Assembly (NCBI GenBank): GCA_964506795.1
Contig: CAZDMR010000001.1
Location: 87,975 to 151,974, forward strand
Length of the DNA: 64,000 nt
Reading direction: 5' to 3'
Source: an uncultured Acidobacteriota bacterium
Lineage (GTDB): Bacteria > Acidobacteriota > UBA6911
Shown here: one piece after another, positions 1 through 64,000 of the stretch
Layout: every line of letters begins with the position of its first letter
How positions within the stretch are numbered: position 1 is the stretch's first letter
Program-made: the position numbers and the translations under genes
Notes under the pieces: generated by a model
Databases searched by the model: none
Told to the model about the DNA's origin: nothing
Seen by the model: the letters and a program-made list of their open reading frames with translations, nothing else

Positions 1-1496
1 TCAGGGTCGGCGACCTTCTCCGGATAAAGCCGGGCGAAAGTATTCCGACCGACGGCGTGGTGGTTGAAGGAGGAAGCAGCGTGGACGAGTCCATGATCAC
101 GGGCGAACCCATTCCGGCGGAAAAACAGTCCGGCGACCGGGTCGTCGGAGGCACCGTCAACCGGACCGGAGGATTTATGATGCGCGCTGAACGCGTGGGC
201 GTCGAAACCCTGCTGGCTCAAATTGTCCGCATGGTTTCCGAGGCGCAGCGCAGCCGGGCGCCCATACAGAAGCTGGCCGACCGCGTTGCCGGTTATTTCG
301 TTCCCGCCGTAATCGCCGTTTCGGTCCTTACGTTCATTGTGTGGTCCCTTTGGGGGCCGGCCCCGAGAATGGTATTCGCTTTGGTGAATGCCATCGCCGT
401 GCTGATTATCGCCTGCCCCTGCGCGCTGGGCCTGGCTACGCCGATGTCCATCATGGTTGCGAGCGGCAGAGGCGCGACCATGGGCGTGTTGTTTAAAAAC
501 GCCGAGGCGATCGAAAATATGCGCAAGGTGGACACGCTGGTCGTTGACAAAACCGGAACTCTGACCGAGGGCAAGCCGAAGATAACCGCCGTCCGGCCTG
601 CAAACAGCTTTGACGAGAACCATCTGATTCAGTTGGCGGCGGGCCTGGAGCGCGGGAGCGAACATCCCCTTGCCGCCGCGGTTTCGGCAAAGGCGGAAGA
701 GCTCCGGGCGGAGGTTTTTCCTGTCGAGGACTTCCAATCGTTTACGGGAAAAGGCGTGCGCGGCCGGGTCAAAGGCCGCCTCGTGGAGCTGGGAACCCGC
801 GAATTCATTGAGGAATCCGGGGTCGACACCACCGCCCTCCTCGACCAAGCAGAATCTCTCCGCCGCGGCGGCCACACGGTCGTTTTTGTCGCGGTAGACG
901 GCACCCCGGCGGGACTCCTCGGCGCTGCGGATCCGGTTAAAGAAACCGCGTCCGATGCCATCCGCCGCCTCCGCAGCGAGGGAATGCGCATTGTGATGCT
1001 GACCGGAGATCATGCGACTGCTGCCTTGATGGCGGCTGAAAAACTCGGAATCGACGAAGTCTTGGCAGAGATCCTGCCGCAAGATAAAAACCAAAAGGTG
1101 AAAGACCTTCAAAAAGAAGGCCGATTTGTAGCGATGGCGGGCGACGGCATCAACGACGCGCCGGCCTTGGCGCAGGCGCAGGTGGGGATCGCAATGGGAG
1201 CGGGCGCCGACGTTGCGGTCGAAAGCGCAGACATCACTCTGGTTAAGGGCGATTTGCGGGGCGTAATCAAGGCCCGGTCTTTAAGCAACGCCACCCTGAA
1301 AAACATCAAACAGAACCTGTTTTTTGCCTTCGTCTATAACTCGCTGGGCGTGCCGATCGCGGCCGGCGCTCTCTACCCTTTTTTTGGAATTCTGCTGAGC
1401 CCGATTATCGCCGCCGCCGCCATGAGTTTCAGCTCGGTATCCGTAATCGGCAATGCGCTTCGTCTGAGAAAAGCAAAACTCGACGAAAAATATTGA
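1..1496 (+). CDS. Heavy-metal (Cu/Zn/Cd-type) P1B-type ATPase, C-terminal part. The gene starts upstream of the window; reading frame begins at nt 3.
   Basis: Frame 3 is open from nt 3 ([38 protein letters not shown]). A CPC metal-binding motif in the transmembrane region ([11 protein letters not shown]), the phosphorylation/hinge motifs and the [11 protein letters not shown] motif are all present. The CDS ends at TGA 1494-1496. Confidence 0.9.
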
Positions 1497-1511
1497 CTTC
1501 AGCGCAGCGAG

Positions 1512-2528
1512 CTATTCTTCCGATCTATCGGCGCGGGATTGGAAAGCCCCCTTCAGCATTTGCATGTAATTCGCACGAGTCAATGCGTCGGGATCCGGAA
1601 CGCTCTTGAAATTCATAACGCCCCGCATCTCCCTCACCGACTCATATCCGTGCTGCTCCATCCACCGCGCAAGCCCTTCGGCCAGAGTTTTAAGGTGCCC
1701 CGTCCCCTTCTGCAGGAGAGCCGAAACGACCTGGACGGCATCGGCCCCGGCCATGATGGATTTGACGACATCTTCTGCGGTATGGACTCCTCCGGTTACG
1801 GCCAGGGAGGCCTTTATCTTGTGGGAAAGCAGAGCAAGCCAGCGAAGCCTCAGCCGCAGCTCTTCCGAAGTGGACAGCTCAAGGCGCGGAACAACATCGA
1901 GGGATCCCACGTCGATATCCGGCTGATAGAAGCGGTTGAAGATTACGATCCCGTCCGCTCCGGCCGATTCCAGCCGGTAAATTGCATTGGCGGTGGAGGA
2001 AAAATACGGCCCGATTTTCACCGCAACAGGGATGGACACGCTCTGCTTGACCTGATTCAGAATTTCAATGCATCGCTGCTCCACCTGTTCTCCCGTTTCC
2101 TCCAGACTGGCGCCCAGAAAGAAGAGATTCAGCTCCAGAGCGCTTGCGCCGGCTTCTTCCATCCGACGCGCGTAATCCGTCCAGCCGCCCGCTGTCGATC
2201 CATTCAGCGAAGCGATGACGGGGACGGTCACCGCGTCCTTAACCCGCTGGATATGCTCCAAATATTCCTCGGGGCCTATCCGAAAATCGGGAAGGTTTGG
2301 AAAATACGAAGTCGCTTCTCCGAAGCTTTCCGCCGGTCCATCCATATGGCTATGCATGGCAAGCTGTTCCTGGAGTATCTGCTCCTCAAAAAGCGAATGC
2401 AGAATTACGGCCGAAGCTCCGGCCTCTTCCAGACGCTTGATTTCCTCCAGATCCTCGGAAAGGGGCGATGCGCCCGGCATCAGCGGACTCTTAAGCTTCA
2501 GTCCAATGTAATCGGTGCTGAGATCCAT
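1512..2528 (-). CDS. Dihydroorotate dehydrogenase-like (TIM-barrel flavoprotein) protein immediately downstream of PFOR
   Basis: 338 aa DHOD/DHPD-family TIM-barrel signature (IPVAVKIGPYFSS...GADGIVIFNR). Co-directional with por and 15 bp downstream of it, a pairing common in anaerobes. Confidence 0.7.
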   Translation of the reverse strand: MDLSTDYIGLKLKSPLMPGASPLSEDLEEIKRLEEAGASAVILHSLFEEQILQEQLAMHSHMDGPAESFGEATSYFPNLPDFRIGPEEYLEHIQRVKDAVTVPVIASLNGSTAGGWTDYARRMEEAGASALELNLFFLGASLEETGEQVEQRCIEILNQVKQSVSIPVAVKIGPYFSSTANAIYRLESAGADGIVIFNRFYQPDIDVGSLDVVPRLELSTSEELRLRLRWLALLSHKIKASLAVTGGVHTAEDVVKSIMAGADAVQVVSALLQKGTGHLKTLAEGLARWMEQHGYESVREMRGVMNFKSVPDPDALTRANYMQMLKGAFQSRADRSEE

Positions 2529-2543
2529 TATGTTGTCTCCTCT

Positions 2544-5500
2544 CTACTCTTTTCCCACGTGTACTGCTTTTCCTGAATCCTGCTTCTGCTCCATGGCGTC
2601 CTCCCTGCGATAGCTCATTTTCGCTATCTGGGTGTACTTGAGCCACTTTAGATCAATGTTTTCCTGGGCCAGCTTCATCAGCATTTTCGCGCGTTCCGGA
2701 TCGGATTTCTCCAGCATGCGGTAGCGGGTCTCGTTCCGGGCATAATCGCGAAACGGCATGGAAGGCGGCTTCGAATCGAGCTGAAGAGGATTCTTTCCCT
2801 CCCCAGCCAGCCGGGGATCGAACCGATATAGGGGCCAATACCCGCTCTGGACAGCCAATTTCTGCTGATCGAGACCGTTCTCCAGGTTGTAGCCGTGGGC
2901 GATGCAGTGGCAGTAACAGATGATAAGAGAGGGACCGGGATAGGATTCGGCTTCAAGGAAGGCTTTGACAGTCTGAGCGTCATTGGCGCCGAATGCCGTC
3001 TGGGCCACATATACGGATCCGTAAGTCATGGCCAGCATCCCAAGGTCCTTTTTCCCGACGCCCTTGCCGGCCATGGCGAATTTCGCGGCCGCACCGAGCG
3101 GGGTGGCCTTGGAAGCCTGTCCGCCCGTATTGGAGTAAACCTCCGTATCCAAAACGAGCAGATTCACATCCCAGCCGAGAGCCAGAACATGATCCAGTCC
3201 GCCGTAGCCGATGTCGTAAGCCCATCCGTCGCCGCCGATTCCCCAAACGCTCTTCTTCGTGAAATAGTCTGCTATCTCACTCAGGCGCCGCGCCTCCTCG
3301 GTGTCCAATGCCGCCAGTTTTTCCCTGAGGGCCTCTACTCGTTTCCGTTGATCGCGCAGTCCCGATTCATTGCTCATGTCGGCATCGACTATTTCCCTTG
3401 CCAGGGTTTCTCCGATTTTCGGGGCAAGGCGGTTGAGCAAGGTGCCTGCAAGCCTGGTGTTTTGATCGATGGCCAGACGCATGCCGAAGGAAAATTCGGC
3501 GGCGTCTTCAAATAAAGAATTATTCCATGACGGGCCCCGGCCTTCCGCATTTGATGTGTAAGGCGTCGTAGGCAGATTGCCTCCGTAGATGGACGAACAA
3601 CCGGTTGCGTTTCCGATTACCGCCCGATCGCCGAAAAGCTGAGTTAGAAGCTTGATATAGGGCGTTTCACCGCATCCGGCACAGGCGCCGGAATACTCAA
3701 AAAGCGGACGGAGAAACTGAGAACCCTTGACGTCCATCCTTACTTTGGTTCTGTCGGGATCGGGCAGCTGCTTGAGGAAGAAATCATAATTCACCCTCTC
3801 CTGTTCCCGCAGCGGAGCCTGCGGGGCCATGTTCAAGGCCTTGCGCTTGGGATCTTTTTTGTCCTTGACCGGGCAGGCCTCGAAGCAAAGAGAACAGCCG
3901 GTGCAATCCTCAGGAGCCACCTGAAGGGCATACTTGTAACCCGGAAATTCCTTGCCCTTATAGTCCATGGACTTGAAAGCGGGCGGAGCGTCCTTAAGCA
4001 ATTCGGGTGGAAATACCTTCGGGCGGATGGCCGCATGGGGGCATACCAAAGCGCATTTATTGCACTGGATACAGATACTTGGATCCCATACGGGAATATC
4101 GAGGGCGATATTCCGTTTCTCCCACGCGGTCGTACCCGTGGGCCAAGTCCCGTCCGCCGGGAAAGCGCTGACGGGAAGATTATCTCCCCGCTCCGCTATG
4201 ATTTCAGCCGTCACCTTGCGAACGAACTCGGGAGCTTCCGCCGAGACAACCGGCGGGCGTCCCATCTGGGCCGTGATCCGGTCCGGGACATGGACCTCAT
4301 AGAGATTTGCAAGAGTATGGTCTACAGCCTCGAAATTGAGACGCACAATCTCGTCTCCCTTCCTGCCGTAGGTTTTTTTAATAGCGCCCTTGATCTTCTC
4401 TATTGCCTCCTCTTTCGGCAAAACGTTGGATATTGCGAAAAAGCAGGTTTGCATGATGGTGTTGATGCGGCTCCCCATCTTTTTTTCTCGCGCTATCCGA
4501 TAGGCGTCGATGACGTAAAATTTGAGCTTCTTTTTGATTAAATCTTCCTGCACTTCCCGCGGCAGATGATCCCAGACTTCATCCGGGCCGTAGGGAGCAT
4601 TCAGAAGGAAAACCGCTCCAGGAGCCGCATATCGCAGCATGTCATACTTCTCCAGGAATACCAGCTGGTGGCAGGCGACGAAATTGGCTTTCCGGATCAG
4701 GTAGACGGAGCGGATAGGCCGCGGGCCGAAGCGAAGATGGGACACGGTTACGGAACCCGATTTTCTGGAGTCGTAAACAAAGTATCCCTGGGCGTAGTTA
4801 TCGCTTTCCTCGCCTATGATTTTGATGGAATTTTTATTGGCCCCCACAGTCCCGTCCGCGCCGAGGCCGAAAAAGACGCTGCGGATTACGTCATCGGGTT
4901 CGATGTCAAAATCAGGATCGTAGTCTAAAGACGTTTGGGTGACATCATCGCGGATTCCTATCGTAAAATGATTCTTGGGCCGGGCGGCGGCCAACTCGTC
5001 GAAAACCGCTTTTATCATGGCCGGAGTGAACTCCTTGGATGAGAGGCCGTACCGGCCGCCTATAACCGAGGGGTCCGTTTGCAGGAGCGCTTGATTCTCC
5101 CGCCGGTTTTCCGCCAGCGCATTGCTCACATCCAGATAGAGAGGCTCTCCGGTGGCTCCGGGCTCCTTGGAACGATCCAGAACCGCGATGGCCTTTACGC
5201 CGCGCGGCAGCGCCGCCAGAAAATGGCGCGCCGAAAACGGGCGGAACAACCGTACCTTGATCAAACCCACCTTTTCCTTGCGGTTTGCCGCCAGCCATTC
5301 CACTGTTTCGTGAACCGTTTCCGCGGCGGATCCCATGATGACAATCACGCGCTCCGCATCGGCCGGCCCCACATAATCATAAAGATTGTACCGGCGGCCG
5401 GCAACTTCGGCGAATCGGTCCATGGCTTCCTGGACAATTTCCGGGCACGATAGGTAAAAAGGATTCACCGCTTCGCGGCCTTGAAAAAACACATCGGGAT

Positions 5501-6164
5501 TTTGAGAGGTTCCCCGAAGCTTGGGATGATCCGGAGAAAGAGCGCGCCGCCTGTGTTCCCGGATCGATTCCTCATCGATCATTTGCCGAAGCTCGTCATT
5601 TGAGAGCTCGACGATCTTGCTTACTTCGTGGGATGTCCGGAAGCCGTCGAAAAAGTGAATAAAGGGAATCCGCGCCTTGAGGCTGGCTGCTTGCGCGATG
5701 CAGGCAAAATCATGCGCCTCCTGCACCGGCCCCGCGGCCAGCATGCCCCACCCTGTTTGCCGGCAGGCGTAGATATCCGAATGGTCGCCGAAAATGGAAA
5801 GCGCATGGGTCGCCAGAGAACGCGCGGCTACATGAAATACCGCCGGGGTAAGTTCTCCCGCAATCTTGTAAAGCGTGGGAATCATGAGAAGCAATCCCTG
5901 GGACGCGGTGAAAGTCGTCGTCAATGCTCCTGCTTGCAGCGCGCCGTGCACCGCGGCCGAAGCTCCTCCTTCCGATTGCATTTCAACCACCTGAGGCACC
6001 ATGCCCCAAATGTTTTGATTCCCCTGGGCGGACCATTCGTCGGCCCATTCCCCCATATTTGAAGATGGAGTTATGGGATAGATGGCAATCACTTCATTGA
6101 TTCGGTGTGCAACCGATGCTGCGGCCTCATTCCCGTCGATAGTAATATATCGTGCCCTTTTCAT
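2544..6164 (-). CDS. por: Pyruvate:ferredoxin (flavodoxin) oxidoreductase, homodimeric NifJ/PFOR type
   Basis: 1206 aa. The N-terminus MKRARYITIDGNEAAASVAHRINEVIAIYPITPSS is typical of PFOR. Two 4Fe-4S ferredoxin motifs are present (CIQCNKCALVCPHAAI, CTGCSLCFEACP), and a TPP-binding domain with the GDG motif lies near the C-terminus. Confidence 0.95.
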   Translation of the reverse strand: MKRARYITIDGNEAAASVAHRINEVIAIYPITPSSNMGEWADEWSAQGNQNIWGMVPQVVEMQSEGGASAAVHGALQAGALTTTFTASQGLLLMIPTLYKIAGELTPAVFHVAARSLATHALSIFGDHSDIYACRQTGWGMLAAGPVQEAHDFACIAQAASLKARIPFIHFFDGFRTSHEVSKIVELSNDELRQMIDEESIREHRRRALSPDHPKLRGTSQNPDVFFQGREAVNPFYLSCPEIVQEAMDRFAEVAGRRYNLYDYVGPADAERVIVIMGSAAETVHETVEWLAANRKEKVGLIKVRLFRPFSARHFLAALPRGVKAIAVLDRSKEPGATGEPLYLDVSNALAENRRENQALLQTDPSVIGGRYGLSSKEFTPAMIKAVFDELAAARPKNHFTIGIRDDVTQTSLDYDPDFDIEPDDVIRSVFFGLGADGTVGANKNSIKIIGEESDNYAQGYFVYDSRKSGSVTVSHLRFGPRPIRSVYLIRKANFVACHQLVFLEKYDMLRYAAPGAVFLLNAPYGPDEVWDHLPREVQEDLIKKKLKFYVIDAYRIAREKKMGSRINTIMQTCFFAISNVLPKEEAIEKIKGAIKKTYGRKGDEIVRLNFEAVDHTLANLYEVHVPDRITAQMGRPPVVSAEAPEFVRKVTAEIIAERGDNLPVSAFPADGTWPTGTTAWEKRNIALDIPVWDPSICIQCNKCALVCPHAAIRPKVFPPELLKDAPPAFKSMDYKGKEFPGYKYALQVAPEDCTGCSLCFEACPVKDKKDPKRKALNMAPQAPLREQERVNYDFFLKQLPDPDRTKVRMDVKGSQFLRPLFEYSGACAGCGETPYIKLLTQLFGDRAVIGNATGCSSIYGGNLPTTPYTSNAEGRGPSWNNSLFEDAAEFSFGMRLAIDQNTRLAGTLLNRLAPKIGETLAREIVDADMSNESGLRDQRKRVEALREKLAALDTEEARRLSEIADYFTKKSVWGIGGDGWAYDIGYGGLDHVLALGWDVNLLVLDTEVYSNTGGQASKATPLGAAAKFAMAGKGVGKKDLGMLAMTYGSVYVAQTAFGANDAQTVKAFLEAESYPGPSLIICYCHCIAHGYNLENGLDQQKLAVQSGYWPLYRFDPRLAGEGKNPLQLDSKPPSMPFRDYARNETRYRMLEKSDPERAKMLMKLAQENIDLKWLKYTQIAKMSYRREDAMEQKQDSGKAVHVGKE

Positions 6165-6815
6165 AGCAAATTTTCCTTCCCCTCCTGAACGGGCTGTAAA
6201 TGGTTTTAAGAAAGGCGCCCGGCGATAAGGAGGCTTGATTGTAATATCACGGCTGACTGCTCTTGAGGAATGTCTCGATTCGGGCGTAAAAAGCCGGCAA
6301 ATCGCGAGGATTGCGGCAAACGATCAGATTCAAATCGACCGCACCCTCCTTATCCGCAAAACCGAATCCGGCTTTCATGACATCATCCTAATATCGCAAA
6401 AAAACATGTGGCTGTATTTCCTGTCGGTATTCCTGCGGAAACCGGAACGACAACTCCGTCGAAATCCAATACCCTCATATCCCTGGTATCTTTTTTCGAA
6501 GAATTATATAAGATACACCATTTTTCGGCCCCATCCCACAAATATTGTCGCCGCAGATAACTGCCTGATTCCTGTTCGCATTGGCGGCGTTTTATGTTCC
6601 CAATCCCGGCGGCATCGGATGCCGCCGTCGCGCATCTTATTCAGTACAGCGCGCCATGAGATCCGGCCTCCGAAGACGGAAGTTCGACGGAATGATTATT
6701 TGCCCTGCCGTTCCAAAAGCGGATACCGTATGATTAAGAAGGAGCGAGAGATCGCTCCAATGGAACCTTATAGATGTTGACCCATACTGCTTTTATGTCT
6801 TGACGGGGGGCTGCC

Positions 6816-7568
6816 ATGGCATCAACGCCGATTCTTGAGATTATCAATGTGGGGCTCAGACTGGGAAGCAAACACATTCTGGACAATTTGAGCATGGAAT
6901 TTTGGCCCGGCTATGTACACGCGGTCATAGGCCCCAACGGCGCTGGAAAATCCACATTGGCATCCACCATCATGGGCCTTTCAGGGTACGGCAATTTCAC
7001 CGGCGATATCCTTTTTGAGGGCAAATCGATCCGGACGCTATCCATCGATCAACGCGCTAAAATGGGAATTACCCTGGCTTGGCAGGAACCGGCGAGATTT
7101 GAAGGACTTTCGATTCGTCGCTTCCTCCAGGCCGGGGCAGAAGACAAATCCATCGATAGAGTCCGGGAGGCTCTGGAACTGGTGGGGCTCAGATCGGAAA
7201 ATTACATGAACCGGGCCGTCGACACCACCCTTTCCGGCGGAGAGAGAAAGAGAATCGAACTCGCCTCCTTGCTGAACATGAAGCCCAAACTGGTCATGAT
7301 GGATGAACCCGATTCAGGCATAGACGTCGACGCACTGAATCACATTTTCGAAGCCATCCAAATACTTAAAAAGAACGGCAGCACCGTTCTTTTGATCACT
7401 CACAGCCTCACCGTGCTCAAGCAGGCGGATCACGGATTCCTCATCTGCTGCGGCAAATTGCTGGAAGAAGGAACTATCGATAAGCTGGCGCTTTTCTTCG
7501 GCGAGAAGTGCATCCCGTGCGACCACAATAACGTACCGGTACTGGAGAGCCTGAATGAGTCAAAATGA
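6816..7568 (+). CDS. sufC: Fe-S cluster assembly ATPase SufC
   Basis: Walker A GPNGAGKSTL and the ABC signature LSGGERKRIELASLLNMKPKLVMMDEPDSGIDVDAL align closely with SufC. There are no transmembrane segments. Confidence 0.85.
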   Translation: MASTPILEIINVGLRLGSKHILDNLSMEFWPGYVHAVIGPNGAGKSTLASTIMGLSGYGNFTGDILFEGKSIRTLSIDQRAKMGITLAWQEPARFEGLSIRRFLQAGAEDKSIDRVREALELVGLRSENYMNRAVDTTLSGGERKRIELASLLNMKPKLVMMDEPDSGIDVDALNHIFEAIQILKKNGSTVLLITHSLTVLKQADHGFLICCGKLLEEGTIDKLALFFGEKCIPCDHNNVPVLESLNESK

Positions 7569-8493
7569 CAATGAATTGATAAAAAGGATGTATGAGAGCT
7601 TGGGGGAATCTCATGAACACGCCCCTAACGTCGCTCATGTGGAAATACATCACAATAAGGTTCTGGGGCTCCACCTGGTTGAAGGGCTGCATATCGAGGC
7701 AAAAGAGCTTGACCAGGGGCTCGATGTCGAAATTGTGGTCGACAAAAACGTACAGATAGAAAACCCCGTGAAAATCTGTTTTGGGATGTTCCCGGAAGAA
7801 GGCGTTCAAGAAATTGTCATCCGCACGCATATTCAAGACAACGCCAAGGTGGGGATTATCGCCAGCTGCACTTTCCCTTTCGCCAAGGATATTGTTCATG
7901 CAATGGATGCGGATCTTACCATCGGCAGGAACGCCGAATATGCCTATATCGAGCGACACGTGCATGGGCCGCGGGGCGGCGTGAGGGTAATACCCAAGGC
8001 CAGAGTCCACCTTAAGGAAGGCGCGCGGTTCAGGACCGATTTTGAGTTGATCAAAGGAATGGTAGGGGACATTGATATAGATTATGAGGCCGTGTGCGAG
8101 GCAAAGAGTATTTTGGAAATGACCGCCCGGGTAAGCGGCAGAGGCAAGGATGTCATCAAAATCAATGAAAAGTGCACTCTGCTGGGCGAGGATTCGCGCG
8201 GGGTCCTGACAACCAACATCGCGGTACGCGACCAGGCGCAGGCCTTTATTAAAAACACGCTTATCGCCAAAGCCGCCGGGGCCCGCGGGCATGTCGATTG
8301 TAAAGAGATTATCCAGGATCAAGGGGTGGCAAAAGCGATTCCGGTTGTGGAAGTACACCATCCCAAGGCGCATGTCACTCATGAAGCGGCCATCGGCAGC
8401 GTGGATTCAAAACAGCTGGAGACTCTTATGTCCCGCGGATTGAGTGAAAATGACGCAACGGATTTAATTATTGAAGGATTATTGAGCCCTTAA
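7555..8493 (+). CDS. SufB/SufD-family Fe-S cluster assembly protein (short, 312 aa)
   Basis: Overlaps the sufC 3-prime end by 14 nt. The beta-helix SufBD-like C-terminal region is present. The sufC-sufBD pairing is typical of the minimal SUF system of anaerobes. Confidence 0.6.
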   Translation: MSQNDNELIKRMYESLGESHEHAPNVAHVEIHHNKVLGLHLVEGLHIEAKELDQGLDVEIVVDKNVQIENPVKICFGMFPEEGVQEIVIRTHIQDNAKVGIIASCTFPFAKDIVHAMDADLTIGRNAEYAYIERHVHGPRGGVRVIPKARVHLKEGARFRTDFELIKGMVGDIDIDYEAVCEAKSILEMTARVSGRGKDVIKINEKCTLLGEDSRGVLTTNIAVRDQAQAFIKNTLIAKAAGARGHVDCKEIIQDQGVAKAIPVVEVHHPKAHVTHEAAIGSVDSKQLETLMSRGLSENDATDLIIEGLLSP

Positions 8494-8566
8494 CCCGGAT
8501 GTTTCATGAAGCTTATACGGCGCCGGTGCTTGTCACCGAGCGGATAGCGGGATACATCCGGCGATA
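8490..8566. repeat. Repeat-family copy with inverted ends (CCGGATGTTTC ... GGATACATCCGG), overlapping the xylB 3-prime end
   Basis: TTAACCCGGATGTTTCATGAAGC begins at the sufBD TAA stop. The right arm GGATACATCCGGCG is its inverted match. Confidence 0.5.
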
Positions 8567-10018
8567 AGCTCGATAGCGTTCTTGCATCAAATCCGAGGTT
8601 TCCCGCTGCGGGGCGATTATTTTGTCGGTTTTCACAACTTCGCCGCACGCGGCATCCACCGAGCCCCATCTTCTTGCGCCGACGCCCGCGAGAATCGCCG
8701 CTCCGAAAGCCGCGCCTTCTTCGGCTTTGACGGTCTCCACTTCCCGGCCGTATACGTCCGCCTGAATCTGCCTCCACAGGGACGACCTGGCGCCGCCGCC
8801 GCCGAGCCGGATTTGTTTCACGGGAACGCCCAACTCCGCAAAAATAGTGAACGAGTCTTTCAGGCTGAAGGCCACTCCCTCGAGTATGGCGCGGATCACA
8901 TGCCCCCTCGTATGCACCGCCGCCAGACCCACCAGAGCGCCGCGCGCATTTGGATCGATATGAGGGGTGCGCTCGCCCATCAGATAGGGAGCCCACAGCA
9001 GGCCGTCCGATCCCGCCGGCGCCCGGGAGGCTTCTTCCGTCAGCCGTTCATAGGCATCCCGTCCGTCCTCGGCGCCCGCGCCGAAGCGGTCTCGAAACCA
9101 TCGCAGAGAAAGCCCGGCGGCTTGCGTCACTCCCATCACGTGCCATCGTCCGGGCACTGCGTGGCAGAAAGTATGCAGCCGCCCCCCGGGATCCAGCGCA
9201 GGGCGGTCGGTTGCCGCAAACACCACGCCGGAGGTTCCTATGGTGGCGCTCACGGCGCCGGGCGCAACTATTCCCATGCCGGTAGCCCCCGCCGCCTGGT
9301 CACCGGCACCGGCGACTGTCGGCGTTCCCGCTTTCAGCCCCGTTGCCGCCGCGCCCTCAGCGCTCACTTTTCCGCATATTTCCTGGGATTCGTACAATTG
9401 CGGCAGCATCGACTCGTCGATTTCCGCGGACTGGAGGATCTCAGCGGACCAGCGGCGTTTCGCCACGTCCAAAAGGAGCGTCCCCGAAGCGTCGGCGACA
9501 TCAGTGGCCCGTTCTCCGGTCAGCCGGAAGCGAACGTAATCCTTGGGAAGCATGACGAAACGGACGCGCTTCCAGTTTTCGGGCTCCTTTTCTCGAACCC
9601 ATAAAAACTTGGTCAGGGTGAAATTGGGGAGCGCCGGATTGCAGACAAGCCGGATTAAACGGTCCGCTCCCACTTTTTGGGTGAAATCCCGGCATTGCTT
9701 TTCAGTGCGGACATCGCACCAGATAAGAGCCGGACGAACGATGCCATGCCCCGCGTCCAGCATTACGGCTCCATGCATCTGGCCTGAGAATCCGACGCAC
9801 TCGATCCGATCTCCGCTCAGGTTTGCATTTTCCAGAGCCCTGCGCACAGCCAGCCCGCATGCGCGCCACCAGTCTTCCGGATTTTGTTCCGCCCAGCCGA
9901 TTTCGGGCGAGGCGAACGCCTGGTGTTCCTCCGTAGCGGATCCGGCCACGGTTCCCTTTTCATCGAGAATCAACGCCCGTGTCCCGCCGGTGCCGACATC
10001 AATTCCGAGAAAATACAT
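8513..10018 (-). CDS. xylB: Xylulokinase (FGGY carbohydrate kinase)
   Basis: MYFLGIDVGTGGTRALILDE...GQMHGAVMLD...LWVREKEPENW...LPKDYVRFRLTGE is collinear with E. coli XylB. The start is placed at the internal ATG 10018, preceded by GGAGGAC; the 31-aa upstream extension in the ORF track has no RBS. Confidence 0.88.
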   Translation of the reverse strand: MYFLGIDVGTGGTRALILDEKGTVAGSATEEHQAFASPEIGWAEQNPEDWWRACGLAVRRALENANLSGDRIECVGFSGQMHGAVMLDAGHGIVRPALIWCDVRTEKQCRDFTQKVGADRLIRLVCNPALPNFTLTKFLWVREKEPENWKRVRFVMLPKDYVRFRLTGERATDVADASGTLLLDVAKRRWSAEILQSAEIDESMLPQLYESQEICGKVSAEGAAATGLKAGTPTVAGAGDQAAGATGMGIVAPGAVSATIGTSGVVFAATDRPALDPGGRLHTFCHAVPGRWHVMGVTQAAGLSLRWFRDRFGAGAEDGRDAYERLTEEASRAPAGSDGLLWAPYLMGERTPHIDPNARGALVGLAAVHTRGHVIRAILEGVAFSLKDSFTIFAELGVPVKQIRLGGGGARSSLWRQIQADVYGREVETVKAEEGAAFGAAILAGVGARRWGSVDAACGEVVKTDKIIAPQRETSDLMQERYRAYRRMYPAIRSVTSTGAV

Positions 10019-10201
10019 ATTTTGTCCTCCGGAATCTCCCGATCGCAAGCAACCAAAATGCCGCATCCGCCGGATGCCGCCGCAACCGGGATTGGCATCG
10101 TCCGATTTCAATAAATTGCTTACCGTGCATGTTGACGGGGTGCTATAGTACCACGCGTTCGCCGGATTTCAACCTGCGCCGGCCGTCATGGAGGATACTC
10201 T

Positions 10202-12586
10202 ATGAAGCCCCTGATCCAGGCCTGCAGAAACTCATTAAAAGCCGTTTTTCTGCCGTTCCTGCTATGCGCCGCCGCGGTTTCTTTGCTCTCGCAGGAACCG
10301 CTCCCTTATCGGGACTCGAAGCTGCCGACTGAACATAGGATTGCGGACTTATTGGCGCGCATGACTCTCGAGGAGAAGGTCGCCCAGCTCACAAGCGCGA
10401 TGGAAAGGACCGTAAACGCGGCGGATCCCAAATCCTCGTTTGTGGATTCCAAGGGATCCTTTTTGCCGGAACGGGCGGCGGAATTAATGAAAGACGGCAT
10501 TGGCCAGATAGCGCGGCCCAGCGGAATGCGGGGCCCGGGCGAAATGGCCGAGTTCACCAACGCCGTCCAGAAATGGTTCCGGGACAATACGCGGCTTGGC
10601 ATTCCGGTTCTTTTCCACGAAGAATGCCTGCACGGCCACGCCGCTCAAAAAGGAACTTCCTTCCCCCAAGCTCTAGCATTGGCTTCGACCTGGGATCCGG
10701 AAATTGTGGAAGCCGTCTTCTCCGCTACGGCTCGAGAAGTGCGGGCTCGCGGATCCCAGCAGTGTTTGACCCCGGTGCTGGATCTGGCGCGCGATCCCCG
10801 GTGGGGCCGGACGGAAGAAACCTACGGAGAGGATCCCTATCTCGCATCGCTCATCGCAGTTGCCGCAGTCAAGGGCTTTCAGGGCGCCGGCCCATGCATT
10901 GACAAGTCCCACGTGATCGCCACCGCTAAGCACTTCGCTGTTCATGGACAGCCGGAAGGAGGGAAGAACACGGCTCCGGGGAATTATTCGGAGCGCATCT
11001 TGCGCGAGTATTTCCTGAAGCCTTTTGAAGCGGCGGTTCGCGAAGCGGGAATCCATAGCGTCATGGCCTCGTATAACGAGATCGACGGCATTCCGGCGCA
11101 CGGCAATCCATACATCCTGAACGATATCCTGAGGCAGGAATGGGGGTTTGAAGGCATCGTCGTCTCGGACTACTTCGGGATCAGACAACTGAGGTCGAAG
11201 CATTCCGTCGTGGGGACCGACGAAGAGGCCGCCAAGCTTGCGCTGGAAGCAGGCGTCGACATCGAGCTGCCCTATGCCGAGGTAAACCACCATCTGCTGG
11301 ACATGGTAAAGCAGGGGAAGTTGTCTGAATCCTATGTAGACCGCGCCGTATGCCGCATCCTGCGCGCAAAATTTCTGGCCGGACTTTTCGATGATCCTTT
11401 CGTCGATCCGCGCGAGGCGGAAAAAATAACCAACAGCGAAGCGCACCGGCGGCTGGCCCTGCAAGCGGCTCACAGGGCCGTAATCCTTCTTAAAAATGAA
11501 GGGAATTTGCTTCCGCTTAGGGCGGCGGATTACAAAAGGATTGCCGTTATCGGTCCCAACGCAGCCGAAGTGCATCTCGGCGGCTACAGCGGCATGCCTG
11601 GGCGGGGAGTGAGCATTCTGCGGGGAATCAGGGAAAAGGCTGCGGCGGCGGGCATTGAGATTTTGTACGCCGAGGGCGTCAAAATCACCGAAACAAAAGC
11701 GGATTCGGAAACCTTCCCGACTTGGCAGGATAGAGCCGTTCTTGCCGATGCCGCGTCGAACGCAAAACGCATCCGGGAAGCTGTTCAAGCTGCCGACAAA
11801 TCCGACCTTATCATTCTTGCGCTGGGCGGGAATGAGCAGACGTGCCGCGAAGCTTGGGGACCGAACCATTTGGGAGACCGAAGCAGCCTGGATTTGCTCG
11901 GCAACCAGGACGACTTGGCCAGAGCGATGGTCGCTCTGAAAAAGCCGATCGTGGTGTTTCTGATTCACGGCCGGCCGAATTCAATCAATTACGTGGCGGA
12001 AAACGTTCCCGCCATCCTTGAAGGGTGGTACCTGGGACAGGAAACCGGAACGGCCGTCGCCGATGTTCTTTTCGGCGATTATAATCCGGGAGGCAAGCTG
12101 CCCCTATCGGTGCCCCGCTCCGCAGGCCAGCTGCCGGCATACTATAATCGAAAACCTTCGGCCCAGCTTCAGTACGTGGATTCAACCGATACGCCCCTGT
12201 TTCCTTTCGGCTGGGGCCTCAGCTACACCGCTTTCAAGTATGGAGATATTTCCCTGACGCCCGATACCATCGGACCGGGCGGAAAGACCAGGGTTTCTGT
12301 TGAAGTCGCCAATTCCGGCGCCGTGCGCGGCGATGAAGTCGTGCAGTTGTATATCCGCGATGAAGTCAGCTCGGTCACGCGGCCGATCAAGGAACTGAAA
12401 GGATTCCGGCGCATCACGCTCGATCCCGGGGAGTCCAAAACGGTGGAGTTCATCCTGGGCCCCGAGGAGCTTTCTTTCCTTGGCCGCGACATGCGGAGAA
12501 TCGTGGAACCCGGGACTTTCAAGATCATGGCGGGAGGCAATTCGGCAGATCTTATAGAAACCACATTGAACGTAGCTGCCCGATAA
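10202..12586 (+). CDS. bglX: Glycoside hydrolase family 3 beta-glucosidase (BglX-like), secreted
   Basis: 794 aa with an N-terminal signal peptide. GH3 motifs are present (LTLEEKVAQL, GFEGIVVSDY with the catalytic Asp) plus a C-terminal fibronectin-like domain. Confidence 0.88.
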   Translation: MKPLIQACRNSLKAVFLPFLLCAAAVSLLSQEPLPYRDSKLPTEHRIADLLARMTLEEKVAQLTSAMERTVNAADPKSSFVDSKGSFLPERAAELMKDGIGQIARPSGMRGPGEMAEFTNAVQKWFRDNTRLGIPVLFHEECLHGHAAQKGTSFPQALALASTWDPEIVEAVFSATAREVRARGSQQCLTPVLDLARDPRWGRTEETYGEDPYLASLIAVAAVKGFQGAGPCIDKSHVIATAKHFAVHGQPEGGKNTAPGNYSERILREYFLKPFEAAVREAGIHSVMASYNEIDGIPAHGNPYILNDILRQEWGFEGIVVSDYFGIRQLRSKHSVVGTDEEAAKLALEAGVDIELPYAEVNHHLLDMVKQGKLSESYVDRAVCRILRAKFLAGLFDDPFVDPREAEKITNSEAHRRLALQAAHRAVILLKNEGNLLPLRAADYKRIAVIGPNAAEVHLGGYSGMPGRGVSILRGIREKAAAAGIEILYAEGVKITETKADSETFPTWQDRAVLADAASNAKRIREAVQAADKSDLIILALGGNEQTCREAWGPNHLGDRSSLDLLGNQDDLARAMVALKKPIVVFLIHGRPNSINYVAENVPAILEGWYLGQETGTAVADVLFGDYNPGGKLPLSVPRSAGQLPAYYNRKPSAQLQYVDSTDTPLFPFGWGLSYTAFKYGDISLTPDTIGPGGKTRVSVEVANSGAVRGDEVVQLYIRDEVSSVTRPIKELKGFRRITLDPGESKTVEFILGPEELSFLGRDMRRIVEPGTFKIMAGGNSADLIETTLNVAAR

Positions 12587-12607
12587 AGCGGGCCGGAGTC
12601 TTTCGTT

Positions 12608-13384
12608 ATGACCTGCAAGCCTTTGAGCTTGGAAAACCGCACGGCGGTCGTGATCGGCGGCACGACGGGCATCGGGAAAGCCTTGAGCCTCGGTCTTGCG
12701 GAAGCAGGCGCCGACGTGATTGCTTCCGCGCGGCATATGGAGCAGATCCAGTCCGTCTCGGCGGAAATTGAGGAGCGCGGACGGCGGACCTTGCGCAGAC
12801 AATGCGACGTCACCGATGCCGCTTCCATCGAATCCCTGCTCAAGGCGGCCATCGGGGCTTTCGGCAAGGTCGACATCCTGATTAACTGCGCCGGGAAAAC
12901 AAAACGCGTTCCTACGCTTGAGATGGGAGAGCAGGACTGGAACGAGATATTGGAAACCAATTTTACCGGCACCCTGCGCGCTTGCACCATTTTCGGCCGC
13001 CACATGATCGAGCAGCGGTACGGCCGGATCATCAACATTGCGTCCTTGGCTTCGTTCCTCGGTTTTTTTGAGGTCGCGGCCTACGCCGTGAGCAAGGCGG
13101 CCGTGGCGTCCCTTACCAAATCGCTCGCCGTAGAGTGGGGCGCCTACGGGGTTTGCGTGAACGCGATAGCCCCGGGCGTTTTTCGCACTCACTTAAACCA
13201 GGCGCTTCTGGACGGCACGGAACGCGGCAGGGAATTCCTGCTGCGCACGCCGATGAAGCGTTTCGGCAAAGTGGAGGAATTGGCCGGCGCGGCGGTTTTT
13301 CTGGCGTCCGAAGCGGCAAGTTTCGTCAACGGCGAGATCCTTGTCGTGGACGGCGGTTTTCTCGCAAGCGGCGTAAATCAATAG
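12608..13384 (+). CDS. SDR-family oxidoreductase (KduD/gluconate-5-dehydrogenase-like)
   Basis: Rossmann motif TAVVIGGTTGIGKA, NCAG, and the YxxxK catalytic motif (YAVSKAAV). Placement next to uxaC suggests a role in hexuronate catabolism. Confidence 0.8.
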   Translation: MTCKPLSLENRTAVVIGGTTGIGKALSLGLAEAGADVIASARHMEQIQSVSAEIEERGRRTLRRQCDVTDAASIESLLKAAIGAFGKVDILINCAGKTKRVPTLEMGEQDWNEILETNFTGTLRACTIFGRHMIEQRYGRIINIASLASFLGFFEVAAYAVSKAAVASLTKSLAVEWGAYGVCVNAIAPGVFRTHLNQALLDGTERGREFLLRTPMKRFGKVEELAGAAVFLASEAASFVNGEILVVDGGFLASGVNQ

Positions 13385-13468
13385 GGGCGGAAACGCCGTT
13401 CCATGGCGCAGTCGATTCCCGCGCCCGCGCAAGGCAGCTTCGGCGGCCGGGATAGGAATTTTGAGAAA

Positions 13469-14884
13469 ATGAGTCCTGAACTGGTTCTGCACGAAGACCG
13501 CCTGTTCCCTTCGGATCCCGGCCAGCGCGCTATCGCCCGCCGCCTGTATAACGGGGTGCGGAATCTGCCGATCATCAGTCCCCACGGCCACACGGATCCC
13601 GAATGGTTTGCCGAGAATAAAGCATTTTCCGATCCCGCAACGCTGCTGATCACCCCGGATCATTATATCTACCGCATGCTTTACAGCCGCGGTGTTGCTC
13701 TCGAGTCGCTGGGAATACCCCGAACGGACGGGGGGGAGGTCGAGCGGGATCCCCGCAAAATATGGCGCCTTTTCGCACAACACTGGCATCTCTTCCGAGG
13801 CACGCCCACGCAGCTGTGGCTCCATCATGCTCTGCACGAAGTGTTCGGCGTCCGGGAGCGCCTGACGAGCGAATCCGCGGACCGCATATACGACGCCGTC
13901 TCCCATTGTCTTTCGAGCCCTGAATTCCTGCCGCGCGCGCTTTTCGAGCGTTTCCGCATTGAAGTGCTTGCCACCACCGAGTCCCCCCTGGATCCGCTCG
14001 CGCACCATCTCAAGCTGCGCCGGTCGGATTGGAAAGGCCGCATTGTTCCGACCTATCGGCCGGATCCCGTGGTGGATCCGGAATACGAGGATTTTTCCGC
14101 AAATGTCCGGCGGCTCGGTGCCATCACCGGAGAGGACTCCGAAACCTGGACCGGCTACCTGAAAGCGCTGGAGGACCGCCGCCGCTTTTTCAAATCCCTC
14201 GGCGCAACGGCCACGGACCACGGGCATGTTTCGGCCGCCACTTCCGACCTGTCGCGTTCCCAATGCGAATCCCTTTTTGAAAAAGCCGTCTCGGGGACAA
14301 TATCGCCGGCGGAGGCCGAACTATTCCGGGGCCAGATGCTTATGGAAATGGCGCGCATGAGCATCGAAGACGGTCTTGTCCTGCAGCTTCATCCCGGCTC
14401 TTTTCGCAACCACAACTCGGCGATTTTCCGCGGCTTCGGCAGGGACAGGGGGGCGGACATTCCGCTGCCGACGGACTTTGTGCGCAATTTGAAGCCTCTG
14501 CTCGACCGCTACGGAAACGATTCGCGGCTGTCCATCATCCTTTTCACTCTGGACGAGTCGGCCTATTCCAGAGAACTGGCGCCGCTGGCCGGCCACTACC
14601 CGGTTTTGACCCTGGGCCCGGCCTGGTGGTTTTACGACAGCCCCGAGGGAATGCGCTTCTACCGAGAGCGGACTATGGAAACGGCCGGATTTTACAATAC
14701 CGCGGGCTTTAATGACGATACGCGCGCATTCCCGTCCATACCGGCGCGCCACGATGTTGCGCGGCGAATGGATTGCGCTTTTCTTGCGCGCCTGGTTGCC
14801 GAACACCGGCTCGATGAAGATGAAGCGCGGGAAGTCGCGGTCGATCTGGCGTACCGTCTTGCCAAGCGGATATACAGGCTCTAG
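13469..14884 (+). CDS. uxaC: Glucuronate (uronate) isomerase
   Basis: ARRLYNGVRNLPIISPHGHTDPEWF matches the UxaC N-terminus ([21 protein letters not shown]). 471 aa from ATG 13469, the same length as E. coli UxaC. An alternative upstream ATG at 13403 would add 22 aa. Confidence 0.85.
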   Translation: MSPELVLHEDRLFPSDPGQRAIARRLYNGVRNLPIISPHGHTDPEWFAENKAFSDPATLLITPDHYIYRMLYSRGVALESLGIPRTDGGEVERDPRKIWRLFAQHWHLFRGTPTQLWLHHALHEVFGVRERLTSESADRIYDAVSHCLSSPEFLPRALFERFRIEVLATTESPLDPLAHHLKLRRSDWKGRIVPTYRPDPVVDPEYEDFSANVRRLGAITGEDSETWTGYLKALEDRRRFFKSLGATATDHGHVSAATSDLSRSQCESLFEKAVSGTISPAEAELFRGQMLMEMARMSIEDGLVLQLHPGSFRNHNSAIFRGFGRDRGADIPLPTDFVRNLKPLLDRYGNDSRLSIILFTLDESAYSRELAPLAGHYPVLTLGPAWWFYDSPEGMRFYRERTMETAGFYNTAGFNDDTRAFPSIPARHDVARRMDCAFLARLVAEHRLDEDEAREVAVDLAYRLAKRIYRL

Positions 14885-14972
14885 CAGCCCGCACGCTTGG
14901 AAGCCTCGGCTGTTTTTCGATGGTGGACGTTGAACGAAGAAGAGCCGCGCGGCCGCTTTCGCATAAACGCCT

Positions 14973-16274
14973 ATGGCAAAAAAAATAGAAATAAAGGGAT
15001 TGCGCTGGTGGATTGTCATCCTGCTTATGGGGATCACCACCATCAATTATCTTGATCGCTTGACCCTATCCGTTGCCGCTCCCGAACTTAAACGGAGCCT
15101 GGCCATCGATGAAGTCGATTTTTCCCATATCGTTATGGCCTTCCAGCTGGCCTACATGATTATGATGCCCGTCATGGGGCGCGTCCTCGATTGGCTCGGC
15201 CTGCGGCTGGGATTCACCCTCTCGATCATTACATGGTCGATCGCTCAAATGGCTACGGCAGCTGCAACGGGCTGGCGATCGTTCGCGTTGTTCCGCGCAT
15301 TGCTCGGAACAACGGAGGCCGGCAACTTCCCCGGGGGGATCAAGGCCGTTTCCCAATGGTTTCGGCCGAAGGAGAGGACAGTCGCCACGGGGCTTATGAA
15401 TGTGGGCGCGGGCCTGGGAGCTATTATCGCGCCCCCCCTGGTGGCCTTCCTGATACTCCGATACAGCTGGCAGTCTGCGTTTGTCGTGACCGGCGGCGTC
15501 GGCTTGGTTTGGTCCGTCTTCTGGATGCTTCTATACAGATCCCCTGAAGAGCATCCTTGGCTTTCAAAGGGAGAGCTGGACTATATCGCGGACGGCAAAG
15601 GGGAGCTTTCAGTGGAGGAAGCTCCAGACGCGAAAGGCGTGTGGAAGGTCATCCTCCCCCAGAGGAATTTCTGGGCCATCGGCATCGCCCGATTCTTTTC
15701 AGAACCCGCCTGGCAATTTTTCAGCTACTGGATCCCATTGTACCTGGCCACCGAAAGGCAGCTGGATTTGAAACAGATCGGCTACTTCGCATGGCTGCCG
15801 TTTCTTGCCGCGGACCTCGGCTCGGTATTCGGAGGCTACCTTTCGCCGTTCTTTATCAAGAGGGGGCGCATGCCCGTCATCAAGGCGCGCAAGTGCTCCG
15901 CGGCCGTGGCCGCTTTTTTGATGGTGTTCTCCGCCTTTATCGGGAAAGCGCCGTCGGTCGAATGGGCGATCTTCTTCTTCTGCATCGGGGCTTTTGCACA
16001 CCAGGCCATGTCCGCGACCCTGATGACGCTGCCGGCGGATGTCTTTCCCAAAAGGACGGTCGCCACCGCAAACGGCCTGTCCGGAACAGTCGCCATATTC
16101 AGCGGCATGGTTTTCACCAAAATCGTGGGCATCGTGGCCCGGGATATCGGATACGGGCCGTTGTTTATTTCCATCGCATTTCTCGATATCATCGGTGTTT
16201 CATTTCTCTGGCGGCTGCTGCGCGAACCCAAACGCTTCGCCGCAGATAATACCGAAGAGCTTCCGCTTCAATGA
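14973..16274 (+). CDS. exuT: MFS transporter, hexuronate/ExuT-like
   Basis: 433 aa with 12 predicted transmembrane segments. The MFS motif GRVLDWLG...LLGTTEAGNFPG matches the anion:cation symporter (ExuT) family, and the gene lies immediately downstream of uxaC. Confidence 0.75.
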   Translation: MAKKIEIKGLRWWIVILLMGITTINYLDRLTLSVAAPELKRSLAIDEVDFSHIVMAFQLAYMIMMPVMGRVLDWLGLRLGFTLSIITWSIAQMATAAATGWRSFALFRALLGTTEAGNFPGGIKAVSQWFRPKERTVATGLMNVGAGLGAIIAPPLVAFLILRYSWQSAFVVTGGVGLVWSVFWMLLYRSPEEHPWLSKGELDYIADGKGELSVEEAPDAKGVWKVILPQRNFWAIGIARFFSEPAWQFFSYWIPLYLATERQLDLKQIGYFAWLPFLAADLGSVFGGYLSPFFIKRGRMPVIKARKCSAAVAAFLMVFSAFIGKAPSVEWAIFFFCIGAFAHQAMSATLMTLPADVFPKRTVATANGLSGTVAIFSGMVFTKIVGIVARDIGYGPLFISIAFLDIIGVSFLWRLLREPKRFAADNTEELPLQ

Positions 16275-17446
16275 CGTCGAGGGCTGATTCAATGAAGTTT
16301 AAAACACTGCCGGTCTTTTTGGCTTTTTTCCTCATGGGGCTTGCCGACGCCATGGGCCCCATGTCCGACGGAGTGAGAGAGAAGTACGAAATCAGCAATG
16401 TGGCGGCGACTTTACTGCCGTTTTTTGTTTTCATCGCCTTCGCGGTATTCAGCCTCCCGGGCGGACTTTTGGCCGCCCGCATCGGAAAAAAGAAACTGCT
16501 GCTGCTGGGGCTGGGTATCAATGCGGTCGCGCTGCTGGTTCCGTCCATTGACATGCCCGATTTTGTTCTTTTGCTGGGATGCATATTTTTATTGGGCATA
16601 GGAACCACGTTCCTGCAGGTCTCGGGCAATCCCATCATGCGGGACGTCAGCCCTGAAGGGGCGTACAGCCGCAATCTCAGCCTGGCCCAGGGTATAAAGG
16701 GCATCGGCAGCACCCTGTCAACCTATTTGGTGACCGCCATGACGGGCTTTGCTTTATTCCGCGGCATGGGGTGGAGGGGAGCCTTCCCGCTGTTTTTTGT
16801 TCTCATGGTCTTGGCGTTCATCGCGGTTACGTTTTTGAAGGTCGAAGAAACCAGGGCAGCCGAGCCGCCCAGTCTGCGATCCAATCTCCGTCTTTTGAAG
16901 GAACCTGTTTTTCTTTTCGCGGTGATCGGCATTTTTCTTTACGTGGGGGCCGAATCCTGCATGGGCCGGTTTCTCAAGCCGGCGCTCCAGAGTCTCGGCA
17001 TGGCCGACCGGGCCGCCGGGAAATGGGGGCCCTCTCTTTTCTTTCTATTGCTTACCCTCGGCCGCCTGCTCGGCGGCGCGGTTCTCTCGGTCATGAGCCC
17101 GCGCAGTTGTTTTCGCCTCTCGGCTCTGTTGGGCGCCGCAGGCGCCGCAATTCTTTCATCCGGGCACTCCTCCCTGGCGGTTCCGGCTGTTATCGCGGCA
17201 GGGTTGGGCTTTGCCAACATTTGGCCGATGCTCTTTTCAATCACCATAGAAAACAGACCGCAATGCGCAAACGAGCTCAGCGGTCTCATGTGCATGGCAA
17301 TTTCCGGCGGCGCGCTTTTGCCGTTGCTCATGGGCTGGCTGGTCGATTTGGGATGGGGGAGCGCCTCTTTTATCGTTCCCGCCCTGTCGTTCCTCTATCT
17401 GCTGCTGCTTTCACTCAAAGGCCGGGAGAAGGTCCAGGAAGCCTGA
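16271..17446 (+). CDS. MFS sugar transporter (FucP / glucose-galactose permease-like)
   Basis: 391 aa, about 12 transmembrane segments. The FucP-like N-terminus (LPVFLAFFLMGLADAMGPMSDGVREKY) is present. Overlaps the exuT stop by 4 nt. Confidence 0.7.
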   Translation: MTSRADSMKFKTLPVFLAFFLMGLADAMGPMSDGVREKYEISNVAATLLPFFVFIAFAVFSLPGGLLAARIGKKKLLLLGLGINAVALLVPSIDMPDFVLLLGCIFLLGIGTTFLQVSGNPIMRDVSPEGAYSRNLSLAQGIKGIGSTLSTYLVTAMTGFALFRGMGWRGAFPLFFVLMVLAFIAVTFLKVEETRAAEPPSLRSNLRLLKEPVFLFAVIGIFLYVGAESCMGRFLKPALQSLGMADRAAGKWGPSLFFLLLTLGRLLGGAVLSVMSPRSCFRLSALLGAAGAAILSSGHSSLAVPAVIAAGLGFANIWPMLFSITIENRPQCANELSGLMCMAISGGALLPLLMGWLVDLGWGSASFIVPALSFLYLLLLSLKGREKVQEA

Positions 17447-17673
17447 TCGATTTATTTCGCAAAAGCGCCGTCGGGAAAATCGGCATGAATCACAGCGATG
17501 ACAGGCGCATCGCACGGAAGCCCGAAGATTTTTTCGGCATTCCGCCTGTATTGTCCATCACGCAGAGCTTTTCGCTTATGGAGAAGCAAACGCCGTATTG
17601 TTGCACGCATCATCTCGGAGCATGCGCCGCCATAGGGCGCTCAAAGAAGACAGCTTGAGGAAGGAATAATAGA

Positions 17674-19011
17674 ATGATGGAAAAACCGGGAAATTGGAGT
17701 TTATGGACGGCCGAAGAAAAGCGGAAGTTCAGGCTGGATGCCTGGGTCCGCGGCGAAGGCATAAAGTTCGAAAATGCCGAGGCGCGTACGAAATATCGGG
17801 AACGGGCTCAACGGCTGCGCGATGCGTTGGAATTAAAGACGCCCGACAGGGTGCCGGTCGTCGGCCTCGGCGGCGCTTTTGTCTATCGCCGCGCCGGCGT
17901 CCCCCAGAAAGCAACCATGTACGACCGCTGGGAAGAAGCTTGCCAGGCGGCCGTCAAGTTCCAGGAAGACTTCGAGCCTGATTGCTCCTCACCGACATTC
18001 ATGATGTCGGGGGATTCCATGGCATTGTTGGGACTCACCAACATGAAATGGGCCGGGTACGGACTTGCCGACGACGTGCAGTACCAGTTTGTTGAGAAGG
18101 AGCTTATGAAAGCGGAAGAATACGACCATTTTCTAGAAGATCCTTCAGACTTCGTGCTGCGGCGCTATCTTCCCCGCATGTACGCCTCATTAAAAGGACT
18201 GGAGAGGATGCCCTGGTTCGGAAGCGACGGCATTCAACTCGGCGGCAGAACCATATCCGCTTTCATGGAGCCGGAGGTCCAGGAGGCTTTGTCTATTATG
18301 AAAAGAGCGGCTGAAATGTCCGTTCTGCCCGCGAAAATCTCGATGGAATACTCGGACCGAATGAGAGAAATGGGTTATCCCAGAATGTTCATGGGATTCG
18401 GCGCCGCGCCTTTCGACGTCATCGGAGATACGATGCGGGGGACGCGCGGAATCATGACCGACGTGTACCGCTGCCCGGATAAGGTAATAAAAGCCTGCGA
18501 AAAGGTGGTACGGCTCGTATCCGCTCCGGATGTCCCCCTGGGCGAGCCGCCCCTGATCATGATGCCTCTTCACAAGGGAGACGACACCCACATATCTCTG
18601 CAGCAGTTCGAAAAGTTCTATTGGCCCACCTTCAAGCAGACCATGATGAATATGATCGAAGAAGGGTTGATTCCGGCTCCGTTTGCCGAGGGGGCTTACA
18701 CCAGGCGATTGAACCACCTTACGGAGCTTCCCCCGGCTTCCGTATTGTGGCTTTTCGACCGTACGGACATGCATCGGGCAAAAGACATCCTGGGCGGCCA
18801 CAGCCCCTTCATGGGCAATGTCCCCATTCCCATGATCGCGACAGGAACTCCCGGACAAGTCAAAGCCTATTGCAAAGATCTCATCGATTATTGCGGCAAG
18901 GGAGGCGGCTATATCCTCTGTTCCGGCGCCCAGCTGGACGAAGCCAGAGACGATACAGTTCGCGCAATGATTGACTCTGTAAAGGAATACGGCGTTTATC
19001 GACAGAGCTGA
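17674..19011 (+). CDS. Uroporphyrinogen decarboxylase (URO-D) family protein
   Basis: 445 aa. The C-terminal two-thirds carry URO-D-like blocks (PLHKGDD...FEKFYWP...GN...GTP..V...GGGYIL..G). The substrate is unknown. Confidence 0.5.
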   Translation: MMEKPGNWSLWTAEEKRKFRLDAWVRGEGIKFENAEARTKYRERAQRLRDALELKTPDRVPVVGLGGAFVYRRAGVPQKATMYDRWEEACQAAVKFQEDFEPDCSSPTFMMSGDSMALLGLTNMKWAGYGLADDVQYQFVEKELMKAEEYDHFLEDPSDFVLRRYLPRMYASLKGLERMPWFGSDGIQLGGRTISAFMEPEVQEALSIMKRAAEMSVLPAKISMEYSDRMREMGYPRMFMGFGAAPFDVIGDTMRGTRGIMTDVYRCPDKVIKACEKVVRLVSAPDVPLGEPPLIMMPLHKGDDTHISLQQFEKFYWPTFKQTMMNMIEEGLIPAPFAEGAYTRRLNHLTELPPASVLWLFDRTDMHRAKDILGGHSPFMGNVPIPMIATGTPGQVKAYCKDLIDYCGKGGGYILCSGAQLDEARDDTVRAMIDSVKEYGVYRQS

Positions 19012-19199
19012 TGTTGCAGCGGCTTGCCGGCCCGGCGCTGGCTGCGCGCTTGCGCGCACCAACGGTCCCGCACAGCGACAGATGCCTCAGCAGCCCCTGG
19101 TATAAGCACAAAACGCCGCGCGCACAGCGATCGCGAGGCAATCTCAAGGCGCGGAGGAGCCGCTCAATGCCGCAGTAGAAGCTTCATGAATCGATCGGA

Positions 19200-19544
19200 T
19201 TAACGCGCGACCAGCTTATTGACAAGCACAACAAGATCAAGCGGAGTGCGCCCGAAGCGAACGGCGATTCTGTTCATCGGTTCGTGCTCGGACATTATTC
19301 GGGACGTCCGGAGGACATTGCCGGTCAACGACAGGGGCTCCTTCAGAAGCGGAGTCCGCAGCGTGATGCTTATTTCGCTCCCTGCGGGCGCCGGAAATTT
19401 TGACGACACCAGCGCTCCCTTTATCGAAAGGTCCACGATCACACCTTCATAGATTCCATCTCCGCAGGCAATAGTGCAATCCATGCGCGCGATGACGCGC
19501 GAATTGCTGCGCCGATCCTGCGTCTCTTTCCCGCTTAGGCCCAT
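19200..19544 (-). CDS. PilZ-domain (c-di-GMP-binding) protein
   Basis: An RxxxR motif (RRSNSRV) and a D/NxSxxG-type motif (DLSIKGALV) are present. The start is placed at ATG 19544, preceded by AAGGAAGGG. Confidence 0.7.
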   Translation of the reverse strand: MGLSGKETQDRRSNSRVIARMDCTIACGDGIYEGVIVDLSIKGALVSSKFPAPAGSEISITLRTPLLKEPLSLTGNVLRTSRIMSEHEPMNRIAVRFGRTPLDLVVLVNKLVAR

Positions 19545-19813
19545 AACTTTGCCCTTCCTTAATGTCTTGATCGGAAGCAATCGTCAAAACATTAACCGGC
19601 ATTCCTATGATTATTCCCCGAATGGCGCTTCGCGCATCCGGCGACGCCTGAAGATTAAAGCCGGGATTGCTGATGACGCCGGCCTTAACGCGGCTATTTA
19701 TATCGGCGGGGCAAACACGCTTCAAAATTCTTACAAAATTATGAAATAGCTTTTTAGTTACTTACCGATATACATATTTTACCCTTTAATCTTTATAGGC
19801 AGGCCGTCAAAAA

Positions 19814-21103
19814 ATGGATGAAACCGTAGGGCGAACCTGGGATAAATTCGTCGCCCGGCAGCCGATCATGGACAGCCGTAAGAATATAGTTGCCTACGAG
19901 CTGCTGTTTCGTTCGGGCCTTGAAAACTTTTTCGAGTCTTCATTGCCCGACCATGCATCTTCCAGCGTGCTGGTCTCCAGTTTCCTCCTTTTGGGCATCC
20001 AATCGCTCACCGGAGGCCGCAGGGCGTTTGTCAATTTCACCGAAAAACTCCTCGAGGGGGGATATGCAACTCTTCTTCCACCGGAACGTGCAGTCATTGA
20101 AATCATCGAAGACGTGCGCCCCGGGAAAGCGGTTCTGGATGCCTGCCGATACTTGAAGCAAAAAGGGTATATGCTTGCCCTGGACGATTATCCCCCCGAC
20201 GGCCGGATGGCGCCGTTGCTTCCCTATGCCGACATTGTTAAAGTGGACTGGCTGCAAACACAGACGCAGGCTTGCCGACAATTGGCCGAGGAGCTTGCTC
20301 TCAAAGGGATCCACCTCCTCGCTGAAAAGATCGAGACTTATGAGCAGTATCATCAGGCCCTCGGAATGGGTTATCGTCTTTTCCAGGGATTCTTTTTCTG
20401 CCAACCGGAAATCCTTACGGGACGCGACATCCCGCTGCTTCAAACCAACAGCCTCCTGCTTCTGCACGAAGTGAACAAAGAAGAACCCGATCTCGCAGCC
20501 ATCGAGCGGATTTTGCTGCGGGAACCGTCGCTCTGCTACAAACTGCTGCGGTATCTCAACTCCGCCATCTTTTATTTCCATGGCCCCATCACATCCATAC
20601 GCCATGCGCTTTCGCTTCTGGGAATGCAGGAAGTGCGGAAGTGGATCTCCATCATAACTCTTGCCAGCATGGGAGAAGAAAAGCCGGATGCCCTGGTTGT
20701 CACCTCCGTGATCCGGGCAAAATTCTGTGAATCCATCGCAAGAGCCGCGGGGCAGACGCCGCATTGCACCGATTGTTTTCTGACGGGGCTTTTTTCGCTT
20801 ATAGACGCCATCCTGGACAAACCCATGGAAACGCTGCTGAGCGAATTGCCTATATCGGAGGAAATACAATCTGCGCTTCTTGGGAAAGAGAGCCACTGCC
20901 TGCCGGTTCTCGATCTGGTTTGCGCTTACGAAAAAAGCGACTGGGACCGCGTTTCCATCATCGCAGGCGCGCTTAATCTGGAGGAAGCGCGAATTACGCA
21001 ATCCTACATTGATTCCATCTCTTGGTTCCAAGAAATCGCCGCCGCGGATGCGCCCGCCTCTGAACCGGACGCTCGCGCGCAGCTTTTGTTGGAGACCCAT
21101 TAG
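19814..21103 (+). CDS. EAL-like (ELL variant) plus HDOD-domain signalling protein
   Basis: The N-terminus QPIMDSRKNIVAYELLFRSG is the EAL-domain start with the catalytic glutamate retained. The EAL core (ALDDYP...KVD...QGFFFCQP) is followed by an HDOD domain (LLREPSLCYKLLRYLNSAIF...LSLLGMQEVRKWI). Confidence 0.75.
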   Translation: MDETVGRTWDKFVARQPIMDSRKNIVAYELLFRSGLENFFESSLPDHASSSVLVSSFLLLGIQSLTGGRRAFVNFTEKLLEGGYATLLPPERAVIEIIEDVRPGKAVLDACRYLKQKGYMLALDDYPPDGRMAPLLPYADIVKVDWLQTQTQACRQLAEELALKGIHLLAEKIETYEQYHQALGMGYRLFQGFFFCQPEILTGRDIPLLQTNSLLLLHEVNKEEPDLAAIERILLREPSLCYKLLRYLNSAIFYFHGPITSIRHALSLLGMQEVRKWISIITLASMGEEKPDALVVTSVIRAKFCESIARAAGQTPHCTDCFLTGLFSLIDAILDKPMETLLSELPISEEIQSALLGKESHCLPVLDLVCAYEKSDWDRVSIIAGALNLEEARITQSYIDSISWFQEIAAADAPASEPDARAQLLLETH

Positions 21104-21443
21104 AGCTCTCCTCGCTGCGTCACGGGGTTTTTATCTGCGCCGGAAGTAAAAGAGAAAGAAGCTAGGAGCAAGAAGCCGGAAGTCAGGCTTTTCATGCATT
21201 TCTCCTATGCCGCCTCAAGAAGGTTGTCCGGCGCTGCCGTAGCCGCAACAACCAGCTTCCCGAGATTGTCAGTGCACCCGGTCGCCGCTCGTCTGATCAA
21301 CAGCCATCGGCGAGCTGTTCCGCCTTCCGGCTTCAGTAACTCGCTGTTTTTAGCTGGACATCAGGCTCGGAGCACTTGCCGGGTTTAATTGCTGGCGCAG
21401 CCGCGCGCATCTGTGCAACCATGAGGGGACCTGGGAGCTTTGC

Positions 21444-23009
21444 ATGAATAAAGGACCTCATCCCCTGACGCTCTTGTTCGCGTCCGTTCTCGGATTAAGT
21501 TTCCTATCCGCCTGCAACCGGACAGATGAGCCCGTTCGCATCCAGGGAGGCCTGGTATCCGGCGCGAGAGGGGCCGATCCCTCCATTAAAATATACAAGG
21601 GCATTCCATTTGCTCAGCCCCCCGTGGGCGATTTGCGCTGGAAGGAACCCCAGCCGCCGAAACCGTGGCAAGGAGTGCGGAAAGCGGACAGCCTGCCTCC
21701 CGCCTGCGTTCAGAATGTTGTAAAGTCGAGACTCCCCTGGACGGAGGAGTATATGCACCAGGGGGAAACCAGCGAGGATTGCCTCTATCTCAACATATGG
21801 ACAGGGGCGGCCGCCGTAAAAGAAAAGCGCCCCGTGATGGTTTACGTTTACGGAGGAGGATTCACGGAAGGATCCAATGCAGTGGCCGTTTACGACGGCG
21901 AGGAGCTTGCCGGAATGGGGGCTGTCATCGTCGTTATGAACTATCGCCTCGGCCCCCTGGGATTTTTGGCTCATCCCGAACTCTCCGCGGAATCCGCGCA
22001 TCATACCTCCGGCAACTACGGCTTGATGGACCAGGCGGCGGCGCTCAGGTGGATCCGTGACAATATCGAGGCCTTTGGAGGAGATCCGCAGCGGGTCACG
22101 GTTTTCGGCCAATCGGCTGGAGCCATGTCGGTTTCGGCACTGCTCGAGTCTCCGCAGGCCCAAGGATTGTTTGCGCGGGCGATTATTCAAAGCGGCCCGG
22201 GATTGCTTCCCCCGAGCATTTTGAGCGGAAGCGTTCCGCTGGACAAAGCGGAAGAGAACGGGGCGCGGTTTGCCGCAGCCATGGGCGCGGCCTCTCTGGC
22301 GGATTTGCGTGCAATACCGCCTGAAAAACTGATCGGCGGCGCGGGATCCGTCCGGTTCGGGACCGTTATCGACGGCTGGTTTCTCCCCGAAAAAAACTCC
22401 GATAAGGGCCCGCTCCCTTTGATCAACGGGTTTACCGCGGATGACCTTGGGGTTGACGGCGGATTCGGTTCTCCGCCGCCGGCAACCGTTGAAGCCTATG
22501 AAGGGGAAGCACGCAAGCTTTACGGGGACGAAGCGGGAGCTTTCCTTTCCCTGTATCCGGCGAATTCCGACGCAGGCGTGCCTGCGCTTCGCAAAGCGGC
22601 GGCTCAAGACCGCGCGCGGATATCGCTGTATCTGTGGGCTTCGAAACAAGCCGCCGCCGGCAGTTCCGTCTACACCTATTATTTCGACCGTGCGATCCCC
22701 TGGCCGGATCATCCCGAGTTCGGGGCGTTCCATTCCGGAGAACTGCCGTATGTTTTTAATAATCTCAAGATCTTTGACCGGCCGTGGGAAACAACCGATT
22801 ACGCGATAGCGAACCAGATTTCCCGCTATTGGATCAATTTCGCCGAGCGGGGCGATCCCAACGGGCCGGGACTGCAACCATGGCCGGATTTCAATCCATC
22901 GCAGCCCGTCACCATGCGGCTCGGCGCGCGGATGGGAGCGATGCCTATCGCGGATCCGGCAGAGACGGCATTCTGGAAAAGGATTCTTGCCGCGCCTGAC
23001 GGCCAATGA
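21444..23009 (+). CDS. Carboxylesterase type B (secreted lipoprotein)
   Basis: A lipoprotein signal (LSFLSAC), the nucleophile motif GQSAGA and the oxyanion-hole motif YGGGF are present. 521 aa. Confidence 0.88.
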   Translation: MNKGPHPLTLLFASVLGLSFLSACNRTDEPVRIQGGLVSGARGADPSIKIYKGIPFAQPPVGDLRWKEPQPPKPWQGVRKADSLPPACVQNVVKSRLPWTEEYMHQGETSEDCLYLNIWTGAAAVKEKRPVMVYVYGGGFTEGSNAVAVYDGEELAGMGAVIVVMNYRLGPLGFLAHPELSAESAHHTSGNYGLMDQAAALRWIRDNIEAFGGDPQRVTVFGQSAGAMSVSALLESPQAQGLFARAIIQSGPGLLPPSILSGSVPLDKAEENGARFAAAMGAASLADLRAIPPEKLIGGAGSVRFGTVIDGWFLPEKNSDKGPLPLINGFTADDLGVDGGFGSPPPATVEAYEGEARKLYGDEAGAFLSLYPANSDAGVPALRKAAAQDRARISLYLWASKQAAAGSSVYTYYFDRAIPWPDHPEFGAFHSGELPYVFNNLKIFDRPWETTDYAIANQISRYWINFAERGDPNGPGLQPWPDFNPSQPVTMRLGARMGAMPIADPAETAFWKRILAAPDGQ

Positions 23010-23065
23010 ATCCTTTTCGGCAAGCCTTCCCGTATCGGAACGGTTATTCTCCCGCTTCGCCCGGC

Positions 23066-23093
23066 TTGACAACACCGCTTTTGAAAGTAGAAT
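23066..23093 (+). promoter_or_regulatory. Candidate sigma70 promoter for asnA
   Basis: TTGACA (23066-23071), a 16-nt spacer, then TAGAAT (23088-23093), about 55 nt upstream of the asnA ATG. Confidence 0.35.
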
Positions 23094-23146
23094 ACGTGCG
23101 TGATTGCGAACGGAAAACGGCGGGCGACGATCAATAGGAGAACACC

Positions 23147-24274
23147 ATGGCGGACAAGAAAGCGGATCTGGCAGGGCCGGGCATAGGAAATTACAACGAT
23201 CTGGAAAAAGAGCTGCCGGAAGACTACGAGGCCCTTCTCCCTCCGATGGAGCGGATGAGGGCCGTTTACGCGATAAAGAACTACATTGAGGAAAACCTGG
23301 GCAAGGAGCTGAACCTGCAGATGGTGCGGGTTCCCTTGATTGTCGACAAGGACAGCGGCGTGAATGATTACCTGGACCGCGACGGATCGCGGACGCCGGT
23401 CGAATTCCGGTGCGGACTCGGACTCGACAAGCCCATCACGGCGCAGGTGGTGCAAGCCGCAACGAAATGGAAGCGGATGGCCCTCACACAGTTCGGCTGC
23501 GGCGTCGGAGAGGGCCTCTGCACCGATATGAGAGCGGTGCGCAAGGACTACTTTCTGGATCATGATCACAGTTCCTATGTCGACCAGTGGGACTGGGAAC
23601 GGACGATAACGGCCGAGGACCGCACCCTCGATTTTCTCAAGGACGTCGTCAGAAAATTATGGAAGGTGATTTTAGGGGCGGGAAAGATGATTCAAGAGCG
23701 TTATCCGGAGCTTAAAACGGACACATATCCGGACTTCCCCGAGGACATCGAATTTATCCACGCCGAAGAAATGCTCGACCTCTATCCGGACCTTCCTCGC
23801 AAGCAGCGCGAAGCTCGAACGCTGCAGGAAAAAGCCGCGGCGCTCTTCATCATAGGCGTCGGCTGGCCGCTGAAGGACGGCTATCCTCACGAAATGCGCG
23901 CGGCCGACTACGACGACTGGGCCACCGAGACCATCGTTAAAAACGGCGAACAGTACCACGGCCTCAACGGCGATATCCTGGTTTGGAATCCCGTAACCAA
24001 GAGGCGACATGAGTTGAGCTCGATGGGGATACGCGTCACAAAGGAAACCCTGAAGCTGCAGTTAAAGATGGCCGGCCAGGAAGACTTCCTGAAGCTGCCT
24101 TATCACCGGGCTATTCTAAACGATGAAATACCGCTCAGCATCGGAGGCGGCATCGGGCAGTCGCGCACTTACATGTACCTGCTGCGCGCGGCCCATCTCG
24201 GCGAGGTGGAAGTCTCCGTCTGGCCCAAGGTGCTCAAAGATATCTGCGCAAAGAAGAATATCCATGTGCTGTAG
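23147..24274 (+). CDS. asnA: Aspartate--ammonia ligase (asparagine synthetase A)
   Basis: VDQWDWERTI, LNGDILVWNP...ELSSMGIRV and GGGIGQSRTYMYLL align with E. coli AsnA along the whole length. The RBS AGGAGA lies 6 nt upstream. Confidence 0.9.
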   Translation: MADKKADLAGPGIGNYNDLEKELPEDYEALLPPMERMRAVYAIKNYIEENLGKELNLQMVRVPLIVDKDSGVNDYLDRDGSRTPVEFRCGLGLDKPITAQVVQAATKWKRMALTQFGCGVGEGLCTDMRAVRKDYFLDHDHSSYVDQWDWERTITAEDRTLDFLKDVVRKLWKVILGAGKMIQERYPELKTDTYPDFPEDIEFIHAEEMLDLYPDLPRKQREARTLQEKAAALFIIGVGWPLKDGYPHEMRAADYDDWATETIVKNGEQYHGLNGDILVWNPVTKRRHELSSMGIRVTKETLKLQLKMAGQEDFLKLPYHRAILNDEIPLSIGGGIGQSRTYMYLLRAAHLGEVEVSVWPKVLKDICAKKNIHVL

Positions 24275-24316
24275 CCGCGCTCGGAACACGGCATAGCCTA
24301 ATACTCGGACAGGCTC

Positions 24317-25387
24317 CTAACCAAAAGAGCCCGCATAGCCCGCGATGACGGCCGAGGCGATCAAAAGCAGGAGGCCGGCCGCCAGAAGAGACCGGGTTTT
24401 TTTGCCGGTCCCCTTCCATTCTCCGAGAGTGACTCCCAAAAGCTGGCTGAAGAGGATCTGGCTCGCCATCAAAACGGCCCAGCCTATATAGGAAATGTCG
24501 CCCATCTTGGGCTCCCCCGTTTTGAAGCAAATAAACTGCGAGCACCAGATCGCGCCCGCAATGGCCGCGAAAATCAAATTCTTCGCGATGGGAGCGCTTC
24601 GGTCGACATAGTCTTTTGCCGTGCGGTTTTTCACATTCAGCAGCAGGCACCAACACAAATTCACGAGGAAGCCGCCGAAAAGCACGACAACCAGAACAGG
24701 CATTCCGGCCCAGGTTACGGAAGTCGCCGGCGGCGTTACCCGGGCGGCTTCCTGTATCGACGGGCCGCCTTGAAGGCCGAAACTCATCGCGGCGCTCATC
24801 AAACCGGAAAAGACCGCGACCAGAATTCCCTTTCGAAAATTGAATTCCGCGACCGCCTTGCTCTTCTGCTCGGCGGAAAGTTCATCCTCCTTGGACATGC
24901 CCGCCATCCCGACAAAGACAATGCCCGCCAGCGACACAACAGCCGATCCGAGGGACACCATGCCCGCGGGCGTTGTAAACATCGCCGCGACCGCCGGACC
25001 GCCTTTAAGCAAGGGCGGGACTAATGTCCCCGCCGCCGAAGTCAATCCCGCGCCCAATGCAAGTCCAAGGCCGAATCCCAAGTACCGGATCATCAGCCCC
25101 CAGGTCAATCCGCCAAAGCCCCATGCGGCGCCGCACAGCAGGCAGTATACAAGTTCATCGGCCGGCGCGTTTCGCAGCACCGACAGGACGTTCGGCGAGG
25201 CAGCAAAGGCCAGGAGCCACGGGACAACGACCAGCCCAAAAACCGCATAAACCATCCAGTAGCTTTCCCACGCCCATCCTTTCACCTTCTTAAATGGAAG
25301 ATAAAAGACGGCGCCCGCCAGGCCGCCCAGCGTAAAAATCAAAATCCCCACCGGAGCATTCAGCGAGTCAACCGGAACCGCATCCAT
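24317..25387 (-). CDS. rhaT: L-rhamnose:proton symporter RhaT
   Basis: GILIFTLGGLAGAVFYLPFKKVKGWAWESYWMV aligns with the E. coli RhaT N-terminus ([33 protein letters not shown]). The start at ATG 25387 follows GGAGGA. An alternative ATG at 25411 overlaps the rhaA stop as ATGA. Confidence 0.85.
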   Translation of the reverse strand: MDAVPVDSLNAPVGILIFTLGGLAGAVFYLPFKKVKGWAWESYWMVYAVFGLVVVPWLLAFAASPNVLSVLRNAPADELVYCLLCGAAWGFGGLTWGLMIRYLGFGLGLALGAGLTSAAGTLVPPLLKGGPAVAAMFTTPAGMVSLGSAVVSLAGIVFVGMAGMSKEDELSAEQKSKAVAEFNFRKGILVAVFSGLMSAAMSFGLQGGPSIQEAARVTPPATSVTWAGMPVLVVVLFGGFLVNLCWCLLLNVKNRTAKDYVDRSAPIAKNLIFAAIAGAIWCSQFICFKTGEPKMGDISYIGWAVLMASQILFSQLLGVTLGEWKGTGKKTRSLLAAGLLLLIASAVIAGYAGSFG

Positions 25388-25410
25388 AGCGTCCTCCACG
25401 GACTGAGCCA

Positions 25411-26679
25411 TCAATTGCGTTTGGACAAAACCGCATCCTCGTATTTCTTCACTTCGACGATCCAATTCATGCCGACGGGTACGAGTTTTTGCATGCAGTA
25501 GTAATCCCACACGGCGGCCCACGGCAGAGCCTTCATTTCCTCCAACAAAACCAGCCGTCGGGTGTAATCTCCGCTGCGCTCCGTTTTTTTCAGTTCATCG
25601 AACGGCTCCAGCAGCGCCACCAGCAGCGCTTTGATCATATTCCGCGTTCCGATCACCCAGGCCGCGACCCGATTGATGCTTGCGTCAAAATAGTCCAGCC
25701 CGATGTGAATTCTGTCCGTTTTGCCGCCGCGGATCACCTCCTTGGCAATAGCCTGAAGCTCGTCGTCCAGAATAACGACATGGTCGCTGTCCCAGCGGAC
25801 CGGGCGGCTGACGTGCAGCAGCAACTGCGGGCAGAACATTAAAACGGACGAAATTTTCTCAGAGATCATTTCCGTGGGATGGAAATGCCCGGCGTCCAGG
25901 CACAGGAGTTTCTGACGCGAGGAGGCGTACCCCAGGTAAAATTCATGCGAGCCGACCGTGTAGCTTTCCGCGCCGATTCCGAACAGCTTGGACTCCAAAG
26001 CATCCAGATGGATCGTCGGATCTATTTTTTCCTCAAATATCCTATCCAAAGAAACCGCCAGCCTTTCGCGCGGGCCGCTCCGGTCCGCAGGGATGTCTTT
26101 GTATCCGTCCGGTATCCAAAAGTTCGTTACTGTCGGCGTTCCCAGCTGCCGCCCCATTTCGGCGCCGATTTTACGGCACCGGACGCCGTGTTCAATCCAG
26201 AACTCCCGGATGCCTTTATCCGAATGGCTGAGCGTAAAGCCGTCCGCCGCCTTATCGTGCGAAAAATACGTCGGATTGAAATCCAGCCCCAATTTATTGC
26301 GCTTCGCCCAATCCATCCAGCTTTGAAAATGCCGGGGTTCCACCTCGTCGCGGTCGATGAATTTCCCCCCGTTGTCCAGATAGCAAGCGTGCAGATTCAC
26401 GCGGTGCCGTCCCGGAATCAAGCTGAGCGCTTTTTCCATATCGCTGCGCAGCTCGGCGATGGTGCGCGCCTTGCCCGGATAATTTCCGGTCGCCTGAATG
26501 CCGCCGCCGGAGAGCTCCGCGCCGGGCGTCTCAAAACCACCTACGTCATCGCCCTGCCAACAATGAAGGGATATCGGAATCGCCTCCAGCCGCTTTAGGG
26601 CGGCGTCGGCGTGGACCCCGTGCTCCGCATAGGCTTCTTTGGCGAATTCGTACGCCTGGGCAATATTGGCTTCATTCAT
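25411..26679 (-). CDS. rhaA: L-rhamnose isomerase
   Basis: The N-terminus ...[18 protein letters not shown] matches the E. coli RhaA block [17 protein letters not shown]. 422 aa. Confidence 0.92.
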
Positions 26680-26690
26680 GGTTTTCTCCT

Positions 26691-28199
26691 CTAAATAGAT
26701 TTATCCGCCGGCTCCAGATAACTGAGAAACCGCCTGTATCGCGCGTCCCAACGGTCCACCGCAAACGGCTCGAATCTTTCAACCGGGAAAGAACGCTCAA
26801 TAAGCTCCCGGGCCTCGGCCAGCGATCCCACGGCTCCGGCGGCAAGCATCTGCATGGCTATATTTCCAAGAGCCGTCGCCTCGGCGGGCCCCGCAACAAC
26901 CGTTCGCCCGGTTGCATCCGCCGTGAACTGATTGAGCAGCCGGTTCCTTGAACCGCCCCCCATAATCCGAATCTCTTCAAACCGAATTCCCGTCAATTCC
27001 TCCAGAGAGTCAAGCACCGTTCGATACTTGAAGGCAAGGCTCTCCAATATCGCTCTTGTGTATTCCCCCGGCCCCGAGGGAACCGGCTGCTCCGTGCGGC
27101 GGCAATATTCCGCGATGGCGGAAGGCATGTCGTCCGGATTCAGGAAAGACGGGTGGTCCGGGTCGAACAGCGAAAGGAACGCGCGCCGATCGTCCGCGGC
27201 GGCCTCCATCAATTCCTCGTAGGGGAAGTCCCGCCCTGATGCGGCCCAGCTCCGCCGGCACGACTGCAGAAGCCACAGCCCGCCGATGTTCTTCAACAGG
27301 CGTATGGTCCCGCAGACGCCGCCTTCATTCGTGAAATTCAAATCGCGCGCCCTTGCCGTAATCACCGGCTCGGCCAGCTCCGCGCCCAGCAAAGACCAGG
27401 TGCCGGAGCTTAAGAAAGCGCTTTTGCCGGAGGCCCCTACCGCGGCCACCGCAGAGCCGGTGTCGTGGCAGGCCGGCGCCACCACCGGCGTCCCCTCCAA
27501 AGCAGTCGAGACGTCGCCCCGGATCCCGCCGACAACCGTTCCGGGTTGAACGATGGGCTGCAGCAGCCGCGAAGGGAGATCAAGTTCGCCCAGCAAGCCG
27601 GCGGCCCATCCGCGGCTTCGGCCATCGACCAACTGGGTGGTGGTCGCATTGGTATACTCCGATACCAGGTTGCCGCAGAGCCAATAGTTCAATAAATCCG
27701 GGATGGTCGCCAAAGCCTGGGCCGCGAGGATCGTTTTCGGAGTCAAGCGGGAAGCGGCGAATAACTGGTACAGCGTGTTGAAAGGCAGGAACTGGATGCC
27801 GGTGACTTGGTAGATTCTTTCGCGCGGAACGATTGAAAATACCGCATCCATGATTCCGTCCGTGCGCGAGTCGCGGTAATGATAGGGATTTTCGAGCAAT
27901 CGGCCCTCTTCGCCCAGCAGCGCGTAATCGACGCCCCAGGTATCGACGCCGACGCTCTCGAGTTTAGGAAGAGATCCTTCTCCCAGTGCTTTTTTAACCT
28001 CATGCCACAACCGGAGTATGTCCCAATGCAGCTCCCCTCTGCAGCGGACGGGTTCGTTGGAAAAACGATAAATCTCGCTTACTTCGAGCGCACCGTTTTG
28101 AAGCCGCCCGAGAAGCGCGCGGCCGCTTTCCGCGCCGAGATCCAGTGCCAAAAAATTCACCCGCTTCCTGCCTCTCCCCGGCGCATAAATCCGGCACAA
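26691..28199 (-). CDS. rhaB: Rhamnulokinase (FGGY kinase)
   Basis: [17 protein letters not shown]..., the FGGY fold, and its position between rhaA and the aldolase support this call. The true start may be GTG 28160 (VNFLALD). Confidence 0.85.
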
Positions 28200-28221
28200 G
28201 AATTTTAAAGCAGTGCTTGTT

Positions 28222-29418
28222 TTATCCGCGCTTTATCGCCGCCGCCATGGCGTCGGCGGCGGCTTTTGCCACGGCTTCGACATCCGCGTCGCTGAGCGTC
28301 CTGATCGAGCTGCGACTCGGATTGCGCGCGGCCGGAGGAGCCAGCGCAATCTCGCCCGGACGCTCCTCCTGATCCGGCGGCTCGCTCCCCCCTTTTTCAA
28401 ACCGGGCATCAGGCTGGCCAAGACGCTTTTTGATTTTGAGGAGATCCTCCCGCTTCTCCGGCGGTATCTTCACGTACGGGACTCCGAGCTGCCGGCTTAT
28501 CAACAGCGTCCAGCAATAGGTTTCGAGGTTCTCCGCATACCATTCGGCATGGGTGGGAGTATCGGCCCAACAGACAATTCCGTGATTCCCGAGCAGAATG
28601 GCGTTATGGTTTTTCACGAAAGGCAGAACGGTTTCCGCAAATTTTTTGGTGCCGGGAGTTTCATAGGGCGTGACGGCAACGCTGCCGACGAACACGTCAA
28701 ACTCCGGAATGACCGGCGTGGGGGGCACGCAGCCTGTAACCGCGTATGCCGTGGCATGCGGAGGATGGCAATGCACCACGGCCTTTGCCTGGGGCACCGC
28801 CTTAAAAATTTCGAGATGAAGATAAATCTCGCTGGTTCGTCGCAAGGGCCCCGCGATTTGGTTTCCATCAAGGTCAACCAGACAGAGATCTTCCGGTCTA
28901 AGATCCGCCTTGCTTAACAGCGTGGGCGTGCAAATCACCGCATTGCCGCCGATGCGGCAGGATATATTTCCTCCGTTGCCGTCCACGTAACTGCGCTCCC
29001 AAAGCTTGCGGCCGACTGCGCAAATTTCCTCTTTTACGGATCTCGCGTTGGATGAATAAAACAGGCCGGCCGTTTCCTCAGGAAAATCGTTGAGAGCGTG
29101 CGAATCAGCGCCCGGCTTTAAGCCGTCGGCAGGCAAAGCGATTTCCAAGGCATGAAGCACGCGCTCAAGAGCACCGTGAACCTGCGGGATCACATGCGAG
29201 CGGACGACATCGCCGCCGAGCGATTTTACGGCCGCCGCGCCGGCCTCCACGGCCGCACTCACCGCGCATGGGTCCCCGGCAATGAACGCCGTACATTGAT
29301 CGCCGCCGATTTGTTTCCATCCCTTGAATTCGACGCTTGCGGCCTTCAACATGGCGTCCGCCGCCTGAACCAGCATCACGAAACCCTTCGTTTCAATCAT
29401 TCCCAAAGCTTGCTTCAT
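28222..29418 (-). CDS. Fusion of an N-terminal BMC-H (microcompartment shell) domain to a class II aldolase (putative rhamnulose-/fuculose-1-phosphate aldolase) with a C-terminal encapsulation-peptide-like helix
   Basis: Residues 1-90, MKQALGMIETKGFVMLVQAADAMLKAASVEFKGWKQIGGDQCTAFIAGDPCAVSAAVEAGAAAVKSLGGDVVRSHVIPQVH, align nearly residue-for-residue with PduA/CcmK BMC-H. Residues ~120-330 match the class II aldolase fold (GGNISCRIG..., HCHPPHATAYAV, NHGIVCWADT). The tail has a Pro-rich linker followed by the amphipathic helix DVEAVAKAAADAMAAAIKRG. Confidence 0.85.
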   Translation of the reverse strand: MKQALGMIETKGFVMLVQAADAMLKAASVEFKGWKQIGGDQCTAFIAGDPCAVSAAVEAGAAAVKSLGGDVVRSHVIPQVHGALERVLHALEIALPADGLKPGADSHALNDFPEETAGLFYSSNARSVKEEICAVGRKLWERSYVDGNGGNISCRIGGNAVICTPTLLSKADLRPEDLCLVDLDGNQIAGPLRRTSEIYLHLEIFKAVPQAKAVVHCHPPHATAYAVTGCVPPTPVIPEFDVFVGSVAVTPYETPGTKKFAETVLPFVKNHNAILLGNHGIVCWADTPTHAEWYAENLETYCWTLLISRQLGVPYVKIPPEKREDLLKIKKRLGQPDARFEKGGSEPPDQEERPGEIALAPPAARNPSRSSIRTLSDADVEAVAKAAADAMAAAIKRG

Positions 29419-29522
29419 TATGAATCACCTCGCCGCCCGGATTAATCCGTCCCGGCAACCGAAATATTATGCTATTTTAAATCCAATGAGAGCCATTTTA
29501 TCCTCGGCGAAAGGATTGTTCC

Positions 29523-30836
29523 ATGAAACGCTTCCTGGTTCTTTTAGCTGTGGTTTTTTTGTCCGCTTCCCAGGCTGCTTCGCAACAAGAGGGGCAATGC
29601 ATGGTTTGCCACAAGCTTGTGTCTCCCGGTCTGTACAATCAATGGCACGAATCGCAGCACGCTGTTCACGGCGTGAGCTGTGTGGACTGCCACGGCGCCC
29701 AGCAAGGCGAAGAGGATGCTTTTGAGCATCACGGAGCCTTTATCGCCACGCTTGTAACTCCCCGCGATTGCGGACGCTGCCATACCAAGGAAGCCCGCGA
29801 AGTCCAGAATTCCTATCACGCCTCCGCCGGAGAGATTCTGCATTCGCAGGACGCGTATCTCGCCCACATAGCCGGCGGGCAGCCGGCAGCCGTCGCCGGC
29901 TGCGAAAACTGCCACGGCGCCCGCATTGTCATCGATCCCCATTCGCCCAACAGGCTTTCGAAAAAATCGTGGCCCAACTCCGGCATCGGGCGCATAAATC
30001 CCGACGGATCTAAAGGATCCTGCAGCGCCTGCCATACCCGCCATAATTTTACGAAGTCCCAGGCCCGCCAGCCGGAAAGCTGCTCCAAATGCCATCTCGG
30101 CCCCGATCATCCCCAAAAGGAGATCTACGAGGAGTCCAAACACGGCAATACCTATTACACAAATGTCAAAAAAATGAACTTGGATGCCGATCCGTGGGTG
30201 GTCGGGAAGGATTATTATGCCGCTCCAACCTGCGCGACCTGCCATATGTCCGCGACCTCCGTTCTGAAATCATCGCACGACGTCGGAGACAGAATCAGCT
30301 GGACCCTGCGGCCCGCGGTTTCCGTCCACAAGGATAATTGGCTCGCCAAGCGCGAGAATATGTTCACCGTCTGCCAATCATGCCATGGAAGCTCCTTTGC
30401 CAAGGGACATTATTACCAGTACGATGCCCTGGTTCGGCTCTATAACGGCAAGTTCGCGGAACCGGCGGCGGAGATCATGAAGCTTATCAGGGCTCAGAAG
30501 CTTCTGGAGAATCCGGCGGAATTCGGCAATAAAATAGAGTGGACCTATTATGAATTATGGCATCACGAAGGACGGCGGGCGCGGCACGGCGCGGCCATGA
30601 TGGGTCCGGACTACACCTGGTGGCATGGCATTTATGAAGTCGCCCAGCATTTTTATTTCAAATTCCTTCCGGAGGCGCGCGCATTCAACGATCCGAAAGT
30701 AAACGCGGCCATTGAAAAGCTTTTGAAAGAAGATCCCATGCATCAATGGCTGTCGCGCGATACCGAAACTCTTAAAAAAGCAATTCGCTCCGGCGACTTG
30801 CAGAAACAATACGACAAACTGTTCCAACAGGACTGA
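29523..30836 (+). CDS. Octahaem c-type cytochrome, secreted
   Basis: A signal peptide and 8 CxxCH motifs in 437 aa (CMVCH, CVDCH, CGRCH, CENCH, CSACH, CSKCH, CATCH, CQSCH). Confidence 0.85.
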   Translation: MKRFLVLLAVVFLSASQAASQQEGQCMVCHKLVSPGLYNQWHESQHAVHGVSCVDCHGAQQGEEDAFEHHGAFIATLVTPRDCGRCHTKEAREVQNSYHASAGEILHSQDAYLAHIAGGQPAAVAGCENCHGARIVIDPHSPNRLSKKSWPNSGIGRINPDGSKGSCSACHTRHNFTKSQARQPESCSKCHLGPDHPQKEIYEESKHGNTYYTNVKKMNLDADPWVVGKDYYAAPTCATCHMSATSVLKSSHDVGDRISWTLRPAVSVHKDNWLAKRENMFTVCQSCHGSSFAKGHYYQYDALVRLYNGKFAEPAAEIMKLIRAQKLLENPAEFGNKIEWTYYELWHHEGRRARHGAAMMGPDYTWWHGIYEVAQHFYFKFLPEARAFNDPKVNAAIEKLLKEDPMHQWLSRDTETLKKAIRSGDLQKQYDKLFQQD

Positions 30837-30843
30837 CAACCCC

Positions 30844-32424
30844 GTGTGGAAAACCTATTGGAAATTCATCCGCGCCCTGGCGGTCAACCGTTTGGGAAAA
30901 ATCGGCGTCCTTTTGGCTGCGTTGTCTTTTGTCATTTTCCTTCTACTCGAAGCCGCCCGTATCGCCGGCATCCTAAGGAGCGCCCGCATAGGATTGATGA
31001 CTTACATGGCGTTGCCGGCGCTCTTTATCATTGGATTGCTGCTTATTCCTTTAGGATGGGACCTGCTCCGGCGGCGGACCGGCGGGACGGTTTTACAGCT
31101 TCTCAACCGGAAGTTTGACAGCTCCGAACTGGAGGGCGGCTTTTTCGGTTCCAAGCTGGTTCTCAAGGCGGGCTTCCTCACGCTGGTCGGCCTCTTGTTC
31201 GTGATATTTGCGGGCGCCCGGATGCTTTCATTTATGGACCAGCCGCGTTTCTGCGGAACCGCGTGCCACAGCGTCATGAACCCTGAATGGGTGACTTTCC
31301 AGCAATCGCCCCACGCCAGTATTCGCTGTGTGGATTGCCATGTGGGAGAGGGCGTCGATGCGCTGGTAAAGAGCAAATTAAACGGGCTTTGGGAAATCCT
31401 ATCCGTGACATTGGACCTTCTGGAACGTCCGATTCCGACGCCTATTCACCAGCTGCGCCCGGCCCGCGAAACTTGCGAGAAATGCCACTGGCCGGATAAG
31501 TTTTATGGGACCCGGCTGAAGACCTACACTCGCTATCGCACGGACGAAGCGTCGACGCCAAGCTATACAACGTTAATGCTGAAGATCGATACGGGGAAGA
31601 AAGGCGAAAAAGCCGGGATTCACTGGCACATCGGCCCCACAAATCAGATCCGCTATTCTTCGGTGGACGATGAACGCGAAAAAATAATCCGCGTTGAAGT
31701 CCTTGAGCGCAGCGCCGTCCGCAAGCGTTTCTATAATTCCGAATTGGCCGGCGCCGACGGCGGGCTCGACAACGACATGCGCGTCATGGACTGCGTGGAT
31801 TGCCACAATCGCGCGACCCATATTTATGAGGATCCCGAGCAGGCGCTGGATGAGCGGATCTCCGCGGAACGGGTCGGCCGGAATCTGCCCTTTATCAAGA
31901 GAGAAGCGCTCAGGGTCCTCACCAATGATTATCCCGATAAGGAAGCGGCAATGGCGGCCGTTGAAAGGCAGATCAAAAGCTTCTACCGCCGCTATTATCC
32001 GGAGCTGGCGGCATCGGAAGCGGCAAATATCGAGACATCCATCCGGACGCTGCAATCGATATACGGGCGCAACATTCACCCGGAAATGAATATTGAATGG
32101 GGAAGCTACTCCAATCACATCAACCATGATAAAAACGGAGGCTGTTTCCGCTGCCATAATGAAAACATGGTGTCCGACGACGGGGAACATATCTCCTATG
32201 AATGCACGTCCTGCCACTCCTTCCTGGCCTACGGTGAATCCGATCCCCTGAAGTACCTCATGCCGGTCCGGACTCGCGACCGCGAATCCGAAATGCACCG
32301 GTATTTGCGCGAAGAATTTCTAGACGGCTACGCCAAATACCGCGCGCGGCCGAGAATCCGAATCCACCCGAATTGTCTGTTGTTTCTCCGTCAAAGGCCG
32401 TGTTCGATAAGACGGCTTACTTAA
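30844..32424 (+). CDS. Membrane-anchored hexahaem cytochrome c: a NapC/NirT-like tetrahaem module plus a C-terminal dihaem extension
   Basis: 2-3 N-terminal transmembrane helices and 6 CxxCH motifs. The first four have NapC/NirT-like spacing (CGTACHS, CVDCHV, CEKCHW, CVDCHN). Two more follow (CFRCHN, CTSCHS). Confidence 0.8.
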   Translation: MWKTYWKFIRALAVNRLGKIGVLLAALSFVIFLLLEAARIAGILRSARIGLMTYMALPALFIIGLLLIPLGWDLLRRRTGGTVLQLLNRKFDSSELEGGFFGSKLVLKAGFLTLVGLLFVIFAGARMLSFMDQPRFCGTACHSVMNPEWVTFQQSPHASIRCVDCHVGEGVDALVKSKLNGLWEILSVTLDLLERPIPTPIHQLRPARETCEKCHWPDKFYGTRLKTYTRYRTDEASTPSYTTLMLKIDTGKKGEKAGIHWHIGPTNQIRYSSVDDEREKIIRVEVLERSAVRKRFYNSELAGADGGLDNDMRVMDCVDCHNRATHIYEDPEQALDERISAERVGRNLPFIKREALRVLTNDYPDKEAAMAAVERQIKSFYRRYYPELAASEAANIETSIRTLQSIYGRNIHPEMNIEWGSYSNHINHDKNGGCFRCHNENMVSDDGEHISYECTSCHSFLAYGESDPLKYLMPVRTRDRESEMHRYLREEFLDGYAKYRARPRIRIHPNCLLFLRQRPCSIRRLT

Positions 32425-33763
32425 CGCTTAAAACCAGAGAAGCGCTGTTAACCGGACGCGGTTCGCAGGAGTAGGAGGGAAGTTCCATCAGTTTGGCCAC
32501 GGAACTGGGCACCAGGCTGTAATAAAGCGTCGCCGATATGTTTACTTGCTGCGCGGAAAGCTCCTTGGGAACATTCCATGTATAGGTTTCCACTTTGGTT
32601 TCCATCGGCCCTATGCGATAGTCGATTTCGTTGTTTTTCGCCGTGAACCATTGGCAAATGGTCATCCGGCCCTGCGGATCGAAATACGGCCGCCGGAAAA
32701 TGCGGGATCCGTCAGGCACGTCCCCGTCGCGGAGAACTCCTTTATATCCGGGCGCGTCCATGATTTCTCCCATGGCCTGGTAGGCGAGGGCGTTGGAATC
32801 AGCGATGGTGAACTCTTCGCCGGGGAACCCTTTCTTATCAACGGGAATGCGATAGACGCGGCCCTCATGGTCCTTTCCTTGGACCTCCAGCCACAGCATC
32901 CTTTCTTCAGAGGATCCCGAGGGGATAAAGTGCCCGGCTTTGCCGTTATAAAGCACGGCCCGGATTACGACTTTGGACCCAGCCTTCACTTCGCTTTTGT
33001 CTGCGTATAGCGCTAGGTCTACGCTTCCTTTCAACTTTTGGCTGAAATGGGGGCCGTGAAATACATGATGGGCGATATCGTCCCTTTGTTTTCCGCCGAC
33101 GGACGATTTGCCCGGAGCATGGTGCATATGGCAATCCTGGCACCTGATCCCCTGCCCGGCGTACGGACTCGCCTTCCATTCCCGATAGGTTTCCTTAACC
33201 CAGGCGCCGTAAGGACTTTTCTCGTCATGGCAGGTGGCGCACAACTCGGGGCTCGCCGTAAAAGCCGAATATTCTGTTTCGTGAAACCGCGATTCTGCGT
33301 CCTTGCGGACCCCGTATTTTGTTTTGCCGGGATTTACCGTATAGCTGAAGTTGAAAGGCTCTTTTCCCGAGGACCCCGTCATGCTGTGGCACACGTCGCA
33401 GCTGACCCCCTCGTTGACACGGGTGCCTGCGGCGGGCGGCTTCGGCGGGATGTCGCCGGTCAAAAAAGCGAGCGGTCCGTGGCAAGCAATGCAATCCGAT
33501 TTAACTCCGGCGACTTTTTCGAGCTTGAACGCATGGGGCAAAGCCAGCTTGAAATACTCTGCGTCATCCCACGGATGAGTAAAGGATTGGGACATCAGGC
33601 TCTGTTGCCACTCCTGATAAATTTCCTTGTGACAGGCGCCGCATTGCATCGGTTTGCTGAAATCGTCGTAGGCAAAGTCCGCCTTTTCCGCAGCCTGCCA
33701 GGAAGGCAGGCCTATAAAAATCAAGGCGGCCGCCAAACCGAATGACAGCCATGTCCTTTTCAT
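32417..33763 (-). CDS. Pentahaem c-type cytochrome, secreted
   Basis: A signal peptide (MKRTWLSFGLAAALIFIGLPSWQA) and 5 CxxCH motifs. The start at ATG 33763 follows GGAGGGGG. The 3-prime end overlaps the convergent cytochrome gene by 8 nt. Confidence 0.8.
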   Translation of the reverse strand: MKRTWLSFGLAAALIFIGLPSWQAAEKADFAYDDFSKPMQCGACHKEIYQEWQQSLMSQSFTHPWDDAEYFKLALPHAFKLEKVAGVKSDCIACHGPLAFLTGDIPPKPPAAGTRVNEGVSCDVCHSMTGSSGKEPFNFSYTVNPGKTKYGVRKDAESRFHETEYSAFTASPELCATCHDEKSPYGAWVKETYREWKASPYAGQGIRCQDCHMHHAPGKSSVGGKQRDDIAHHVFHGPHFSQKLKGSVDLALYADKSEVKAGSKVVIRAVLYNGKAGHFIPSGSSEERMLWLEVQGKDHEGRVYRIPVDKKGFPGEEFTIADSNALAYQAMGEIMDAPGYKGVLRDGDVPDGSRIFRRPYFDPQGRMTICQWFTAKNNEIDYRIGPMETKVETYTWNVPKELSAQQVNISATLYYSLVPSSVAKLMELPSYSCEPRPVNSASLVLSVK

Positions 33764-33830
33764 AATCCCCCTCCAAGGCTTGACCCGCATTATTCATGAA
33801 CCTTCTGCCGCGGTTCGCGGAATAAGCGGT

Positions 33831-35237
33831 TTAATCGATTCGCACCGCATCCCCGTAATGAGGAACGAGCACCGACAACCCTTTTTCTCTGGCGAGAAAT
33901 TCTCCGTACTTCGCCGCCGCTTCTTCCTCGCCGTGGGTGATGAATACGCGTTTCGGATTTGGCGTGATCGCGGAAAGCCATCTGACGAGCTCGTCCCTGT
34001 CCGCATGGCCGGAGAATCCGCCGATCTGGGCGATACGGGCACGGACGTCGTGATTGCGGCCGAAAATGCGGACGCTTTTGGCTCCGTCAAGAATATGCCG
34101 GCCGAGGGTGCCGATGGCCTGATAGCCGACAAACAGGATGGTGGATTCCGGCCGTTCAATGTTGTTGGAAATATGATGCTTGATGCGGCCGCCCGTGGCC
34201 ATGCCGGAGCCGGCGATGATCATGGAACTCTTTTTGAGGTAGTTGAGGCGCTTGGATTCGTCCGTAGTCTCGACCATCTTGAGGCCGGGGAAATCAAAGG
34301 GGGATCGGCCGGTTTTCAGAAAGTCCCTCATTTCCTTATCGAAGAGATACTCGTGGCGCTTGAATACCTCGGTAATCCGGATGGCCATCGGACTGTCCAG
34401 ATAGACGTCGAGAGGTCCGATGCGGCCCTTTATGAGCAGATCATTCAAATAGTAAAGGATCTCCTGCGCGCGCTGCAGGGCGAAGCTGGGGACGATGAGG
34501 TGGCCTCCGGCTTTAACCGTGCTTGTGACGATCTCGGCAAGCTCTTCGCCGACATCGCGGCCGTCCCTATGGTTTCGATCTCCATAGGTGGACTCGGTGA
34601 CTACGTAGTCGGGGCTGTGAAAAGTATGGGGATCTTCCAACATGGGCCGGTCCCAGCGGCCGATATCCCCTGAAAAGATGATGCTGCGTTCATCCACGCC
34701 TTCTCTAATGACGATCTTGATCATGGAGGAGCCGAGAACATGGCCTGCATCATGGAATGTCGCTGTGACCCCTTCCGCGACAGCGACCGGAACGTCGTAA
34801 TCAACGGTCTCGAAGAAAGGGAAAGTCCGCTCGGCGTCTTCAGAAGTATAAAGAGGAACTTCCGGGTGCGGACCCCGGCGGCCTTCACGAAGGTGCCGTT
34901 TCTTCTTGTAGGCGGCGTCTTCTTCCTGGAGTTTTGCGGAATCCAGGAGGATTATTTTGGCGATGTCCCCTGTTGCGGGGGTGCAGATAATACGGCCTCT
35001 GAATCCCTCCGCCACCAGCTTTGGAAGCATTCCGCAATGGTCCAGATGGGCGTGTGTGACGAGAACAGCGGCGAGCTCCGATGGCGGAACGCGGAACTTT
35101 TCCCAGTTCCGATGCCGGAAGTCCCTTTCCTGATGCATGCCGCAGTCGACAAGGAATCGTACGTTTTCGGTTTCTAAGAGGTAGCGGGAGCCCGTCACGT
35201 TGCGGGCGGCGCCGCAGAAAGTCAGTGTTATGCTCAT
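33831..35237 (-). CDS. MBL-fold beta-CASP ribonuclease (RNase J / CPSF-like)
   Basis: The HxHxDH motif (THAHLDHCG) and beta-CASP motifs are present. The start at ATG 35237 follows AAGGATAG. Confidence 0.8.
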   Translation of the reverse strand: MSITLTFCGAARNVTGSRYLLETENVRFLVDCGMHQERDFRHRNWEKFRVPPSELAAVLVTHAHLDHCGMLPKLVAEGFRGRIICTPATGDIAKIILLDSAKLQEEDAAYKKKRHLREGRRGPHPEVPLYTSEDAERTFPFFETVDYDVPVAVAEGVTATFHDAGHVLGSSMIKIVIREGVDERSIIFSGDIGRWDRPMLEDPHTFHSPDYVVTESTYGDRNHRDGRDVGEELAEIVTSTVKAGGHLIVPSFALQRAQEILYYLNDLLIKGRIGPLDVYLDSPMAIRITEVFKRHEYLFDKEMRDFLKTGRSPFDFPGLKMVETTDESKRLNYLKKSSMIIAGSGMATGGRIKHHISNNIERPESTILFVGYQAIGTLGRHILDGAKSVRIFGRNHDVRARIAQIGGFSGHADRDELVRWLSAITPNPKRVFITHGEEEAAAKYGEFLAREKGLSVLVPHYGDAVRID

Positions 35238-35369
35238 GTCTCTATCCTTTGCGGCGCCCATCATAGCACAGCAACGCGCCGAAACCTAAAAATGGGCGAT
35301 GCGCGGAGGGAGACACGCCGACTCAATGCTTGCCTGCGCCGTCAACGGAAGAAAAACACGCCGGTCCCA

Positions 35370-36338
35370 TCAAAAGGGGCAGTATGTTTCACATAGGAAT
35401 TGGGAAATATCAGAAACGTTTGCGCTGCTGCCTGATGCCGCTTGCCTCAGGTTCACCAGGCATATGGGGCACATGGTGACGATGCGGTCCCCCACGGCGG
35501 TCAGCTGTTCCACGCGCTGCTTGGCGATTCTGTGTGCCTCGCTCGGGAACAGAGTTTCAACAGGGCCGCCGCAGCAGAATGTATTGCGGCCCGAATACTC
35601 CAAATCAGGAAGCCCGGCGCCGGCTTTGCGCAGCAAATCCCGAGGCTGCTCCACCATATCCTCATAACGCGCATAGACGCAGGAATCATGCACGACCACG
35701 TCGGCGTCCAGCTTGCGCAACGTGCTTAATTTGCGTTCCGCAAGAACTTCAATATAGCTTTGCACTTGCAGATTAAAATCCTCGACCGTCGACGGGAAAA
35801 CGCTTCTGAGCATATTTGTGGTGTGCGGATCCACCGTTATCACGCGCTTCACATTATGCTTTTTGAACAGTTGATGGACCTTGAGCGCATGTTCCTTGAA
35901 AGCGGCCATGATTCCTTCGTCGTAAGCCAGCGTCCCCAGATAGAGTTCCTCGTCGTACAAATAACCGAAATCAACGTCGGCCGCTCTCAGAAGGAGGGCG
36001 ATCTTGCGGAGCAATTCGTTGAATTCCGCCTCATCCTTTGAAGACACCATCAAAGGCGTCAACATTGAAAAATCGGCGATCTTGTTCGCAGCCCGCCCTA
36101 TTCCGGAGAGGCGGGTGATCGAGGAATTCTCAAACCGAGCCGTTAATTTCCCAAGGGCGAGAAGGGAAGGCATCAACTGATACATGTGGCCCGTATATAT
36201 AATCGTTCTGCCGCCGACGGGGATATCCAGTCCTTTAGCCCAAGCCGTCAGCGCCCGCGAGGGAAGCGGTAAAATACTCCCCCGCTTTCTCAGATTATCC
36301 GCCAGTATTCCCAGAATCGTTCCAGTCGGTAAAGGCAT
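35370..36338 (-). CDS. HdrB/GlpC-like CCG-domain protein (first CCG domain degenerate, second intact)
   Basis: The C-terminal CCG domain is intact (HDSCVYARYEDMVEQPRDLL...GRNTFCCGGP). The N-terminal repeat keeps the fold signature but has no Cys (TIIYTGHMYQLMP). Confidence 0.7.
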   Translation of the reverse strand: MPLPTGTILGILADNLRKRGSILPLPSRALTAWAKGLDIPVGGRTIIYTGHMYQLMPSLLALGKLTARFENSSITRLSGIGRAANKIADFSMLTPLMVSSKDEAEFNELLRKIALLLRAADVDFGYLYDEELYLGTLAYDEGIMAAFKEHALKVHQLFKKHNVKRVITVDPHTTNMLRSVFPSTVEDFNLQVQSYIEVLAERKLSTLRKLDADVVVHDSCVYARYEDMVEQPRDLLRKAGAGLPDLEYSGRNTFCCGGPVETLFPSEAHRIAKQRVEQLTAVGDRIVTMCPICLVNLRQAASGSSANVSDISQFLCETYCPF

Positions 36339-36340
36339 AG

Positions 36341-36649
36341 CTAAGTCTCTAAACTATATAACTTCCTATTGATATAACAGCGAAGGCATCTCACATTATC
36401 AGCGATGTGCACTTTCGCAGGGCAGTTTTCTTCGCACATTTTGCAGAGCAGACATGAAAAGACAGTCTCCGTGTTCTCTAAAATCTTGTCTTCCAAGCCA
36501 AGCAGTGCGTAACGAAACAAGCGCCTGGGAAGGAGATTGAATCCGACCGGGCAAACCGCGGTGCAAACTCCGCAGTGCATGCAGGCGGAAGCGTTGAAAT
36601 CTTCGGAACACTTCATTTCATCCAGAAACGATGAGTTTACTTTTGCCAT
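36341..36649 (-). CDS. HdrC-like 2x[4Fe-4S] ferredoxin
   Basis: CMHCGVCTAVCP and CLLCKMCEENCP motifs in 102 aa. Lies 2 nt upstream of the CCG protein. Confidence 0.8.
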   Translation of the reverse strand: MAKVNSSFLDEMKCSEDFNASACMHCGVCTAVCPVGFNLLPRRLFRYALLGLEDKILENTETVFSCLLCKMCEENCPAKVHIADNVRCLRCYINRKLYSLET

Positions 36650-36658
36650 GGTGGCTTT

Positions 36659-36907
36659 CTATTCCTTTTCCTTTGCCTGGTAAAAGCAGTAACCGTTTTC
36701 GTCCGGGTCCCCTTTTTCCTCCACAAGCCCGTATCTCCACATCCCCATTATCCACATCGTCACTTCGCGGGAAGGGGCTCCGAGAGTTTGCGCAATTTCC
36801 GGGATGGTCATTGCTTTTTTGTTGATGATAGAGAGGATGGCGTCTTTCATGACCATTTCATCTCTCATGATTTCGGAAATCTCGCGGTTTGTCTGATTAG
36901 TGCTCAT
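36659..36907 (-). CDS. Small (82 aa) winged-helix-like protein of unknown function inside the Hdr-like operon (DsrD-like fold is possible)
   Basis: The ORF is tightly packed between hdrA-like and hdrC-like genes, with 9-10 nt gaps on each side. It has a helix-turn-helix-like segment (IPEIAQTLGAPSREVTMWIMGMWRYGLVEE). Confidence 0.5.
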   Translation of the reverse strand: MSTNQTNREISEIMRDEMVMKDAILSIINKKAMTIPEIAQTLGAPSREVTMWIMGMWRYGLVEEKGDPDENGYCFYQAKEKE

Positions 36908-36916
36908 CGTATCTTC

Positions 36917-38629
36917 CTACGCTAATGCATCGATTGTCGCCGTGATCTGCTTATCCGTGTAACCCTTCAGATCAATGGCATCCTGGGGGCAGACCGGGAT
37001 ACAGGCCCCTCCGCCTTTGCATAGACTGCTGTCTATCCGGGCAACTTCCTTGTCTCCGGCGGCAATCTTCGTTATGGCATCATACTGGCAGGCGGCGACG
37101 CATTCGCCGCACCAGGTGCATTTTTCAGCATCCACTTCGGCGATAAAAGGATCGAGATCGACATAACCTTTCATCAATAACCCGGCGCTCTTGGAAGCGG
37201 CGGATAAGGCCGACGCAACACTTTCGGGCAGATTCTTTGGCCCCTGCGCGGTTCCGGCGATAAAAATTCCATCCACGACCGTTTCCACCGGCCTGAGCTT
37301 GGGATGGATTTCATTAAAGAAGCCGTCCTTGCCCACCGGCAATTTCAGAACATCGATGAGTTCTTCATTCTTTCTCGGAACCATGCCGACAACGAGCACC
37401 ACCATATCGGCGGGAATCTCCACATCCTCACCCGATAGAAGCCGATCCGATACGGTGACGCAAAGCTTTCCGTTCGCGCGTTTGACCACAGGCGGTTTAT
37501 CCGGCTCGTAACAGAGGAACGCGGATCCTTTGGCGCACGCTTCGTCGTAAAGCAGTTCATATTGGCCGTAGGTCCGCATATCCCGATAAAGGTGGAACTG
37601 ATGTATGTCCGGATCCGCCTTGTGAGCGCATAGCGCCGTGTGCACGGTGGTCGTACAGCAGTATCTGGAGCAGTAAAGGTTTTTCCCTCCTTCATTGGGA
37701 TTCTGCCTGCTTCCAACACAGTAGATATAGACGATGTCCTTAACGCGGCGGCCGTTATACATGATGGCGCCGTCGGATTTATCGATTAATTCGCGAAATT
37801 CCGGGAGCAACAGAACTCCCTCTTCGCCGTAGCCGTATTCCCCTTTGGCCGGCTGGTAAACCTCAAATCCGGTGGTAACGACGATGGCTCCCACATTCAG
37901 CTGCAACGAGTCGTTGTCCGGCAGTTTTATTTTTACGGCGAAATTGCCGATGCTGCCTTTCTTTTCCACGACCTCCGCGTTGGTAAAAACGGTTACGTTT
38001 TCGTTCCCGCTTATTTGTTCCTTCAGTTTTCCGATGATTTCGAATCCCAGCTTGTCGTGTGGGAACATTCTTCCCCACTTTGCCGTCCAACCGCCGACTT
38101 GCCCTGTTTTTTCAACAACAAACACATGCAATCCGAGATCGGCCAACGCCAAAGCGGAGCGCAATCCGGCGACTCCTCCCCCGACGACAAGCACCTTGGG
38201 AGTGGTCTCCATCCTAAAACTGCTGAGAGGTTCGCTGTTGCGGCATCGGGCGATACCCGCCCTGACAAGATGGATGCCTTTTTCGGTAGCGTGCTCGCGT
38301 TCCGCCCGATGAACCCAGGAGCATTGTTCCCTCAAATTAACCTGCACATACATATAGGGATTGAGCCCCGCCCGTTCAGCCGCGCCCCTGAACGTATACA
38401 GATGGAGCTTAGGAGAGCAGGAAGCAACCACCATGCCGTCCAGCTTTTCGGAATTGATATCGTCGATGATTTCTTGCTGCGCGGCGTCGGAACAGGTGAA
38501 CATGCTCGTTTTGGCGAGAACGACTCCCTCTTCGTTCTTGACCGCATCCCGCACTTTCTCCACGTCTACATAGTCCGAAATGTTTCCGCCGCAATGGCAG
38601 ATGTAAACGCCTATCCGTCTTTGATTCAT
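36917..38629 (-). CDS. hdrA: HdrA-like flavoprotein (N-terminal CxCG 4Cys cluster, FAD domain, C-terminal 2x[4Fe-4S])
   Basis: IGVYICHCGGNIS...CSPKLH matches the HdrA N-terminus. The FAD motif VLVVGGGVAGLRSA is present. C-terminal ferredoxin motifs are CTWCGECVAACQ and CKGGGACIPVCP. Confidence 0.75.
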   Translation of the reverse strand: MNQRRIGVYICHCGGNISDYVDVEKVRDAVKNEEGVVLAKTSMFTCSDAAQQEIIDDINSEKLDGMVVASCSPKLHLYTFRGAAERAGLNPYMYVQVNLREQCSWVHRAEREHATEKGIHLVRAGIARCRNSEPLSSFRMETTPKVLVVGGGVAGLRSALALADLGLHVFVVEKTGQVGGWTAKWGRMFPHDKLGFEIIGKLKEQISGNENVTVFTNAEVVEKKGSIGNFAVKIKLPDNDSLQLNVGAIVVTTGFEVYQPAKGEYGYGEEGVLLLPEFRELIDKSDGAIMYNGRRVKDIVYIYCVGSRQNPNEGGKNLYCSRYCCTTTVHTALCAHKADPDIHQFHLYRDMRTYGQYELLYDEACAKGSAFLCYEPDKPPVVKRANGKLCVTVSDRLLSGEDVEIPADMVVLVVGMVPRKNEELIDVLKLPVGKDGFFNEIHPKLRPVETVVDGIFIAGTAQGPKNLPESVASALSAASKSAGLLMKGYVDLDPFIAEVDAEKCTWCGECVAACQYDAITKIAAGDKEVARIDSSLCKGGGACIPVCPQDAIDLKGYTDKQITATIDALA

Positions 38630-41334
38630 CTATTCGCTCTCATTCTTTCCACGTATATGGCGGCCTGCACCGCCGCGGCTCCTGCATGGGCGATGGTATC
38701 GGGAATATCGCGCGCAGCCGTGGCCGAGCCGGCGGCAAAAACGCCTTCAATACTTGTCTGTCCCGGGTTGACATCCGCCTGTGTTTCCCGGACCCAGCCG
38801 CCCTCATCCGTTTCAAGGGCTTCGCTTTTAAAGACCCCAACGGCGCTGGTATCGGGAAGCAGTCCCACAGACAGAACAACCAGATCGTGCTCCGCCTGTT
38901 TCAAGCTTCCTTCTCCGCCGATGTCCTCGTAATGGACGATGAGATTGCCCCCTTTGGTTTCTTCTATCCTGGCGACTCTGCCCTTCGTCATATTGACTCC
39001 CATCGCTTTCGACTGTTCGTAAAACTCGTCGTAACCCTTGCCGAAGGCGCGGATGTCGATATAGTAAATGGTAACTTCCGCGAGAGGGAGCGCTCCCATA
39101 ATAAGCTGCGCCTGTTTGAGGGAATACATGCAGCATACCCTCGAACACTGGCGATTATTTACGGTGTAATCGCGAGAACCGGTGCAAAGCACGTAGGCGA
39201 TGTTATCCGGCATTTTGCCGTCCGACGGGCGAAGCACCCGGTTATAGGGACGCGTCGGGGCCAGGATACGATCCATCTGCATGGCCGTGATCACATTCGG
39301 ATAGCGCCCGTAACCGTAAGGTTTTTTCAGGGATGCGTCAAAAAGCTGAAATCCCGTCGAGATGATCACGCTGCCGGCTTCTGCGATTTCCTCTTTATCC
39401 TGCATATCGAATTCAATGGCATTCGCGGGACAGGCGCGGACGCACTCGCCGCATTCCGAACAGGATCCGCAGTCAAGGCATCGCGAGGCATTATAACGGG
39501 CATCTTCTTCGCTTAGCGTGGATTCGACCTCGGCAAAACTCCGCGACCGCTCAGCGGCCGGCAACAGCGCCGCCGCCCTGGACGGCTTCAAAGAAATCGA
39601 CTTCCAGCGCGCGATAACCGATTCCCTGTCCACAGCGGGCAAAGGCTCGAAATAGGCGTCCTCCAGAGGCTCTCCCCGCATCTGCCGGTCCATGAAAAAA
39701 GCCGCTCTTTTACCCTGGCCGATTGCGTCGATAATCATAGACGGTCCGGTAACATTGTCCCCGCCGGCAAAAACCGAGGGCATTGAAGTTTCCAGCGTTT
39801 TTTCATTTACCTTGATGGTTCCATTGCGATTCAATTCAAGCTCGCCGCGAAACGGCGAAGTCGTCGGCTTGAGCCCGATAGCCTTAACGACGATATCCGC
39901 CGCAGTGAGCTGTTCCGAACCTTCAATCGGCACCGGACGGGGCCGGCCTCCGGCATCCGGTTCGCCCAATTTCATCGACAAGCTTTCCACCCCCACCAGC
40001 CGTCCATCTATGCCGATGAAACGATTGGGATTCCTGAGCGTACGAAGCTCCATCCCTTCTTCCAATCCGGCCTCTACTTCCCAGGAATGAGCGGGCATTT
40101 CCGCCCGGCTGCGCCGGTACTCCACAATGACTTTCCGGGCTCCCAAACGGATCGCCACCCTGGCCGGATCCATACAGGCATTCCCTCCTCCGACCAGGAG
40201 TACGGTCTTCCCCTTAACATGGGACATTTTTCCTTCAAACGCCGCCTTGAGGAAAGACATGCAATCCATGACCCCTTCCAAGTCTTCGCCGGGCAGGGAC
40301 ATCCTCTGCGGTTCCCAGGCGCCGACCGCCACAAAAACGGAGTCAAACCCTTGCTCCTGCAAATCTTTCAAAGAGCTAACAGGAGAATTGGTGCGGATAG
40401 CAACCCCAAGAGCGGTAATGTTTTTGATATCTCTATCCAGCACACGCTTCGGCAGCCTGTATTCCGGGATTCCGTACCGCAACACGCCGCCCGCATGCTC
40501 CTGCGATTCGAAAATGGTAACTTGATATCCGCGCCTCGCCAGATGGTAAGCGGCCGAAAGCCCGGCCGGGCCCGATCCCACAACGGCCACCTTCTTGTCC
40601 AGGCGCTTTTCGGGGATTCCGTACTCCGGTTCCGGATGCCGTTGATAGTAATAGTCCACCATGAAACGTTTGATGGCCCGGATGGAGACCGTGCCGTCCA
40701 GAGCGGCGCGCGTGCAGTTTTGCTCGCATGGCGCGTAACAAGCCCTGCTTAGAGTGCCGGGGAGCGGCGCGTCTTCCATGTGAAGGCGGAATCCCTCCTC
40801 GTATTTTCCGCTTCGGACCAGGGAGACAAAACCATGGGCCTTGACTCCCGCCGGACAGGCAAAAGTGCACGGCGAGGTACCCTGCCGGTCCAGGATTGCT
40901 TTTTTCGGCACCGCCTGGGAGTATGGGATATAGGCCGCGCGCCGAGCCACCAATTGGAAATTAAACTGGTCGGGGACGGCAACCGTACAGGCTTCTTCGC
41001 ACTTTGAACACCCGGTGCATGCCGACGGATTCACATAAGTCGGCTTCTTGCGAATTTTTATGATAAATTCCCCGTTCGCCCTTTTGGCTATCTCTTTGAC
41101 TTCCGAATAAGTCAGGGTCGTAATGTTCGGGTGGTGGCTGGTGGCCGCCATTTTGGGCGTGGAAATGCAACTCGCGCAATCCAGCGTGGGGAAAACCTTG
41201 CTTAGAAGCACCATTTTGCCCCCGATACTGGCATCTTTTTCCACCAGCAACACCTGATACCCCATATCTCCCAAAGTCAGAGCCGACTCCATGCCGGCTA
41301 TGCCTCCGCCGACGATTAGCATGTCATGCTTCAT
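38626..41334 (-). CDS. HdrA-like FAD protein with an inserted GltD/NfnB-like NAD(P)H-binding module and a ferredoxin domain (902 aa natural fusion)
   Basis: The HdrA N-terminal half (MLIVGGGIAGMESA...DCASCIS) is followed by a GltD-like 2-cluster region (CTFACPAG, CYAPCEQNC) and a second Rossmann motif VAVVGSGPAGLSAAYHLARRG...GGVLRYGIPEYRLPK. Then comes a 2x4Fe4S domain (CLDCGSCSECGECVRACP), then the HdrA C-terminal half (CSRVCCMYS...GVFAAGSATAARDIP). Overlaps the downstream hdrA start by 4 nt. Confidence 0.75.
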   Translation of the reverse strand: MKHDMLIVGGGIAGMESALTLGDMGYQVLLVEKDASIGGKMVLLSKVFPTLDCASCISTPKMAATSHHPNITTLTYSEVKEIAKRANGEFIIKIRKKPTYVNPSACTGCSKCEEACTVAVPDQFNFQLVARRAAYIPYSQAVPKKAILDRQGTSPCTFACPAGVKAHGFVSLVRSGKYEEGFRLHMEDAPLPGTLSRACYAPCEQNCTRAALDGTVSIRAIKRFMVDYYYQRHPEPEYGIPEKRLDKKVAVVGSGPAGLSAAYHLARRGYQVTIFESQEHAGGVLRYGIPEYRLPKRVLDRDIKNITALGVAIRTNSPVSSLKDLQEQGFDSVFVAVGAWEPQRMSLPGEDLEGVMDCMSFLKAAFEGKMSHVKGKTVLLVGGGNACMDPARVAIRLGARKVIVEYRRSRAEMPAHSWEVEAGLEEGMELRTLRNPNRFIGIDGRLVGVESLSMKLGEPDAGGRPRPVPIEGSEQLTAADIVVKAIGLKPTTSPFRGELELNRNGTIKVNEKTLETSMPSVFAGGDNVTGPSMIIDAIGQGKRAAFFMDRQMRGEPLEDAYFEPLPAVDRESVIARWKSISLKPSRAAALLPAAERSRSFAEVESTLSEEDARYNASRCLDCGSCSECGECVRACPANAIEFDMQDKEEIAEAGSVIISTGFQLFDASLKKPYGYGRYPNVITAMQMDRILAPTRPYNRVLRPSDGKMPDNIAYVLCTGSRDYTVNNRQCSRVCCMYSLKQAQLIMGALPLAEVTIYYIDIRAFGKGYDEFYEQSKAMGVNMTKGRVARIEETKGGNLIVHYEDIGGEGSLKQAEHDLVVLSVGLLPDTSAVGVFKSEALETDEGGWVRETQADVNPGQTSIEGVFAAGSATAARDIPDTIAHAGAAAVQAAIYVERMRANR

Positions 41335-41764
41335 TAGATTTTTCCTTCGCGTCGGCTTCGAGAAGCCTTAACGAGTTCTTAAAATTTTCCATATGGGATA
41401 CAAAAGACTCCGCGCAAACAGAACAAATGGCCGCCATTTTAACCCGCTGCGCGCTGTGTCCATTTTCTTCAAGAAGCTTTTGCGCCCTTTGCGTCAAGGC
41501 GGCCGTCCGTTCGGTGCAGTCCTGGGTATACACGCAATCGCTTCCATCCGCCGCAATGAACACGCCGTCGAATCCCGCATTTACAGCGCGGAGGACCCAA
41601 CTCGGCTTTATGCTGCTTGAACAACGCAACGGTATGACAAACACCGAAGGCGAATAATGCAAGTGAGAGCTTCCGGCTAAATCAATCCCGGGATCCGAAA
41701 TTGTCTCCGTCGAGAACACAAGGATCTTGGGATCTTTCCCCTCGCTCTTTTCCCCTTCCGCCAT
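41324..41764 (-). CDS. MvhD/FlxD-like domain protein lacking the canonical first Cys pair
   Basis: KILVFSTETISDPGIDLAGSSHLHYSPSVFVIPLRCSSS...GFDGVFIAADGSDCVY aligns with MvhD (KIVVFACNWCSYAGADTAG...VMCSGR...GADGVLVGGCHFGDCHY). The CNWC pair is replaced by STET, and one of the two distal Cys is Ala. Confidence 0.6.
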   Translation of the reverse strand: MAEGEKSEGKDPKILVFSTETISDPGIDLAGSSHLHYSPSVFVIPLRCSSSIKPSWVLRAVNAGFDGVFIAADGSDCVYTQDCTERTAALTQRAQKLLEENGHSAQRVKMAAICSVCAESFVSHMENFKNSLRLLEADAKEKSNEA

Positions 41765-42018
41765 TACTTTCCTTTCTTTACGAATATTCGCGAATAACCT
41801 GCTTCCTCGATGGCTCCCAAATATTCATGGCCGACCTTTTTGGCCCATAGGGGGATATCCCTCTTAGTGCTCGCATCGGAAGAGAGCACTTCCATAACGC
41901 CCCCCACGGGAACCGCGGCGATGGATCGTTTTGCTTCCAGCAAAGGCCCCGGGCAAGCAGTCCCCCGGGCATCAACTTTTTGGGCGACTGTCAGACTTGC
42001 AAGTTCTTGTGTGTCCAT
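41764..42018 (-). CDS. tusA: TusA-family sulfurtransferase
   Basis: VDARGTACPGPLLEAKRSI carries the TusA CPxP active-site motif. 84 aa. The stop overlaps the start of the MvhD-like gene as ATGA. Confidence 0.85.
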   Translation of the reverse strand: MDTQELASLTVAQKVDARGTACPGPLLEAKRSIAAVPVGGVMEVLSSDASTKRDIPLWAKKVGHEYLGAIEEAGYSRIFVKKGK

Positions 42019-42112
42019 GATGACTCTCCATTTCTTTTAATGGATTAAAGGTTTTTTTACGCTTTTTTTACGTACTGTAATGAATTACGCCGTATGCATG
42101 CCACACGTTGAA

Positions 42113-42475
42113 TTAGGTGAAGGTTAAGACAGTATCCGCCTGCATCGCGCCGTTCACAAAAGTCGCCACTCCGCCGCATTCGATTCCGGGGATGAGATCT
42201 TCTTCGGTGCAATTGACAATGGGAAATGCCGCAGAACAGGCAATCATCCTAACGCCGCCTTCCTGGAGAATCTTGATGTACTCCGGAAGAGTTTTGGCCG
42301 CGCCCATCAGGGTAATATGCTCGGCGCCGCCTTTTCTTATAATGTTCAATCCATGCATGGTGAAGAACATCGTCACTTCCACATCCAACGCCAGCGCTCC
42401 CGCAGCTAACATGAAAGGAGGGAACGCTCTTTGGGGATTGTCCGAACCGCAAAAAATCCATAATGTTTCTGCCAT
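42113..42475 (-). CDS. DsrE/DsrF-family sulfur-relay protein
   Basis: 120 aa DsrE fold with a conserved Cys (RMIACSAAFPI). Confidence 0.7.
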   Translation of the reverse strand: MAETLWIFCGSDNPQRAFPPFMLAAGALALDVEVTMFFTMHGLNIIRKGGAEHITLMGAAKTLPEYIKILQEGGVRMIACSAAFPIVNCTEEDLIPGIECGGVATFVNGAMQADTVLTFT

Positions 42476-42497
42476 GTATTCTCTCCAAGTCTTGGAA

Positions 42498-42923
42498 TTA
42501 CGAGTCGGCGGACGCTTTTTCTCTGCCTGACTCCTTCCTTATTTTCGTGCCGCCGCGCGCTTTTTGGGTCTGCCGGAGCACCCATAAACGATCCCTCTTT
42601 CTCCTGGGATGATCCGCGCGCAGCAACGCGATCAAGCTTCGCACAAGCGTCGGCCGAACGATGTAGTAACAGCGCAATGAGCCGGAAATGCAAAAATCCA
42701 CCAATTGCGCTTTTCGCAAAGCCGCCATATGTTGTGAGAAGTGAGGCTGAACCACGGGAACCAAGCTGTTGAGATCCTTGACGCATCTGGGGCTTTCGCT
42801 CAACGAGTTGAGAATCATCAGTCGAACAGGATGAGAAATCAAGCGAAGCAATTCAGCGGGTTCGCGCCATTGATCAACTGGAACCGTCGAATGGATCACT
42901 TCTTCCATATCTTTTCCATACAT
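42498..42923 (-). CDS. ArsR/SmtB-family transcriptional regulator
   Basis: The HTH block LRLISHPVRLMILNSL...VKDLNSLVPVVQPHFSQHMAALRKAQLV is typical of ArsR. Three Cys are present (PRCVKDL, DFCISGSLRCYY). Confidence 0.85.
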   Translation of the reverse strand: MYGKDMEEVIHSTVPVDQWREPAELLRLISHPVRLMILNSLSESPRCVKDLNSLVPVVQPHFSQHMAALRKAQLVDFCISGSLRCYYIVRPTLVRSLIALLRADHPRRKRDRLWVLRQTQKARGGTKIRKESGREKASADS

Positions 42924-42947
42924 ATTATCTAATATAAGACTGCGATT

Positions 42948-42957
42948 ATATAATATT
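42948..42957. promoter_or_regulatory. Perfect 10-bp palindrome ATTATATAAT in an AT-rich region ~25 nt upstream of the ArsR start; candidate operator
   Basis: The sequence is its own reverse complement. It sits in the 268-bp AT-rich intergenic region between arsR (start 42923) and dsrE. Confidence 0.3.
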
Positions 42958-43162
42958 TTTTTAATAAGCCAAGAAAATTTTTCGGGCGCCTCATTCCAAA
43001 GAATCGGGCCCCATGAATCACGAAACCCGCCGCGCGCGCCCGCGCGCTTGCGCTTCGCGAATTTCCCGCGGCGGCCGAAATTTCGGAATCAAGGGAGCCG
43101 GGCCTTTTTTTATGCGGCCTGGGCGGGGCCGATAGGGGCCCCGCCGGCCTTGGGGCCCGTCG

Positions 43163-43190
43163 TTAAAGCGGATTATTCACGGGGGCCGAG
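43163..43190. repeat. Repeat-family copy (TTAAAGCGGATTATTCACGGGGGCCGAG) directly downstream of the dsrE stop
   Basis: Matches the family core GGATTATTCACG. Confidence 0.45.
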
Positions 43191-43191
43191 G

Positions 43192-43563
43192 TTAAAAGGA
43201 AATTATTTTATCGGCTTCGCTGATTTCCTCATGCACGCTGATCGCCGATCCATCCAAAGTGCCTTCCACCATATCCTCCCCGCTCAGGCCGCGAGCCTTA
43301 ATACAGGGCCCGCAATAAATAACTTTCCCTCCGTCGGAAAGGAAACTATCCATCAACGTATTCAATGGGAGCCTTTCGTCGGCGTGGACCGTTTCCGCGT
43401 ATCCTTTTTTTGCCAGCAAACTGGCATCTCCCAAGAGAATGATGACGACATCGTTTTCCATGGACAGGGCAACGTTGGCAAGCGTGAAACCTATGATGGC
43501 ATCCTCAGCGCGATCGCCGGCGCCCGTTAAAATATACAGGAACTTCTGTTTTTGATCCGACAT
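43192..43563 (-). CDS. DsrE/DsrF-family sulfur-relay protein (second copy)
   Basis: 123 aa with the YILTGAGD... fold signature and an active-site Cys context (VIYCGPCIKARG). Confidence 0.7.
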   Translation of the reverse strand: MSDQKQKFLYILTGAGDRAEDAIIGFTLANVALSMENDVVIILLGDASLLAKKGYAETVHADERLPLNTLMDSFLSDGGKVIYCGPCIKARGLSGEDMVEGTLDGSAISVHEEISEADKIISF

Positions 43564-43659
43564 ATGTTTCCTCCAGGGCGGGCATTATGTCTCATGCAAC
43601 GCGGAATTGACAACCTCTTATGTCCTGAAGAGGCAAATGATGCCCGCGCGGCGGTCCCA

Positions 43660-43692
43660 TTAACCCGGATGATTCACGAGGATTCGCGGCCG
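43660..43692. repeat. Repeat-family copy (TTAACCCGGATGATTCACGAGGATTCGCGGCCG), left end only
   Basis: Shares 28 nt with the copies at 53259 and 61161. Confidence 0.5.
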
Positions 43693-43828
43693 GGCGGCGC
43701 AGGGCGATGGAATCAATCCACGGCGGGAATAGGGAGCAATGGAGCACTTCTCTCTTTTATCATTTTTGTCGAAAGTGTAGAGTGAACGGATTTGATATCG
43801 GAGGCGCAAGAAAACCAAACCCGCATTT

Positions 43829-45931
43829 GTGACAAGCATGAACGATACGCGCACTCGAAAAGCAAACAACCATTCCGGGCGATTCCTGTGCCTGGCCGCA
43901 CCCGCGCTGACCGCGTTATTATGGGCGGCGGCCGCCTTCGCGACCGACAGCCGCCCCGTTCATATAGTGTCCGCAGGAGACACGCTTTCCGAGATCGCCG
44001 AACGCCACGGCATTACGGTGGCAAATCTGAGGGAATGGAACGGCCTGAGGTCGGACCGCATATTGAGGGGACAGCGCCTCTTTTTGGCGGCCGAGCCGGA
44101 TGGCGGAACCGTGCCCGCGGACGATTCGCAGAATGAGGATGATACGGATGCGGCCGGTATGCCGAGCGGACCGGCTGCCTATACGGTGCGTTCCGGAGAC
44201 ACTCTCGGCGACATCGCCCGCGCACACAGCCTGCCGATCAACACGATTAAGGACATCAACGAGTTAGAGGGCGACCGGATTTATCCGGGCCAGGTGCTTC
44301 GGCTTCGAGATCCCAAGCCGTCCGCAGCGGGCGCAGGCGAAGCATCGCCCGCGGATGAAGCCTTCCAGGAAGACTACATCGTTCAGCGCGGGGATACGCT
44401 TTCGCACATCGCACAGCGATTCGACGTCAGCATTTCCCTATTGAAGCGCCTGAACAGCATGCGCGGGAGCCGCATATACGCGGGCCAAAAGCTCAAGCTG
44501 CGGCCCGCAACCGGACGCGACCGCGGATTCCACATTGTTCTGAGCGGCGAAACCCTGTCCGAGATCGCCGAATGCTACGGCATCCCCGTGAAAACGCTGC
44601 AGGAGATCAACGGCATTGAAGGGAGCGCTATATTCGCCGGCCAGCGGCTTCTCCTTCGCGCCGTCTCCAAAACGGTACACATTGTGGAGCCGGGCGATGC
44701 CTTATCGGAGATCGCCCAAACGTATGGAATGCGCGTGACTGAATTGATGGCCCTCAACGGCCTTAAATCCAGCCGCATTTATCCCGGGCAGGAGTTGAAG
44801 CTTTCCGATCCCGCGGCCGGCCGCTTGACGACATATACGGTCTGCCCCGGAGATTCGCTCATTGAGATTGCGCAGCTGCACCGCATGACCCTGCCTGAAT
44901 TGAGGAATCTGAACGATATCCGCGGATCCGTGATCCATCCGGGGCAGATACTCAAGGTCCGGCCGATTCTCGGCCGGGGAGAGCATCCGCTTCCTCTTCT
45001 GACCCCTGAAGAGATTGATTGGTCCGCATTCAACGTTGCCCTTGCGGACATGCCTCGGCTCGATTGCGGCAACGGGCCGTATTACGGCTACGCCCCCCGC
45101 GTCGGCGAGCAGAACGGGTGCGATTACCTGGAGGAAAGTCCTTCGCGGCCTCTCACCTGTTACCGCCGCGCCCGCCGGCTATTTGAAGCGTTTGAGCGGG
45201 AAGTCGAGGCCATAGGCCGCCTCAGCCGGAAGCTTGAAGGATGGCATATCGTACTGGATCCCGGCCACGGCGGAATCGATCCGGGCACCATTACAAGGAC
45301 CACGGACGGGACGGGAAAACCCGTTTACGTCGTCGAAGACGAGTACGTTTACGACATTACCTTGCGCGTCTACGTTCTGTTGAAGCTGCACGGAGCGAAT
45401 GTGACACTCACGATTCTCAGCCCCAACCACCTCATCCGCCGCTCGGATCCGCCGACGCAGACGTTCGTCCATCAACGCGACGAAGTTTACAACAGCGAAA
45501 CGCTCAACCGCAAAAACGGCGATAAGCAATGGCCGATAGGGGGGCGCCGGGGCCTGGAAGCCAGGGTCCGGCTTGCCCGGGAAGCTTTCAGGAATGTACC
45601 CTCAAGCCGCCGAATTTTTCTGTCCATCCACGCCGACAACAGCCCGAATACGCCGAACGTCCCGGTGGTGCTTTATTATTCCAGCTCGAAATACACCGAC
45701 CGCAAGTCCCGCAGCTTCGCCCGCGCCCTGCTGCCGGCTTTGGGGGCGGGAGCCCAAATCCGAGCACAGCGCCTGGCGGTTTTACGGGACAACCCGGCTT
45801 CGTATAAAGTTCTGGTGGAAATACGGAACATGGTCCATCCGGACCACTCATGGGCTCTGCGGTTCGAAGAACTGAGACAGCGCGACGCCGAGAAAATCGT
45901 CCGAGGATTATTGGATTGGGTCTCGCGGTAA
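43829..45931 (+). CDS. N-acetylmuramoyl-L-alanine amidase with six LysM repeats
   Basis: A signal peptide, six LysM repeats (HIVSAGDTLSEIA..., YTVRSGDTLGDIA..., etc.), and a C-terminal Amidase_3 domain (HIVLDPGHGGIDPG). Confidence 0.85.
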   Translation: MTSMNDTRTRKANNHSGRFLCLAAPALTALLWAAAAFATDSRPVHIVSAGDTLSEIAERHGITVANLREWNGLRSDRILRGQRLFLAAEPDGGTVPADDSQNEDDTDAAGMPSGPAAYTVRSGDTLGDIARAHSLPINTIKDINELEGDRIYPGQVLRLRDPKPSAAGAGEASPADEAFQEDYIVQRGDTLSHIAQRFDVSISLLKRLNSMRGSRIYAGQKLKLRPATGRDRGFHIVLSGETLSEIAECYGIPVKTLQEINGIEGSAIFAGQRLLLRAVSKTVHIVEPGDALSEIAQTYGMRVTELMALNGLKSSRIYPGQELKLSDPAAGRLTTYTVCPGDSLIEIAQLHRMTLPELRNLNDIRGSVIHPGQILKVRPILGRGEHPLPLLTPEEIDWSAFNVALADMPRLDCGNGPYYGYAPRVGEQNGCDYLEESPSRPLTCYRRARRLFEAFEREVEAIGRLSRKLEGWHIVLDPGHGGIDPGTITRTTDGTGKPVYVVEDEYVYDITLRVYVLLKLHGANVTLTILSPNHLIRRSDPPTQTFVHQRDEVYNSETLNRKNGDKQWPIGGRRGLEARVRLAREAFRNVPSSRRIFLSIHADNSPNTPNVPVVLYYSSSKYTDRKSRSFARALLPALGAGAQIRAQRLAVLRDNPASYKVLVEIRNMVHPDHSWALRFEELRQRDAEKIVRGLLDWVSR

Positions 45932-46777
45932 AGAACCGCTTGAGGCCGGCCCGCTGGGAACCACCAGCAGCGGTCCTATCGCCAGCTGCATCACGCTGAT
46001 TGTCGTGCTGCTGAAGAACTCTCCCATGACCGTCGATTTGGACTCCGCCCCCATGACGATGAGGTCGGGTTTCAAGCTTTTTGCCGCTTCGGCGATCGTT
46101 TTCGCGGCGTTGCCGCGGTGATGAATTTCTTCAATGCTGCAGCCTTTGCCGGTCTCTTCGTCCACAAGGGGGCAGTCCGGCGGTTCGTTTTCATGTTCGA
46201 TGACATGGAGTACGGTCAGGCGCGCTTTCAGCGATTTGCTGATTTGGGCCGCATAGTCGAGCGCGTTCCTTCCGGGACCGGACAGGTTCATAGGACAAAG
46301 GATATGCCCAATGGGAGCATCCGACGGAGGATTGCGTACGGCCAATACAGGAAGGGAACCGCGCCGGATCACTTGCTCCGTAACCGATCCCATCCACAGC
46401 CGCTGCAAGCCCCGATAGCCGTGCATTCCCATAAGGATCATGCCGATGGGGTCCTTTTGGGACGTCCTGAGAATTGCCTCGACCGGCGAGCCTTCCGCAA
46501 TTTCCGTTTGGGGCGCAAATCCGAGCGTAGGCTCGCTCTGCCTGCGAACGTGATCCTCCGCGACCCGCTCCAATCTTTTTAACTCGCCCTTAAGGGTGTC
46601 CAGCTGCCCGCTCGAAAAATAGGGAGGCAGGTCCAATTGATGCGCGTGGAGAACAAGCACATCGGATCCGAGGCGATCGTGAAAATAGCGCGCATAGCGG
46701 AGCGCCGATTCCGATGCAGCACTCAAATCGGTCGGGACCAAAATTTTCCGCGGCGGGAATTCATACGGCGCATTCAT
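45908..46777 (-). CDS. Universal stress protein (tandem UspA domains)
   Basis: Two USP domains (KILVPTDLSAASESAL...; LVVPSG... C-terminal). 289 aa. Confidence 0.8.
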   Translation of the reverse strand: MNAPYEFPPRKILVPTDLSAASESALRYARYFHDRLGSDVLVLHAHQLDLPPYFSSGQLDTLKGELKRLERVAEDHVRRQSEPTLGFAPQTEIAEGSPVEAILRTSQKDPIGMILMGMHGYRGLQRLWMGSVTEQVIRRGSLPVLAVRNPPSDAPIGHILCPMNLSGPGRNALDYAAQISKSLKARLTVLHVIEHENEPPDCPLVDEETGKGCSIEEIHHRGNAAKTIAEAAKSLKPDLIVMGAESKSTVMGEFFSSTTISVMQLAIGPLLVVPSGPASSGSLPRDPIQ

Positions 46778-46789
46778 CTTTTGGGCTCC

Positions 46790-49700
46790 TTATGAATGTC
46801 CCGTTTGAGGCGGCGTGAAACGACGCAGTTCGCGGCGCCGCATCCTATAAAAAAGAATCGGCACTGTCAGCGGCGCGAGCAGCAGAGAAGCGACTTCCCC
46901 GGCCATCAAGGAGATCGCCAGCCCTTGGAATATCGGGTCGAAAAGAATCACGGCGGATCCGACCACGACTGCGGCGGCGGTAAGCATAATCGGACGAAAC
47001 CGGACTTCGCCTGCGTCCACGACAGCCTCGGCGAGAGAAGCGCCCATGTTCAGGCGCAGCTCGATGAAATCTACCAGGATGATCGAATTCCGCACCACAA
47101 TACCCGCTCCGGCGATAAAGCCGATCATTGAAGTTGCCGTGAAAAACGCCCCCATCGCCCAGTGTGCGGGAAGTATGCCCACAAGAGAAAACGGGATGAC
47201 CGCCATGATGACCAGCGGCGTCTTGAAGCTCTGGAACCAGGCGACCACCAGGATATAAATCAGGATTAAGGCGGGAACGAAGGCCAAGCCGAGATCCCGG
47301 AAAACTTCGTAGGTGATATGCCATTCGCCGTCCCATTTCATTGCAAGCCGGTCCGTAAACGAGGGCTGGCGGGCCGTGTAGGTTTTCAGGCGGTATCCTT
47401 CGGGAAGGCGCAGATCCTTTATTCTCTTGTTCATGCTCAAGATCGGATAAACCGGACTCTCCTCGCGCCCCGCAACGTCCGCGGTGACATAAACCACGGG
47501 CATCAAGTTCTTGTGATAGATGTTTCTTTCCCGCGTTGATTCTTCCCAGGAACCCAATTCTCCCAGCGGCACCAGATTCCCGGCTGCCGATGGGACCCGC
47601 AGCTCGTTCAAGCTTTCGATCCCGGAACGTTCCGAGAGCGGCAACCTTACAATGAGCGGGACATCCTCCGCTTCTGATTCCAGGTGCAGAAGACCCGCTT
47701 GCGACCCCCCGATTCCCAATGACAGAGCTTGCTGCGCTTCTCTAAGCGAAACGCCCGCCATGGAGGCCTTGAGACGGTCCAAGTGAAATACCATTTCCGG
47801 CTGCCGATCTTCGACGTACCAGTCCACGTCTACGACGCCCGGAGTCTGCTCCAGCATTTTGCGAAACTCTGCGGCCAGTTCAATCTGGCGCTCGTAATCG
47901 GGACCGTAGATTTCGGCTACCAGGGTTTGGAGCACGGGGGGGCCGGGAGGCACTTCGGCCACCTTCATGCGAACGCCGTACCGCGCCGCTACCGGCTTCA
48001 GAATATCCCTGACCTTGCGCGCAATTGCGTGGCTCTGGTCTGAACGTTCCCCTTTGGGCGTCAAATTAACCTGAATGTCCGCCACGTTTTCGCCTCCGCG
48101 CATGTAATACTGGCGCACAAGACCATTGAAGTTGAATGGGGACGCCGTCCCGATGTAGGTTTCGTAATCGGTGATGCCGGGGATTTTGTTCAGTTCTGCG
48201 GCCAGCGCGCGGGTTGCCGCCGCAGTCTGTTCCAGACTTGTCCCTTCCGGCATATCCACGACAATCTGGAACTCGCTCTTGTTGTCGAACGGGAGCATTT
48301 TTACCACAACGAGCTTGAAATAGAAGGTGCTCAGGGCTGCAAGCACCAGAAACCACGCAATTCCCAGAAAAATCAGCTGATTCTTGTTGCTGGAGAGAAG
48401 TTTGCTCATAAACCAGCGATATAGGCGCGTTGTACGCTGCTCCGCATCTTCTGCTTCCTGCTTTCCCCGCGTTCCGCGCAGCATGAGCTGGGCGGCCCAG
48501 GGAGTGATCAAAAACGATACCAGTAGCGAAAAGATCATAGCGGCCGAGGCGCCGACAGGAATCGGACGCATATAAGGGCCCATCAGCCCCGTGACCATTG
48601 CCATCGGCAGGATGGCCGCGATGACCGTGAATGTCGCCAGGATGGTTGGATTCCCGACTTCATCGACTGCTTCCACAACGACTTGAGGGAAAGACCGGTT
48701 TCGGTTCTGCGGCATGCGCCTGTGGCGGACGATGTTTTCGATCACAACGATGGCATTGTCCACCAGAATTCCTATGGAAAAGATGAGCGCAAACAAGGTG
48801 ATGCGGTTGAGCGTGTAGCCGTAAATGAAAAATACCACCAGGGTCAGCGCAAGAGTCACGGGAATCGCCACGGCAACAATTCCGGCTTCCCGGAGACCCA
48901 GGGTCAGCCAGATCAGAAGCGTGACGGAAAGCACGGCAATCATCATATGAAGCAGCAGCTCGTTGGACTTTTCCGATGCCGTTTCTCCGTAGTTTCGCGT
49001 GACTGTCATCTGAAGCCCCGCGGGGAAATTCCGCGCTCGGTAGCGTTCCGCCTTTTCCAGAACAGTCTCCGAAAGGACGACGGCGTTTTTGCCTTTGCGC
49101 TTGGCGAACGTGATCGTTACCGCCGGCGCAAGATCGCCGCCGATGGCGCTTTCCGATTGCGGCGGCCGGTTTGCCGAGTCCTGGATCTCCTTGATCGATG
49201 CGGCCGGCCCCGGAGAAAAAAATACATAATCCGCCGGCTCTTCGGGGCCGTCGGTTATTTTGGCCACATCGCGCAGATAGATGGGCGCATTGCTTTGCAA
49301 CCCCACCACGACATTTCCAAAATCTTCGGCATTTTTGAAAAAACCGTCGAAGCGCACGGAGAAAGCTTTATTTGCCTGTGTGATGATGCCGGCATGAACT
49401 TCGCTGTTCTCCGTCTGCAAAATTCCCTGCAGTCTCGAAACGGGGATGCCGTACGACGCCATCCTGGCCGGGTCCGGCTCGACAAGCATCGTTCGCCGCT
49501 GTCCTCCTATGATCTGAATCGCGGATATGTCGCGGATTTGCTGGAGGTCGTTACGGAGCTCCGCCGCGGCGCGCCTGAGCTGGAAGCCGTCCACCTCATC
49601 GCTCCAAAGAGTCAGGGCCAAAAAAGGGACATCATCGATCGATCTCGGCTTTATCAGCGGCTGCGAGGCTCCCGGCGGAATGAGGTCGAAGTTGGCGAAC

Positions 49701-50059
49701 ATTTTCTGGTTGAGCTGTACGATGCTTTCTTCCTCATCCTCCCCCACGTAGAAGCGGACCGTGGCCAGACTCCTCCCGGGCCTTGAGGCGCTGTAGACAT
49801 ATTCCACACCCGGGATTTCCCACAGCAGCCGCTCCATAGGCATGCTGATGCGCGTTTCCACTTCCTTGGCGGATGCTCCGGGGAAGGAGACCATCACGTC
49901 AATCATGGGGACTATGATTTGCGGCTCCTCCTCCCGGGGGAGCATAAATACGGCCGCGCTTCCCAGAATGATGGACGCCAAAAGCAAAAGGACCGTGAGT
50001 TTCGAGTGAATGAAAGAGCTGGCCAATCTGCCTGCGATCAGCGGTTTGCCCATTGCCAA
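46790..50059 (-). CDS. Efflux RND transporter permease (AcrB/CzcA superfamily)
   Basis: 1089 aa with 12 transmembrane segments, large periplasmic loops and a conserved TM4 block ([14 protein letters not shown]). Confidence 0.9.
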
Positions 50060-50099
50060 ATCTCCGATGCCCGGGCGGCTTTTCGCCGCCGTCCCGGCT

Positions 50100-51308
50100 T
50101 TAATGCCTCGCTGCTACGTGAATTCCGTCAACAACGTGTCGGCTCAAATTCATAATGATGTCTTCCCCGGCCTCGACGCCGGAAAGGACCTCCGCGCGAT
50201 CGGAATCATAGGAAGCGGTTTTAACTAGCCGGAATCGAGCCCTGGATCCGTCGTCGACCACGAAAACTCCCGCGAGCTGACCGGTGGTTCGAACGGCTCG
50301 ATGCGGAACAAGAACGGCCTCTCGATCTCCCACCGGAACCTCGACCTTGACAAAATGCCCGCTGGGCAGCGCAAAGCCCGCCGGAAGATCCAGTTTGAAT
50401 TGAACGCTGTGCGTCGCGGGATTGGACACCGGAACGATTTCCGAGACTCGGCCCTCACAGCATGCCGCCGAATCCGCGGATCGGACGCACAGGTTCATGC
50501 CAATCCGCAGGCTGCCCGCATGCGCGGTCGGCAGATCCGCCAGGGCTTGCGGGTTCCCTATCGATTCGATGGCCACCAGAGGGTTTCCGGGGAAAACTGC
50601 GGTCCCCGCATCCGCGGAGCGCTCGACGATCCTGCCGGACTCAGGGGCTTTTATCCGGGTCCAACTCATCACCACCTCCGCGCGGAGCAATTGGGCCCGG
50701 GCCTGCTCAAGCTTGGCTTCCACCTGGCGGATGCGGCCCTCGGCCGCGGCAACCATCGATTCGCGGGAAGCCAGTTCCGCGGCGCTTGCAAGGCGCCGCG
50801 CCGCGACCTCGTCCATTTCCTGCAGCGAAACGGACTTGGACTCCAAAAGCTTTTGATACCGGACGTAGGTCTGTTCGGCCAGGCGGGCGGCCGCTTTCGT
50901 CGCCGACCGTGTCTCCACCGCCGCCTCGTGGCCCTTCTGTGCTTCCGTCAGCGCTGCTTGCGCTTCTTCAACCGCGGCCTGCGCGGCTGCTTTTTGGCTC
51001 TCCGGCTCCCGGGCGTCCAGAGAAACCAGCAGCTGCCCGGTCCTCACGATGTCTCCCTCTCGGACATGCATTTCCCGAACGAATCCGTTGATCTGCGAAG
51101 AGAGGGAGATGCGGTGGCTCGCCTGCACGATTCCGGGCGCATCCAGGATGAGTGGAACCTTTTCGTAGCGAACCGTAGTGACGGTTACCGGCACCGGTTC
51201 GGATTCTCCGGGCAGCCCCCTGGAATGAGCCTGCCGGTCGCTGCAGCCCAGCTGCAGCGCCGGCCAAGAAAGAAGCAAGAGAAGCAAAACTTGATGTCTC
51301 ATATCCAT
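50100..51308 (-). CDS. Efflux RND periplasmic adaptor (membrane fusion protein)
   Basis: A lipoprotein-like signal, a coiled-coil hairpin and HlyD-like beta-barrel domains. Positioned between the OMF and RND genes. Confidence 0.85.
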
Positions 51309-51376
51309 ATTCCTCTCTCCATACCGGACGCTGTCCGAGAATGAATCTCCGGGTCCGTCATCGCCCGATTTCTTCG

Positions 51377-52747
51377 CTACTTCAAATTCATGGACTCCGA
51401 CGCAGGGCTCAAGATCCCTGCGGCATACTCCATCTGCGCGTAACTCACCCGCTGCCGGTAGATAGCCTCAGCCAACGCGGTGCGCGCGGCACTGCGTTCA
51501 GTCTCCACCGAAAGAAGATCGGTCATCGTGGCCAGCCCTGCTTCGTAACGGTTCTTTAGAATTCGAACGCCTTCTTCGCTCTGGGCTTCGGCCGCCTCGG
51601 CGGCGGCAACCTGCTGCTCTGCGGAACGGCACTGGATCAACGCGTTGTGGATTTCAAGCGCCATGCCGGACTCCATCGCCTTAGCCTGAAGCTTCCGTTG
51701 CAGGAGGCGCTTCCCGGCCGCATCGCGCCGCGCTGCGTCTGCGCCGCCCGCGAACAGGTTCCATTGAAGAGTGACGCCGGCAGCCCAGTTGTCGGCCCCG
51801 TAGTCACTTAAAGAGGGGTTGTCCATTTCCCACGTGCCGTATCCGGATATCAGCGGCAGAAATTCTTTCCTGCGGGCCCGGACCTCCGTTTCCGCCGCCT
51901 GCACCGCCGTCAGGAGACTCGCGTAATCGGGGCGGTGTCTTTTTTGTTCTTCGACAAGAATTTCCTCCGGCGGCAGGGGAATGCTCCGCGGCATCAGCGG
52001 GATCGTTTCGCCGACCGGGTTCCCCAGTTCATTTGCCATAAGGCGGTTGAGCTGAGCTTCGGCGCTTTTGAGACGGCCTTGCGCTTCGATTTCCTGCTGC
52101 CTTGCCGCGGCCAGGTATACCCGGCTGCGCAGCAGATCCGCTTCGACGGCTGTTCCGCTGTCCACGTGAGCTTGAGCCCGGCCTTCAATCGCTTCGGCGG
52201 ATCGAAGCGCCAGGCGCGCCGTCTCAAGCGAAGCACGCGCAAGGGAAACGCCATAATAGCTTTTGAATACATCCAGCAAAACGCGCAGCCTGGTTGCTTC
52301 GTAGGAAAGGTCGGCTATTTTTACGCCCGCTTCCGCCTGGTCTCTCCGGCTGCCTGTCCGGCCGAAATCCCAGATCATCTGCTGCACCGTCACACGGGTC
52401 TGCAGGTTATCCTCCGCAGACGGCGAGTTCAGAGCCGGCAGGGCAAAATGATCGGAGGTGAACCGGTTTTGTGTCAGCAGCGTGCTGAAAACAAAAACAG
52501 GATTATTGCCTGCGAGATAGGACTGTTCAAAATCCAGGCGCGGCAGATATCCGGCCGCGGCCGCCCTGAAATCCAAACGCGCCGCCTCCCCCTCCGGCTG
52601 TACTGCGGCAAGTTCCGGATTGCGCTCAAGGGCCCGGGATACCGCTTCGGCCAATGACAACGTCTGTCCTGCCGCATGCGGAAGGGGCAGCAATATCGCC
52701 GTGATGCTCAGGATCAAGTTTCTACAATTCCGCGACCAAGGATGCAT
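51377..52747 (-). CDS. TolC-family outer-membrane efflux protein
   Basis: A signal peptide and two OEP repeats. 456 aa. Confidence 0.85.
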   Translation of the reverse strand: MHPWSRNCRNLILSITAILLPLPHAAGQTLSLAEAVSRALERNPELAAVQPEGEAARLDFRAAAAGYLPRLDFEQSYLAGNNPVFVFSTLLTQNRFTSDHFALPALNSPSAEDNLQTRVTVQQMIWDFGRTGSRRDQAEAGVKIADLSYEATRLRVLLDVFKSYYGVSLARASLETARLALRSAEAIEGRAQAHVDSGTAVEADLLRSRVYLAAARQQEIEAQGRLKSAEAQLNRLMANELGNPVGETIPLMPRSIPLPPEEILVEEQKRHRPDYASLLTAVQAAETEVRARRKEFLPLISGYGTWEMDNPSLSDYGADNWAAGVTLQWNLFAGGADAARRDAAGKRLLQRKLQAKAMESGMALEIHNALIQCRSAEQQVAAAEAAEAQSEEGVRILKNRYEAGLATMTDLLSVETERSAARTALAEAIYRQRVSYAQMEYAAGILSPASESMNLK

Positions 52748-52796
52748 AGCGCCACCGAAAAAGATAATTTGGATTCTATTTTCGAGAAATTTTGAC

Positions 52797-53147
52797 TTAA
52801 CGGCGGATCATCGAAGCAAGCTTCTCTTCCTCTTTCAAACGGCGGTACAGAATCTTGCGCATCAGCGCGCAGGTTTTGTGAATTTCGGGATCGGTGATGT
52901 GGTACAACTGCTGCCTTCCGTCCCGCCTCGATTCCACGATTCCCGCATGGACCAGCAGTGACATATGCTTGGATAGGTTTGCCTTGGACACTTCAAACTC
53001 CGCGATCAAATCGCAGGCGGAGGCTTCTTCGGCATTGAGCCGGTCCACAATGGCAAGCCTGAGCGGATGAGCCAGGGCCTTGCAAATCCTGCATTGCATT
53101 TCAAGGATCCTATGCTGAGCCGTTTTCTCCGCCTGCAAAGGTTTCAT
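52797..53147 (-). CDS. ArsR/SmtB-family metalloregulator
   Basis: ILKALAHPLRLAIVDRL...ACDLIAEFEVSKANLSKHMSLLVHAGIV. This is the first gene of the TolC-MFP-RND operon. Confidence 0.85.
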   Translation of the reverse strand: MKPLQAEKTAQHRILEMQCRICKALAHPLRLAIVDRLNAEEASACDLIAEFEVSKANLSKHMSLLVHAGIVESRRDGRQQLYHITDPEIHKTCALMRKILYRRLKEEEKLASMIRR

Positions 53148-53258
53148 TATTTCTCTATTTCATTGTTGCGCAATAAAGAAACTGTTTATACGACGCACGG
53201 CCCCGCATGTCAACCGAAAATTTTGCGCCGCCATGGAATCGATGGATGCATCTTTCGC

Positions 53259-53442
53259 GTTAACCCGGATTATGCATGAGGATTCGCATCGACGCGGAGT
53301 AGACGGGCACGGATGCAACGCGCGAGACCGAGATCACCGCAGGCGCACTCGACGGTACGTCGAGGAGCTCGATGGAGCGCAACGCCGTAAGCATACCTGG
53401 ATGAGCCGCCGGAGCAGAAGCCTCATAGATTATCCGGGTGAA
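53259..53442. mobile_element. MITE-like element (184 bp) with 22-bp terminal inverted repeats; member of the TTAAYCCGGATTATTCACGAGG repeat family
   Basis: The left end is TTAACCCGGATTATGCATGAGG (53259-53280). The right end, CCTCATAGATTATCCGGGTGAA (53421-53442), is its near-perfect reverse complement. It lies in the intergenic region between arsR and the Sec-peroxiredoxin. Confidence 0.6.
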
Positions 53443-53678
53443 CCGCCCGCCGTTTTCCCGCGAAAACGCTCCTGCCGGGAATTATCTTGATTGTAAGTCC
53501 GTCGAATCCCTATCATATAAATTATTGCCCCCCTAAGAGCCTGTCCGCATCTCAGAAAGGAGATTTTATGGCGGAAGAAATGGAAGTCGGTTGCGCCCGT
53601 CCGACGGGCGGACCGGTCGGCGAACAACCTTCAGAAATGCCAACGCCCGCAACTCAATCCGAAAAGGAGAGCAAGCCT

Positions 53679-54287
53679 ATGATTCAAGTCGGCAAAAAAG
53701 CACCGGATTTCATCGCCCCAGCCTATCAAAAGGGCAAATTCATTTCCGTAAAGCTCTCAGAATATCTCGGCAAATGGGTTCTGCTTTGTTTCTATCCCGG
53801 CGATTTCACGTTTGTATGAGCGACCGAGATTTCGGCGGTCGCCGAAAAATATCCGGAGTTCCAGAAACTCGGCGTCGAAGTGCTCTCCATGAGCATCGAC
53901 AGCATTTATGTGCATAAAATGTGGGACGATAACGAGCTGTCCAAAATGGTAAACGGAGGCGTCCCCTTTGCGATGCTTTCCGACGCAGGGGGGAGGGTAG
54001 GCAAGGTATATGGAATCTATGATGAGGACGCCGGCGTGGAAACCCGGGGCCGTTTTATTATAGATCCCGACGGCATCGTCCAAGGCTTCGAGGTATTGAC
54101 TCCGTCCGTCGGCCGGAATATCAACGAATCCTTCCGCCAGGTGCAGGCTTTTCAGACGGTGAGAAACAGCAAGGGCAAGGAAGCAACCCCCTCGGGCTGG
54201 AAACCGGGCAAACCGACACTCAAACCGGGTCCGGATTTGGTGGGCAAAGTTTGGGAAGTTTGGAAAACAAAAATGGCCTTCGACTGA
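53679..54287 (+). CDS. Selenocysteine-containing peroxiredoxin (AhpC/Prx1 family; in-frame TGA at 53817-53819 read as Sec)
   Basis: [11 protein letters not shown]...[52 protein letters not shown] aligns with AhpC FYPLDFTFVCPTEI, with TGA exactly at the peroxidatic Cys codon. The frame continues without interruption to TGA 54285-54287, giving 202 aa. The RBS AAGGAGA lies 8 nt before ATG 53679. An alternative ATG at 53568 would add a 37-aa disordered extension. Confidence 0.85.
53820..53842 (+). ncRNA. SECIS-like hairpin immediately 3-prime of the in-frame UGA
   Basis: GCGACCG-AGAUUUCGG-CGGUCGC forms a 7-bp GC-rich stem starting at +1 after the UGA. Position and size are consistent with a bacterial SECIS. 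Confidence 0.55.
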
Positions 54288-54389
54288 TTTTCCCCGGTTT
54301 TGCCGCGGCAGGGCGAATGAAGGCATTCGCCCTGCCCTCTACCGCATTTTCCGCCGGCAGATCCGCAATGCGATTTACGGCCGCAGACG

Positions 54390-54698
54390 CTACTTGGATC
54401 CGGCTTTCGGCACTTCCGTTCCCAGGTAGCTGTTGCTTTCGAAATAGCGAAACCAATCCAAATCAACGAGGAGCGCATGATGCTTTTGAACCGCTTCAAT
54501 GCTCGGGAAGGACTCAACGCCCCAGCCTAAATACTGTTCCGACTCCCACCCGGAAAAGCACATGATGATTTCCTTGCCGCCCACTTTTTTAAGCCCTTGG
54601 GCAAGCTGATTTTTAATTTTGGTTTTTTTCTGTTCGGAAAGCTGATACCAGGCTTCGGTCGGTTTAAACATAAAGTTCTTGTAAATTGCGCGTGCCAT
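54390..54698 (-). CDS. Hypothetical small protein (102 aa)
   Basis: The start at ATG 54698 follows AGGAGA with a 7-nt spacer. The longer ORF in the track has no RBS. Confidence 0.5.
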   Translation of the reverse strand: MARAIYKNFMFKPTEAWYQLSEQKKTKIKNQLAQGLKKVGGKEIIMCFSGWESEQYLGWGVESFPSIEAVQKHHALLVDLDWFRYFESNSYLGTEVPKAGSK

Positions 54699-54747
54699 AG
54701 CTGGTCTCCTTTTTATTGGACGATTGGTGAACGTTTGCATATATGTT

Positions 54748-54779
54748 AACAGCCCGTGGTAAAAGTACAACGGGCTGTT
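54748..54779. terminator. Stem-loop (10-bp stem AACAGCCCGT / ACGGGCTGTT) downstream of the O-methyltransferase gene; no U-tract
   Basis: Perfect 10-bp inverted repeat with a 12-nt loop. Located between the methyltransferase stop and the start of the next gene. Confidence 0.35.
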
Positions 54780-54815
54780 AAGCCGGATTATTTTCGAGGA
54801 TTCCTGGCGAGGCGG
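54778..54815. repeat. Repeat-family copy (TTAAGCCGGATTATTTTCGAGGATTCCTGGCGAGGCGG)
   Basis: Near-identical over ~38 nt to the copy at 61161 (TTAATCCGGATTATTCACGAGGATCCGCAGCGAGGCGG). Confidence 0.55.
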
Positions 54816-54878
54816 CAAACATGCCTGGATCCGCCGACGCCATAGAAGCTTTTTGAATAACCCGCACTAAGGCCTGAT

Positions 54879-55982
54879 TTATTTTCGGCGTTTGAATCCT
54901 TCGACGATGTCGTCCATATTGGCGCCGCGCCGGAGAAGCTTGATGCGGACAAATCCCGCCTCAGACAGGCCGGATTTGATTTCTTTATAGGTGTACGTGC
55001 CGCCGCCCGAGGTCGCCGCCAGCATATTGACGGCAAAGATCGCACCGCTCCTGGGATAAGTCCGGTCCGGATCCATAACGTGATCTCGAATCAGCACCCG
55101 CCCTCCCGGAATCAGCGCTCGGTAAACCTTTTGGTACAGTTCCAAATTCTCTTCGAGGCTGTTGGAATGGATGACGGCCGACAATAAGGCGAGGTCGTGG
55201 CCGCCCGGGAGTTCATCCTTATGATAACTTCCCCCGACCAGATTCACGCGGTCGATCAGGCGTTCCCGGCTCAGCCGTTCTCGGGCCATTTCGAGAACTT
55301 CCGGAAGGTCGAACACCGTCGCTTTCATGCCGGGCGCCGCGCGGAGGAATGCGATTGTATAAGTTGCGGACGCACCTCCTACATCCAGCAGATTTTTTGA
55401 TGCGCCGGCATTGACCGAGGCCGCAATTTGCCCCGCGAGGGGCGCTGCGACCACGTTCATGGCGCCGATAAAAGCGCGAAGTTCCTCGGCATTGCGGAAG
55501 AAGCGGGATTTTGCTTCCGCCGGAGGGGCGCCCTTTGCAATGGCCGTAAGGCGGGACCATCGCTTCCATAGCGACGCCATGTGCAGAACCATGGGCAGAA
55601 TCGATTCCTCGGAATCGTCCGCGAGCAGGCGCGAAACGGGACGAATGCATTGGTACCTTCGTCTCCGCTTGGATAAAAGCCCCATGGCCGCGACCGCGTC
55701 GAGCAGAACAGACAGGGCGCGGACATCGCCGCCGATTTGGTCCGCGACTTCTTGTGCGGACAGCGGCGCTGGATTAAGAATTGTGAAAAGATTCAACTCG
55801 GCGGCGCAATGAAGAATCTTGCTTTCCATAAATCCCTGCGCTGTTTCCAGGATCTCTCCCGCGATGCTTTTGCTCGCCGTACTCTTTTTCGTTTTTGCCC
55901 CATCCCGTCGCCGCAATGCTTTGCTCCCGTGAAAGCTCCTTCGTTTAAGTCCTATCCGTTTCTTTTTTCGTTCGTTGGCCAT
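54879..55982 (-). CDS. Class I SAM-dependent O-methyltransferase (family 2, with dimerisation domain)
   Basis: The SAM motif LDVGGASATYTIAF, a DLP motif and the OMT dimerisation N-domain are present. ATG 55982 follows a strong GGAGGA RBS, which implies a Lys/Arg-rich ~45-aa N-terminal extension. Confidence 0.75.
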   Translation of the reverse strand: MANERKKKRIGLKRRSFHGSKALRRRDGAKTKKSTASKSIAGEILETAQGFMESKILHCAAELNLFTILNPAPLSAQEVADQIGGDVRALSVLLDAVAAMGLLSKRRRRYQCIRPVSRLLADDSEESILPMVLHMASLWKRWSRLTAIAKGAPPAEAKSRFFRNAEELRAFIGAMNVVAAPLAGQIAASVNAGASKNLLDVGGASATYTIAFLRAAPGMKATVFDLPEVLEMARERLSRERLIDRVNLVGGSYHKDELPGGHDLALLSAVIHSNSLEENLELYQKVYRALIPGGRVLIRDHVMDPDRTYPRSGAIFAVNMLAATSGGGTYTYKEIKSGLSEAGFVRIKLLRRGANMDDIVEGFKRRK

Positions 55983-56022
55983 ATTTCCTCCTCAACTTGA
56001 GCCGGGGGTGGCTGCGGCCTGT

Positions 56023-56175
56023 TCGGGTTGCAGGACCGGATGTTGCAATAAACAACGCGCTCAGGAACGCGCTTTCCGTGATTCGGACGGTCTGCGCCAA
56101 AGGGGGAAGCATTCAATACTCCGGGCCTCGGCAGGCATTGCGAATGTTTAGCGTTTTATAATATCCTGCAACCCG
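56023..56175. repeat. Perfect 12-bp inverted repeats (CGGGTTGCAGGA ... TCCTGCAACCCG) bracketing ~130 bp of intergenic DNA
   Basis: Left arm at 56023-56034, right arm at 56164-56175. The region is non-coding, between the divergent methyltransferase and Yip1 genes. Confidence 0.45.
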
Positions 56176-56289
56176 ATGCGGTTTTATAAAAAAACGCAGA
56201 AAGTGGACAGTGGGGAAGTTTTTAACCTCGTTTTTCCTGTATGATTACAAAAGCTTTGGGCCGTATTTCCTAAAAAAGGGGGAGGCGCC

Positions 56290-57069
56290 GTGCAACCAGA
56301 AAATAAGAATACATCCGTCCCGGATATGGATTCGATCAGGCCGAAAAATTTCTTCAGCCGTTTGGGGGGTGTTTATTTTTCTCCGCGTGAGACTTTCACA
56401 GAAATCGGCCGCTCGCCCGGAGTGCTAGTCCCCATTATCGCCGCCATCATCATTGGGCTGGCTTCCGGTTTTTATTTAACGCAAAGTCTGGATCTTGAAA
56501 GCCTGGCCGCTGCGCAATTTGAGGAAATGGTCCGGCAAGGCAGAATGACGCAGGAACAGATGGATCAACAATTGCCCATGATGTCTCGCTTCGCGGGAGT
56601 TTTCTTGATGATTCCCGCGGCGCTCGGCAGCCTGGTCCTTGGTCTGATCATAGCGGGATATGCCAAACTGTTCAGCACTTTCGCCGGCTCCGAAAATCGA
56701 TTCAAAGCAGTCTTTTCGGTCACGCTTTACGCCATGATCGCGGTCTCCATCATCCAGTCCGCCTTGCTCATCATCGTCCTCCATTTCAAGAACCCGCAGG
56801 CCATAGACATCAACAATATCAATTCAGTGCTTGCTTCAAATATGGGCGCGGTGGTTGCGGGCCTTATGGGAGAAGACGCTCTTCCGAAATTCGTGATGAA
56901 CCTGCTGGGCTATGTTGACATTTTTGCCATCTGGATGATCGCCCTGTTTGCAATCGGCTATTCGGCGGTGTCGCGCAAACTCAAGACCGGTACGGCCGCC
57001 GTTTGGCTCAGCGCCGCGTACGCGCTTATTGCGGTCATCGGATCGCTTTTCCGCGGCCGCGCGGGTTAA
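56290..57069 (+). CDS. Yip1-domain membrane protein
   Basis: 259 aa with 5 transmembrane segments and the Yip1/DUF1282 pattern. The RBS GGGGGAGG lies upstream. Confidence 0.6.
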   Translation: MQPENKNTSVPDMDSIRPKNFFSRLGGVYFSPRETFTEIGRSPGVLVPIIAAIIIGLASGFYLTQSLDLESLAAAQFEEMVRQGRMTQEQMDQQLPMMSRFAGVFLMIPAALGSLVLGLIIAGYAKLFSTFAGSENRFKAVFSVTLYAMIAVSIIQSALLIIVLHFKNPQAIDINNINSVLASNMGAVVAGLMGEDALPKFVMNLLGYVDIFAIWMIALFAIGYSAVSRKLKTGTAAVWLSAAYALIAVIGSLFRGRAG

Positions 57070-57296
57070 TCCGGATTAGCCCCCCCTGTTTTGCAAAGAC
57101 GTTATAGATAAAGAGTCCCCTCCGTCAGGCGGCCTGGGGCGCAATTCGCTGAAATTGAAGCATAAATTCCCGGATAAAGATGGAATTTCCGCCGCCTGGA
57201 GAGACTCCCTATTGCGCGGCGGATGCCGATGCTATACTGGCGGGAGCGGCGTGAATTCGGTATGTTTTCGCAGGGGAAAGGAGCGAAGGATAGAAA

Positions 57297-58583
57297 ATGG
57301 CGGCTGGCGCTTTCGATGAACTGAAATGGCGGGGATTGATCTACGACAACACCGAAAACGTCCCCGAAATGCTTTCCTCCGGGCCGGTGACCGTTTATAA
57401 CGGCTTCGACGCAACCTCCGACAGCCTGCATGTCGGGCATATGGTTCCGCTGCTGGCCCTGGCTCGATTGCAGCGGTTCGGGCATATCCCCATCGCCGTC
57501 GCCGGGGGCGGGACGAGCATGATCGGCGATCCCAGCGGCAAAAAGGACGAACGCCAGCTTCTTTCGCGCGGCGCCATAGACGCCAACATCGAGATCATCA
57601 AGACGCAGCTTGCTCAATTCCTCGATTTCAACAATAAAACCAATCCGGCCCTCCTCGTGAACAACGCCGACTGGCTTCTTTCGCTGAACCTGGTCGATTT
57701 CCTCCGCGATATCGGCAAGCATTTTACGGTGAATTACATGATCAACAAGGATTCCGTAAAGATGCGCCTCGATCGCGAAGACGGCATTTCCTTCACCGAG
57801 TTCAGCTACATGCTGCTGCAATCCTACGATTTTCTTCATTTGCACGATCGCTTCGGATGCATGCTTCAGACCGGCGGCAGCGACCAGTGGGGAAACATTA
57901 CGGCGGGCGTTGAATTGATCCGCCGCAGGCGGGGAAAGAATGCGGGCGCCCTGGTGTATCCCCTCATCGTCAAGGCGGACGGCACCAAATTCGGGAAAAC
58001 GGAATCCGGCGCCGTATGGCTTTCGGCGCAGCGCACGTCGCCGTACCGTTTCTATCAATTCTGGCTGAACACGGACGACCGCGATGTAATCGGCTATTTG
58101 AGATTCTTTACCTGGCTCGGCGAAAACGATATCCGTGAGCTTGAAGCCGCGGCGGCGCAACGTCCCGAACAACGGGAAGCGCAACGCCGTCTGGCGGCCG
58201 AGATGACCCGCATGGTTCATAACGAAACGGCGCTTAAGAAAGCGGAACAGGCATCCCAGGTTCTCTTCGGAGGGGACATCGCGGGCCTGACGGCGGTCGA
58301 GGTTTCCGAAATCTTCGCCGATGTGCCTTCGAGCCAGATGTCCGGTTCGCAGCTGCGGGGCGGCGGTCTTCCGGCGCCGGAGCTCCTTCTGGCTTGCGGG
58401 ATGGCCGCTTCCAAGGGAGAGGCCCGGCGCGCGCTGGAATCCGGCGGCATTTACATCAACAACCGCCGCATCAATGACGCGGCATCGAGGATTACGCTTG
58501 AGGACGTCATCGACAATCAATTCATCGTTATGCGCAAGGGCCGCAAAAACTATTTGCTGGTCCGCGTAGTTCCGGGCGATTGA
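57297..58583 (+). CDS. tyrS: Tyrosine--tRNA ligase
   Basis: The HIGH-type motif ([11 protein letters not shown]), the KMSKS-type motif (KFGKTESG) and a C-terminal S4 domain are present. 428 aa. Confidence 0.92.
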
Positions 58584-58764
58584 TCCCACTGCGCGCTTCC
58601 GGAGAGCGCCGCGGCTTTCGCGGCAACGCCGTTCGGCAAATCAATTCATAAAGCGGCCGTCTCGATGCATACGGCCGGTTGAAGGCATGGAAACAAGCGG
58701 GAAAGCAATCCAGTAGTTTCGTTCCTTTTTATGGAGGACACCCATTAAACGGGGGGCGGGCGAT

Positions 58765-61164
58765 ATGAGCGACTTCGAAAAGCTGGGCCAGTTTTATTTG
58801 GGCAGGCGATTCAATCCTTCGACCGGCAGCTTGGGAAAAGACCCGGTCCTGTATGACTCAAAGGACCTTGTCACGCACGGAGTCTGCGTCGGCATGACCG
58901 GCAGCGGAAAGACCGGTTTGTGCATCGCGCTGTTGGAAGAGGCCGCTATCGATAATATTCCTTCGATCGTCATCGATCCAAAAGGCGATATGACGAACCT
59001 GCTGCTGAATTTTCCGAACCTCAGCGAGGCTGATTTTCTCCCCTGGATCAATGCCGATGACGCCGCAAGGGCCGACAAATCCCCCGAGCAATATGCCGCC
59101 GAACAAGCCGAGATCTGGAAGAAGGGATTGCAGCAATGGGGTCAGGACGGGCGCCGCATACTCAAGCTGGCGCAATCGGCCGACTTCGCTCTCTATACCC
59201 CCGGAAGCACCTCCGGAATGCCCGTATCGGTTCTCAACAGTTTCAACTGCCCCGCCGCTGCGGTTCTGGAAGACCGGGAAGCAACGGCCGATTTGATATC
59301 CTCGGCGACCACCGGCCTCCTGGGACTGGCGGGAGTCGCGGCGGATCCCGTCAGCAGCCGCGAACACGTCCTGATATCAAACATCATCCAGCATAGTTGG
59401 AAACAGGGGCATGACATCGATATCGCCTCGTTGATCCGCTCGATTCAGTCGCCTCCCTTCGAGCGGGTGGGCGCTTTCCCCACCGACTCTTTTTTCCCCG
59501 AGCGGGAGAGGTTTGAATTGGCTTTGAAGCTGAACAATCTCCTTGCCGCCCCCGGATTCGGCGCCTGGCTGGAAGGCGAACCTTTGGACGCAGGGCGCTT
59601 TCTGCATACCGCCGAAGGCCGTCCGCGCGTATCGATTTTCAGCATCGCTCATCTAACCGATGCAGAGCGCATGTTTTTCGTGACGCTCCTTCTGAATCAG
59701 ACGGCAGCCTGGATGCGAAGCCAGCCCGGGACCACAAGCCTGCGCGCTCTGATTTATATGGATGAAGTTTCCGGCTACCTTCCTCCCGTCGCCGAACCCC
59801 CTTCCAAGAAGCCTTTAATGCTTCTTTTCAAGCAAGCCCGCGCCTTCGGCCTCGGCGTGCTGCTTGCCACGCAGAATCCCGCGGATCTGGATTACAAAGC
59901 GCTGTCCAACGCGGGGACTTGGTTTATCGGACGTCTGCAGACGCCTCAGGACATCGACCGGCTGATTAAAGGACTGGGCGCTGATTCCGAGGAATCCGAA
60001 GAGAATTTGCGCAAATTGCTCGGTTCCTTGGGCAAGCGCGTCTTCCTGATGAAAAATATTCACGAAAACGCCTTGGAAGTTTTCTACACGCGCTGGTGCC
60101 TGTCCTATCTTCGAGGGCCGCTCGCGCCGGCTCAGATAAAGCTGTTGAGCTCCGGCAAAAAGGAGAGGCATCGGGATATACCCGGGAACGCCGCTCCGCA
60201 CTCGGCAAATGTCCCCGGCGCCCTTGCGGCAGACCGTCCGAGCCTGCCTCCATCCGTCCCCGAGTTCTTTTTGCCGCTGCGAGGGGCCAAACCTTCCGGC
60301 GCCTCCGTCTTATACAAACCCGTAATCTGCGCTTTCGGCAATGTAAATTTCGCCGGCAGCCTGAACCTCCGCAAAACATTCATGGCGGACATCGCCGGGG
60401 AGGTCTTCTCTTTGAATTGGGATGAATCCCAGGCCGGCGATTTTGATGAAACTCAGATGGAAAAGGAGCCCATCGCGCCGGCGGAGTTCGCGCCGCTGGC
60501 CGCGGCAGCCTCCAAGCCCGAGAACTATAAGGTCTGGAGCCGGGACTTTGAAAATTTCCTTTATCGCACCGCAGCGATCGAAATGTACCGGAGCCCGGAA
60601 TTCAAAACAACTTCAAATCCCGGAGAATCCGAGAGCGATTTCCGCATCCGATTAAGCCAGCTCGCGCGCGAAAAACGGGATTTGACGGTGGAAAAACTGA
60701 GGGACAAATACGGGGCGAAAATCGCCCGCCTCGAGGATCGAATTCGGCGTGCGGCACAGCGCCTCGAAAAGGAAAAATCCGACGTCCAGCAGGCCGGCGT
60801 TCATACGGCTATTTCTCTCGGCGCAACCTTGCTCGGCGCCTTCCTGGGCCGCAAAGCTTTTTCCTCGGGAACGCTCGGGCGCGCATCCACGACCATGCGA
60901 AGAGGGATGAAGACCGCAAAGGAACGATCCGATATCGAAACCGCTTCTGAGGATCTGCAATTCCTTCAGCGGCAGAAGGAAGATCTTGAGGCCGAATTCA
61001 ATTCCGAAATAAAGGCGTTGGAAGGATCCACCGATCCCCTCCAGCAGAAAATTCAAACGGTCGTCCGGCGCGCAAAAAAGGCCGATATTTCCATCTCCCT
61101 GGTTACGGTTCTATGGCTTCCGCACTGGAAGACCCCTCAAGGCACGATTCATCCGGCCTATTAA
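58765..61164 (+). CDS. HerA/FtsK-like (DUF87/DUF853-type) P-loop NTPase with a long C-terminal coiled-coil region
   Basis: Walker A motif CVGMTGSGKTGL followed by IVIDPKGD. The 799-aa protein ends in coiled-coil segments (EKLRDKYGAKIARLEDRIRRAAQRLEKEK). Confidence 0.6.
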   Translation: MSDFEKLGQFYLGRRFNPSTGSLGKDPVLYDSKDLVTHGVCVGMTGSGKTGLCIALLEEAAIDNIPSIVIDPKGDMTNLLLNFPNLSEADFLPWINADDAARADKSPEQYAAEQAEIWKKGLQQWGQDGRRILKLAQSADFALYTPGSTSGMPVSVLNSFNCPAAAVLEDREATADLISSATTGLLGLAGVAADPVSSREHVLISNIIQHSWKQGHDIDIASLIRSIQSPPFERVGAFPTDSFFPERERFELALKLNNLLAAPGFGAWLEGEPLDAGRFLHTAEGRPRVSIFSIAHLTDAERMFFVTLLLNQTAAWMRSQPGTTSLRALIYMDEVSGYLPPVAEPPSKKPLMLLFKQARAFGLGVLLATQNPADLDYKALSNAGTWFIGRLQTPQDIDRLIKGLGADSEESEENLRKLLGSLGKRVFLMKNIHENALEVFYTRWCLSYLRGPLAPAQIKLLSSGKKERHRDIPGNAAPHSANVPGALAADRPSLPPSVPEFFLPLRGAKPSGASVLYKPVICAFGNVNFAGSLNLRKTFMADIAGEVFSLNWDESQAGDFDETQMEKEPIAPAEFAPLAAAASKPENYKVWSRDFENFLYRTAAIEMYRSPEFKTTSNPGESESDFRIRLSQLAREKRDLTVEKLRDKYGAKIARLEDRIRRAAQRLEKEKSDVQQAGVHTAISLGATLLGAFLGRKAFSSGTLGRASTTMRRGMKTAKERSDIETASEDLQFLQRQKEDLEAEFNSEIKALEGSTDPLQQKIQTVVRRAKKADISISLVTVLWLPHWKTPQGTIHPAY

Positions 61165-61200
61165 TCCGGATTATTCACGAGGATCCGCAGCGAGGCGGTA
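61161..61200. repeat. Repeat-family copy starting on the TAA stop of the HerA-like gene
   Basis: TTAATCCGGATTATTCACGAGGATCCGCAGCGAGGCGGTA. A 13-nt partial copy (TTAATCCGGATTA) also sits on the Yip1 stop at 57066-57078. Confidence 0.55.
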
Positions 61201-61294
61201 CGGGCGCCTAAGGGGTTGGGAGGTGCCGCGCCGCCCCGCGATGAATTTTCACGAACGAGGCGGCGCCGGCGTCCTTTCCGTGTCTCGAAGCGCT

Positions 61295-62872
61295 TTATTC
61301 GCCCGGCTCGACGCAGGTGAAATTGGCCGCGTCGTCGATATCGCCGCTCCCGTTATATTTTGCTACTTTGGGATAGGGACATGTGGGCCGGGTGCGGTAG
61401 ACCTCTCCGGGCTTGCCCATCCCGGACGTCTGGCCTCCGCCTTTTCGATGAGAGTAGATGATCCTGTCCGGAGCCTTGCCTTCCTCGACCCACCGCTCCA
61501 TGGCCTCAAGAGCGGGATAATCCCCAACATTCGCAATGAAACCCGGGCAGCCGCCCGATCCGGGCACGGTGAAAAGCCGCACGAAATCCTGCGTCTGCCC
61601 GCGCCCGCCCATCACCTTCTCAACGCTTTTGTAATATTCGATAAGCTGCCTCGGCGGAAGCCCCATGCTGTTCCAGGACATGATCATGATGAGCTTGCCG
61701 CCCGCCTTCTTAAAAGCCCTCAGATCGGGACTGTTCCCATCCACATACTTGCTCGTGCGTTCTATAGCAAGCCGGGTATCCCTATCCAGGTCGAAGGTGC
61801 GGAAATCCCAATCGCGGTCCTGAAAAACCATGCCCTTGAAATAGTTGATGTTGACCGAGAAGGGTTCCTTCTCAATCATAAAGGCCCAATTCAATTCGCT
61901 TCCCCGTTCAAATCCCGTGTAGATCGGCGTGCCGTCCTTAAATTTAGCCCCTTCATAAATCTTTCTTGCCGTATCCACCTGTGCGGCGGTCAGGCAGGTC
62001 GGAGCATCCGGGCCGTCGCACTGAATGCTTGCCGGATCGAATTTGCAGCGCGTGGGATCCTCTATGAGGCCGTCGACAAGCCCGTCATTCCCGTCGCAGG
62101 CATCCATCACCGCCTTATTGAGCACGGCGAGCTTGGCTGTTGGAATATACCCGGGAGCGCCGATTCCGTCCTTTAGAGCCAGCCAGCTGACGTACAGGGA
62201 ACCCGGCTGCAGGTGCGATATGTGGAAAGCGGGATCGCCGGCGACAATCCCGTCGAAGTCTTCGGGATATCGCTGCGCTTCGTTAAGTCCCTGGTTGCCG
62301 CCGTTATGGCAGCTGTTCCAATAAGAATATTTAATGGGCTTGCCGTAATATTTACGGGCGAGCTCCTTGGTCAGCACCGCCATTTCATGGACGGCTCGAT
62401 ATCCCCAGTCCGCCCATTTTTCGGGATGGCCGATGGCCCATTCAAAGCCTTCGTCCACATGTCCCGTGTCGGTTCCCGCGGCTACGTACCCTCTTTGCAT
62501 GATCTGCGCCAGCCCCACGCTGGAGAGCGAGCCGATGAACCCGGGATTGCCTGCAGCCAGAAATTTCCCGTTCCAGTTTGCCGGGTCCGGGAGCCACACT
62601 TCGAGGCCGATATGAGAATCGCTGGTCGGCGCCGAATAAGCTTGGACTCTGCAAAAAGCGACGGGGACTTTCATGGCCGGCATAACCCCGATAAAGCCGG
62701 GTTGGGCGGGTAATTCAAATCCGGGCTTGCCGGCCGTTGCGGAAGTGATGGTGACGTTGGGAATTTTAACGGACATCAAGCTTTCGCAGGACTGCTGGGC
62801 GGCCGCCGGAAGCGAAACAAATGCCAAAACTGCCGCTAAAGCTGCATATAAAACGGGTCCGGGATGCTTCAT
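61295..62872 (-). CDS. Tannase/feruloyl-esterase family hydrolase, secreted
   Basis: A signal peptide and tannase-family Cys-rich blocks. The start at ATG 62872 follows AAGGAGG. Confidence 0.65.
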   Translation of the reverse strand: MKHPGPVLYAALAAVLAFVSLPAAAQQSCESLMSVKIPNVTITSATAGKPGFELPAQPGFIGVMPAMKVPVAFCRVQAYSAPTSDSHIGLEVWLPDPANWNGKFLAAGNPGFIGSLSSVGLAQIMQRGYVAAGTDTGHVDEGFEWAIGHPEKWADWGYRAVHEMAVLTKELARKYYGKPIKYSYWNSCHNGGNQGLNEAQRYPEDFDGIVAGDPAFHISHLQPGSLYVSWLALKDGIGAPGYIPTAKLAVLNKAVMDACDGNDGLVDGLIEDPTRCKFDPASIQCDGPDAPTCLTAAQVDTARKIYEGAKFKDGTPIYTGFERGSELNWAFMIEKEPFSVNINYFKGMVFQDRDWDFRTFDLDRDTRLAIERTSKYVDGNSPDLRAFKKAGGKLIMIMSWNSMGLPPRQLIEYYKSVEKVMGGRGQTQDFVRLFTVPGSGGCPGFIANVGDYPALEAMERWVEEGKAPDRIIYSHRKGGGQTSGMGKPGEVYRTRPTCPYPKVAKYNGSGDIDDAANFTCVEPGE

Positions 62873-63028
62873 AAAAAGGCCTCCTTGAACGGTTTTCGAT
62901 TCCAAATCGGACAAGCTGCTAGATGCTGCGCATTATACTTTAACCGCCAGGATGTTTGCTCTGGAAATCGGCTTTCCGCTTGCCTATATTGAAGGGTTTG
63001 TTTATTTATGCCGGCGCAATAAAAGTAC

Positions 63029-64000
63029 ATGAGAGAAAACGAACTGAATGATCTCGGCATTTTCCGCATTCCTTTGCCCATTCCCTTCGCCAAGGCCGGG
63101 GGCCCGGTCAACGTTTATTTGATCGAAGAGGAACGGGGGCTGTTGCTCTACGACGCGGGGCTTGGCACGGAAAGCTCCCTGGCGGCTCTCGCCGATGGCT
63201 TCGCGCGCACGGGGCACCGCTTTCAAGACGTGAACCGTATTGTCCTGTCCCACGGGCATGTCGACCATTACGGCGCGGCGACCTGGATTCTTGAACACAT
63301 CGGGGAAAAAATTCCTATACTGATTCACAGTGCGGACGCGGAAAAAGTTCTGGAATCAGGCATGGCCTTGCCGGATATGCTCAAGCGGAATCGCCGTTAT
63401 CTGCTGCGGCTGGGATTCCCTCTCAAAGTGTTTGAAGAAATGGTTTCCGCCGTCAACAGCGAGCCCCACATGGGCGAAAGACTGGCGGAAGTGGCGCCGC
63501 TTTGCCCCGGAGACCGGTTCCGGTGCAAACACGTCACCCTTGAAGTCCATCACATGCCCGGCCATACGCCCGGCCTTTGCTGCTTCTACGATCGCGCCCA
63601 TCGGATTTTCTTTTCGGCCGACCACCTCCTCGAGCGCGTGTCCCCCAATCCCGTCATCGACCTCGACCCCGGCGGGGAGCCTTCGTCTTTCAAACCTCTC
63701 GTTTCCTATTTCAATTCCATCGACCGGCTGAACTCGTTGAATATTGATCTCGTCCTTCCCGGCCATGCATCTCCTTTCACGGGGCACCGGGGCGTCATCC
63801 GCTCGCTATCCGCCTTTTATCACCGCCGCCAGGCAAAGCTGCTCAGCGCCTTGGGCCGCGAGCCGCGCACTGTCTATGAAGCCATGCGGGCGCTTTTCCC
63901 TTTCAGCAAGGCTTTCGAGCTCGTCTTGACGCTGTCTGAAACTCTGGGAAACCTGCAGGTGCTGGAGGAAAAAGGAAAGGTTGAGCGCGATGCCGGGGGC
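63029..64000 (+). CDS. MBL-fold metallo-hydrolase (3-prime partial; runs off the window; absent from the supplied ORF track)
   Basis: Frame +2 is open from ATG 63029 to the window end (324 codons). The MBL motifs are present: HGHVDHYG, a His in MPGHTPG, and D in FFSADHL. Confidence 0.75.
   Translation, partial: MRENELNDLGIFRIPLPIPFAKAGGPVNVYLIEEERGLLLYDAGLGTESSLAALADGFARTGHRFQDVNRIVLSHGHVDHYGAATWILEHIGEKIPILIHSADAEKVLESGMALPDMLKRNRRYLLRLGFPLKVFEEMVSAVNSEPHMGERLAEVAPLCPGDRFRCKHVTLEVHHMPGHTPGLCCFYDRAHRIFFSADHLLERVSPNPVIDLDPGGEPSSFKPLVSYFNSIDRLNSLNIDLVLPGHASPFTGHRGVIRSLSAFYHRRQAKLLSALGREPRTVYEAMRALFPFSKAFELVLTLSETLGNLQVLEEKGKVERDAGG

Follow-up and report, generated by a model that had tools for sequence, protein, structure and literature searches.

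Introduction

Bacterial microcompartments normally recruit their cargo enzymes noncovalently through encapsulation peptides (EPs), and covalent fusions of shell proteins to cargo are engineers' constructs. Some rhamnose operons encode a bifunctional RhaEW, an aldolase/lactaldehyde dehydrogenase. Fucose and rhamnose microcompartments of the Planctomycetes/Verrucomicrobia type (PVM-type, also found in Acidobacteriota) and the ACI loci have been described (Axen 2014, PMC4207490; Aussignargues 2015, PMC4594438; Sutter 2021, PMC8217296), as have BMC-H shell proteins that are extended at the C terminus by as many as 200 residues (Sutter 2021, PMC8217296) and an RPI-DERA enzyme fusion in SPU3 loci (PMC11585597). 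Here, we analyzed a 64-kb stretch of DNA (the window, 64,000 nucleotides in full) from an uncultured member of the Acidobacteriota, in which a BMC-H shell domain is joined to an aldolase of the kind normally packed inside such compartments. This natural shell-cargo fusion is rare, and no description of a BMC-H::aldolase fusion was found in the literature searched, a limited collection.

The protein shares features with several described systems. Like the signature aldolases of PVM-type and ACI loci, it belongs to the PF00596 family (55 to 77% identity over the matched region to its closest unfused relatives, which are acidobacterial and include members beside shell genes), carries a C-terminal linker followed by an amphipathic EP helix, and has the same predicted chemistry, cleavage of a deoxy-sugar 1-phosphate to dihydroxyacetone phosphate (DHAP) and lactaldehyde. 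Unlike theirs, its gene belongs to a rhamnose operon remote from shell genes, with aldehyde dehydrogenase (AldDH), phosphotransacylase (PTAC), and acetate kinase genes not nearby, and the protein has a BMC-H domain instead of their N-terminal module of ∼55 amino acids (aa), so that a shell part and its cargo form one polypeptide. The extended BMC-H proteins PduK and EutK likewise have an N-terminal, nonpermuted PF00936 domain with extra C-terminal sequence on the concave hexamer face. In the fusion, however, the extension of ∼310 residues comprises an EP and the entire catalytic signature enzyme, the motifs of the basal hexamer are only partly present (KAAS for KAAN, PQVH for [P/A]RPH), and the gene lies outside a shell-gene locus. 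Engineered PduA fusions to cargo or coiled coils (Lee 2018, PMC6109187) also attach cargo covalently to a BMC-H terminus by way of a flexible linker, with expected concave-face placement; the present fusion differs in being natural and in having the native signature enzyme as cargo. RPI-DERA and RhaEW are comparable as gene fusions in deoxy-sugar or sugar-phosphate pathways that handle an aldehyde intermediate, but there two catalytic domains are joined, whereas here a structural shell domain is joined to an enzyme. Finally, Escherichia coli RhaD acts at the same step, with the same partners (RhaA, RhaB, and RhaT), and belongs to the same class II aldolase superfamily, but the fusion enzyme is FucA-like and bears two microcompartment-related appendages.

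Results and Discussion

A BMC-H domain and an aldolase share one reading frame at the head of a rhamnose operon

The fusion gene is an uninterrupted open reading frame (ORF) encoding a 398-aa protein. PF00936 and PF00596 both matched within this frame, bearing out the initial annotation, which had described the BMC-H domain and the aldolase as fused in one chain. The features of the gene and its operon are as follows.

28222..29418, minus strand: fusion gene, BMC-H, linker, class II aldolase, linker, and EP-like helix (ORF, Pfam, AlphaFold2)
29426..29431, minus strand: Shine-Dalgarno (SD) sequence GAGGTG of the fusion gene (direct reading of the sequence)
29149..29418, minus strand: BMC-H domain, nonpermuted, residues 1-90 (PF00936, PDB sequence matches, AlphaFold2, motif comparison)
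29065..29148, minus strand: linker 1, residues 91-118, disordered, poorly conserved (pLDDT below 50 at residues 98-110)
28399..29064, minus strand: class II (FucA-type) aldolase core, residues 119-340 (PF00596, Foldseek, residue check)
28294..28398, minus strand: linker 2, residues 341-375, disordered (pLDDT ∼48-55)
28225..28293, minus strand: C-terminal EP-like helix, residues 376-398, SDADVEAVAKAAADAMAAAIKRG (AlphaFold2 helix 377-397, tail homology)
26691..28199, minus strand: rhaB, rhamnulokinase, operon gene 2 (FGGY_N and FGGY_C; TIGR02627, E = 9 × 10−142)
25411..26679, minus strand: rhaA, L-rhamnose isomerase, operon gene 3 (PF06134, E = 7 × 10−212; NF002203 above cutoff)
24317..25522, minus strand: rhaT, rhamnose/H+ symporter, operon gene 4 (PF06379, E = 2 × 10−51; NF010024, E = 6 × 10−107)

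The ATG of the fusion gene (29416-29418) lies 7 nt downstream of the SD sequence, and rhaB follows 22 nt downstream of the stop codon. The fusion aldolase, rhaB, rhaA, and rhaT form a tight operon. The fusion had previously been placed last in this operon; read along the coding strand, the order is aldolase, rhaB, rhaA, and rhaT, and the fusion gene is first. The true start of rhaT is probably ∼38 codons inside the ORF, since residue 58 is the first one covered by the Pfam match. A scan for promoters and terminators returned counts no better than chance.

A frameshift, which the initial annotation had flagged as a way in which the BMC and aldolase ORFs might prove to be separate, or else a chimeric assembly or miscalled start, might have merged two genes artificially. 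No point in support of such an artifact was found. The frame is continuous with a good SD sequence, the identical 398-aa protein was recovered from NCBI, JGI, and an independent Logan assembly, and ∼16 homologous clusters on independent contigs have the same architecture. Because three sources agree and the architecture is common to homologues, we exclude an artifact, which we consider exceedingly improbable.

Internal translation starts are known from PduB/B' and CcmM58/35. An internal start yielding a free aldolase was rejected here: residues 96-135 contain no start codon, no internal SD sequence was present, and none of the candidate starts up to residue 95 had a good SD sequence at the proper spacing. 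Given a single good SD-ATG pair and no start codon in residues 96-135, the aldolase can be made only as a fusion.

The aldolase is a FucA-type enzyme with an EP-like tail

PF00596 (Aldolase_II) matched residues 130-303 (E = 2.3 × 10−45), and the metal and catalytic residues (E197, H216, H218, and H279) are intact, with little or no variation among homologues. AlphaFold2 modeled the aldolase with high confidence, and Foldseek matched the model to FucA-type structures (target TM 0.87 to 0.91). The NCBIfam RhaD model NF002963 scored 40.9 bits, below its equivalog cutoff of 170. By operon context, the enzyme is predicted to be a functional analogue of RhaD and not an orthologue. The gene product would be the operon's rhamnulose-1-phosphate aldolase, standing in for RhaD and producing DHAP and L-lactaldehyde; rhamnulose-1-phosphate is the likely substrate given the neighboring genes.

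The core is flanked by two linkers. Linker 1 (28 aa) is 20 to 31% identical to that of most fusion homologues (61% to P0002) and opens with LEIAL, which resembles LEQAAL, a motif in the linkers of unfused relatives. Linker 2 (35 aa) is rich in Pro, Gly, Ser, and charged residues, with 89% small, polar, or Pro residues; its identity is 37 to 66% in P0002, P0004, and P0005 and 19 to 43% in other homologues. Beyond it, helix 377-397 was modeled at pLDDT ∼88-90. The tail shows homology to the EPs at the C termini of aldolases from shell-gene loci; among the fusion homologues, it is 65 to 78% identical in P0002, P0004, and P0005 and 39% in P0006. Modeling and homology therefore uphold the earlier description of this tail as EP-like. 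EPs typically consist of an amphipathic helix of ∼17 aa behind a linker of low conservation, and the tail fits this pattern, although amphipathicity is weak in the window's copy (muH 0.27, reached by 13% of shuffles; homologues, 0.37 to 0.51).

The BMC-H fold is kept while pore and edge motifs have diverged

The domain had been annotated as a bona fide BMC-H, with a profile search and a structure prediction of the full protein proposed as checks. PF00936 matched residues 4-79 (profile positions 1-74 of 75; E = 8.2 × 10−22) with 77.4 bits against a Pfam gathering cutoff of 24.5 bits. When the N-terminal 96 aa were compared with solved BMC-H proteins, residues 1-88 aligned collinearly with EutM (8 × 10−24), HO-5815 (5 × 10−20), and PduA (6 × 10−19), indicating a nonpermuted BMC fold. 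The AlphaFold2 monomer model likewise gave a confident BMC fold (pLDDT ∼90-96), with strands at residues 3-11, 29-38, 41-48, and 71-79 and helices at residues 13-25, 50-66, and 81-90. A second BMC domain was not found in the 64-kb window.

The shell motifs were more variable. In the window's fusion the edge lysine K25 (KAAS) is kept, the pore loop is GGD (G38-G39-D40) and not the conserved G-[SG]-G, and the edge motif is PQVH and not (P/A)RPH. We compared 11 fusions with 88 free BMC-H shell proteins from related acidobacterial loci. Pore G38 was present in all 88 free proteins versus 8 of the fusions, pore G40 in 84 versus 4, the edge Arg in 79 versus 5, and the edge Pro in all 88 versus 7, while K25 was present in 11/11 fusions. 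The pore motif also varied among fusions (QIGGDQC, QINGGQF, KIDDTTC, and others). When compared at the same aldolase divergence, identity was 51 to 58% for fused BMC domains versus 78 to 90% for free BMC-H, with the fused domain diverging ∼1.5 to 2 times faster. Thus, the bona fide label holds for the fold and the edge lysine, but the GGD pore, the PQVH edge, and the faster evolution relative to free shell proteins call for qualifying it.

Loss of pore and edge motifs with fold-defining positions and K25 retained is what would be expected if hexamerization is important but neither pore function nor canonical tiling is. One explanation is that the BMC-H domain has taken on a new role as an oligomerization module independent of any shell, holding the aldolase in a shell-less sheet, lattice, or condensate in the cytoplasm. 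The mismatch in valency between BMC-H hexamers and FucA-type tetramers, which is established structural knowledge, would favor such an assembly: six-fold hexamers could be linked via four-fold aldolase tetramers, with self-associating C-terminal helices adding contacts. The enzyme would be concentrated, perhaps with recruitment of a lactaldehyde-consuming partner, and lactaldehyde production would be handled without a closed organelle. In keeping with this explanation, shell genes were absent near any fusion gene examined, the fused domain evolves faster but is still constrained, and PduA, in which Arg-79 is a dominant tiling residue, still makes sheets as an R79A variant (PMC4139245). Nevertheless, the EP is conserved, and its loss goes with loss of BMC integrity. 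EPs are not known to act other than with microcompartment shells or cargo cores. The family is also rare and repeatedly decaying, which is unexpected for an advantageous stand-alone scaffold. We therefore regard a cytoplasmic scaffold as doubtful, although worth serious consideration. If true, it would constitute a new mode of bacterial metabolic organization, built with parts of microcompartments, and engineered BMC-H scaffolds would have a precedent in nature.

The fusion recurs in a rare family that is also decaying

The initial annotation had suggested surveying homologous aldolases for the same arrangement; ∼16 protein clusters share the BMC-H-aldolase architecture, and GCA_040961015.1 is among the other assemblies that carry a fusion. 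The same two domains, in the same order, were probably fused three separate times. The nearest free BMC-H relatives of the fused domain are acidobacterial (56 to 65% identical). In an exhaustive homologue search at 50% clustering, no full-length fusion representative appeared among the best 150. The family had collapsed under other representatives at this clustering level, so only "rare" can be said of its abundance; a search with the BMC domain alone returned no fusion proteins and gives no fusion count. The family is known only from uncultured Acidobacteriota.

Among the closest full-length relatives (P0002 to P0006), the BMC domain is 59 to 71% identical without indels, versus 20 to 31% for linker 1 of the same proteins (P0002 excepted). 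The fused BMC domain is under purifying selection, and so is the C-terminal tail. There is also a clear decay series, from a full BMC domain through an in-frame deletion running from helix alpha1 through the pore loop to a remnant of ∼10 residues, with accompanying EP loss. Sister lineages carry an in-frame internal deletion of the BMC core or a deletion of the EP. Across fusion relatives, an eroded BMC domain and a missing EP go together: the EP is absent in 8/8 half-BMC forms and kept in 5/7 full-length close relatives. In P0008, the BMC domain is only 41% identical and the EP is absent. Miscalled starts were rejected as the source of the half-BMC forms, since L093 is preceded by in-frame stop codons, has an SD sequence of its own, and lacks an N-terminal half encoded nearby. 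Longer BMC hits that might have been truncated fusions were also set aside: P0138, P0178, P0185, P0204, P0234, and P0252 are tandem BMC fragments, and P0290 and P0312 are fragments of aldolases with the N-terminal module.

The in-frame BMC deletions in sister lineages raise a third option that the initial annotation, which had proposed a self-targeting cargo-shell fusion or a noncompartment scaffold, did not consider, namely, that the fusion is a decaying remnant of a microcompartment locus. Deletion or rearrangement of a PVM-type locus would have joined a BMC-H gene to the aldolase gene, which was then carried, along with DeoR, into a rhamnose operon. The organism would have lost its microcompartment, leaving an ordinary cytosolic aldolase with the BMC domain and tail as slowly decaying passengers. 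Consistent with such a history, the aldolase adjoins DeoR in some fusion operons, mirroring the 3' end of PVM-type loci. The loss of near-invariant shell motifs, the accelerated divergence, the decay series, and the state of P0008 point the same way. However, the BMC domains of the window and of P0002 to P0006 are free of both indels and stop codons, have held their identity while the linkers of the same proteins mostly drifted, and are predicted to fold with confidence. Retention of K25 in every fusion and of the EP in most close relatives is likewise hard to reconcile with passive decay, and recurrent independent fusions suggest selection. We consider it unlikely that the fusion is a mere vestige.

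Many relatives without the fusion lie in microcompartment loci

We examined 80 Acidobacteriota species loci of unfused aldolases. A BMC-H gene lay immediately upstream in 44 of these and BMC-P in 39, and no fusion was present among the 80 loci, which are from named genomes. Locus L091 is a complete PVM-type locus (ack, PTAC, three BMC-H, BMC-P, AldDH, two BMC-P, aldolase, DeoR), and rhaA adjoins some of the microcompartment loci with unfused aldolases. At the position of the fused BMC domain, the unfused aldolases carry the ∼55-aa N-terminal module, for which there was no Pfam or PDB sequence match; this undescribed module of acidobacterial microcompartment aldolases may be a shell-binding element.

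The window differs from such signature-aldolase loci in its rhamnose operon and in the absence of the shell, AldDH, and PTAC families. None of the 52 window ORFs matched PF00171, PF06130, or PF00465, and no BMC-P was found in the 64-kb window by a search that was positive at 39 control loci. These results agree with the earlier statement that the window contains no BMC-P, other BMC-H/T, aldehyde dehydrogenase, or PduL gene. Similarly, no shell gene, AldDH, or PTAC was found within ∼10 kb of the other fusion genes examined.

The fused domain may anchor the aldolase to a microcompartment encoded elsewhere

We tentatively favor an explanation in which the fused BMC-H is functional and, as a hexameric anchor, holds the rhamnose aldolase at a microcompartment whose genes lie elsewhere, although we put its probability somewhat short of even. 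The aldolase would descend from the signature enzyme of acidobacterial PVM-type fucose/rhamnose microcompartments, in which it had the N-terminal module and a C-terminal EP, and the BMC-H domain would have replaced the module. FucA-type aldolases are tetramers. A BMC-H hexamer, if formed, would present six flexible 28-residue tethers from its concave face, each bearing one aldolase protomer, and this platform together with the retained EP could anchor the aldolase on or in the microcompartment. Toxic lactaldehyde would then be set free at the organelle. The shell, aldehyde dehydrogenase, and phosphotransacylase would be encoded at a main microcompartment locus elsewhere in the same genome, making the operon a satellite cargo-shell locus.

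Counted in favor of a microcompartment anchor were the domain architecture and folds; the production of the aldolase only as a fusion, from a tight rha operon; the position of the nearest unfused aldolases in shell loci and the EP-homologous tail; the conservation of the BMC domain, the universal K25, and the joint loss of BMC and EP; and the probable three separate fusions, with acidobacterial nearest free BMC-H. Counted against it were the absence of shell, AldDH, and PTAC genes near the window's and other fusions; the lost pore and edge motifs, faster divergence, and deletions in sister lineages; and the weak amphipathicity of the window's EP. Orientation raises a further difficulty. In solved shells, the concave face of BMC-H, where the termini are located, points toward the cytoplasm (PMC6109187), so that a co-tiled fusion would hold the aldolase outside the shell, a poor fit with a lumen-targeting EP. 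The natural fusion is a test case for shell/cargo orientation (concave face in or out), for cooperation between EPs and shell domains, and for the fragmentation and decay of microcompartment loci, within the practical limits of a rare family that is known only from uncultured Acidobacteriota and may be partly vestigial.

Elsewhere in the window, UxaC, GH3, carboxylesterase, and tannase/feruloyl-esterase genes were found, in line with the uronate, beta-glucoside, and esterase genes first reported for this stretch.

One polypeptide carries a shell domain and an aldolase

The fusion gene was located as follows.

28222..29418, minus strand, uninterrupted ORF of 398 aa

A Shine-Dalgarno-like hexamer (GAGGTG) lies 7 nt 5' of its ATG. 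The initial annotation read this ORF as a hexameric microcompartment shell (BMC-H) domain joined to an aldolase in one chain, and profile searches bore this out: residues 4 to 79 matched PF00936 (BMC; E=8.2e-22; 77.4 bits against a Pfam cut-off of 24.5), and residues 130 to 303 of the same chain matched PF00596 (class II aldolase; Pfam; E=2.3e-45). In sequence searches, the N-terminal 96 residues aligned with solved, nonpermuted BMC-H proteins over positions 1 to 88 (EutM, 8e-24), with further matches to HO-5815 (5e-20) and PduA (6e-19). An AlphaFold2 model (80-sequence alignment; mean pLDDT 81) contained a BMC fold (pLDDT ~90-96), disorder around residues 98-110, a confident aldolase core, a second, low-confidence stretch (residues 341-375), and a C-terminal helix resembling an encapsulation peptide (EP; residues 377-397; pLDDT ~88-90). 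Foldseek grouped the core with FucA-type aldolases (target TM-scores 0.87-0.91); the catalytic Glu (E197) and metal-binding His residues (H216, H218, and H279) are present and conserved. Because the identical protein occurs in NCBI, JGI, and an independent Logan assembly, an assembly artefact was ruled out. No start codon falls within residues 96-135, and no internal start candidate has a Shine-Dalgarno sequence, which leaves the fusion as the sole form in which the aldolase can be made.

The fusion heads a rhamnose operon

Described initially as the last gene of its operon, the fusion is the first on the coding strand, followed by rhaB (TIGR02627; E=9e-142), rhaA (PF06134; E=7e-212), and rhaT, with gaps of 11-22 nt. 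The window rhaA, rhaB, and rhaT are 73-82% identical to counterparts in Acidobacteriota MAGs, and it is on these identities that the window was attributed to this phylum. As mechanically called, two of these genes overlap by 112 nt:

24317-25522, rhaT ORF
25411-26679, rhaA

Since the rhaT Pfam match begins at residue 58 and homologues are ~355 aa long, the real start is probably ~38 codons downstream (MAQSVEDAM...), in which case the overlap is not real.

We take the fusion to supply the rhamnulose-1-phosphate aldolase of the operon, its substrate being predicted from this context. The RhaD model scored it at 40.9 bits, below the cut-off of 170, which marks it as a nonorthologous, FucA-type replacement of RhaD with its ancestry among microcompartment aldolases.

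The claim that the window holds no other microcompartment genes also stood. Searching the six-frame translation with the BMC domain (phmmer) gave no second BMC domain (next match, E=0.11); no BMC-P shell gene was found in the window, though the same seeds detected BMC-P in 39 control loci; and PF00171, PF06130, and PF00465 matched none of the 52 window ORFs. Across all 64 kb, genes for a lactaldehyde dehydrogenase, a lactaldehyde reductase, or lactate utilisation were likewise not found. The DeoR and lutABC genes of other fusion operons (loci L002 and L006 and the context of protein cluster P0003) are absent from the window operon (24317-28199).

Relatives of the fusion

Among the 120 best homologous clusters, 16, including the window's own, contain both PF00936 and PF00596; 11 of these have a full-length BMC domain, and a few further forms carry half a BMC domain only. 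No shell genes adjoin the fusion in any context examined (P0003, P0005, P0006, P0008, P0023, and the window).

Gene contexts of fusion relatives
P0006, P0003: aldolase, DeoR, rhaB, lutABC, rhaA, rhaT
P0008: as P0006/P0003, no rhaA in view
P0005: aldolase, rhaB; contig ends there
P0023 (half-BMC form): aldolase, rhaB, rhaA, rhaT, then uronate genes

In JGI metagenome 3300075153, an aldehyde:ferredoxin oxidoreductase lies ~3 kb upstream of the P0003 fusion operon with lutABC, and a PFL-like glycyl-radical enzyme and its activase lie 7-10 kb upstream; the oxidoreductase could provide the missing lactaldehyde-to-lactate step in these anaerobes. Separate contigs of this metagenome encode P0005 (full BMC and EP), P0003 (full BMC, no EP), and P0023 (half BMC, no EP).

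Scanning one genome per species yielded 80 aldolase loci, almost all of them from genomes labelled Acidobacteriota; the fusion was encoded in 0/80. Directly upstream of the unfused aldolase were BMC-H genes in 44/80 loci and BMC-P genes in 39/80. One, L091, is a complete locus of the Planctomycetes/Verrucomicrobia (PVM) type (acetate kinase, phosphotransacylase, three BMC-H, BMC-P, aldehyde dehydrogenase, two BMC-P, aldolase, and DeoR), and rhaA adjoins several such loci. Their unfused aldolases (~380 aa) comprise five segments: an N-terminal module of ~55 aa, a linker bearing the motif LEQAALAYGRP, the aldolase core, a second linker, and a C-terminal EP. The conserved module (MKxIDLSGxKxITARDIEAAxKAGATEL...LTPSARDxLQKxGI) has no Pfam or PDB match and occurs in 57 of the 80 loci, on the aldolase only (acidobacterial PVM-type loci within L014-L086, e.g., L058:9977-11110 and L015:9809-10891; clusters P0009, P0015, and P0085). 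A role in shell binding or assembly, not described before, may be its function; the BMC-H domain of the fusion occupies its exact position. Those unfused relatives that are nearest of all (L009-L013 and L061; 69-76% identical) have neither the module nor nearby shell genes. Rhamnose genes lie beside three of them (L011, L013, and L061), and the synteny of L061 and L092 is that of P0023 and the window operon.

Constraint on the fused BMC domain

Segment-by-segment identities place the fused BMC domain under purifying selection.

Identity to the window protein
Aldolase core: 82-88%
BMC domain, P0002-P0006: 59-71%
BMC domain, P0008: 41%
First linker: about 20-31%; 61% to P0002
EP in P0002, P0004, P0005: 65-78%

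The domain is nevertheless less constrained than real shell tiles: where aldolase cores were 80-85% identical, free BMC-H orthologues shared 78% identity versus 51% for fused domains, and where cores were 85-90% identical, 90% versus 58%. Key positions were compared between 88 free acidobacterial BMC-H proteins and 11 fusions.

Residues at key BMC-H positions (free; fusions; window)
Edge Lys (K25): 88/88; 11/11; K
Pore Gly 38: 88/88; 8/11; G
Pore Gly 40: 84/88; 4/11; D
Edge Arg: 79/88; 5/11; Q
Pro after edge Arg: 88/88; 7/11; V

The facet-interface motifs of basal hexamers are KAAN and (P/A)RPH (Sutter 2021, PMC8217296). PduA tiling is dominated by Lys-26 and Arg-79, and an R79A mutant still forms sheets (Pang 2014, PMC4139245).

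The most economical reading, which we favor tentatively, is that the BMC-H domain would act as a hexameric anchor by which the aldolase of the rhamnose operon is tied to a compartment of the PVM type whose genes lie elsewhere, the window operon being a satellite cargo-shell locus. It is weakened by the lack of shell genes nearby, by the eroded pore and edge motifs, and by geometry: the termini of BMC-H proteins are on the concave side, which is turned to the cytoplasm in shells of known structure (PMC6109187); its orientation in native shells is somewhat debated. One of two main rivals, less probable than the anchor, is a lattice independent of any shell, in which hexamers with six-fold symmetry would be linked through aldolase tetramers with four-fold symmetry; the lack of shell genes would suit it, and the retained EP would not.

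Origin and decay

Three separate origins of the fusion are probable, since the BMC domains of P0066/95 and P0087/110 are closer to free BMC-H (65-73% identical) than to the window domain (46-51%), and their aldolase cores are nearest to different unfused clades. Within the window's group, a decay series of the BMC domain can be traced in the sequences. Eight half-BMC proteins (P0019, P0022-24, P0039, P0046, P0060, and P0094; e.g., L093:10001-10999) are in-frame internal deletions joining strand beta1 (QQAIGMI) to VxxGD (beta3), so that helix alpha1 (and with it the edge Lys), strand beta2, and the pore loop are missing. In L093, upstream stop codons were confirmed and the missing half is not encoded nearby. 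P0012 and P0013 retain only MNQAPGMIEAREAF, a remnant of ~10 residues. The EP is lost in all half-BMC and remnant forms and kept in 5/7 full-length close relatives (all except P0003 and P0008). Such decay would fit the second main rival, a vestige of a collapsed locus, which we judge somewhat less probable still. The window protein has kept the fold, K25, and the EP, other lineages have lost these features together, and fusion has recurred; all of this argues that the BMC domain and EP are functional in its lineage.

Genomic surroundings and precedents

Other window genes include MFS transporters, an RND efflux system, and the following:

29523-33790, three multihaem cytochrome c genes (437, 526, and 457 aa) adjoining the rhamnose operon
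35370-41764 and 2544-6164, Hdr/Mvh-like cluster and pyruvate:ferredoxin oxidoreductase (PFOR)
8513-14884, second sugar cluster: FGGY kinase, GH3 beta-glucosidase, short-chain dehydrogenase, glucuronate isomerase UxaC, then two MFS transporters
21444-23009, carboxylesterase
61295-62914, tannase/feruloyl esterase

The cytochromes matched Multi-haem_cyto, NapC/NirT-like, and MtrC/MtrF-like domains, and the first two run divergently from the operon's 104-bp upstream region. The Hdr/Mvh-like cluster (CCG protein, Fer4 protein, HdrA-like and GltD-like flavoproteins, and FlpD/MvhD) and PFOR point to an anaerobic or facultative mode of life in this probable acidobacterium; the second sugar cluster and both esterases support a plant-polymer-degrading niche.

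Aldolases with C-terminal EPs (two locus catalogues; PMC4207490, PMC8217296), BMC-H extensions of up to 200 residues (Sutter 2021, PMC8217296), and enzyme-enzyme fusions (PMC11585597) have been described. Full-text literature searches and the two catalogues with their supplements yielded no description of a BMC-H::aldolase fusion; the parts are known separately, and their combination is not described in the literature searched. The fusion is relevant to microcompartment biology and engineering, although the family is rare and may be partly decayed. Five further clusters (P0259, P0261, P0265, P0266, and P0268; 286-387 aa) each gave three or four separate BMC-domain matches and resemble shell proteins with that many BMC domains in tandem; rare quadruple BMC fusions are mentioned in the Sutter 2021 supplement (PMC8217296).

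Follow-up and report, generated by a model that had tools for sequence, protein, structure and literature searches.

In sHdr-LbpA systems, an Hdr-like complex is linked genetically to TusA and DsrE3-type sulfur carriers (PMC11094781), and in QmoABC and QmoAB-HdrBC two different HdrA-like flavoproteins are combined with an MvhD-type module (PMC10504309). 'Type II' Qmo close to HdrA occurs with or without Dsr/Apr, and its function is unknown (PMC10504309). DsrK provides a precedent for the reduction of a protein-bound trisulfide by a single noncubane cluster (PMC10861901). For the gene set considered here, we found neither a published description nor an assigned function in the literature.

The locus occupies positions 35370-43563 of the window, the 64,000-nucleotide stretch of an uncultured Acidobacteriota bacterium that was analysed, and judged from its sequence it is a real, compact operon that joins small sulfur-carrier proteins to a predicted NADPH-linked flavin/iron-sulfur complex. 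It contains ten open reading frames, all on the minus strand and at the coordinates given by an earlier sequence-only reading (Table 1). Domains were identified by Pfam and NCBIfam profile searches and by sequence matches to PDB entries, and the profile searches agreed with the earlier gene order and domain calls throughout. From tusA to the hdrB-like gene, every junction lies between an 11-nt overlap and a 9-nt gap, and this tight spacing upholds the operon-like cluster originally described. Two of the reported overlaps required correction: tusA and mvhD overlap by 1 nt (TAATG) rather than through an ATGA at 41764, and mvhD and hdrL by 11 nt rather than by 4 nt at 41334; the 4-nt overlap of hdrL and hdrA at 38629 was as reported. 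Gaps of 9, 9 and 2 nt follow between hdrA, the winged-helix gene, hdrC and hdrB. Upstream, arsR and dsrE are spaced by 22 nt and dsrE and tusA by 94 nt. The first dsrE is separated from arsR by 268 nt, is preceded by a promoter-like site of its own and may form a separate transcript.

Table 1. Features of the locus, in order of transcription (positions in the window)
Feature	Position	Strand	Description
Promoter-like site of first dsrE	43613-43584	-	predicted
DsrE-family sulfur carrier (first DsrE)	43192..43563	-	123 aa, C-x-P-C motif; PF02635, 55 bits
Promoter-like site TTGGCT-16-TATAAT with overlapping 12-nt inverted repeat	42922..42972	-	consensus/repeat matches only
ArsR/SmtB-family regulator	42498..42923	-	141 aa; PF01022 (ArsR/HTH_5) 37 bits, NF033788 57.6 bits
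DsrE3/DsrE2-like sulfur carrier (second DsrE)	42113..42475	-	120 aa, conserved Cys80; PF13686, 82 bits
TusA sulfur carrier	41764..42018	-	84 aa, single Cys in CPGP motif; PF01206, 69.5 bits
MvhD/FlpD-like [2Fe-2S] adaptor protein	41324..41764	-	146 aa; PF02662, 92 bits
HdrL, HdrA with GltD/NfnB-like insert	38626..41334	-	902 aa; profile and PDB matches
HdrA	36917..38629	-	570 aa; 384 bits to 5odc_A
Small conserved winged-helix protein	36659..36907	-	82 aa; AF2 model, pLDDT 84
HdrC-like 2x[4Fe-4S] ferredoxin subunit	36341..36649	-	102 aa; TIGR03290 52.7 bits, qmoC N-terminus 31.7 bits
HdrB/EtfD-like CCG protein	35370..36338	-	322 aa; PF02754 42 bits, C-terminal half only

Relatives are present in at least 557 species-level genomes, and hundreds of species among bacteria and archaea share the gene set. 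For synteny, 80 related loci spread over more than 10 phyla were assessed, with denominators that differ by gene (71, 61 or 49); the loci include ones from Acidobacteriota, Gemmatimonadota, Actinomycetota, Chloroflexota, Bacteroidota, Verrucomicrobiota, Bacillota, Proteobacteria and Thermoplasmata. Because the identical order is found in 80 loci of many phyla, the arrangement is far above chance. In 71/71 loci, the HdrA::NfnB fusion is directly preceded by TusA and MvhD, with TusA immediately upstream of mvhD; a second HdrA follows the fusion in 61/61, an HdrC domain occurs in 60/61, and a DsrE-like gene in 43/49. The linkage of TusA and DsrE to the complex, on which the sequence-only reading depended, is thus kept in relatives. 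In 43 of the 80 loci, a QmoC-like membrane protein takes the place of HdrC and HdrB, and no CCG protein is present; these QmoC-like relatives score 161-241 bits, under the 300-bit equivalog cutoff. Occasional neighbours are related to sulfur (rhodanese, the TauE sulfite exporter, thioredoxin), and regulators, ABC-type ATPases (9 loci) and rhodanese (5 loci) recur within +/-10 kb.

If the complex were a Qmo-like electron-transfer module, its true redox partner would be encoded elsewhere, as AprAB is for Qmo, and TusA and DsrE would be accessories for sulfur supply or thiol maintenance. Two HdrA paralogues together with MvhD and either QmoC or HdrCB do mirror QmoABC/QmoAB-HdrBC, 'type II' Qmo near HdrA is known with or without Dsr/Apr (PMC10504309), and an EtfD-like, His-ligated cluster (see below) hints at pure electron transfer. 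However, the linkage of TusA (71/71) and DsrE (43/49) across phyla is well above expectation for accessory genes; no other enzyme gene recurs within +/-10 kb in more than about 5% of loci, and apr, sat and dsr genes are missing from the annotated recurrent neighbour families of the 80 loci. We consider such a module unlikely.

Among the carriers themselves, TusA and both DsrE types have conserved cysteines. The DARGTACPGPLL motif of TusA is conserved among 81 sequences. In the first DsrE, the Cys84 and Cys87 columns are conserved among 20 orthologues, whose genes in related loci either immediately follow hdrB or qmoC or precede tusA. The second DsrE, homologues of which are also present in related loci, aligns over its full length to DsrE3A (PDB 3MC3; E 3e-8), with the active-site cysteine aligned. 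An ArsR-type gene lies upstream of the cluster on the same strand in 23/49 related loci, and most of the proteins encoded there have a conserved alpha-5 Cys, which the ArsR of the window does not; its match to BigR is weak (43.6 bits). The inverted repeat overlapping its promoter-like site is a candidate operator of this regulator.

Carriers of this kind might alternatively handle selenium, the complex then reducing selenium held on TusA/YedF-like and DsrE-like proteins. TusA has weak YedF matches (25-26 bits), HdrL, HdrC and HdrB have partial matches to NF045663 ('dicluster-binding protein near Sec'), and HdrL has a further partial match to YgfK. Because the TusA model outscores YedF (43 vs 26 bits) and neither selD, selA nor other selenium genes occur among the annotated recurrent neighbours, we regard a selenium system as highly improbable.

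The two flavoproteins are complementary. HdrL, which matches both HdrA (5odc_A, 364 bits) and Thermotoga maritima NfnB (4ylf_B, 293 bits), has the thioredoxin-reductase-type FAD domain of HdrA, and an NfnB/GltD-like module with 2x[4Fe-4S], FAD and a predicted NADP(H) site divides its inserted ferredoxin domain; HdrL has neither the N-terminal domain nor the C-terminal ferredoxin domain of HdrA. The earlier assignment of an NAD(P)H-binding module inside one HdrA is borne out by the 4ylf_B match, as is that of an MvhD-like protein by PF02662; the cysteines of the latter are conserved among 79 sequences. Invariant residues of HdrL are C53 and C56, the equivalent of the Cys194/Cys197 pair of HdrA, and Y406-R407-R408; since this YRR motif is an NADP(H) determinant, the nucleotide is predicted to be NADP(H), and NADPH has been argued to be the in-vivo reductant (PMC7596348). 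In sequence terms, the module is spliced into the branch that reduces ferredoxin in methanogens. HdrA has an N-terminal FeS domain, an FAD domain and a C-terminal 2x[4Fe-4S] ferredoxin domain (residues 1-235 align to 1-235 of 5odc_A, and 241-562 to 316-642). Neither the inserted ferredoxin domain nor the Cys194/197 pair is present in it, and the cysteine pattern was checked in 73 orthologues. By sequence, HdrL, with the Cys pair and no N-terminal domain, and HdrA thus complement each other as the two halves of a dimer of methanogen-type HdrA, and we predict an obligate heterodimer; the pattern matches the N-terminal-domain/Cys197 complementarity described between HdrA paralogues (PMC9012536).

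This anatomy bears directly on one version of the NAD(P)H-coupled, possibly bifurcating mechanism first proposed, in which NAD(P)H would be the donor and a flavin would bifurcate its electrons between free ferredoxin and the persulfide of TusA/DsrE at HdrB, along the lines of FlxABCD-HdrABC. The locus does contain MvhD and HdrABC-like parts, and bifurcation is known at flavins of both HdrA and NfnB type (PMC5861303). Nevertheless, the anatomy gives no hint of coupling to ferredoxin: HdrA has no inserted ferredoxin domain, the NADP(H) module interrupts the only such domain, that of HdrL, and is presumably wired to it, and no branch for docking free ferredoxin is evident. Moreover, by our reasoning from textbook potentials, about -270 mV for persulfide reduction is too low for NADPH to be made to reduce ferredoxin, and the CCG subunit is missing from most relatives (43/80). 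Ferredoxin-coupled bifurcation seems to us quite improbable.

Of the remaining subunits, the 82-aa protein has no curated Pfam family and no conserved Cys; its best Foldseek matches are ArsR/SmtB/MarR winged-helix proteins (E about 2e-4), and its homologues form 378 representative clusters at E<=1e-3. In 49/61 loci it has a gene of its own; in 13 loci (12 from Bacteroidota) it is joined to the C-terminus of HdrA, and because of this fusion it is probably a subunit and not a free regulator. The HdrC-like protein conserves both of its 4Fe-4S Cys motifs. The HdrB-like protein has two CCG-fold domains and only one CCG cysteine motif (C220, C255, C256, C290, C293); its first CCG domain is degenerate and without cysteines. 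By sequence it resembles EtfD more than HdrB: its invariant H172, which lies in the degenerate domain, aligns with the histidine that saturates the noncubane cluster of EtfD, a cluster whose authors consider it non-catalytic.

The locus is best explained, from its gene content, as encoding a soluble version of a widespread, conserved Hdr/Qmo-built multi-flavin/FeS complex. It is from synteny that we infer its action on TusA/DsrE-bound persulfide, and our leading interpretation (probability about 0.4) is an NADP(H)-linked oxidoreductase of sulfane sulfur carried by TusA/DsrE, most likely working reductively. NADP(H) would bind the NfnB-like module, in what is the ferredoxin-reducing branch of methanogens, and electrons would be exchanged with the sulfane sulfur as a persulfide or a protein-S-S(n)-protein bridge. 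MvhD would supply a [2Fe-2S] adaptor, the winged-helix protein would be structural, HdrC would connect the flavoproteins to the HdrB/EtfD-like subunit with its one noncubane-type cluster, and the ArsR-type regulator would control the operon. In the reductive direction, the chain of FeS clusters would carry electrons from NADPH to the HdrB-like cluster, and TusA/DsrE persulfide would be cleaved there to sulfide, perhaps for disposal of persulfide or S(0) or as an electron sink.

Several observations tell against this reductive reading. The H172 alignment points to a non-catalytic cluster, and sequence comparison shows no counterpart of the additional cysteine that DsrK, HmcF and TmcB conserve. 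A plain path from NADPH to HdrB gives no role to the universal MvhD or to the C-terminal ferredoxin domain of HdrA; and with NADP(H) on the low-potential acceptor branch of methanogens, NADP+ reduction fits equally well. Because HdrC and HdrB are replaced by a QmoC-like quinone module, without a CCG protein, in 43/80 loci, the HdrB-like cluster cannot be the family-wide sulfur site, nor can the reduction of persulfide at that site be the mechanism that the family conserves. The MvhD port, which is conserved throughout, and the QmoC-type relatives suggest a reaction with three partners, bifurcating or confurcating, rather than a simple one with two.

Such a reaction could also run oxidatively. 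The mid-potential donor, at about -270 mV, would then be sulfide or the sulfane sulfur bound to TusA/DsrE, one electron passing via the HdrC branch to a high-potential acceptor (quinone in QmoC-type relatives, here a disulfide or a partner at the HdrB-like cluster) and the other via the former ferredoxin branch to NADP+. This wiring follows the canonical direction of HdrA, with NADP(H) at the normal position of ferredoxin reduction; conservation extends to each of the three ports (the NfnB module, MvhD in 71/71 and the HdrC domain in 60/61), QmoC-type relatives offer a quinone outlet, and the HdrL insert is nearest to bifurcating NfnB/Stn-type modules (9n5u, 8oh5, 4ylf). The donor is also thermodynamically adequate, the mean potential of quinone and NADP+ being about -200 mV when calculated from textbook values. 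On the other hand, nothing at the MvhD port can be recognised as a catalytic site for oxidising sulfide or persulfide, and sulfur oxidation would be unexpected in the many carriers that look like fermentative anaerobes (Paludibacter, Bacteroidales, Kiritimatiellales), as we take them to be. Neither sulfite-forming machinery nor LbpA occurs in the cluster or among the annotated neighbour families of the 80 loci, and YRR, as an NADPH determinant, has been argued to favour reductive use in vivo (PMC7596348). We judge the oxidative alternative rather unlikely. The gene set deserves biochemical study.

The interpretation originally offered is supported in part: the NAD(P)H module, MvhD and the TusA/DsrE linkage stand, the parallel to sHdr loci needs revision, and the possible bifurcation, if coupled to ferredoxin, gains no support from the anatomy. 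Like sHdr-LbpA, the locus has a small protein beside hdrA (the 'H' protein there) and ArsR-type regulation (PMC11094781), but the resemblance is superficial: sHdr is arranged C1B1-A-H-C2B2 (or B3-etfAB-emo), with a short 349-aa HdrA and an obligatory LbpA, whereas here one HdrC and one HdrB accompany HdrL, MvhD, a direct NADP(H) site and a 570-aa, methanogen-type HdrA, and a profile search of the cluster agreed that a lipoate-binding protein is absent. FlxABCD-HdrABC of Desulfovibrio, compared by published descriptions, is likewise an Hdr complex that is soluble, linked to NAD(P)H and equipped with an MvhD-like subunit; it acts on the protein-bound sulfur substrate DsrC where we propose TusA/DsrE, its NAD(P)H module is a separate protein, FlxA, and not of NfnB/GltD type, and its HdrB has two CCG motifs. 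DsrK (of DsrMKJOP), HmcF, TmcB and mycobacterial EtfD are membrane-associated and quinone-linked, unlike the HdrB-like protein here; DsrK-type proteins keep the extra catalytic Cys, and EtfD keeps a linear [3Fe-4S] cluster in the first CCG domain.

With methanogenic MvhAGD-HdrABC and HdrA2B2C2 of Methanosarcina, the locus shares the HdrA fold and cofactor motifs, MvhD, HdrC and a CCG-fold subunit, and the best NCBIfam matches are to HdrA2. It differs in having no hydrogenase or formate dehydrogenase, in dividing HdrA functionally into two complementary paralogues with NADP(H) on the ferredoxin branch, and in an HdrB with one noncubane-cluster motif instead of two; CoM-S-S-CoB cannot be the substrate in these bacteria. 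Similar HdrA-NfnB fusions are HdrA9-11 of ANME-1 and HdrL of Desulfobacterium autotrophicum, with an NfnB-like insertion of ~500 aa in the inserted ferredoxin domain and tandem, complementary HdrA paralogues (PMC9012536, PMC12142623); those reports describe CoM/CoB or formate contexts and mention no TusA/DsrE neighbours. Because a QmoC-like protein replaces HdrC and HdrB in 43/80 loci, the gene family looks nearer in design to Qmo than to sHdr. Like Qmo, it combines an MvhD-type module with two HdrA-like flavoproteins that differ from each other, and it ends in one of two alternatives, HdrC and HdrB or QmoC, in which HdrC is joined to a membrane cytochrome b. It departs from Qmo in that MvhD is a separate protein and not fused to QmoB, an NADP(H) module of NfnB type is built into one flavoprotein, a winged-helix subunit is added, and the conserved neighbours are TusA and DsrE in place of AprAB/Sat.

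Ten open reading frames, all on the minus strand, fill window positions 35370-43563 (see table), and each domain assignment made in the sequence-only reading was confirmed by Pfam and NCBIfam. That reading was also right that the genes overlap, although it was slightly wrong in the details at 41764 and 41334, where the overlaps are 1 nt and 11 nt, respectively. Transcript boundaries were set from the spacing of the genes and from which of them are conserved across related loci, and tusA through hdrB almost certainly form a single translationally coupled unit.

Genes of the cluster, in 5' to 3' order on the minus strand
Product	Length (aa)	Window position	Strand	Junction with next gene	Remark
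DsrE	123		minus	268 nt	first dsrE
ArsR/SmtB regulator	141	42498-42923	minus	22-nt gap
Second DsrE-type protein	120	42113-42475	minus	94 nt
TusA	84		minus	1-nt overlap	cysteine in CPGP
MvhD/FlpD	146		minus	11-nt overlap
HdrL	902	38626-41334	minus	4-nt overlap	HdrA with GltD/NfnB-like insertion
HdrA	570	36917-38629	minus	9-nt gap
Small protein	82	36659-36907	minus	9-nt gap
HdrC-like di-cluster ferredoxin	102		minus	2-nt gap
CCG protein (HdrB-like)	322		minus

Upstream of this unit, a promoter-like site precedes the arsR-second dsrE pair, and the first dsrE, farther upstream, has a promoter-like site of its own; consensus scans placed no terminator-like site after hdrB, and the promoter- and terminator-like sites that they return were no commoner than in shuffled sequence. 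No RNA family was found by Rfam in 35000-44000. The downstream flank encodes a beta-CASP RNase and multihaem cytochromes, and the upstream flank a LysM amidase, a Usp protein and an RND efflux system. These flanking genes were rejected as members of the system, being unrelated by Pfam and having no matching families among the recurrent neighbours of the relatives. The gene for the RNase, a beta-CASP metallo-beta-lactamase, occupies 33831-35264, between the cluster and three multihaem or NapC/NirT-type cytochrome c genes (29523-33790) that are not conserved beside the cluster in relatives. On the other side, an operon for an outer-membrane factor, a HlyD-type adaptor and an AcrB-type RND efflux protein (46790-53147) is headed by a second ArsR-family gene (52797-53147) and adjoined by a tandem-Usp gene.

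Full-length relatives of HdrL number in the thousands (about 900-930 aa, 60-72% identity), and a scan of one genome per species recovered at least 557 loci that encode one. The best 80 of these loci were analysed; they come from Acidobacteriota, Gemmatimonadota, 'Deltaproteobacteria' and other Proteobacteria, Actinomycetota, Chloroflexota, Bacteroidota, Verrucomicrobiota/Kiritimatiellales, Bacillota and Thermoplasmata archaea. Synteny was counted by searching six-frame open reading frames of the loci with the window proteins, the denominators being those loci with enough flanking sequence. TusA and MvhD are each encoded just upstream of HdrL in 71/71 loci, a second HdrA lies downstream of HdrL in 61/61, and an HdrC-type domain follows in 60/61; the 82-aa protein is a separate gene in 49 of 61 loci, and 43 of 49 carry a DsrE-like gene. 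The linkage of TusA and DsrE to the redox genes, as proposed from the sequence, is thus clearly retained in relatives. A same-strand ArsR-type gene is less constant (23/49). The conserved core is therefore TusA-MvhD-HdrL-HdrA-wHTH-HdrC domain, wHTH being the 82-aa winged-helix protein, and an independent 3.8-Mb genome has the order ArsR-TusA-FlpD-fusion-HdrA-79 aa-HdrC-CCG-DsrE.

Outside the core, the only neighbours recurring in more than four loci are regulators, ABC-type ATPases (9 loci) and a rhodanese (5 loci), while a TauE sulfite exporter, thioredoxin, a pyridine-nucleotide-disulfide oxidoreductase and hemerythrin appear in 3-5 loci each. No lipoate-binding protein, hydrogenase, formate dehydrogenase, apr, sat or dsr occurs among the annotated neighbour families of the 80 loci. 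In three loci a further ArsR-TusA-DsrE mini-cluster stands by itself at a distance of a few kb from the main cluster (L044, 20228-21477; L063, 21617-22903; L055, 8644-11604), and in the first two a TauE sulfite-exporter gene lies 1-2.5 kb from it. In a few others a core gene is split into two or three open reading frames (HdrL in L042, 10067-12730; HdrA in L020 and L007), which could reflect frameshifts in assembling the metagenome-derived genomes or in-frame TGA (selenocysteine) codons.

The four domains of a methanogen-type HdrA are complete only in HdrL and HdrA combined and in neither alone. The window HdrA aligns with residues 1-235 and 316-642 of the Methanothermococcus HdrA structure (5odc_A), so that what it lacks is precisely the inserted ferredoxin domain (5odc_A residues 236-315), together with the Cys194/Cys197 pair; it retains the N-terminal FeS domain, the FAD-domain cluster and the C-terminal di-cluster domain, and this domain and cysteine pattern holds across 73 orthologues. 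HdrL lacks the N-terminal and C-terminal HdrA domains but has an invariant D52-C53-x-S55-C56, and in its inserted ferredoxin domain two cysteine motifs flank an NfnB-like module of about 500 aa. Complementarity of the N-terminal domain and Cys197 is the mark of heterodimeric HdrA pairs, and HdrA9-11 of ANME-1 carry a similar NfnB insertion, in an account that does not mention TusA or DsrE (Chadwick et al., PMC9012536). Within the window HdrA itself, residue 540 is Gly (CKGGGAC), where 55 of 73 orthologues have Cys as the second cysteine of their last ferredoxin motif (CKGCGxC); because of this Gly, one C-terminal cluster of this particular protein may have only three Cys ligands.

The nearest solved relatives of the HdrL module are the NfnB-type modules of bifurcating enzymes (4ylf_B, 293 bits) and not glutamate synthase, and the module contains an invariant Y406-R407-R408. 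In NfnB the 2'-phosphate is bound by this YRR motif, which also distinguishes the NADP(H)-specific DsrL-2 enzymes (PMC7596348). In methanogen HdrA, electrons leave the flavin by two routes, one through the FAD-domain cluster toward HdrC and HdrB and one toward ferredoxin, through the N-terminal cluster and then the inserted ferredoxin domain (PMC9012536). By analogy with this template, the complex would have one port to NADP(H), on what is usually the ferredoxin branch, another to an HdrC-linked terminal module, and a third at MvhD, to which no hydrogenase or dehydrogenase is attached. Ferredoxin-coupled bifurcation, one form of the electron bifurcation that the sequence-only reading had held possible, we regard as very unlikely for a complex with a pyridine-nucleotide module on the ferredoxin branch.

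The 82-aa protein belongs to no curated family, and searches against solved and curated families gave only sub-threshold winged-helix matches. Its AF2 model is a winged helix (pLDDT 84) resembling ArsR/SmtB/MarR domains, it has no conserved cysteine, and 378 representative clusters match its profile at E<=1e-3. HdrA ends in a fused copy of this domain in 13 further loci (hmmsearch E 1e-12 to 1e-17), 12 of them from Bacteroidota (L033, L034, L036, L038, L040, L045-L047, L054, L057, L061 and L064, with L051 as the exception), giving an HdrA of about 660-750 aa. A free DNA-binding regulator is ruled out by the 9 nt that separate the gene from both neighbours and by these fusions to HdrA. Because of this position and the fusions, we argue that the protein is a structural subunit. 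The one fused HdrA that was inspected individually (L064) has a cysteine-poor remnant where the inserted ferredoxin domain would be.

The terminal module of the complex varies between loci. In the HdrB-like protein the only conserved cysteines are C220, C255, C256, C290 and C293, which form the C-terminal CCG motif (26/26 locus orthologues and 27/27 database homologues); the N-terminal half has a cysteine in none of either set (0/26 and 0/27). Its invariant H172 ('DPHT') aligns with His583 of EtfD ('CPHC'), a residue that completes the coordination of a noncubane cluster deemed non-catalytic by the authors of that study (PMC13083937). DsrK, with a single noncubane cluster, nevertheless reduces the DsrC trisulfide and shows that catalysis with one CCG motif is possible, but DsrK, HmcF and TmcB retain an additional conserved cysteine (PMC10861901) that is missing in the window protein.

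At 43 of the 80 loci, the gene following the 82-aa gene instead encodes a single protein of 350-430 aa, in which an HdrC-like N-terminus is fused to a polytopic membrane domain of the NarI/HdrE type (L003, L006, L007, L009, L017, L025, L032-L034, L036-L041, L044-L048, L050, L051, L054, L055, L057-L059, L061-L070, L074, L076, L077 and L079-L081). None of these 43 proteins is similar to the window HdrB profile, and the three of the 43 that were scanned matched the qmoC profile NF038018 over its whole length, at 161-241 bits, below the equivalog cutoff of 300 bits; that of L009 also has a NarI-type tail (PF02665). The soluble single-CCG protein is the terminal module in the window and about 25 loci. 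Because the QmoC-like protein replaces HdrC and HdrB in 43/80 loci, the family has two versions, a membrane-bound, quinone-interacting one and a soluble CCG one. Both occur in one Verrucomicrobia metagenome-derived genome, co234_bin56 (L032, QmoC type; L035, HdrC + HdrB type).

TusA (PF01206, 69.5 bits) has one cysteine, fully conserved within an ACPGP motif kept in 81 sequences, and scores 43 bits against the 78-bit equivalog cutoff for E. coli-type TusA. Both DsrE proteins have the DsrE fold (PF02635, PF13686), with an active-site cysteine that aligns with 3MC3 and is conserved in orthologues. The 120-aa protein aligns end to end with DsrE3A (PDB 3MC3), active-site cysteine matched, and the 123-aa protein has a conserved C-x-P-C motif; at the position of the former, many relatives have a longer DsrE2-type protein of 155-190 aa. 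The 120-aa protein matches DsrE2 profiles in two pieces, with some 48 middle profile positions missing. That the cluster is a selenium system is extremely improbable, its matches to such families in NCBIfam being weak and partial.

Most cluster-linked ArsR proteins have a conserved cysteine in alpha-5 and often another near alpha-1/2, an arrangement reminiscent of persulfide-sensing BigR/SqrR-type repressors. The window ArsR lacks the alpha-5 cysteine; its three cysteines lie elsewhere (C47, C78 and C85), and its C-terminal tail is long and basic. At 42922-42956, an AT-rich 12-nt inverted repeat (ATATTATCTAAT / ATTATATAATAT, 92% complementary) overlaps the promoter-like site of arsR at its -10-like box, as well as the start codon, and is a plausible candidate operator.

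What can be read directly from the sequences is the inventory of parts, the complementarity of HdrL and HdrA that points to a heterodimer, the motif for NADP(H), the presence of only one CCG motif, and a conserved link with TusA and DsrE. From gene context only, we infer that electrons pass through the complex between NADP(H) and the sulfane sulfur that the carriers hold. Because NADPH is the stronger reductant in vivo (PMC7596348), because many carriers of the cluster appear anaerobic, and because neither oxygen-atom nor sulfite chemistry is evident, we favor, at a probability of about 40%, a reductive direction, in which sulfide would be formed by NADPH-dependent reduction of a persulfide on a carrier, or of a protein-S-S(n)-protein bridge. 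On the model of DsrK, this reduction would take place at the HdrB-like cluster. The reading has serious weaknesses, however: relatives of the QmoC type have no CCG site at all, H172 may turn the HdrB-like cluster into a mere relay, and the universally conserved MvhD port is left without explanation.

The main alternative runs in the opposite direction: electrons from a mid-potential sulfur donor would be bifurcated to a high-potential acceptor (quinone or a disulfide) and to NADP+, the latter replacing ferredoxin. This agrees with the canonical wiring of HdrA, and we consider it unlikely, though the foremost competitor of the reductive reading. It is rather unlikely that these genes encode an unrecognised class of flavin-based bifurcating or confurcating enzyme, in which an HdrA heterodimer has its low-potential branch wired permanently to NADP(H) in place of ferredoxin, with TusA/DsrE sulfane sulfur as the partner at the third port. 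Such an enzyme might split the oxidation of sulfide or persulfide between quinone or a disulfide and NADP+, in which case NADPH would be made from sulfide without reverse electron flow, or might split the oxidation of NADPH between quinone and a low-potential sulfur acceptor, e.g., a protein thiosulfonate.

Complexes of the Hdr and Qmo types hold a central place in anaerobic energy conservation, as TusA/DsrE relays do in the trafficking of sulfur in the cytoplasm. The operon joins the two in one conserved unit present in at least 557 species-level genomes, in a family that spans hundreds of species and more than 10 phyla of Bacteria, plus Thermoplasmata; the unit is widespread, strongly conserved and mechanistically suggestive. 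Its carriers include lineages not deemed sulfur specialists, among them Thermoplasmata, Paludibacter-like Bacteroidota, and Actinomycetota and Chloroflexota from soil. If carrier-bound sulfane sulfur is reduced or oxidised with NADP(H), this would be an overlooked and widespread pathway for sulfur turnover in the cytoplasm, for persulfide homeostasis or for cryptic sulfur cycling, and the complex would be a case of an HdrA-type flavin in which a pyridine-nucleotide module takes the place of the ferredoxin branch.

The separate parts and several principles of the design have been published before, namely the fusion of HdrA with NfnB, HdrA heterodimers, the variants of Qmo, enzymes with a single CCG motif, and the association of TusA/DsrE relays with sHdr. 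In the literature covered, from which the review of HdrA(BC) modules by Appel et al. (2021) was absent, we found no description of a TusA/DsrE-MvhD-HdrL-HdrA-wHTH-HdrC(B)/QmoC unit, the publications found dealing with sHdr, the Mvh-Hdr of disproportionators, the HdrA-NfnB of ANME-1, or DsrL. The cluster resembles methanogen HdrABC-MvhD in its MvhD [2Fe-2S] protein (PF02662, 92 bits) and its HdrC with 2x[4Fe-4S] (TIGR03290, 52.7 bits), both with conserved Cys motifs. It differs in dividing the four-domain HdrA between two proteins, in having one CCG motif in HdrB where methanogens have two, with two noncubane [4Fe-4S] clusters, and in the absence of an electron-input enzyme (hydrogenase, formate dehydrogenase or F420H2 site) from the cluster, its flanks and the recurrent neighbours of the 80 loci. 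With NfnAB it shares an NfnB-type unit with FAD, two [4Fe-4S] clusters and a NADPH site with YRR, whereas an NfnA/PyrK-like partner ([2Fe-2S], FAD, NAD site) is absent from the cluster.

The sHdr-LbpA systems are likewise linked to TusA (as in 71/71 loci here) and to DsrE3-type sulfur transferases (DsrE 43/49, with the 120-aa protein similar to 3MC3). Their gene sets, however, are shdrC1B1AHC2B2 (type I) and shdrC1B1AHB3-etfAB-emo (type II), whereas the window cluster has single copies of hdrC and hdrB, a pair of hdrA paralogues and mvhD, and lacks etfAB. LbpA is absent from the cluster and its immediate flanks and from the annotated recurrent neighbours of related loci, and this lack of a linked LbpA, together with the differing gene set, rules out membership in sHdr.

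The likeness to QmoABC and QmoAB-HdrBC is closer in architecture: there are two distinct HdrA-like flavoproteins, HdrL and HdrA, an MvhD that is here a separate protein, and the same choice of terminal module, QmoC-like or HdrC + HdrB-like. A Qmo-like module working with a distant partner would fit this architecture, but we consider it improbable. Qmo associates with AprAB/Sat, and neither apr nor sat turned up in the examined region of the 64-kb window or in the annotated families that recur beside related loci. The best NCBIfam matches of HdrL and HdrA are HdrA2 and HdrA. Neukirchen et al. (PMC10504309) describe 'type II' Qmo proteins that are close to HdrA and occur in organisms with or without Dsr/Apr, their role being unknown, and the proposed exchange of electrons between NADP(H) and carrier-held sulfur offers a concrete candidate function for such 'type II Qmo-like' genes in organisms without Dsr and Apr.

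Follow-up and report, generated by a model that had tools for sequence, protein, structure and literature searches.

The window analysed here, a 64,000-nucleotide stretch of a contig from an uncultured Acidobacteriota bacterium, carries on its minus strand an operon of ten genes (Table 1). The operon begins with genes for a DsrE-family protein, an ArsR/SmtB-family regulator and a DsrE2-like sulfurtransferase, continues with tusA, an mvhD-like gene, hdrL and an hdrA gene for a protein of 570 residues (hereafter HdrA570), and ends with a small reading frame (orf82), an hdrC-like gene and an hdrB-like gene (hdrB'). Four of these genes, tusA, mvhD, hdrL and hdrA, show translational coupling: tusA and mvhD share 1 nt, the end of mvhD and the start of hdrL 11 nt, and the stop of hdrL and the start of hdrA 4 nt. 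The regulator also has a weak BigR-like match that lies under the cut-off (NF040642, 43.6 bits). Predicted promoter and terminator sites were no more numerous than in shuffled sequence and did not serve to mark the limits of the operon. There are no tRNA genes in the window.

Table 1. Genes of the operon and the parts of the HdrL chain
Feature	Positions	Strand	Residues	Matches and motifs
DsrE-family gene, first of the cluster	43192..43563	minus	123	PF02635, E 1e-14
ArsR/SmtB-family regulator gene	42498..42923	minus	141	NF033788, 57.6 bits (cut-off 55)
DsrE2-like sulfurtransferase gene	42113..42475	minus	120	PF13686 and PF02635
tusA, sulfur carrier	41764..42018	minus	84	PF01206, E 2e-19; CPGP motif with Cys22
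mvhD-like [2Fe-2S] subunit	41324..41764	minus	146	PF02662 (FlpD), E 3e-26
hdrL, HdrA::NfnL-like fusion	38626..41334	minus	902	stop codon at 38626-38628
HdrL, first part of HdrA thioredoxin-reductase-like FAD domain	41035..41334	minus	1-100	GGGIAG dinucleotide motif
HdrL, split inserted ferredoxin domain, first half	40882..41034	minus	101-151	C106, C109, C112, C116
HdrL, NfnL/GltD-like module	39463..40881	minus	152-624	FAD site VAVVGSGPAGL; NADPH-type site GGGNACMD ... YRRS
HdrL, split inserted ferredoxin domain, second half	39385..39462	minus	625-650	C625, C628, C631, C635-P
HdrL, second part of HdrA FAD domain	38629..39384	minus	651-902	[4Fe-4S] motif C717 ... C730-x3-C734-C735
hdrA (HdrA570), complementary partner	36917..38629	minus	570	
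orf82, small winged-helix protein between hdrA and hdrC	36659..36907	minus		weak PF13463 match
hdrC-like 2x[4Fe-4S] subunit	36341..36649	minus	102	TIGR03290, E 4e-14
hdrB-like subunit (hdrB')	35370..36338	minus	322	PF02754 (CCG) at 214-298 only

The hdrL gene starts with ATG and contains no internal stops. Public data contain an identical 902-residue protein, encoded on an NCBI contig of 232 kb. More than 120 colinear homologues, each about 900 residues long, share 63-82% identity with it at a query coverage of 96-100%, so that a missed stop or frameshift, for which we looked, is excluded. The possibility that the long reading frame is an artefact of assembly or annotation, in which a sequencing error has fused two separate genes, has a negligible probability. 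In addition to the full-length colinear homologues and the 170 genomic loci found, the two HdrA halves on either side of the insert are in register with 5odc_A; none of the evidence favours an artefact, and the chimera reading was dropped. The protein is a real, intact HdrA fusion with an NADPH-binding module, that is, an HdrL-type subunit. Its AF2 model (mean pLDDT 83.7) has a fold match to 5odh_A. The scores of HdrL against the canonical methanogen HdrA models NF041778, NF041891 and NF040770 (354, 328 and 468 bits, respectively) lie far below their equivalog cut-offs (1400, 1300 and 1100).

Residues 5-151 of HdrL align with residues 146-291 of 5odc_A, the HdrA subunit of the MvhADG-HdrABC complex (5odc), and residues 621-895 align with 289-565 of its 654 residues. 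HdrL shares with this HdrA the thioredoxin-reductase-like FAD domain with its C...C-x3-CC [4Fe-4S] motif, the Cys motifs that mark the inserted ferredoxin domain, and a Cys pair, Cys194/Cys197, which is represented in HdrL by C53 and C56 (FPTLDCASC vs FPTNDCSIC; residues 5-107 vs 146-247). [quoted passage not shown] The point of insertion, between HdrA residues ~291 and 289, lies within the inserted ferredoxin domain. Both ferredoxin motifs of HdrL, at 106-116 and 625-635, align within 5odc_A 237-315: residues 101-151 correspond to 241-291 (CTGCSKCEEAC vs CTGCGQCSEVC) and residues 625-650 align from residue 289 onwards (CSECGECVRAC vs CIECGLCAKVC). The insert splits this domain, leaving one Cys motif on either side, and does not replace it. 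The preliminary description of this DNA had placed the module at the position of the ferredoxin insertion, which is correct as to the site but not as to the fate of the domain, whose motifs are retained before (C106-C116) and after (C625-C635) the insert; the complete 2x4Fe4S domain that it described after the GltD-like part proves to be only the second of these motifs. Both flavin sites and all Cys ligands are intact; across 81 HdrL sequences, 20 Cys residues are ~100% conserved, as are both flavin sites. C53, C56, C106, C109, C112, C116, C625, C628, C631 and C635 are 100% conserved in this set, and C717, C730 and C735 are conserved as well.

The middle region of HdrL is specifically NfnB/GltD-like and does not merely resemble a generic Rossmann fold. 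Residues 142-641 match NF009410/PRK12771 at 499 bits. Within them, Fer4_20 covers 154-231 and Pyr_redox_2 covers 247-541. Both sequence and fold match NfnB (4ylf_B, 3e-86; target-normalised TM-score 0.80) and GltD (6s6s, 3e-60; 0.78). The module is complete, with an FAD site, an NAD(P)H site and ligands for two Fe-S clusters (C156, C160, C199, C203, C207 and K222). Together with the alignments to 5odc_A, this bears out the earlier view that an HdrA-type flavoprotein and a whole NAD(P)H/FAD/2x[4Fe-4S] module reside in one chain.

Even better matches to the module, in sequence and in fold, are NfnA of the Bfu-type NfnABC enzymes (9bov, 9n5u) and the NfnL-like domain of StnC from Sporomusa ovata StnABC (8oh5). 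Csac NfnA (9bov_A) gives a sequence E-value of 2e-113; alignment with it stops at its residue 586 of 1178. The fold E-values for Csac NfnA, Thermococcus sibiricus NfnA and StnC are 1e-51, 3e-49 and 3e-37, respectively. Cluster A7 of Csac NfnA is ligated by Cys-108, Cys-147, Cys-151 and Lys-170 (PMC11829005); offset mapping onto 9bov_A places C160, C199, C203 and K222 of HdrL at these positions. K222 is invariant and aligns with Lys-170 of both StnC and Csac NfnA, in which Lys is the ligand of the proximal cluster, whereas NfnB uses Glu (PMC10482914, PMC11829005), as seen in 4ylf_B (LERF vs IKRF in HdrL). Another shared trait is a relocated segment. The RNFxEV...RCLxC stretch is N-terminal in NfnB but follows the nucleotide-binding domains in HdrL, StnC and NfnA: HdrL residues 593-624, which carry RC619LDC622 within the RCLxCG motif, align to 9bov_A ~540-568, while the N-terminal segment of NfnB (4ylf_B 15-43, 5jca_L 16-59) aligns to HdrL ~593-638. 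The YRR(S/T) and GGGN..MD motifs of HdrL also occur in NADPH-binding NfnB and StnC. Judged by these features, the insert is a permuted, Lys-liganded module of the StnC/Bfu-type NfnA kind. Domain searches of HdrL found no NuoG-like or molybdopterin domain.

This assignment bears on how the two flavins of HdrL might work. If both the module FAD, as an NfnB-type flavin, and the HdrA FAD were bifurcating, HdrL would be an NAD(P)H:HdrA enzyme complete in itself, with two sites of bifurcation. In the fold alignment, the insert indeed shares 40% identity with NfnB of Thermotoga maritima, a bifurcating protein (TM-score 0.80, target-normalised), R293 of HdrL aligns with the NfnB Arg that touches flavin N5 (PMC10482914), and two bifurcation sites have been raised as a possibility for HdrA9-11 of ANME-1 (PMC9012536). 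Nevertheless, we consider such an enzyme rather improbable: the proximal-cluster ligand is an invariant Lys, as in StnC and Csac NfnA, where NfnB has Glu; the sequence and the permuted topology are nearer to non-bifurcating modules; and domain searches of the ten genes of the operon revealed no NfnA/NfnS-like partner ([2Fe-2S] plus a second FAD) that could provide a high-potential branch from the module flavin. In StnC and Csac NfnA, the FAD of this module is the entry point for NADPH and does not bifurcate (PMC10482914, PMC11829005). By analogy, the HdrL module looks like the one through which NADPH enters Stn and Bfu-type Nfn enzymes without bifurcation, and for this reason the mechanistic insight expected from the fusion does not materialise.

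HdrA570, encoded immediately downstream, had been taken for a second canonical HdrA. The gene is present as described but its product is not canonical. Residues 1-235 align with 5odc_A 1-235 and residues 241-562 with 316-642, so the N-terminal and C-terminal domains are kept and the inserted ferredoxin domain is missing. HdrA570 also reads FPHDKLGFE where 5odc_A has FPTNDCSIC and therefore lacks the Cys194/Cys197 pair. Its N-terminal Cys residues are C11, C13, C46 and C71 (conservation assessed over 72 sequences). HdrL shows the reverse pattern, with the equivalents of Cys194/Cys197 and without the two terminal domains. Complementary domains and Cys residues in tandem HdrA genes of ANME are the pattern from which heterodimers have been inferred (PMC9012536), and the same distribution, with the N-terminal domain on HdrA570 and the Cys197 equivalent on HdrL, is present here. 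Because they hold opposite sets of domains and Cys residues, HdrL and HdrA570 look like an obligate asymmetric heterodimer.

Alternatively, HdrL and MvhD could act independently of HdrA, HdrC and HdrB', for example as an NADPH:ferredoxin oxidoreductase, with the adjacency of the genes reflecting co-regulation only. Pairs of hdrL and mvhD without hdrBC, near dsrABC or fdh genes, do exist in Desulfobacterium autotrophicum and D. dismutans (PMC2702500, PMC12142623). In the loci compared here, by contrast, an hdrA570 homologue follows hdrL in 77 of 80, and in the window the two genes overlap by 4 nt. The partner supplies the terminal domains that HdrL misses, and HdrL supplies the Cys pair missing from the partner. 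Furthermore, MvhD contacts HdrA via the C-terminal ferredoxin domain (PMC9012536), which is absent from HdrL. Independent action of HdrL and MvhD is therefore quite unlikely.

Full-length relatives of HdrL occur in 170 species-level genomes from many phyla and fall into many divergent 50%-identity clusters, which answers the question of whether the same fusion exists elsewhere. Nearly all of them have the same operon, tusA-mvhD-hdrL-hdrA-orf82-hdrC-hdrB', which is often accompanied by genes of the dsrE and arsR families. This cluster of nine to ten genes recurs across very different phyla, in at least 73-78 of 80 loci, and the cultured Pontiella sulfatireligans is among its carriers. Both tusA, with Cys22 of its product 100% conserved, and mvhD, with five Cys 100% conserved, are found in 78 of the 80 loci; an mvhD gene adjacent to hdrL is characteristic of the HdrL type (PMC2702500). 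The hdrC-like gene, whose product has eight Cys that are 100% conserved, and orf82 are each present in 73. The hdrB' gene was detected in 54 loci at a coverage of at least 50%, a shortfall that stems in part from contigs that break off. HdrB' has a single CCG Cys set (C220, C255, C256, C290 and C293) and a Cys-free N-terminal half. The product of orf82 has no conserved Cys but W52, Y59 and Y76 are invariant; its relatives, 926 small proteins, are named MarR family by PGAP, which gives no functional clue, and a profile search against PDB sequences returned generic winged-helix matches only (E > 1e-5). Classification of the flanking reading frames of the 80 loci with jackhmmer (ArsR, DsrE) placed a DsrE-family gene no farther than 1.5 kb from the core genes in at least 43 loci and an ArsR-type gene immediately upstream, in the same orientation, in 24; no other flanking family occurred in more than seven.

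Association with TusA and DsrE genes raises the question of whether the encoded complex is related to the sulfur-oxidising sHdr system and works oxidatively, so that it would oxidise TusA- or DsrE-bound sulfane sulfur and reduce NADP+. Such genes accompany sHdr clusters as well, the order hdrA - small orf - hdrC - hdrB mirrors shdrA-H-C2-B2, and the single non-cubane site of the HdrB-like subunit is reminiscent of sHdrB3 (PMC11094781); Sedimenticolaceae and Thiobacillaceae are among the hosts. Most host genomes, however, belong to lineages of anaerobic heterotrophs (for example Kiritimatiellales, Dehalococcoidia, Peptococcaceae and Ignavibacteria), and domain searches of the window operon detected no lbpA, shdrC1 or shdrB1. 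Instead of the shdrC1B1AHC2B2 or type II set with lbpA, the operon has one hdrC-like, one hdrB-like and two hdrA-like genes and no gene for a lipoate-binding protein, and the likeness is limited to the gene order from A to B and the TusA/DsrE linkage (PMC11094781). An oxidative role of this kind appears unlikely.

Taken together, HdrL consists of an HdrA FAD domain and a ferredoxin domain split by an NADPH:FAD module of the StnC/Bfu-NfnA type, and probably works with HdrA570 in an NADPH-linked Hdr complex. The most likely function of this complex is to act on sulfur bound to a sulfur carrier. HdrL is predicted to bind FAD at two sites and to hold five [4Fe-4S] clusters. The module would ligate two of them (by C160/C199/C203/K222 and by C156/C207/C619/C622, with C619/C622 assigned to the second cluster by alignment alone), the split ferredoxin domain another two and the HdrA domain the fifth. 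NADPH would deliver a hydride to the module FAD, from which single electrons could pass through the two module clusters and the two ferredoxin-domain clusters to the HdrA-type flavin. HdrL would not act alone but pair with HdrA570 in a heterodimer in which each accessory element is present once. The N-terminal cluster of HdrA570 would be completed by the C53/C56 pair of HdrL, the lone C-terminal ferredoxin domain, on HdrA570, would touch MvhD, and the lone inserted ferredoxin domain, on HdrL, would bear the NADPH port. From the dimer, electrons could flow via HdrC to the HdrB-like subunit with its one non-cubane-cluster site. As the substrate of this subunit, a disulfide or persulfide on the co-encoded TusA and DsrE proteins seems most likely, a guess from the gene neighbourhood alone. 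A third electron port may lead through MvhD, with ferredoxin as a plausible partner. The domain anatomy, the conserved ligands, the complementary loss of domains and the conservation of the operon are direct results of the comparisons made here. Both the heterodimer and this electron path we infer from sequence complementarity, and likewise hypothetical are the direction of electron flow, the specificity for NADPH, the sulfur substrate and any bifurcation or confurcation. In canonical HdrA, low-potential electrons leave for ferredoxin through the inserted ferredoxin domain; that HdrL has an NADPH site (about -320 mV) in this place is a point against the model and makes its direction and energetics less certain.

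It is possible, if on balance doubtful, that the operon encodes an uncharacterised NADPH-linked Hdr complex built on the HdrL/HdrA heterodimer, with TusA- or DsrE-bound sulfane sulfur or a carrier disulfide as its high-potential substrate, and that it constitutes a reductive (or NADP-reducing) counterpart of sHdr widespread in more than 15 phyla. Coupling to ferredoxin through MvhD by flavin-based bifurcation or confurcation could then take place. Many of these host phyla are not known for dissimilatory sulfur metabolism. The interest of the locus may lie in this context, the cluster of TusA, MvhD, HdrL and a complementary HdrA that recurs in very different phyla. If the operon does connect carrier-bound sulfur with NADPH, and perhaps also with ferredoxin, it would represent a common, overlooked cytoplasmic sulfur/redox node in anaerobes, and HdrL/HdrA570 would be a natural, genetically fixed asymmetric HdrA heterodimer with each electron port present exactly once, convenient for dissecting the electron paths of HdrA.

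Among known systems, the FlxABCD-HdrABC complex of Desulfovibrio, which Ramos and colleagues reportedly described in 2015 (cited in PMC10553843), likewise couples HdrABC to NAD(P)H, contains an MvhD-like subunit and has a proposed role in reducing a protein-bound disulfide (DsrC). Its NADH site is on a separate subunit, FlxA, which enters via the MvhD-like FlxD, while in HdrL the module is fused into the ferredoxin domain of HdrA. NfnB (NfnL) of NfnAB/NfnSL (4ylf_B, 5jca_L) and GltD have the fold of the HdrL module (target-normalised TM-scores of 0.76-0.80) and the same layout of FAD, NADPH and 2x[4Fe-4S]. NfnB differs in having Glu in place of K222, in its N-terminal rather than C-terminal first Cys pair and in the NfnA/NfnS partner that the hdrL operon lacks. 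The module of StnC and Bfu-type NfnA shares with that of HdrL the Lys on the FAD-proximal cluster, the position of RCLxCG and the NADPH-type YRR motif, but is hosted by a NuoG/Fdh-like subunit docked onto a HydBC-like FMN core, and feeds that bifurcating core.

The fused architecture itself, which the preliminary description considered unusual, is already named and common across many bacterial phyla, as follows from its publication (PMC2702500, PMC5947623, PMC9012536) and from the 170 genomes and many sequence clusters described above. HdrL was named in 2009 in Desulfobacterium autotrophicum HRM2, where it is described as a fusion of heterodisulfide reductase and glutamate synthase that can bind NADH and has a co-located mvhD (PMC2702500). 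HdrL of Syntrophobacter fumaroxidans (Sfum_0824) is clustered with hdrABC, and the proteins of this cluster are abundant under sulfate (PMC5947623). By description, HdrL1-3 of D. autotrophicum and Sfum_0824 are fusions of the same type as HdrL of the window. They differ from it in the selenocysteine of HdrL1 and HdrL3 and in the additional domains of HdrL3, and no linkage to TusA or DsrE is reported for any of them. We found no description of the tusA-mvhD-hdrL-hdrA-orf82-hdrC-hdrB' operon in the searchable open-access literature; PMC6397845, PMC10504309, PMC10553843 and PMC8528874 deal with Hdr or Qmo clusters of other kinds. HdrA pairs in tandem or fused form (HdrA5/6, HdrA12/13, HdrA3 and HdrA4 of ANME and HdrA of MetFV-HdrABC from Moorella) divide Cys197 and the N-terminal domain as HdrA570 and HdrL do, but in HdrL the copy with Cys197 also bears the NADPH module and the only inserted ferredoxin domain (PMC9012536). 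Further published counterparts are HdrA9, HdrA10 and HdrA11 of ANME-1, whose inserted ferredoxin domain is broken up by an NfnB-like insertion of ~500 residues (Chadwick et al. 2022, PMC9012536). As described, this is exactly the topology mapped here for HdrL, although these proteins are archaeal and belong to a context of methane oxidation with CoM-S-S-CoB.

The preliminary description of the hdrL product (HdrL) as an HdrA carrying a complete GltD/NfnB-like NAD(P)H module required that the reading frame be genuine. The hdrL frame is uninterrupted, a 232-kb NCBI contig of the public collection encodes an identical protein, and more than 120 homologues of approximately 890–930 aa match it at 63–82% identity and 96–100% query coverage. 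The fusion is therefore intact, and a chimera, frameshift or missed stop is ruled out. Searches of Pfam and NCBIfam identified a GltD-type unit whose two flanks both match HdrA models. When aligned to the PDB sequence of M. thermolithotrophicus HdrA (5odc_A), HdrL residues 5–151 correspond to residues 146–291 and residues 621–895 to residues 289–565. The inserted ferredoxin domain of HdrA spans residues 237–315 (Wagner et al. 2017), and the ends of these alignments therefore place the foreign module inside that domain. The module had been described as followed by a 2x4Fe4S domain; a second ferredoxin motif (C625-x2-C628-x2-C631-x3-C635-P) does follow it, but the insert splits the domain, and the first motif (C106-x2-C109-x2-C112-x3-C116) precedes it. 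An AlphaFold2 model of HdrL (57 sequences) averaged a pLDDT of 83.7 and exceeded 90 throughout the insert. Foldseek matched this model to Csac NfnA (9bov_A, E 1e-51), StnC (8oh5_C), T. sibiricus NfnA, NfnB (4ylf_B, TMt 0.80) and GltD (TMt 0.78), and to HdrA 5odh_A over 907 columns. The middle region is thus GltD/NfnB-like in a specific sense rather than a generic Rossmann fold, as had been proposed.

Features of the hdrL operon, its products and nearby genes
Feature	Position	Strand	Remarks
BMC shell–class II aldolase protein	28222-29418	-	398 aa
Seven-haem cytochrome c	29523-30836	+	
NapC/NirT-like cytochrome c	30844-32424	+	
MtrC/c554-like cytochrome c	32417-33790	-	
hdrB-like (hdrB')	35370-36338	-	operon
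hdrC-like	36341-36649	-	operon
orf82	36659-36907	-	operon
hdrA (HdrA570)	36917..38629	-	570 aa; 4-nt overlap with hdrL stop
hdrL	38626..41334	-	ATG start; 902 residues; 0 internal stops
GltD-type unit of HdrL	aa 142-641		NF009410/PRK12771, 499 bits (Pfam + NCBIfam)
Fer4_20 in HdrL	aa 154-231		Pfam/NCBIfam search
Pyr_redox_2 in HdrL	aa 247-541		Pfam/NCBIfam search
mvhD	41324-41764	-	operon
tusA	41764-42018	-	operon
dsrE2-like	42113-42475	-	operon
arsR	42498-42923	-	operon
dsrE	43192-43563	-	operon

Across 81 aligned sequences drawn from 80 genomes, HdrL residues C53, C56, C106, C109, C112, C116, C156, C160, C199, C203, C207, C619, C622, C625, C628, C631, C635, C717, C730 and C735 are 99–100% conserved and K222 is invariant. 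Three dinucleotide motifs (GGGIAG, GSGPAG, and GGGN..D followed by YRR) are also conserved, as is FAGGD; the FAD sites and Cys ligands are therefore intact. As judged from the alignment, the second cluster of the module is probably coordinated by C156, C207, C619 and C622, and HdrL is predicted to carry two FAD and five [4Fe-4S] clusters in total.

The closest matches to the HdrL module are the NfnL-like domains of Bfu-type NfnA and StnC (2e-113, 4e-105 and 2e-97), and not classical NfnB (2e-86). Classical NfnB opens with R-N-F-x-E-V ... E-A-x-R-C-L-x-C (4ylf_B 15–43, 5jca_L 16–59), whereas StnC, NfnA and HdrL (residues ~593–638) all place this segment after the FAD/NADPH domains. With the permuted order the two ends of the module come to lie together, an arrangement well suited to a loop insertion. 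When mapped by offset onto 9bov_A, C160, C199, C203 and K222 of HdrL correspond to Cys-108, Cys-147, Cys-151 and Lys-170, the ligands of the FAD-proximal cluster A7 in Csac NfnA (PMC11829005); the counterpart of K222 in StnC is K170 (PMC10482914), whereas NfnB has Glu at this position. In StnC and Csac NfnA, the module FAD takes hydride from NADPH and sends single electrons along the Fe-S chain, and bifurcation occurs at a site other than this FAD (PMC10482914, PMC11829005). By analogy, the HdrL module would serve as a port for NADPH rather than as a second flavin that bifurcates.

Three proteins of the window operon match, in turn, segments of the NCBIfam model NF045663 ('diclust_near_Sec', 759 aa): the GltD-like part of HdrL (model positions 17–204), HdrC (349–379) and the HdrB-like protein (471–618). 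These successive matches indicate that a single-chain GltD-HdrC-HdrB relative exists, in which an NAD(P)H module would connect directly to a CCG-type disulfide reductase, with no HdrA in between.

The downstream HdrA (HdrA570) had been regarded as a second, canonical HdrA; it is directly adjacent to HdrL but is not canonical. HdrA570 aligns with residues 1–235 and 316–642 of 5odc_A, which means that the inserted ferredoxin domain has been deleted, and the Cys194/Cys197 site reads FPHDKLGFE as opposed to FPTNDCSIC in 5odc_A. [quoted passage not shown] In the Mvh-Hdr structure, the path to the inserted ferredoxin domain runs through the N-terminal cluster, and this cluster in one HdrA protomer is completed by Cys197 of the other (PMC9012536, which also summarizes the HdrA domain layout). 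From such complementarity, Chadwick et al. inferred that tandem ANME hdrA genes encode obligate heterodimers (PMC9012536), a pattern that the HdrL/HdrA570 pair fits exactly. The two proteins are accordingly predicted, from their sequences, to form a heterodimer with each accessory element present once. Because the insert is StnC-like and HdrL evidently depends on its partner HdrA, the reading of HdrL as a single-chain NAD(P)H:HdrA bifurcating enzyme is weakened.

In the C-terminal ferredoxin domain of HdrA570, the second motif (aa 537–547) has three Cys, C-K-G-G-G-A-C-x3-C-P, where 5odc_A has C-K-G-C-G-T-C. The three-Cys form is 97% conserved in 72 sequences, and one cluster may thus be a [3Fe-4S] cluster or have a non-Cys ligand.

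The minus-strand cluster has the order dsrE, arsR, dsrE2-like, tusA, mvhD, hdrL, hdrA, orf82, hdrC-like, hdrB-like, and within the tusA–hdrB stretch neighbouring genes either overlap or have no more than 9 nt between them. A search for the same fusion in other genomes, using one genome per species, detected 170 loci encoding an HdrL relative, in Ignavibacteria, Dehalococcoidia, Peptococcaceae, Kiritimatiellales (including the isolate Pontiella sulfatireligans F21), Lentisphaerae, Acidobacteria, Actinomycetota, Chloroflexota, Sedimenticolaceae, Thiobacillaceae and others. The relatives in the best 80 of these loci (L001–L080) all cover HdrL residues ~1–900 at 52–68% identity. In these 80, tblastn found tusA and mvhD in 78 each, hdrA in 77, orf82 and hdrC in 73 each and hdrB' in 54, with constant order and strand. 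At least 43 of the 80 have a DsrE-family gene no further than 1.5 kb from the core, and 24 have an ArsR-type gene directly upstream. Dozens of representatives of 50%-identity clusters (900–1530 aa) align end-to-end with HdrL at 34–55% identity, so the fusion constitutes an old and diverse family.

In about one quarter of the loci (e.g. L016, L021, L035, L040, L042, L066 and L067), the hdrC-like match is weak (25–40% identity) and hdrB-like matches stay below 50% coverage. This suggests that the operon there is a variant whose terminal reductase subunit is different or fused.

The HdrB-like protein has a single CCG Cys set (C220, C255, C256, C290, C293), confined to its second CCG domain and implying a single non-cubane cluster site, as in the one-cluster sHdrB3 (PMC11094781); its N-terminal half is Cys-free, with strongly conserved YTGxMYQ, FGYLY and ITVDPHTT. 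The orf82 product is a small winged-helix protein in which W52, Y59 and Y76 are invariant and no Cys is conserved; it has 926 relatives (PGAP name 'MarR family'), and its gene, between hdrA and hdrC, occupies the position of shdrH in shdrC1B1AHC2B2 (PMC11094781).

On the established anatomy, ligand conservation, complementarity and synteny, electrons would pass from NADPH to the module FAD and then along the two clusters of the module and the two of the ferredoxin domain. They would next reach the N-terminal cluster shared by HdrA570 and HdrL C56, and then an HdrA-type FAD. From there they would continue to HdrC and to the one non-cubane site of HdrB'; the likely substrate at that site would be a disulfide or persulfide bound to TusA or DsrE. 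MvhD, docked on the single C-terminal ferredoxin domain, would add a third port, which may lead to ferredoxin. The energetics are non-obvious because the NADPH site lies on the branch that serves methanogen HdrA as its low-potential exit.

Window genes outside the cluster (beta-CASP RNase, multihaem cytochromes, LysM amidase, Usp and an RND efflux system) are unrelated. The three multihaem cytochrome c genes lie side by side (29523-33790); their location beside the hdrL operon is not conserved elsewhere. One protein combines a bacterial microcompartment (BMC) shell domain (aa 4–79) with a class II aldolase domain (aa 130–303).

What deserves follow-up is the conserved operon linked to TusA, together with the predicted asymmetric HdrL/HdrA heterodimer. 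No description of this operon was found in the open-access literature searched; an earlier description elsewhere is possible. The domain-level interpretation of the fusion was largely right in outline, but the architecture, thought to be unusual, is known and widespread. In the presence of sulfate, an HdrABC/HdrL/MvhD cluster is abundantly represented in the S. fumaroxidans proteome (PMC5947623), an HdrA of D. dismutans has been described as HdrL-like (PMC12142623), and in ANME-1 HdrA9-11 the inserted ferredoxin domain is interrupted by a 500-aa NfnB-like insertion (PMC9012536). HdrL is one more example of this kind.
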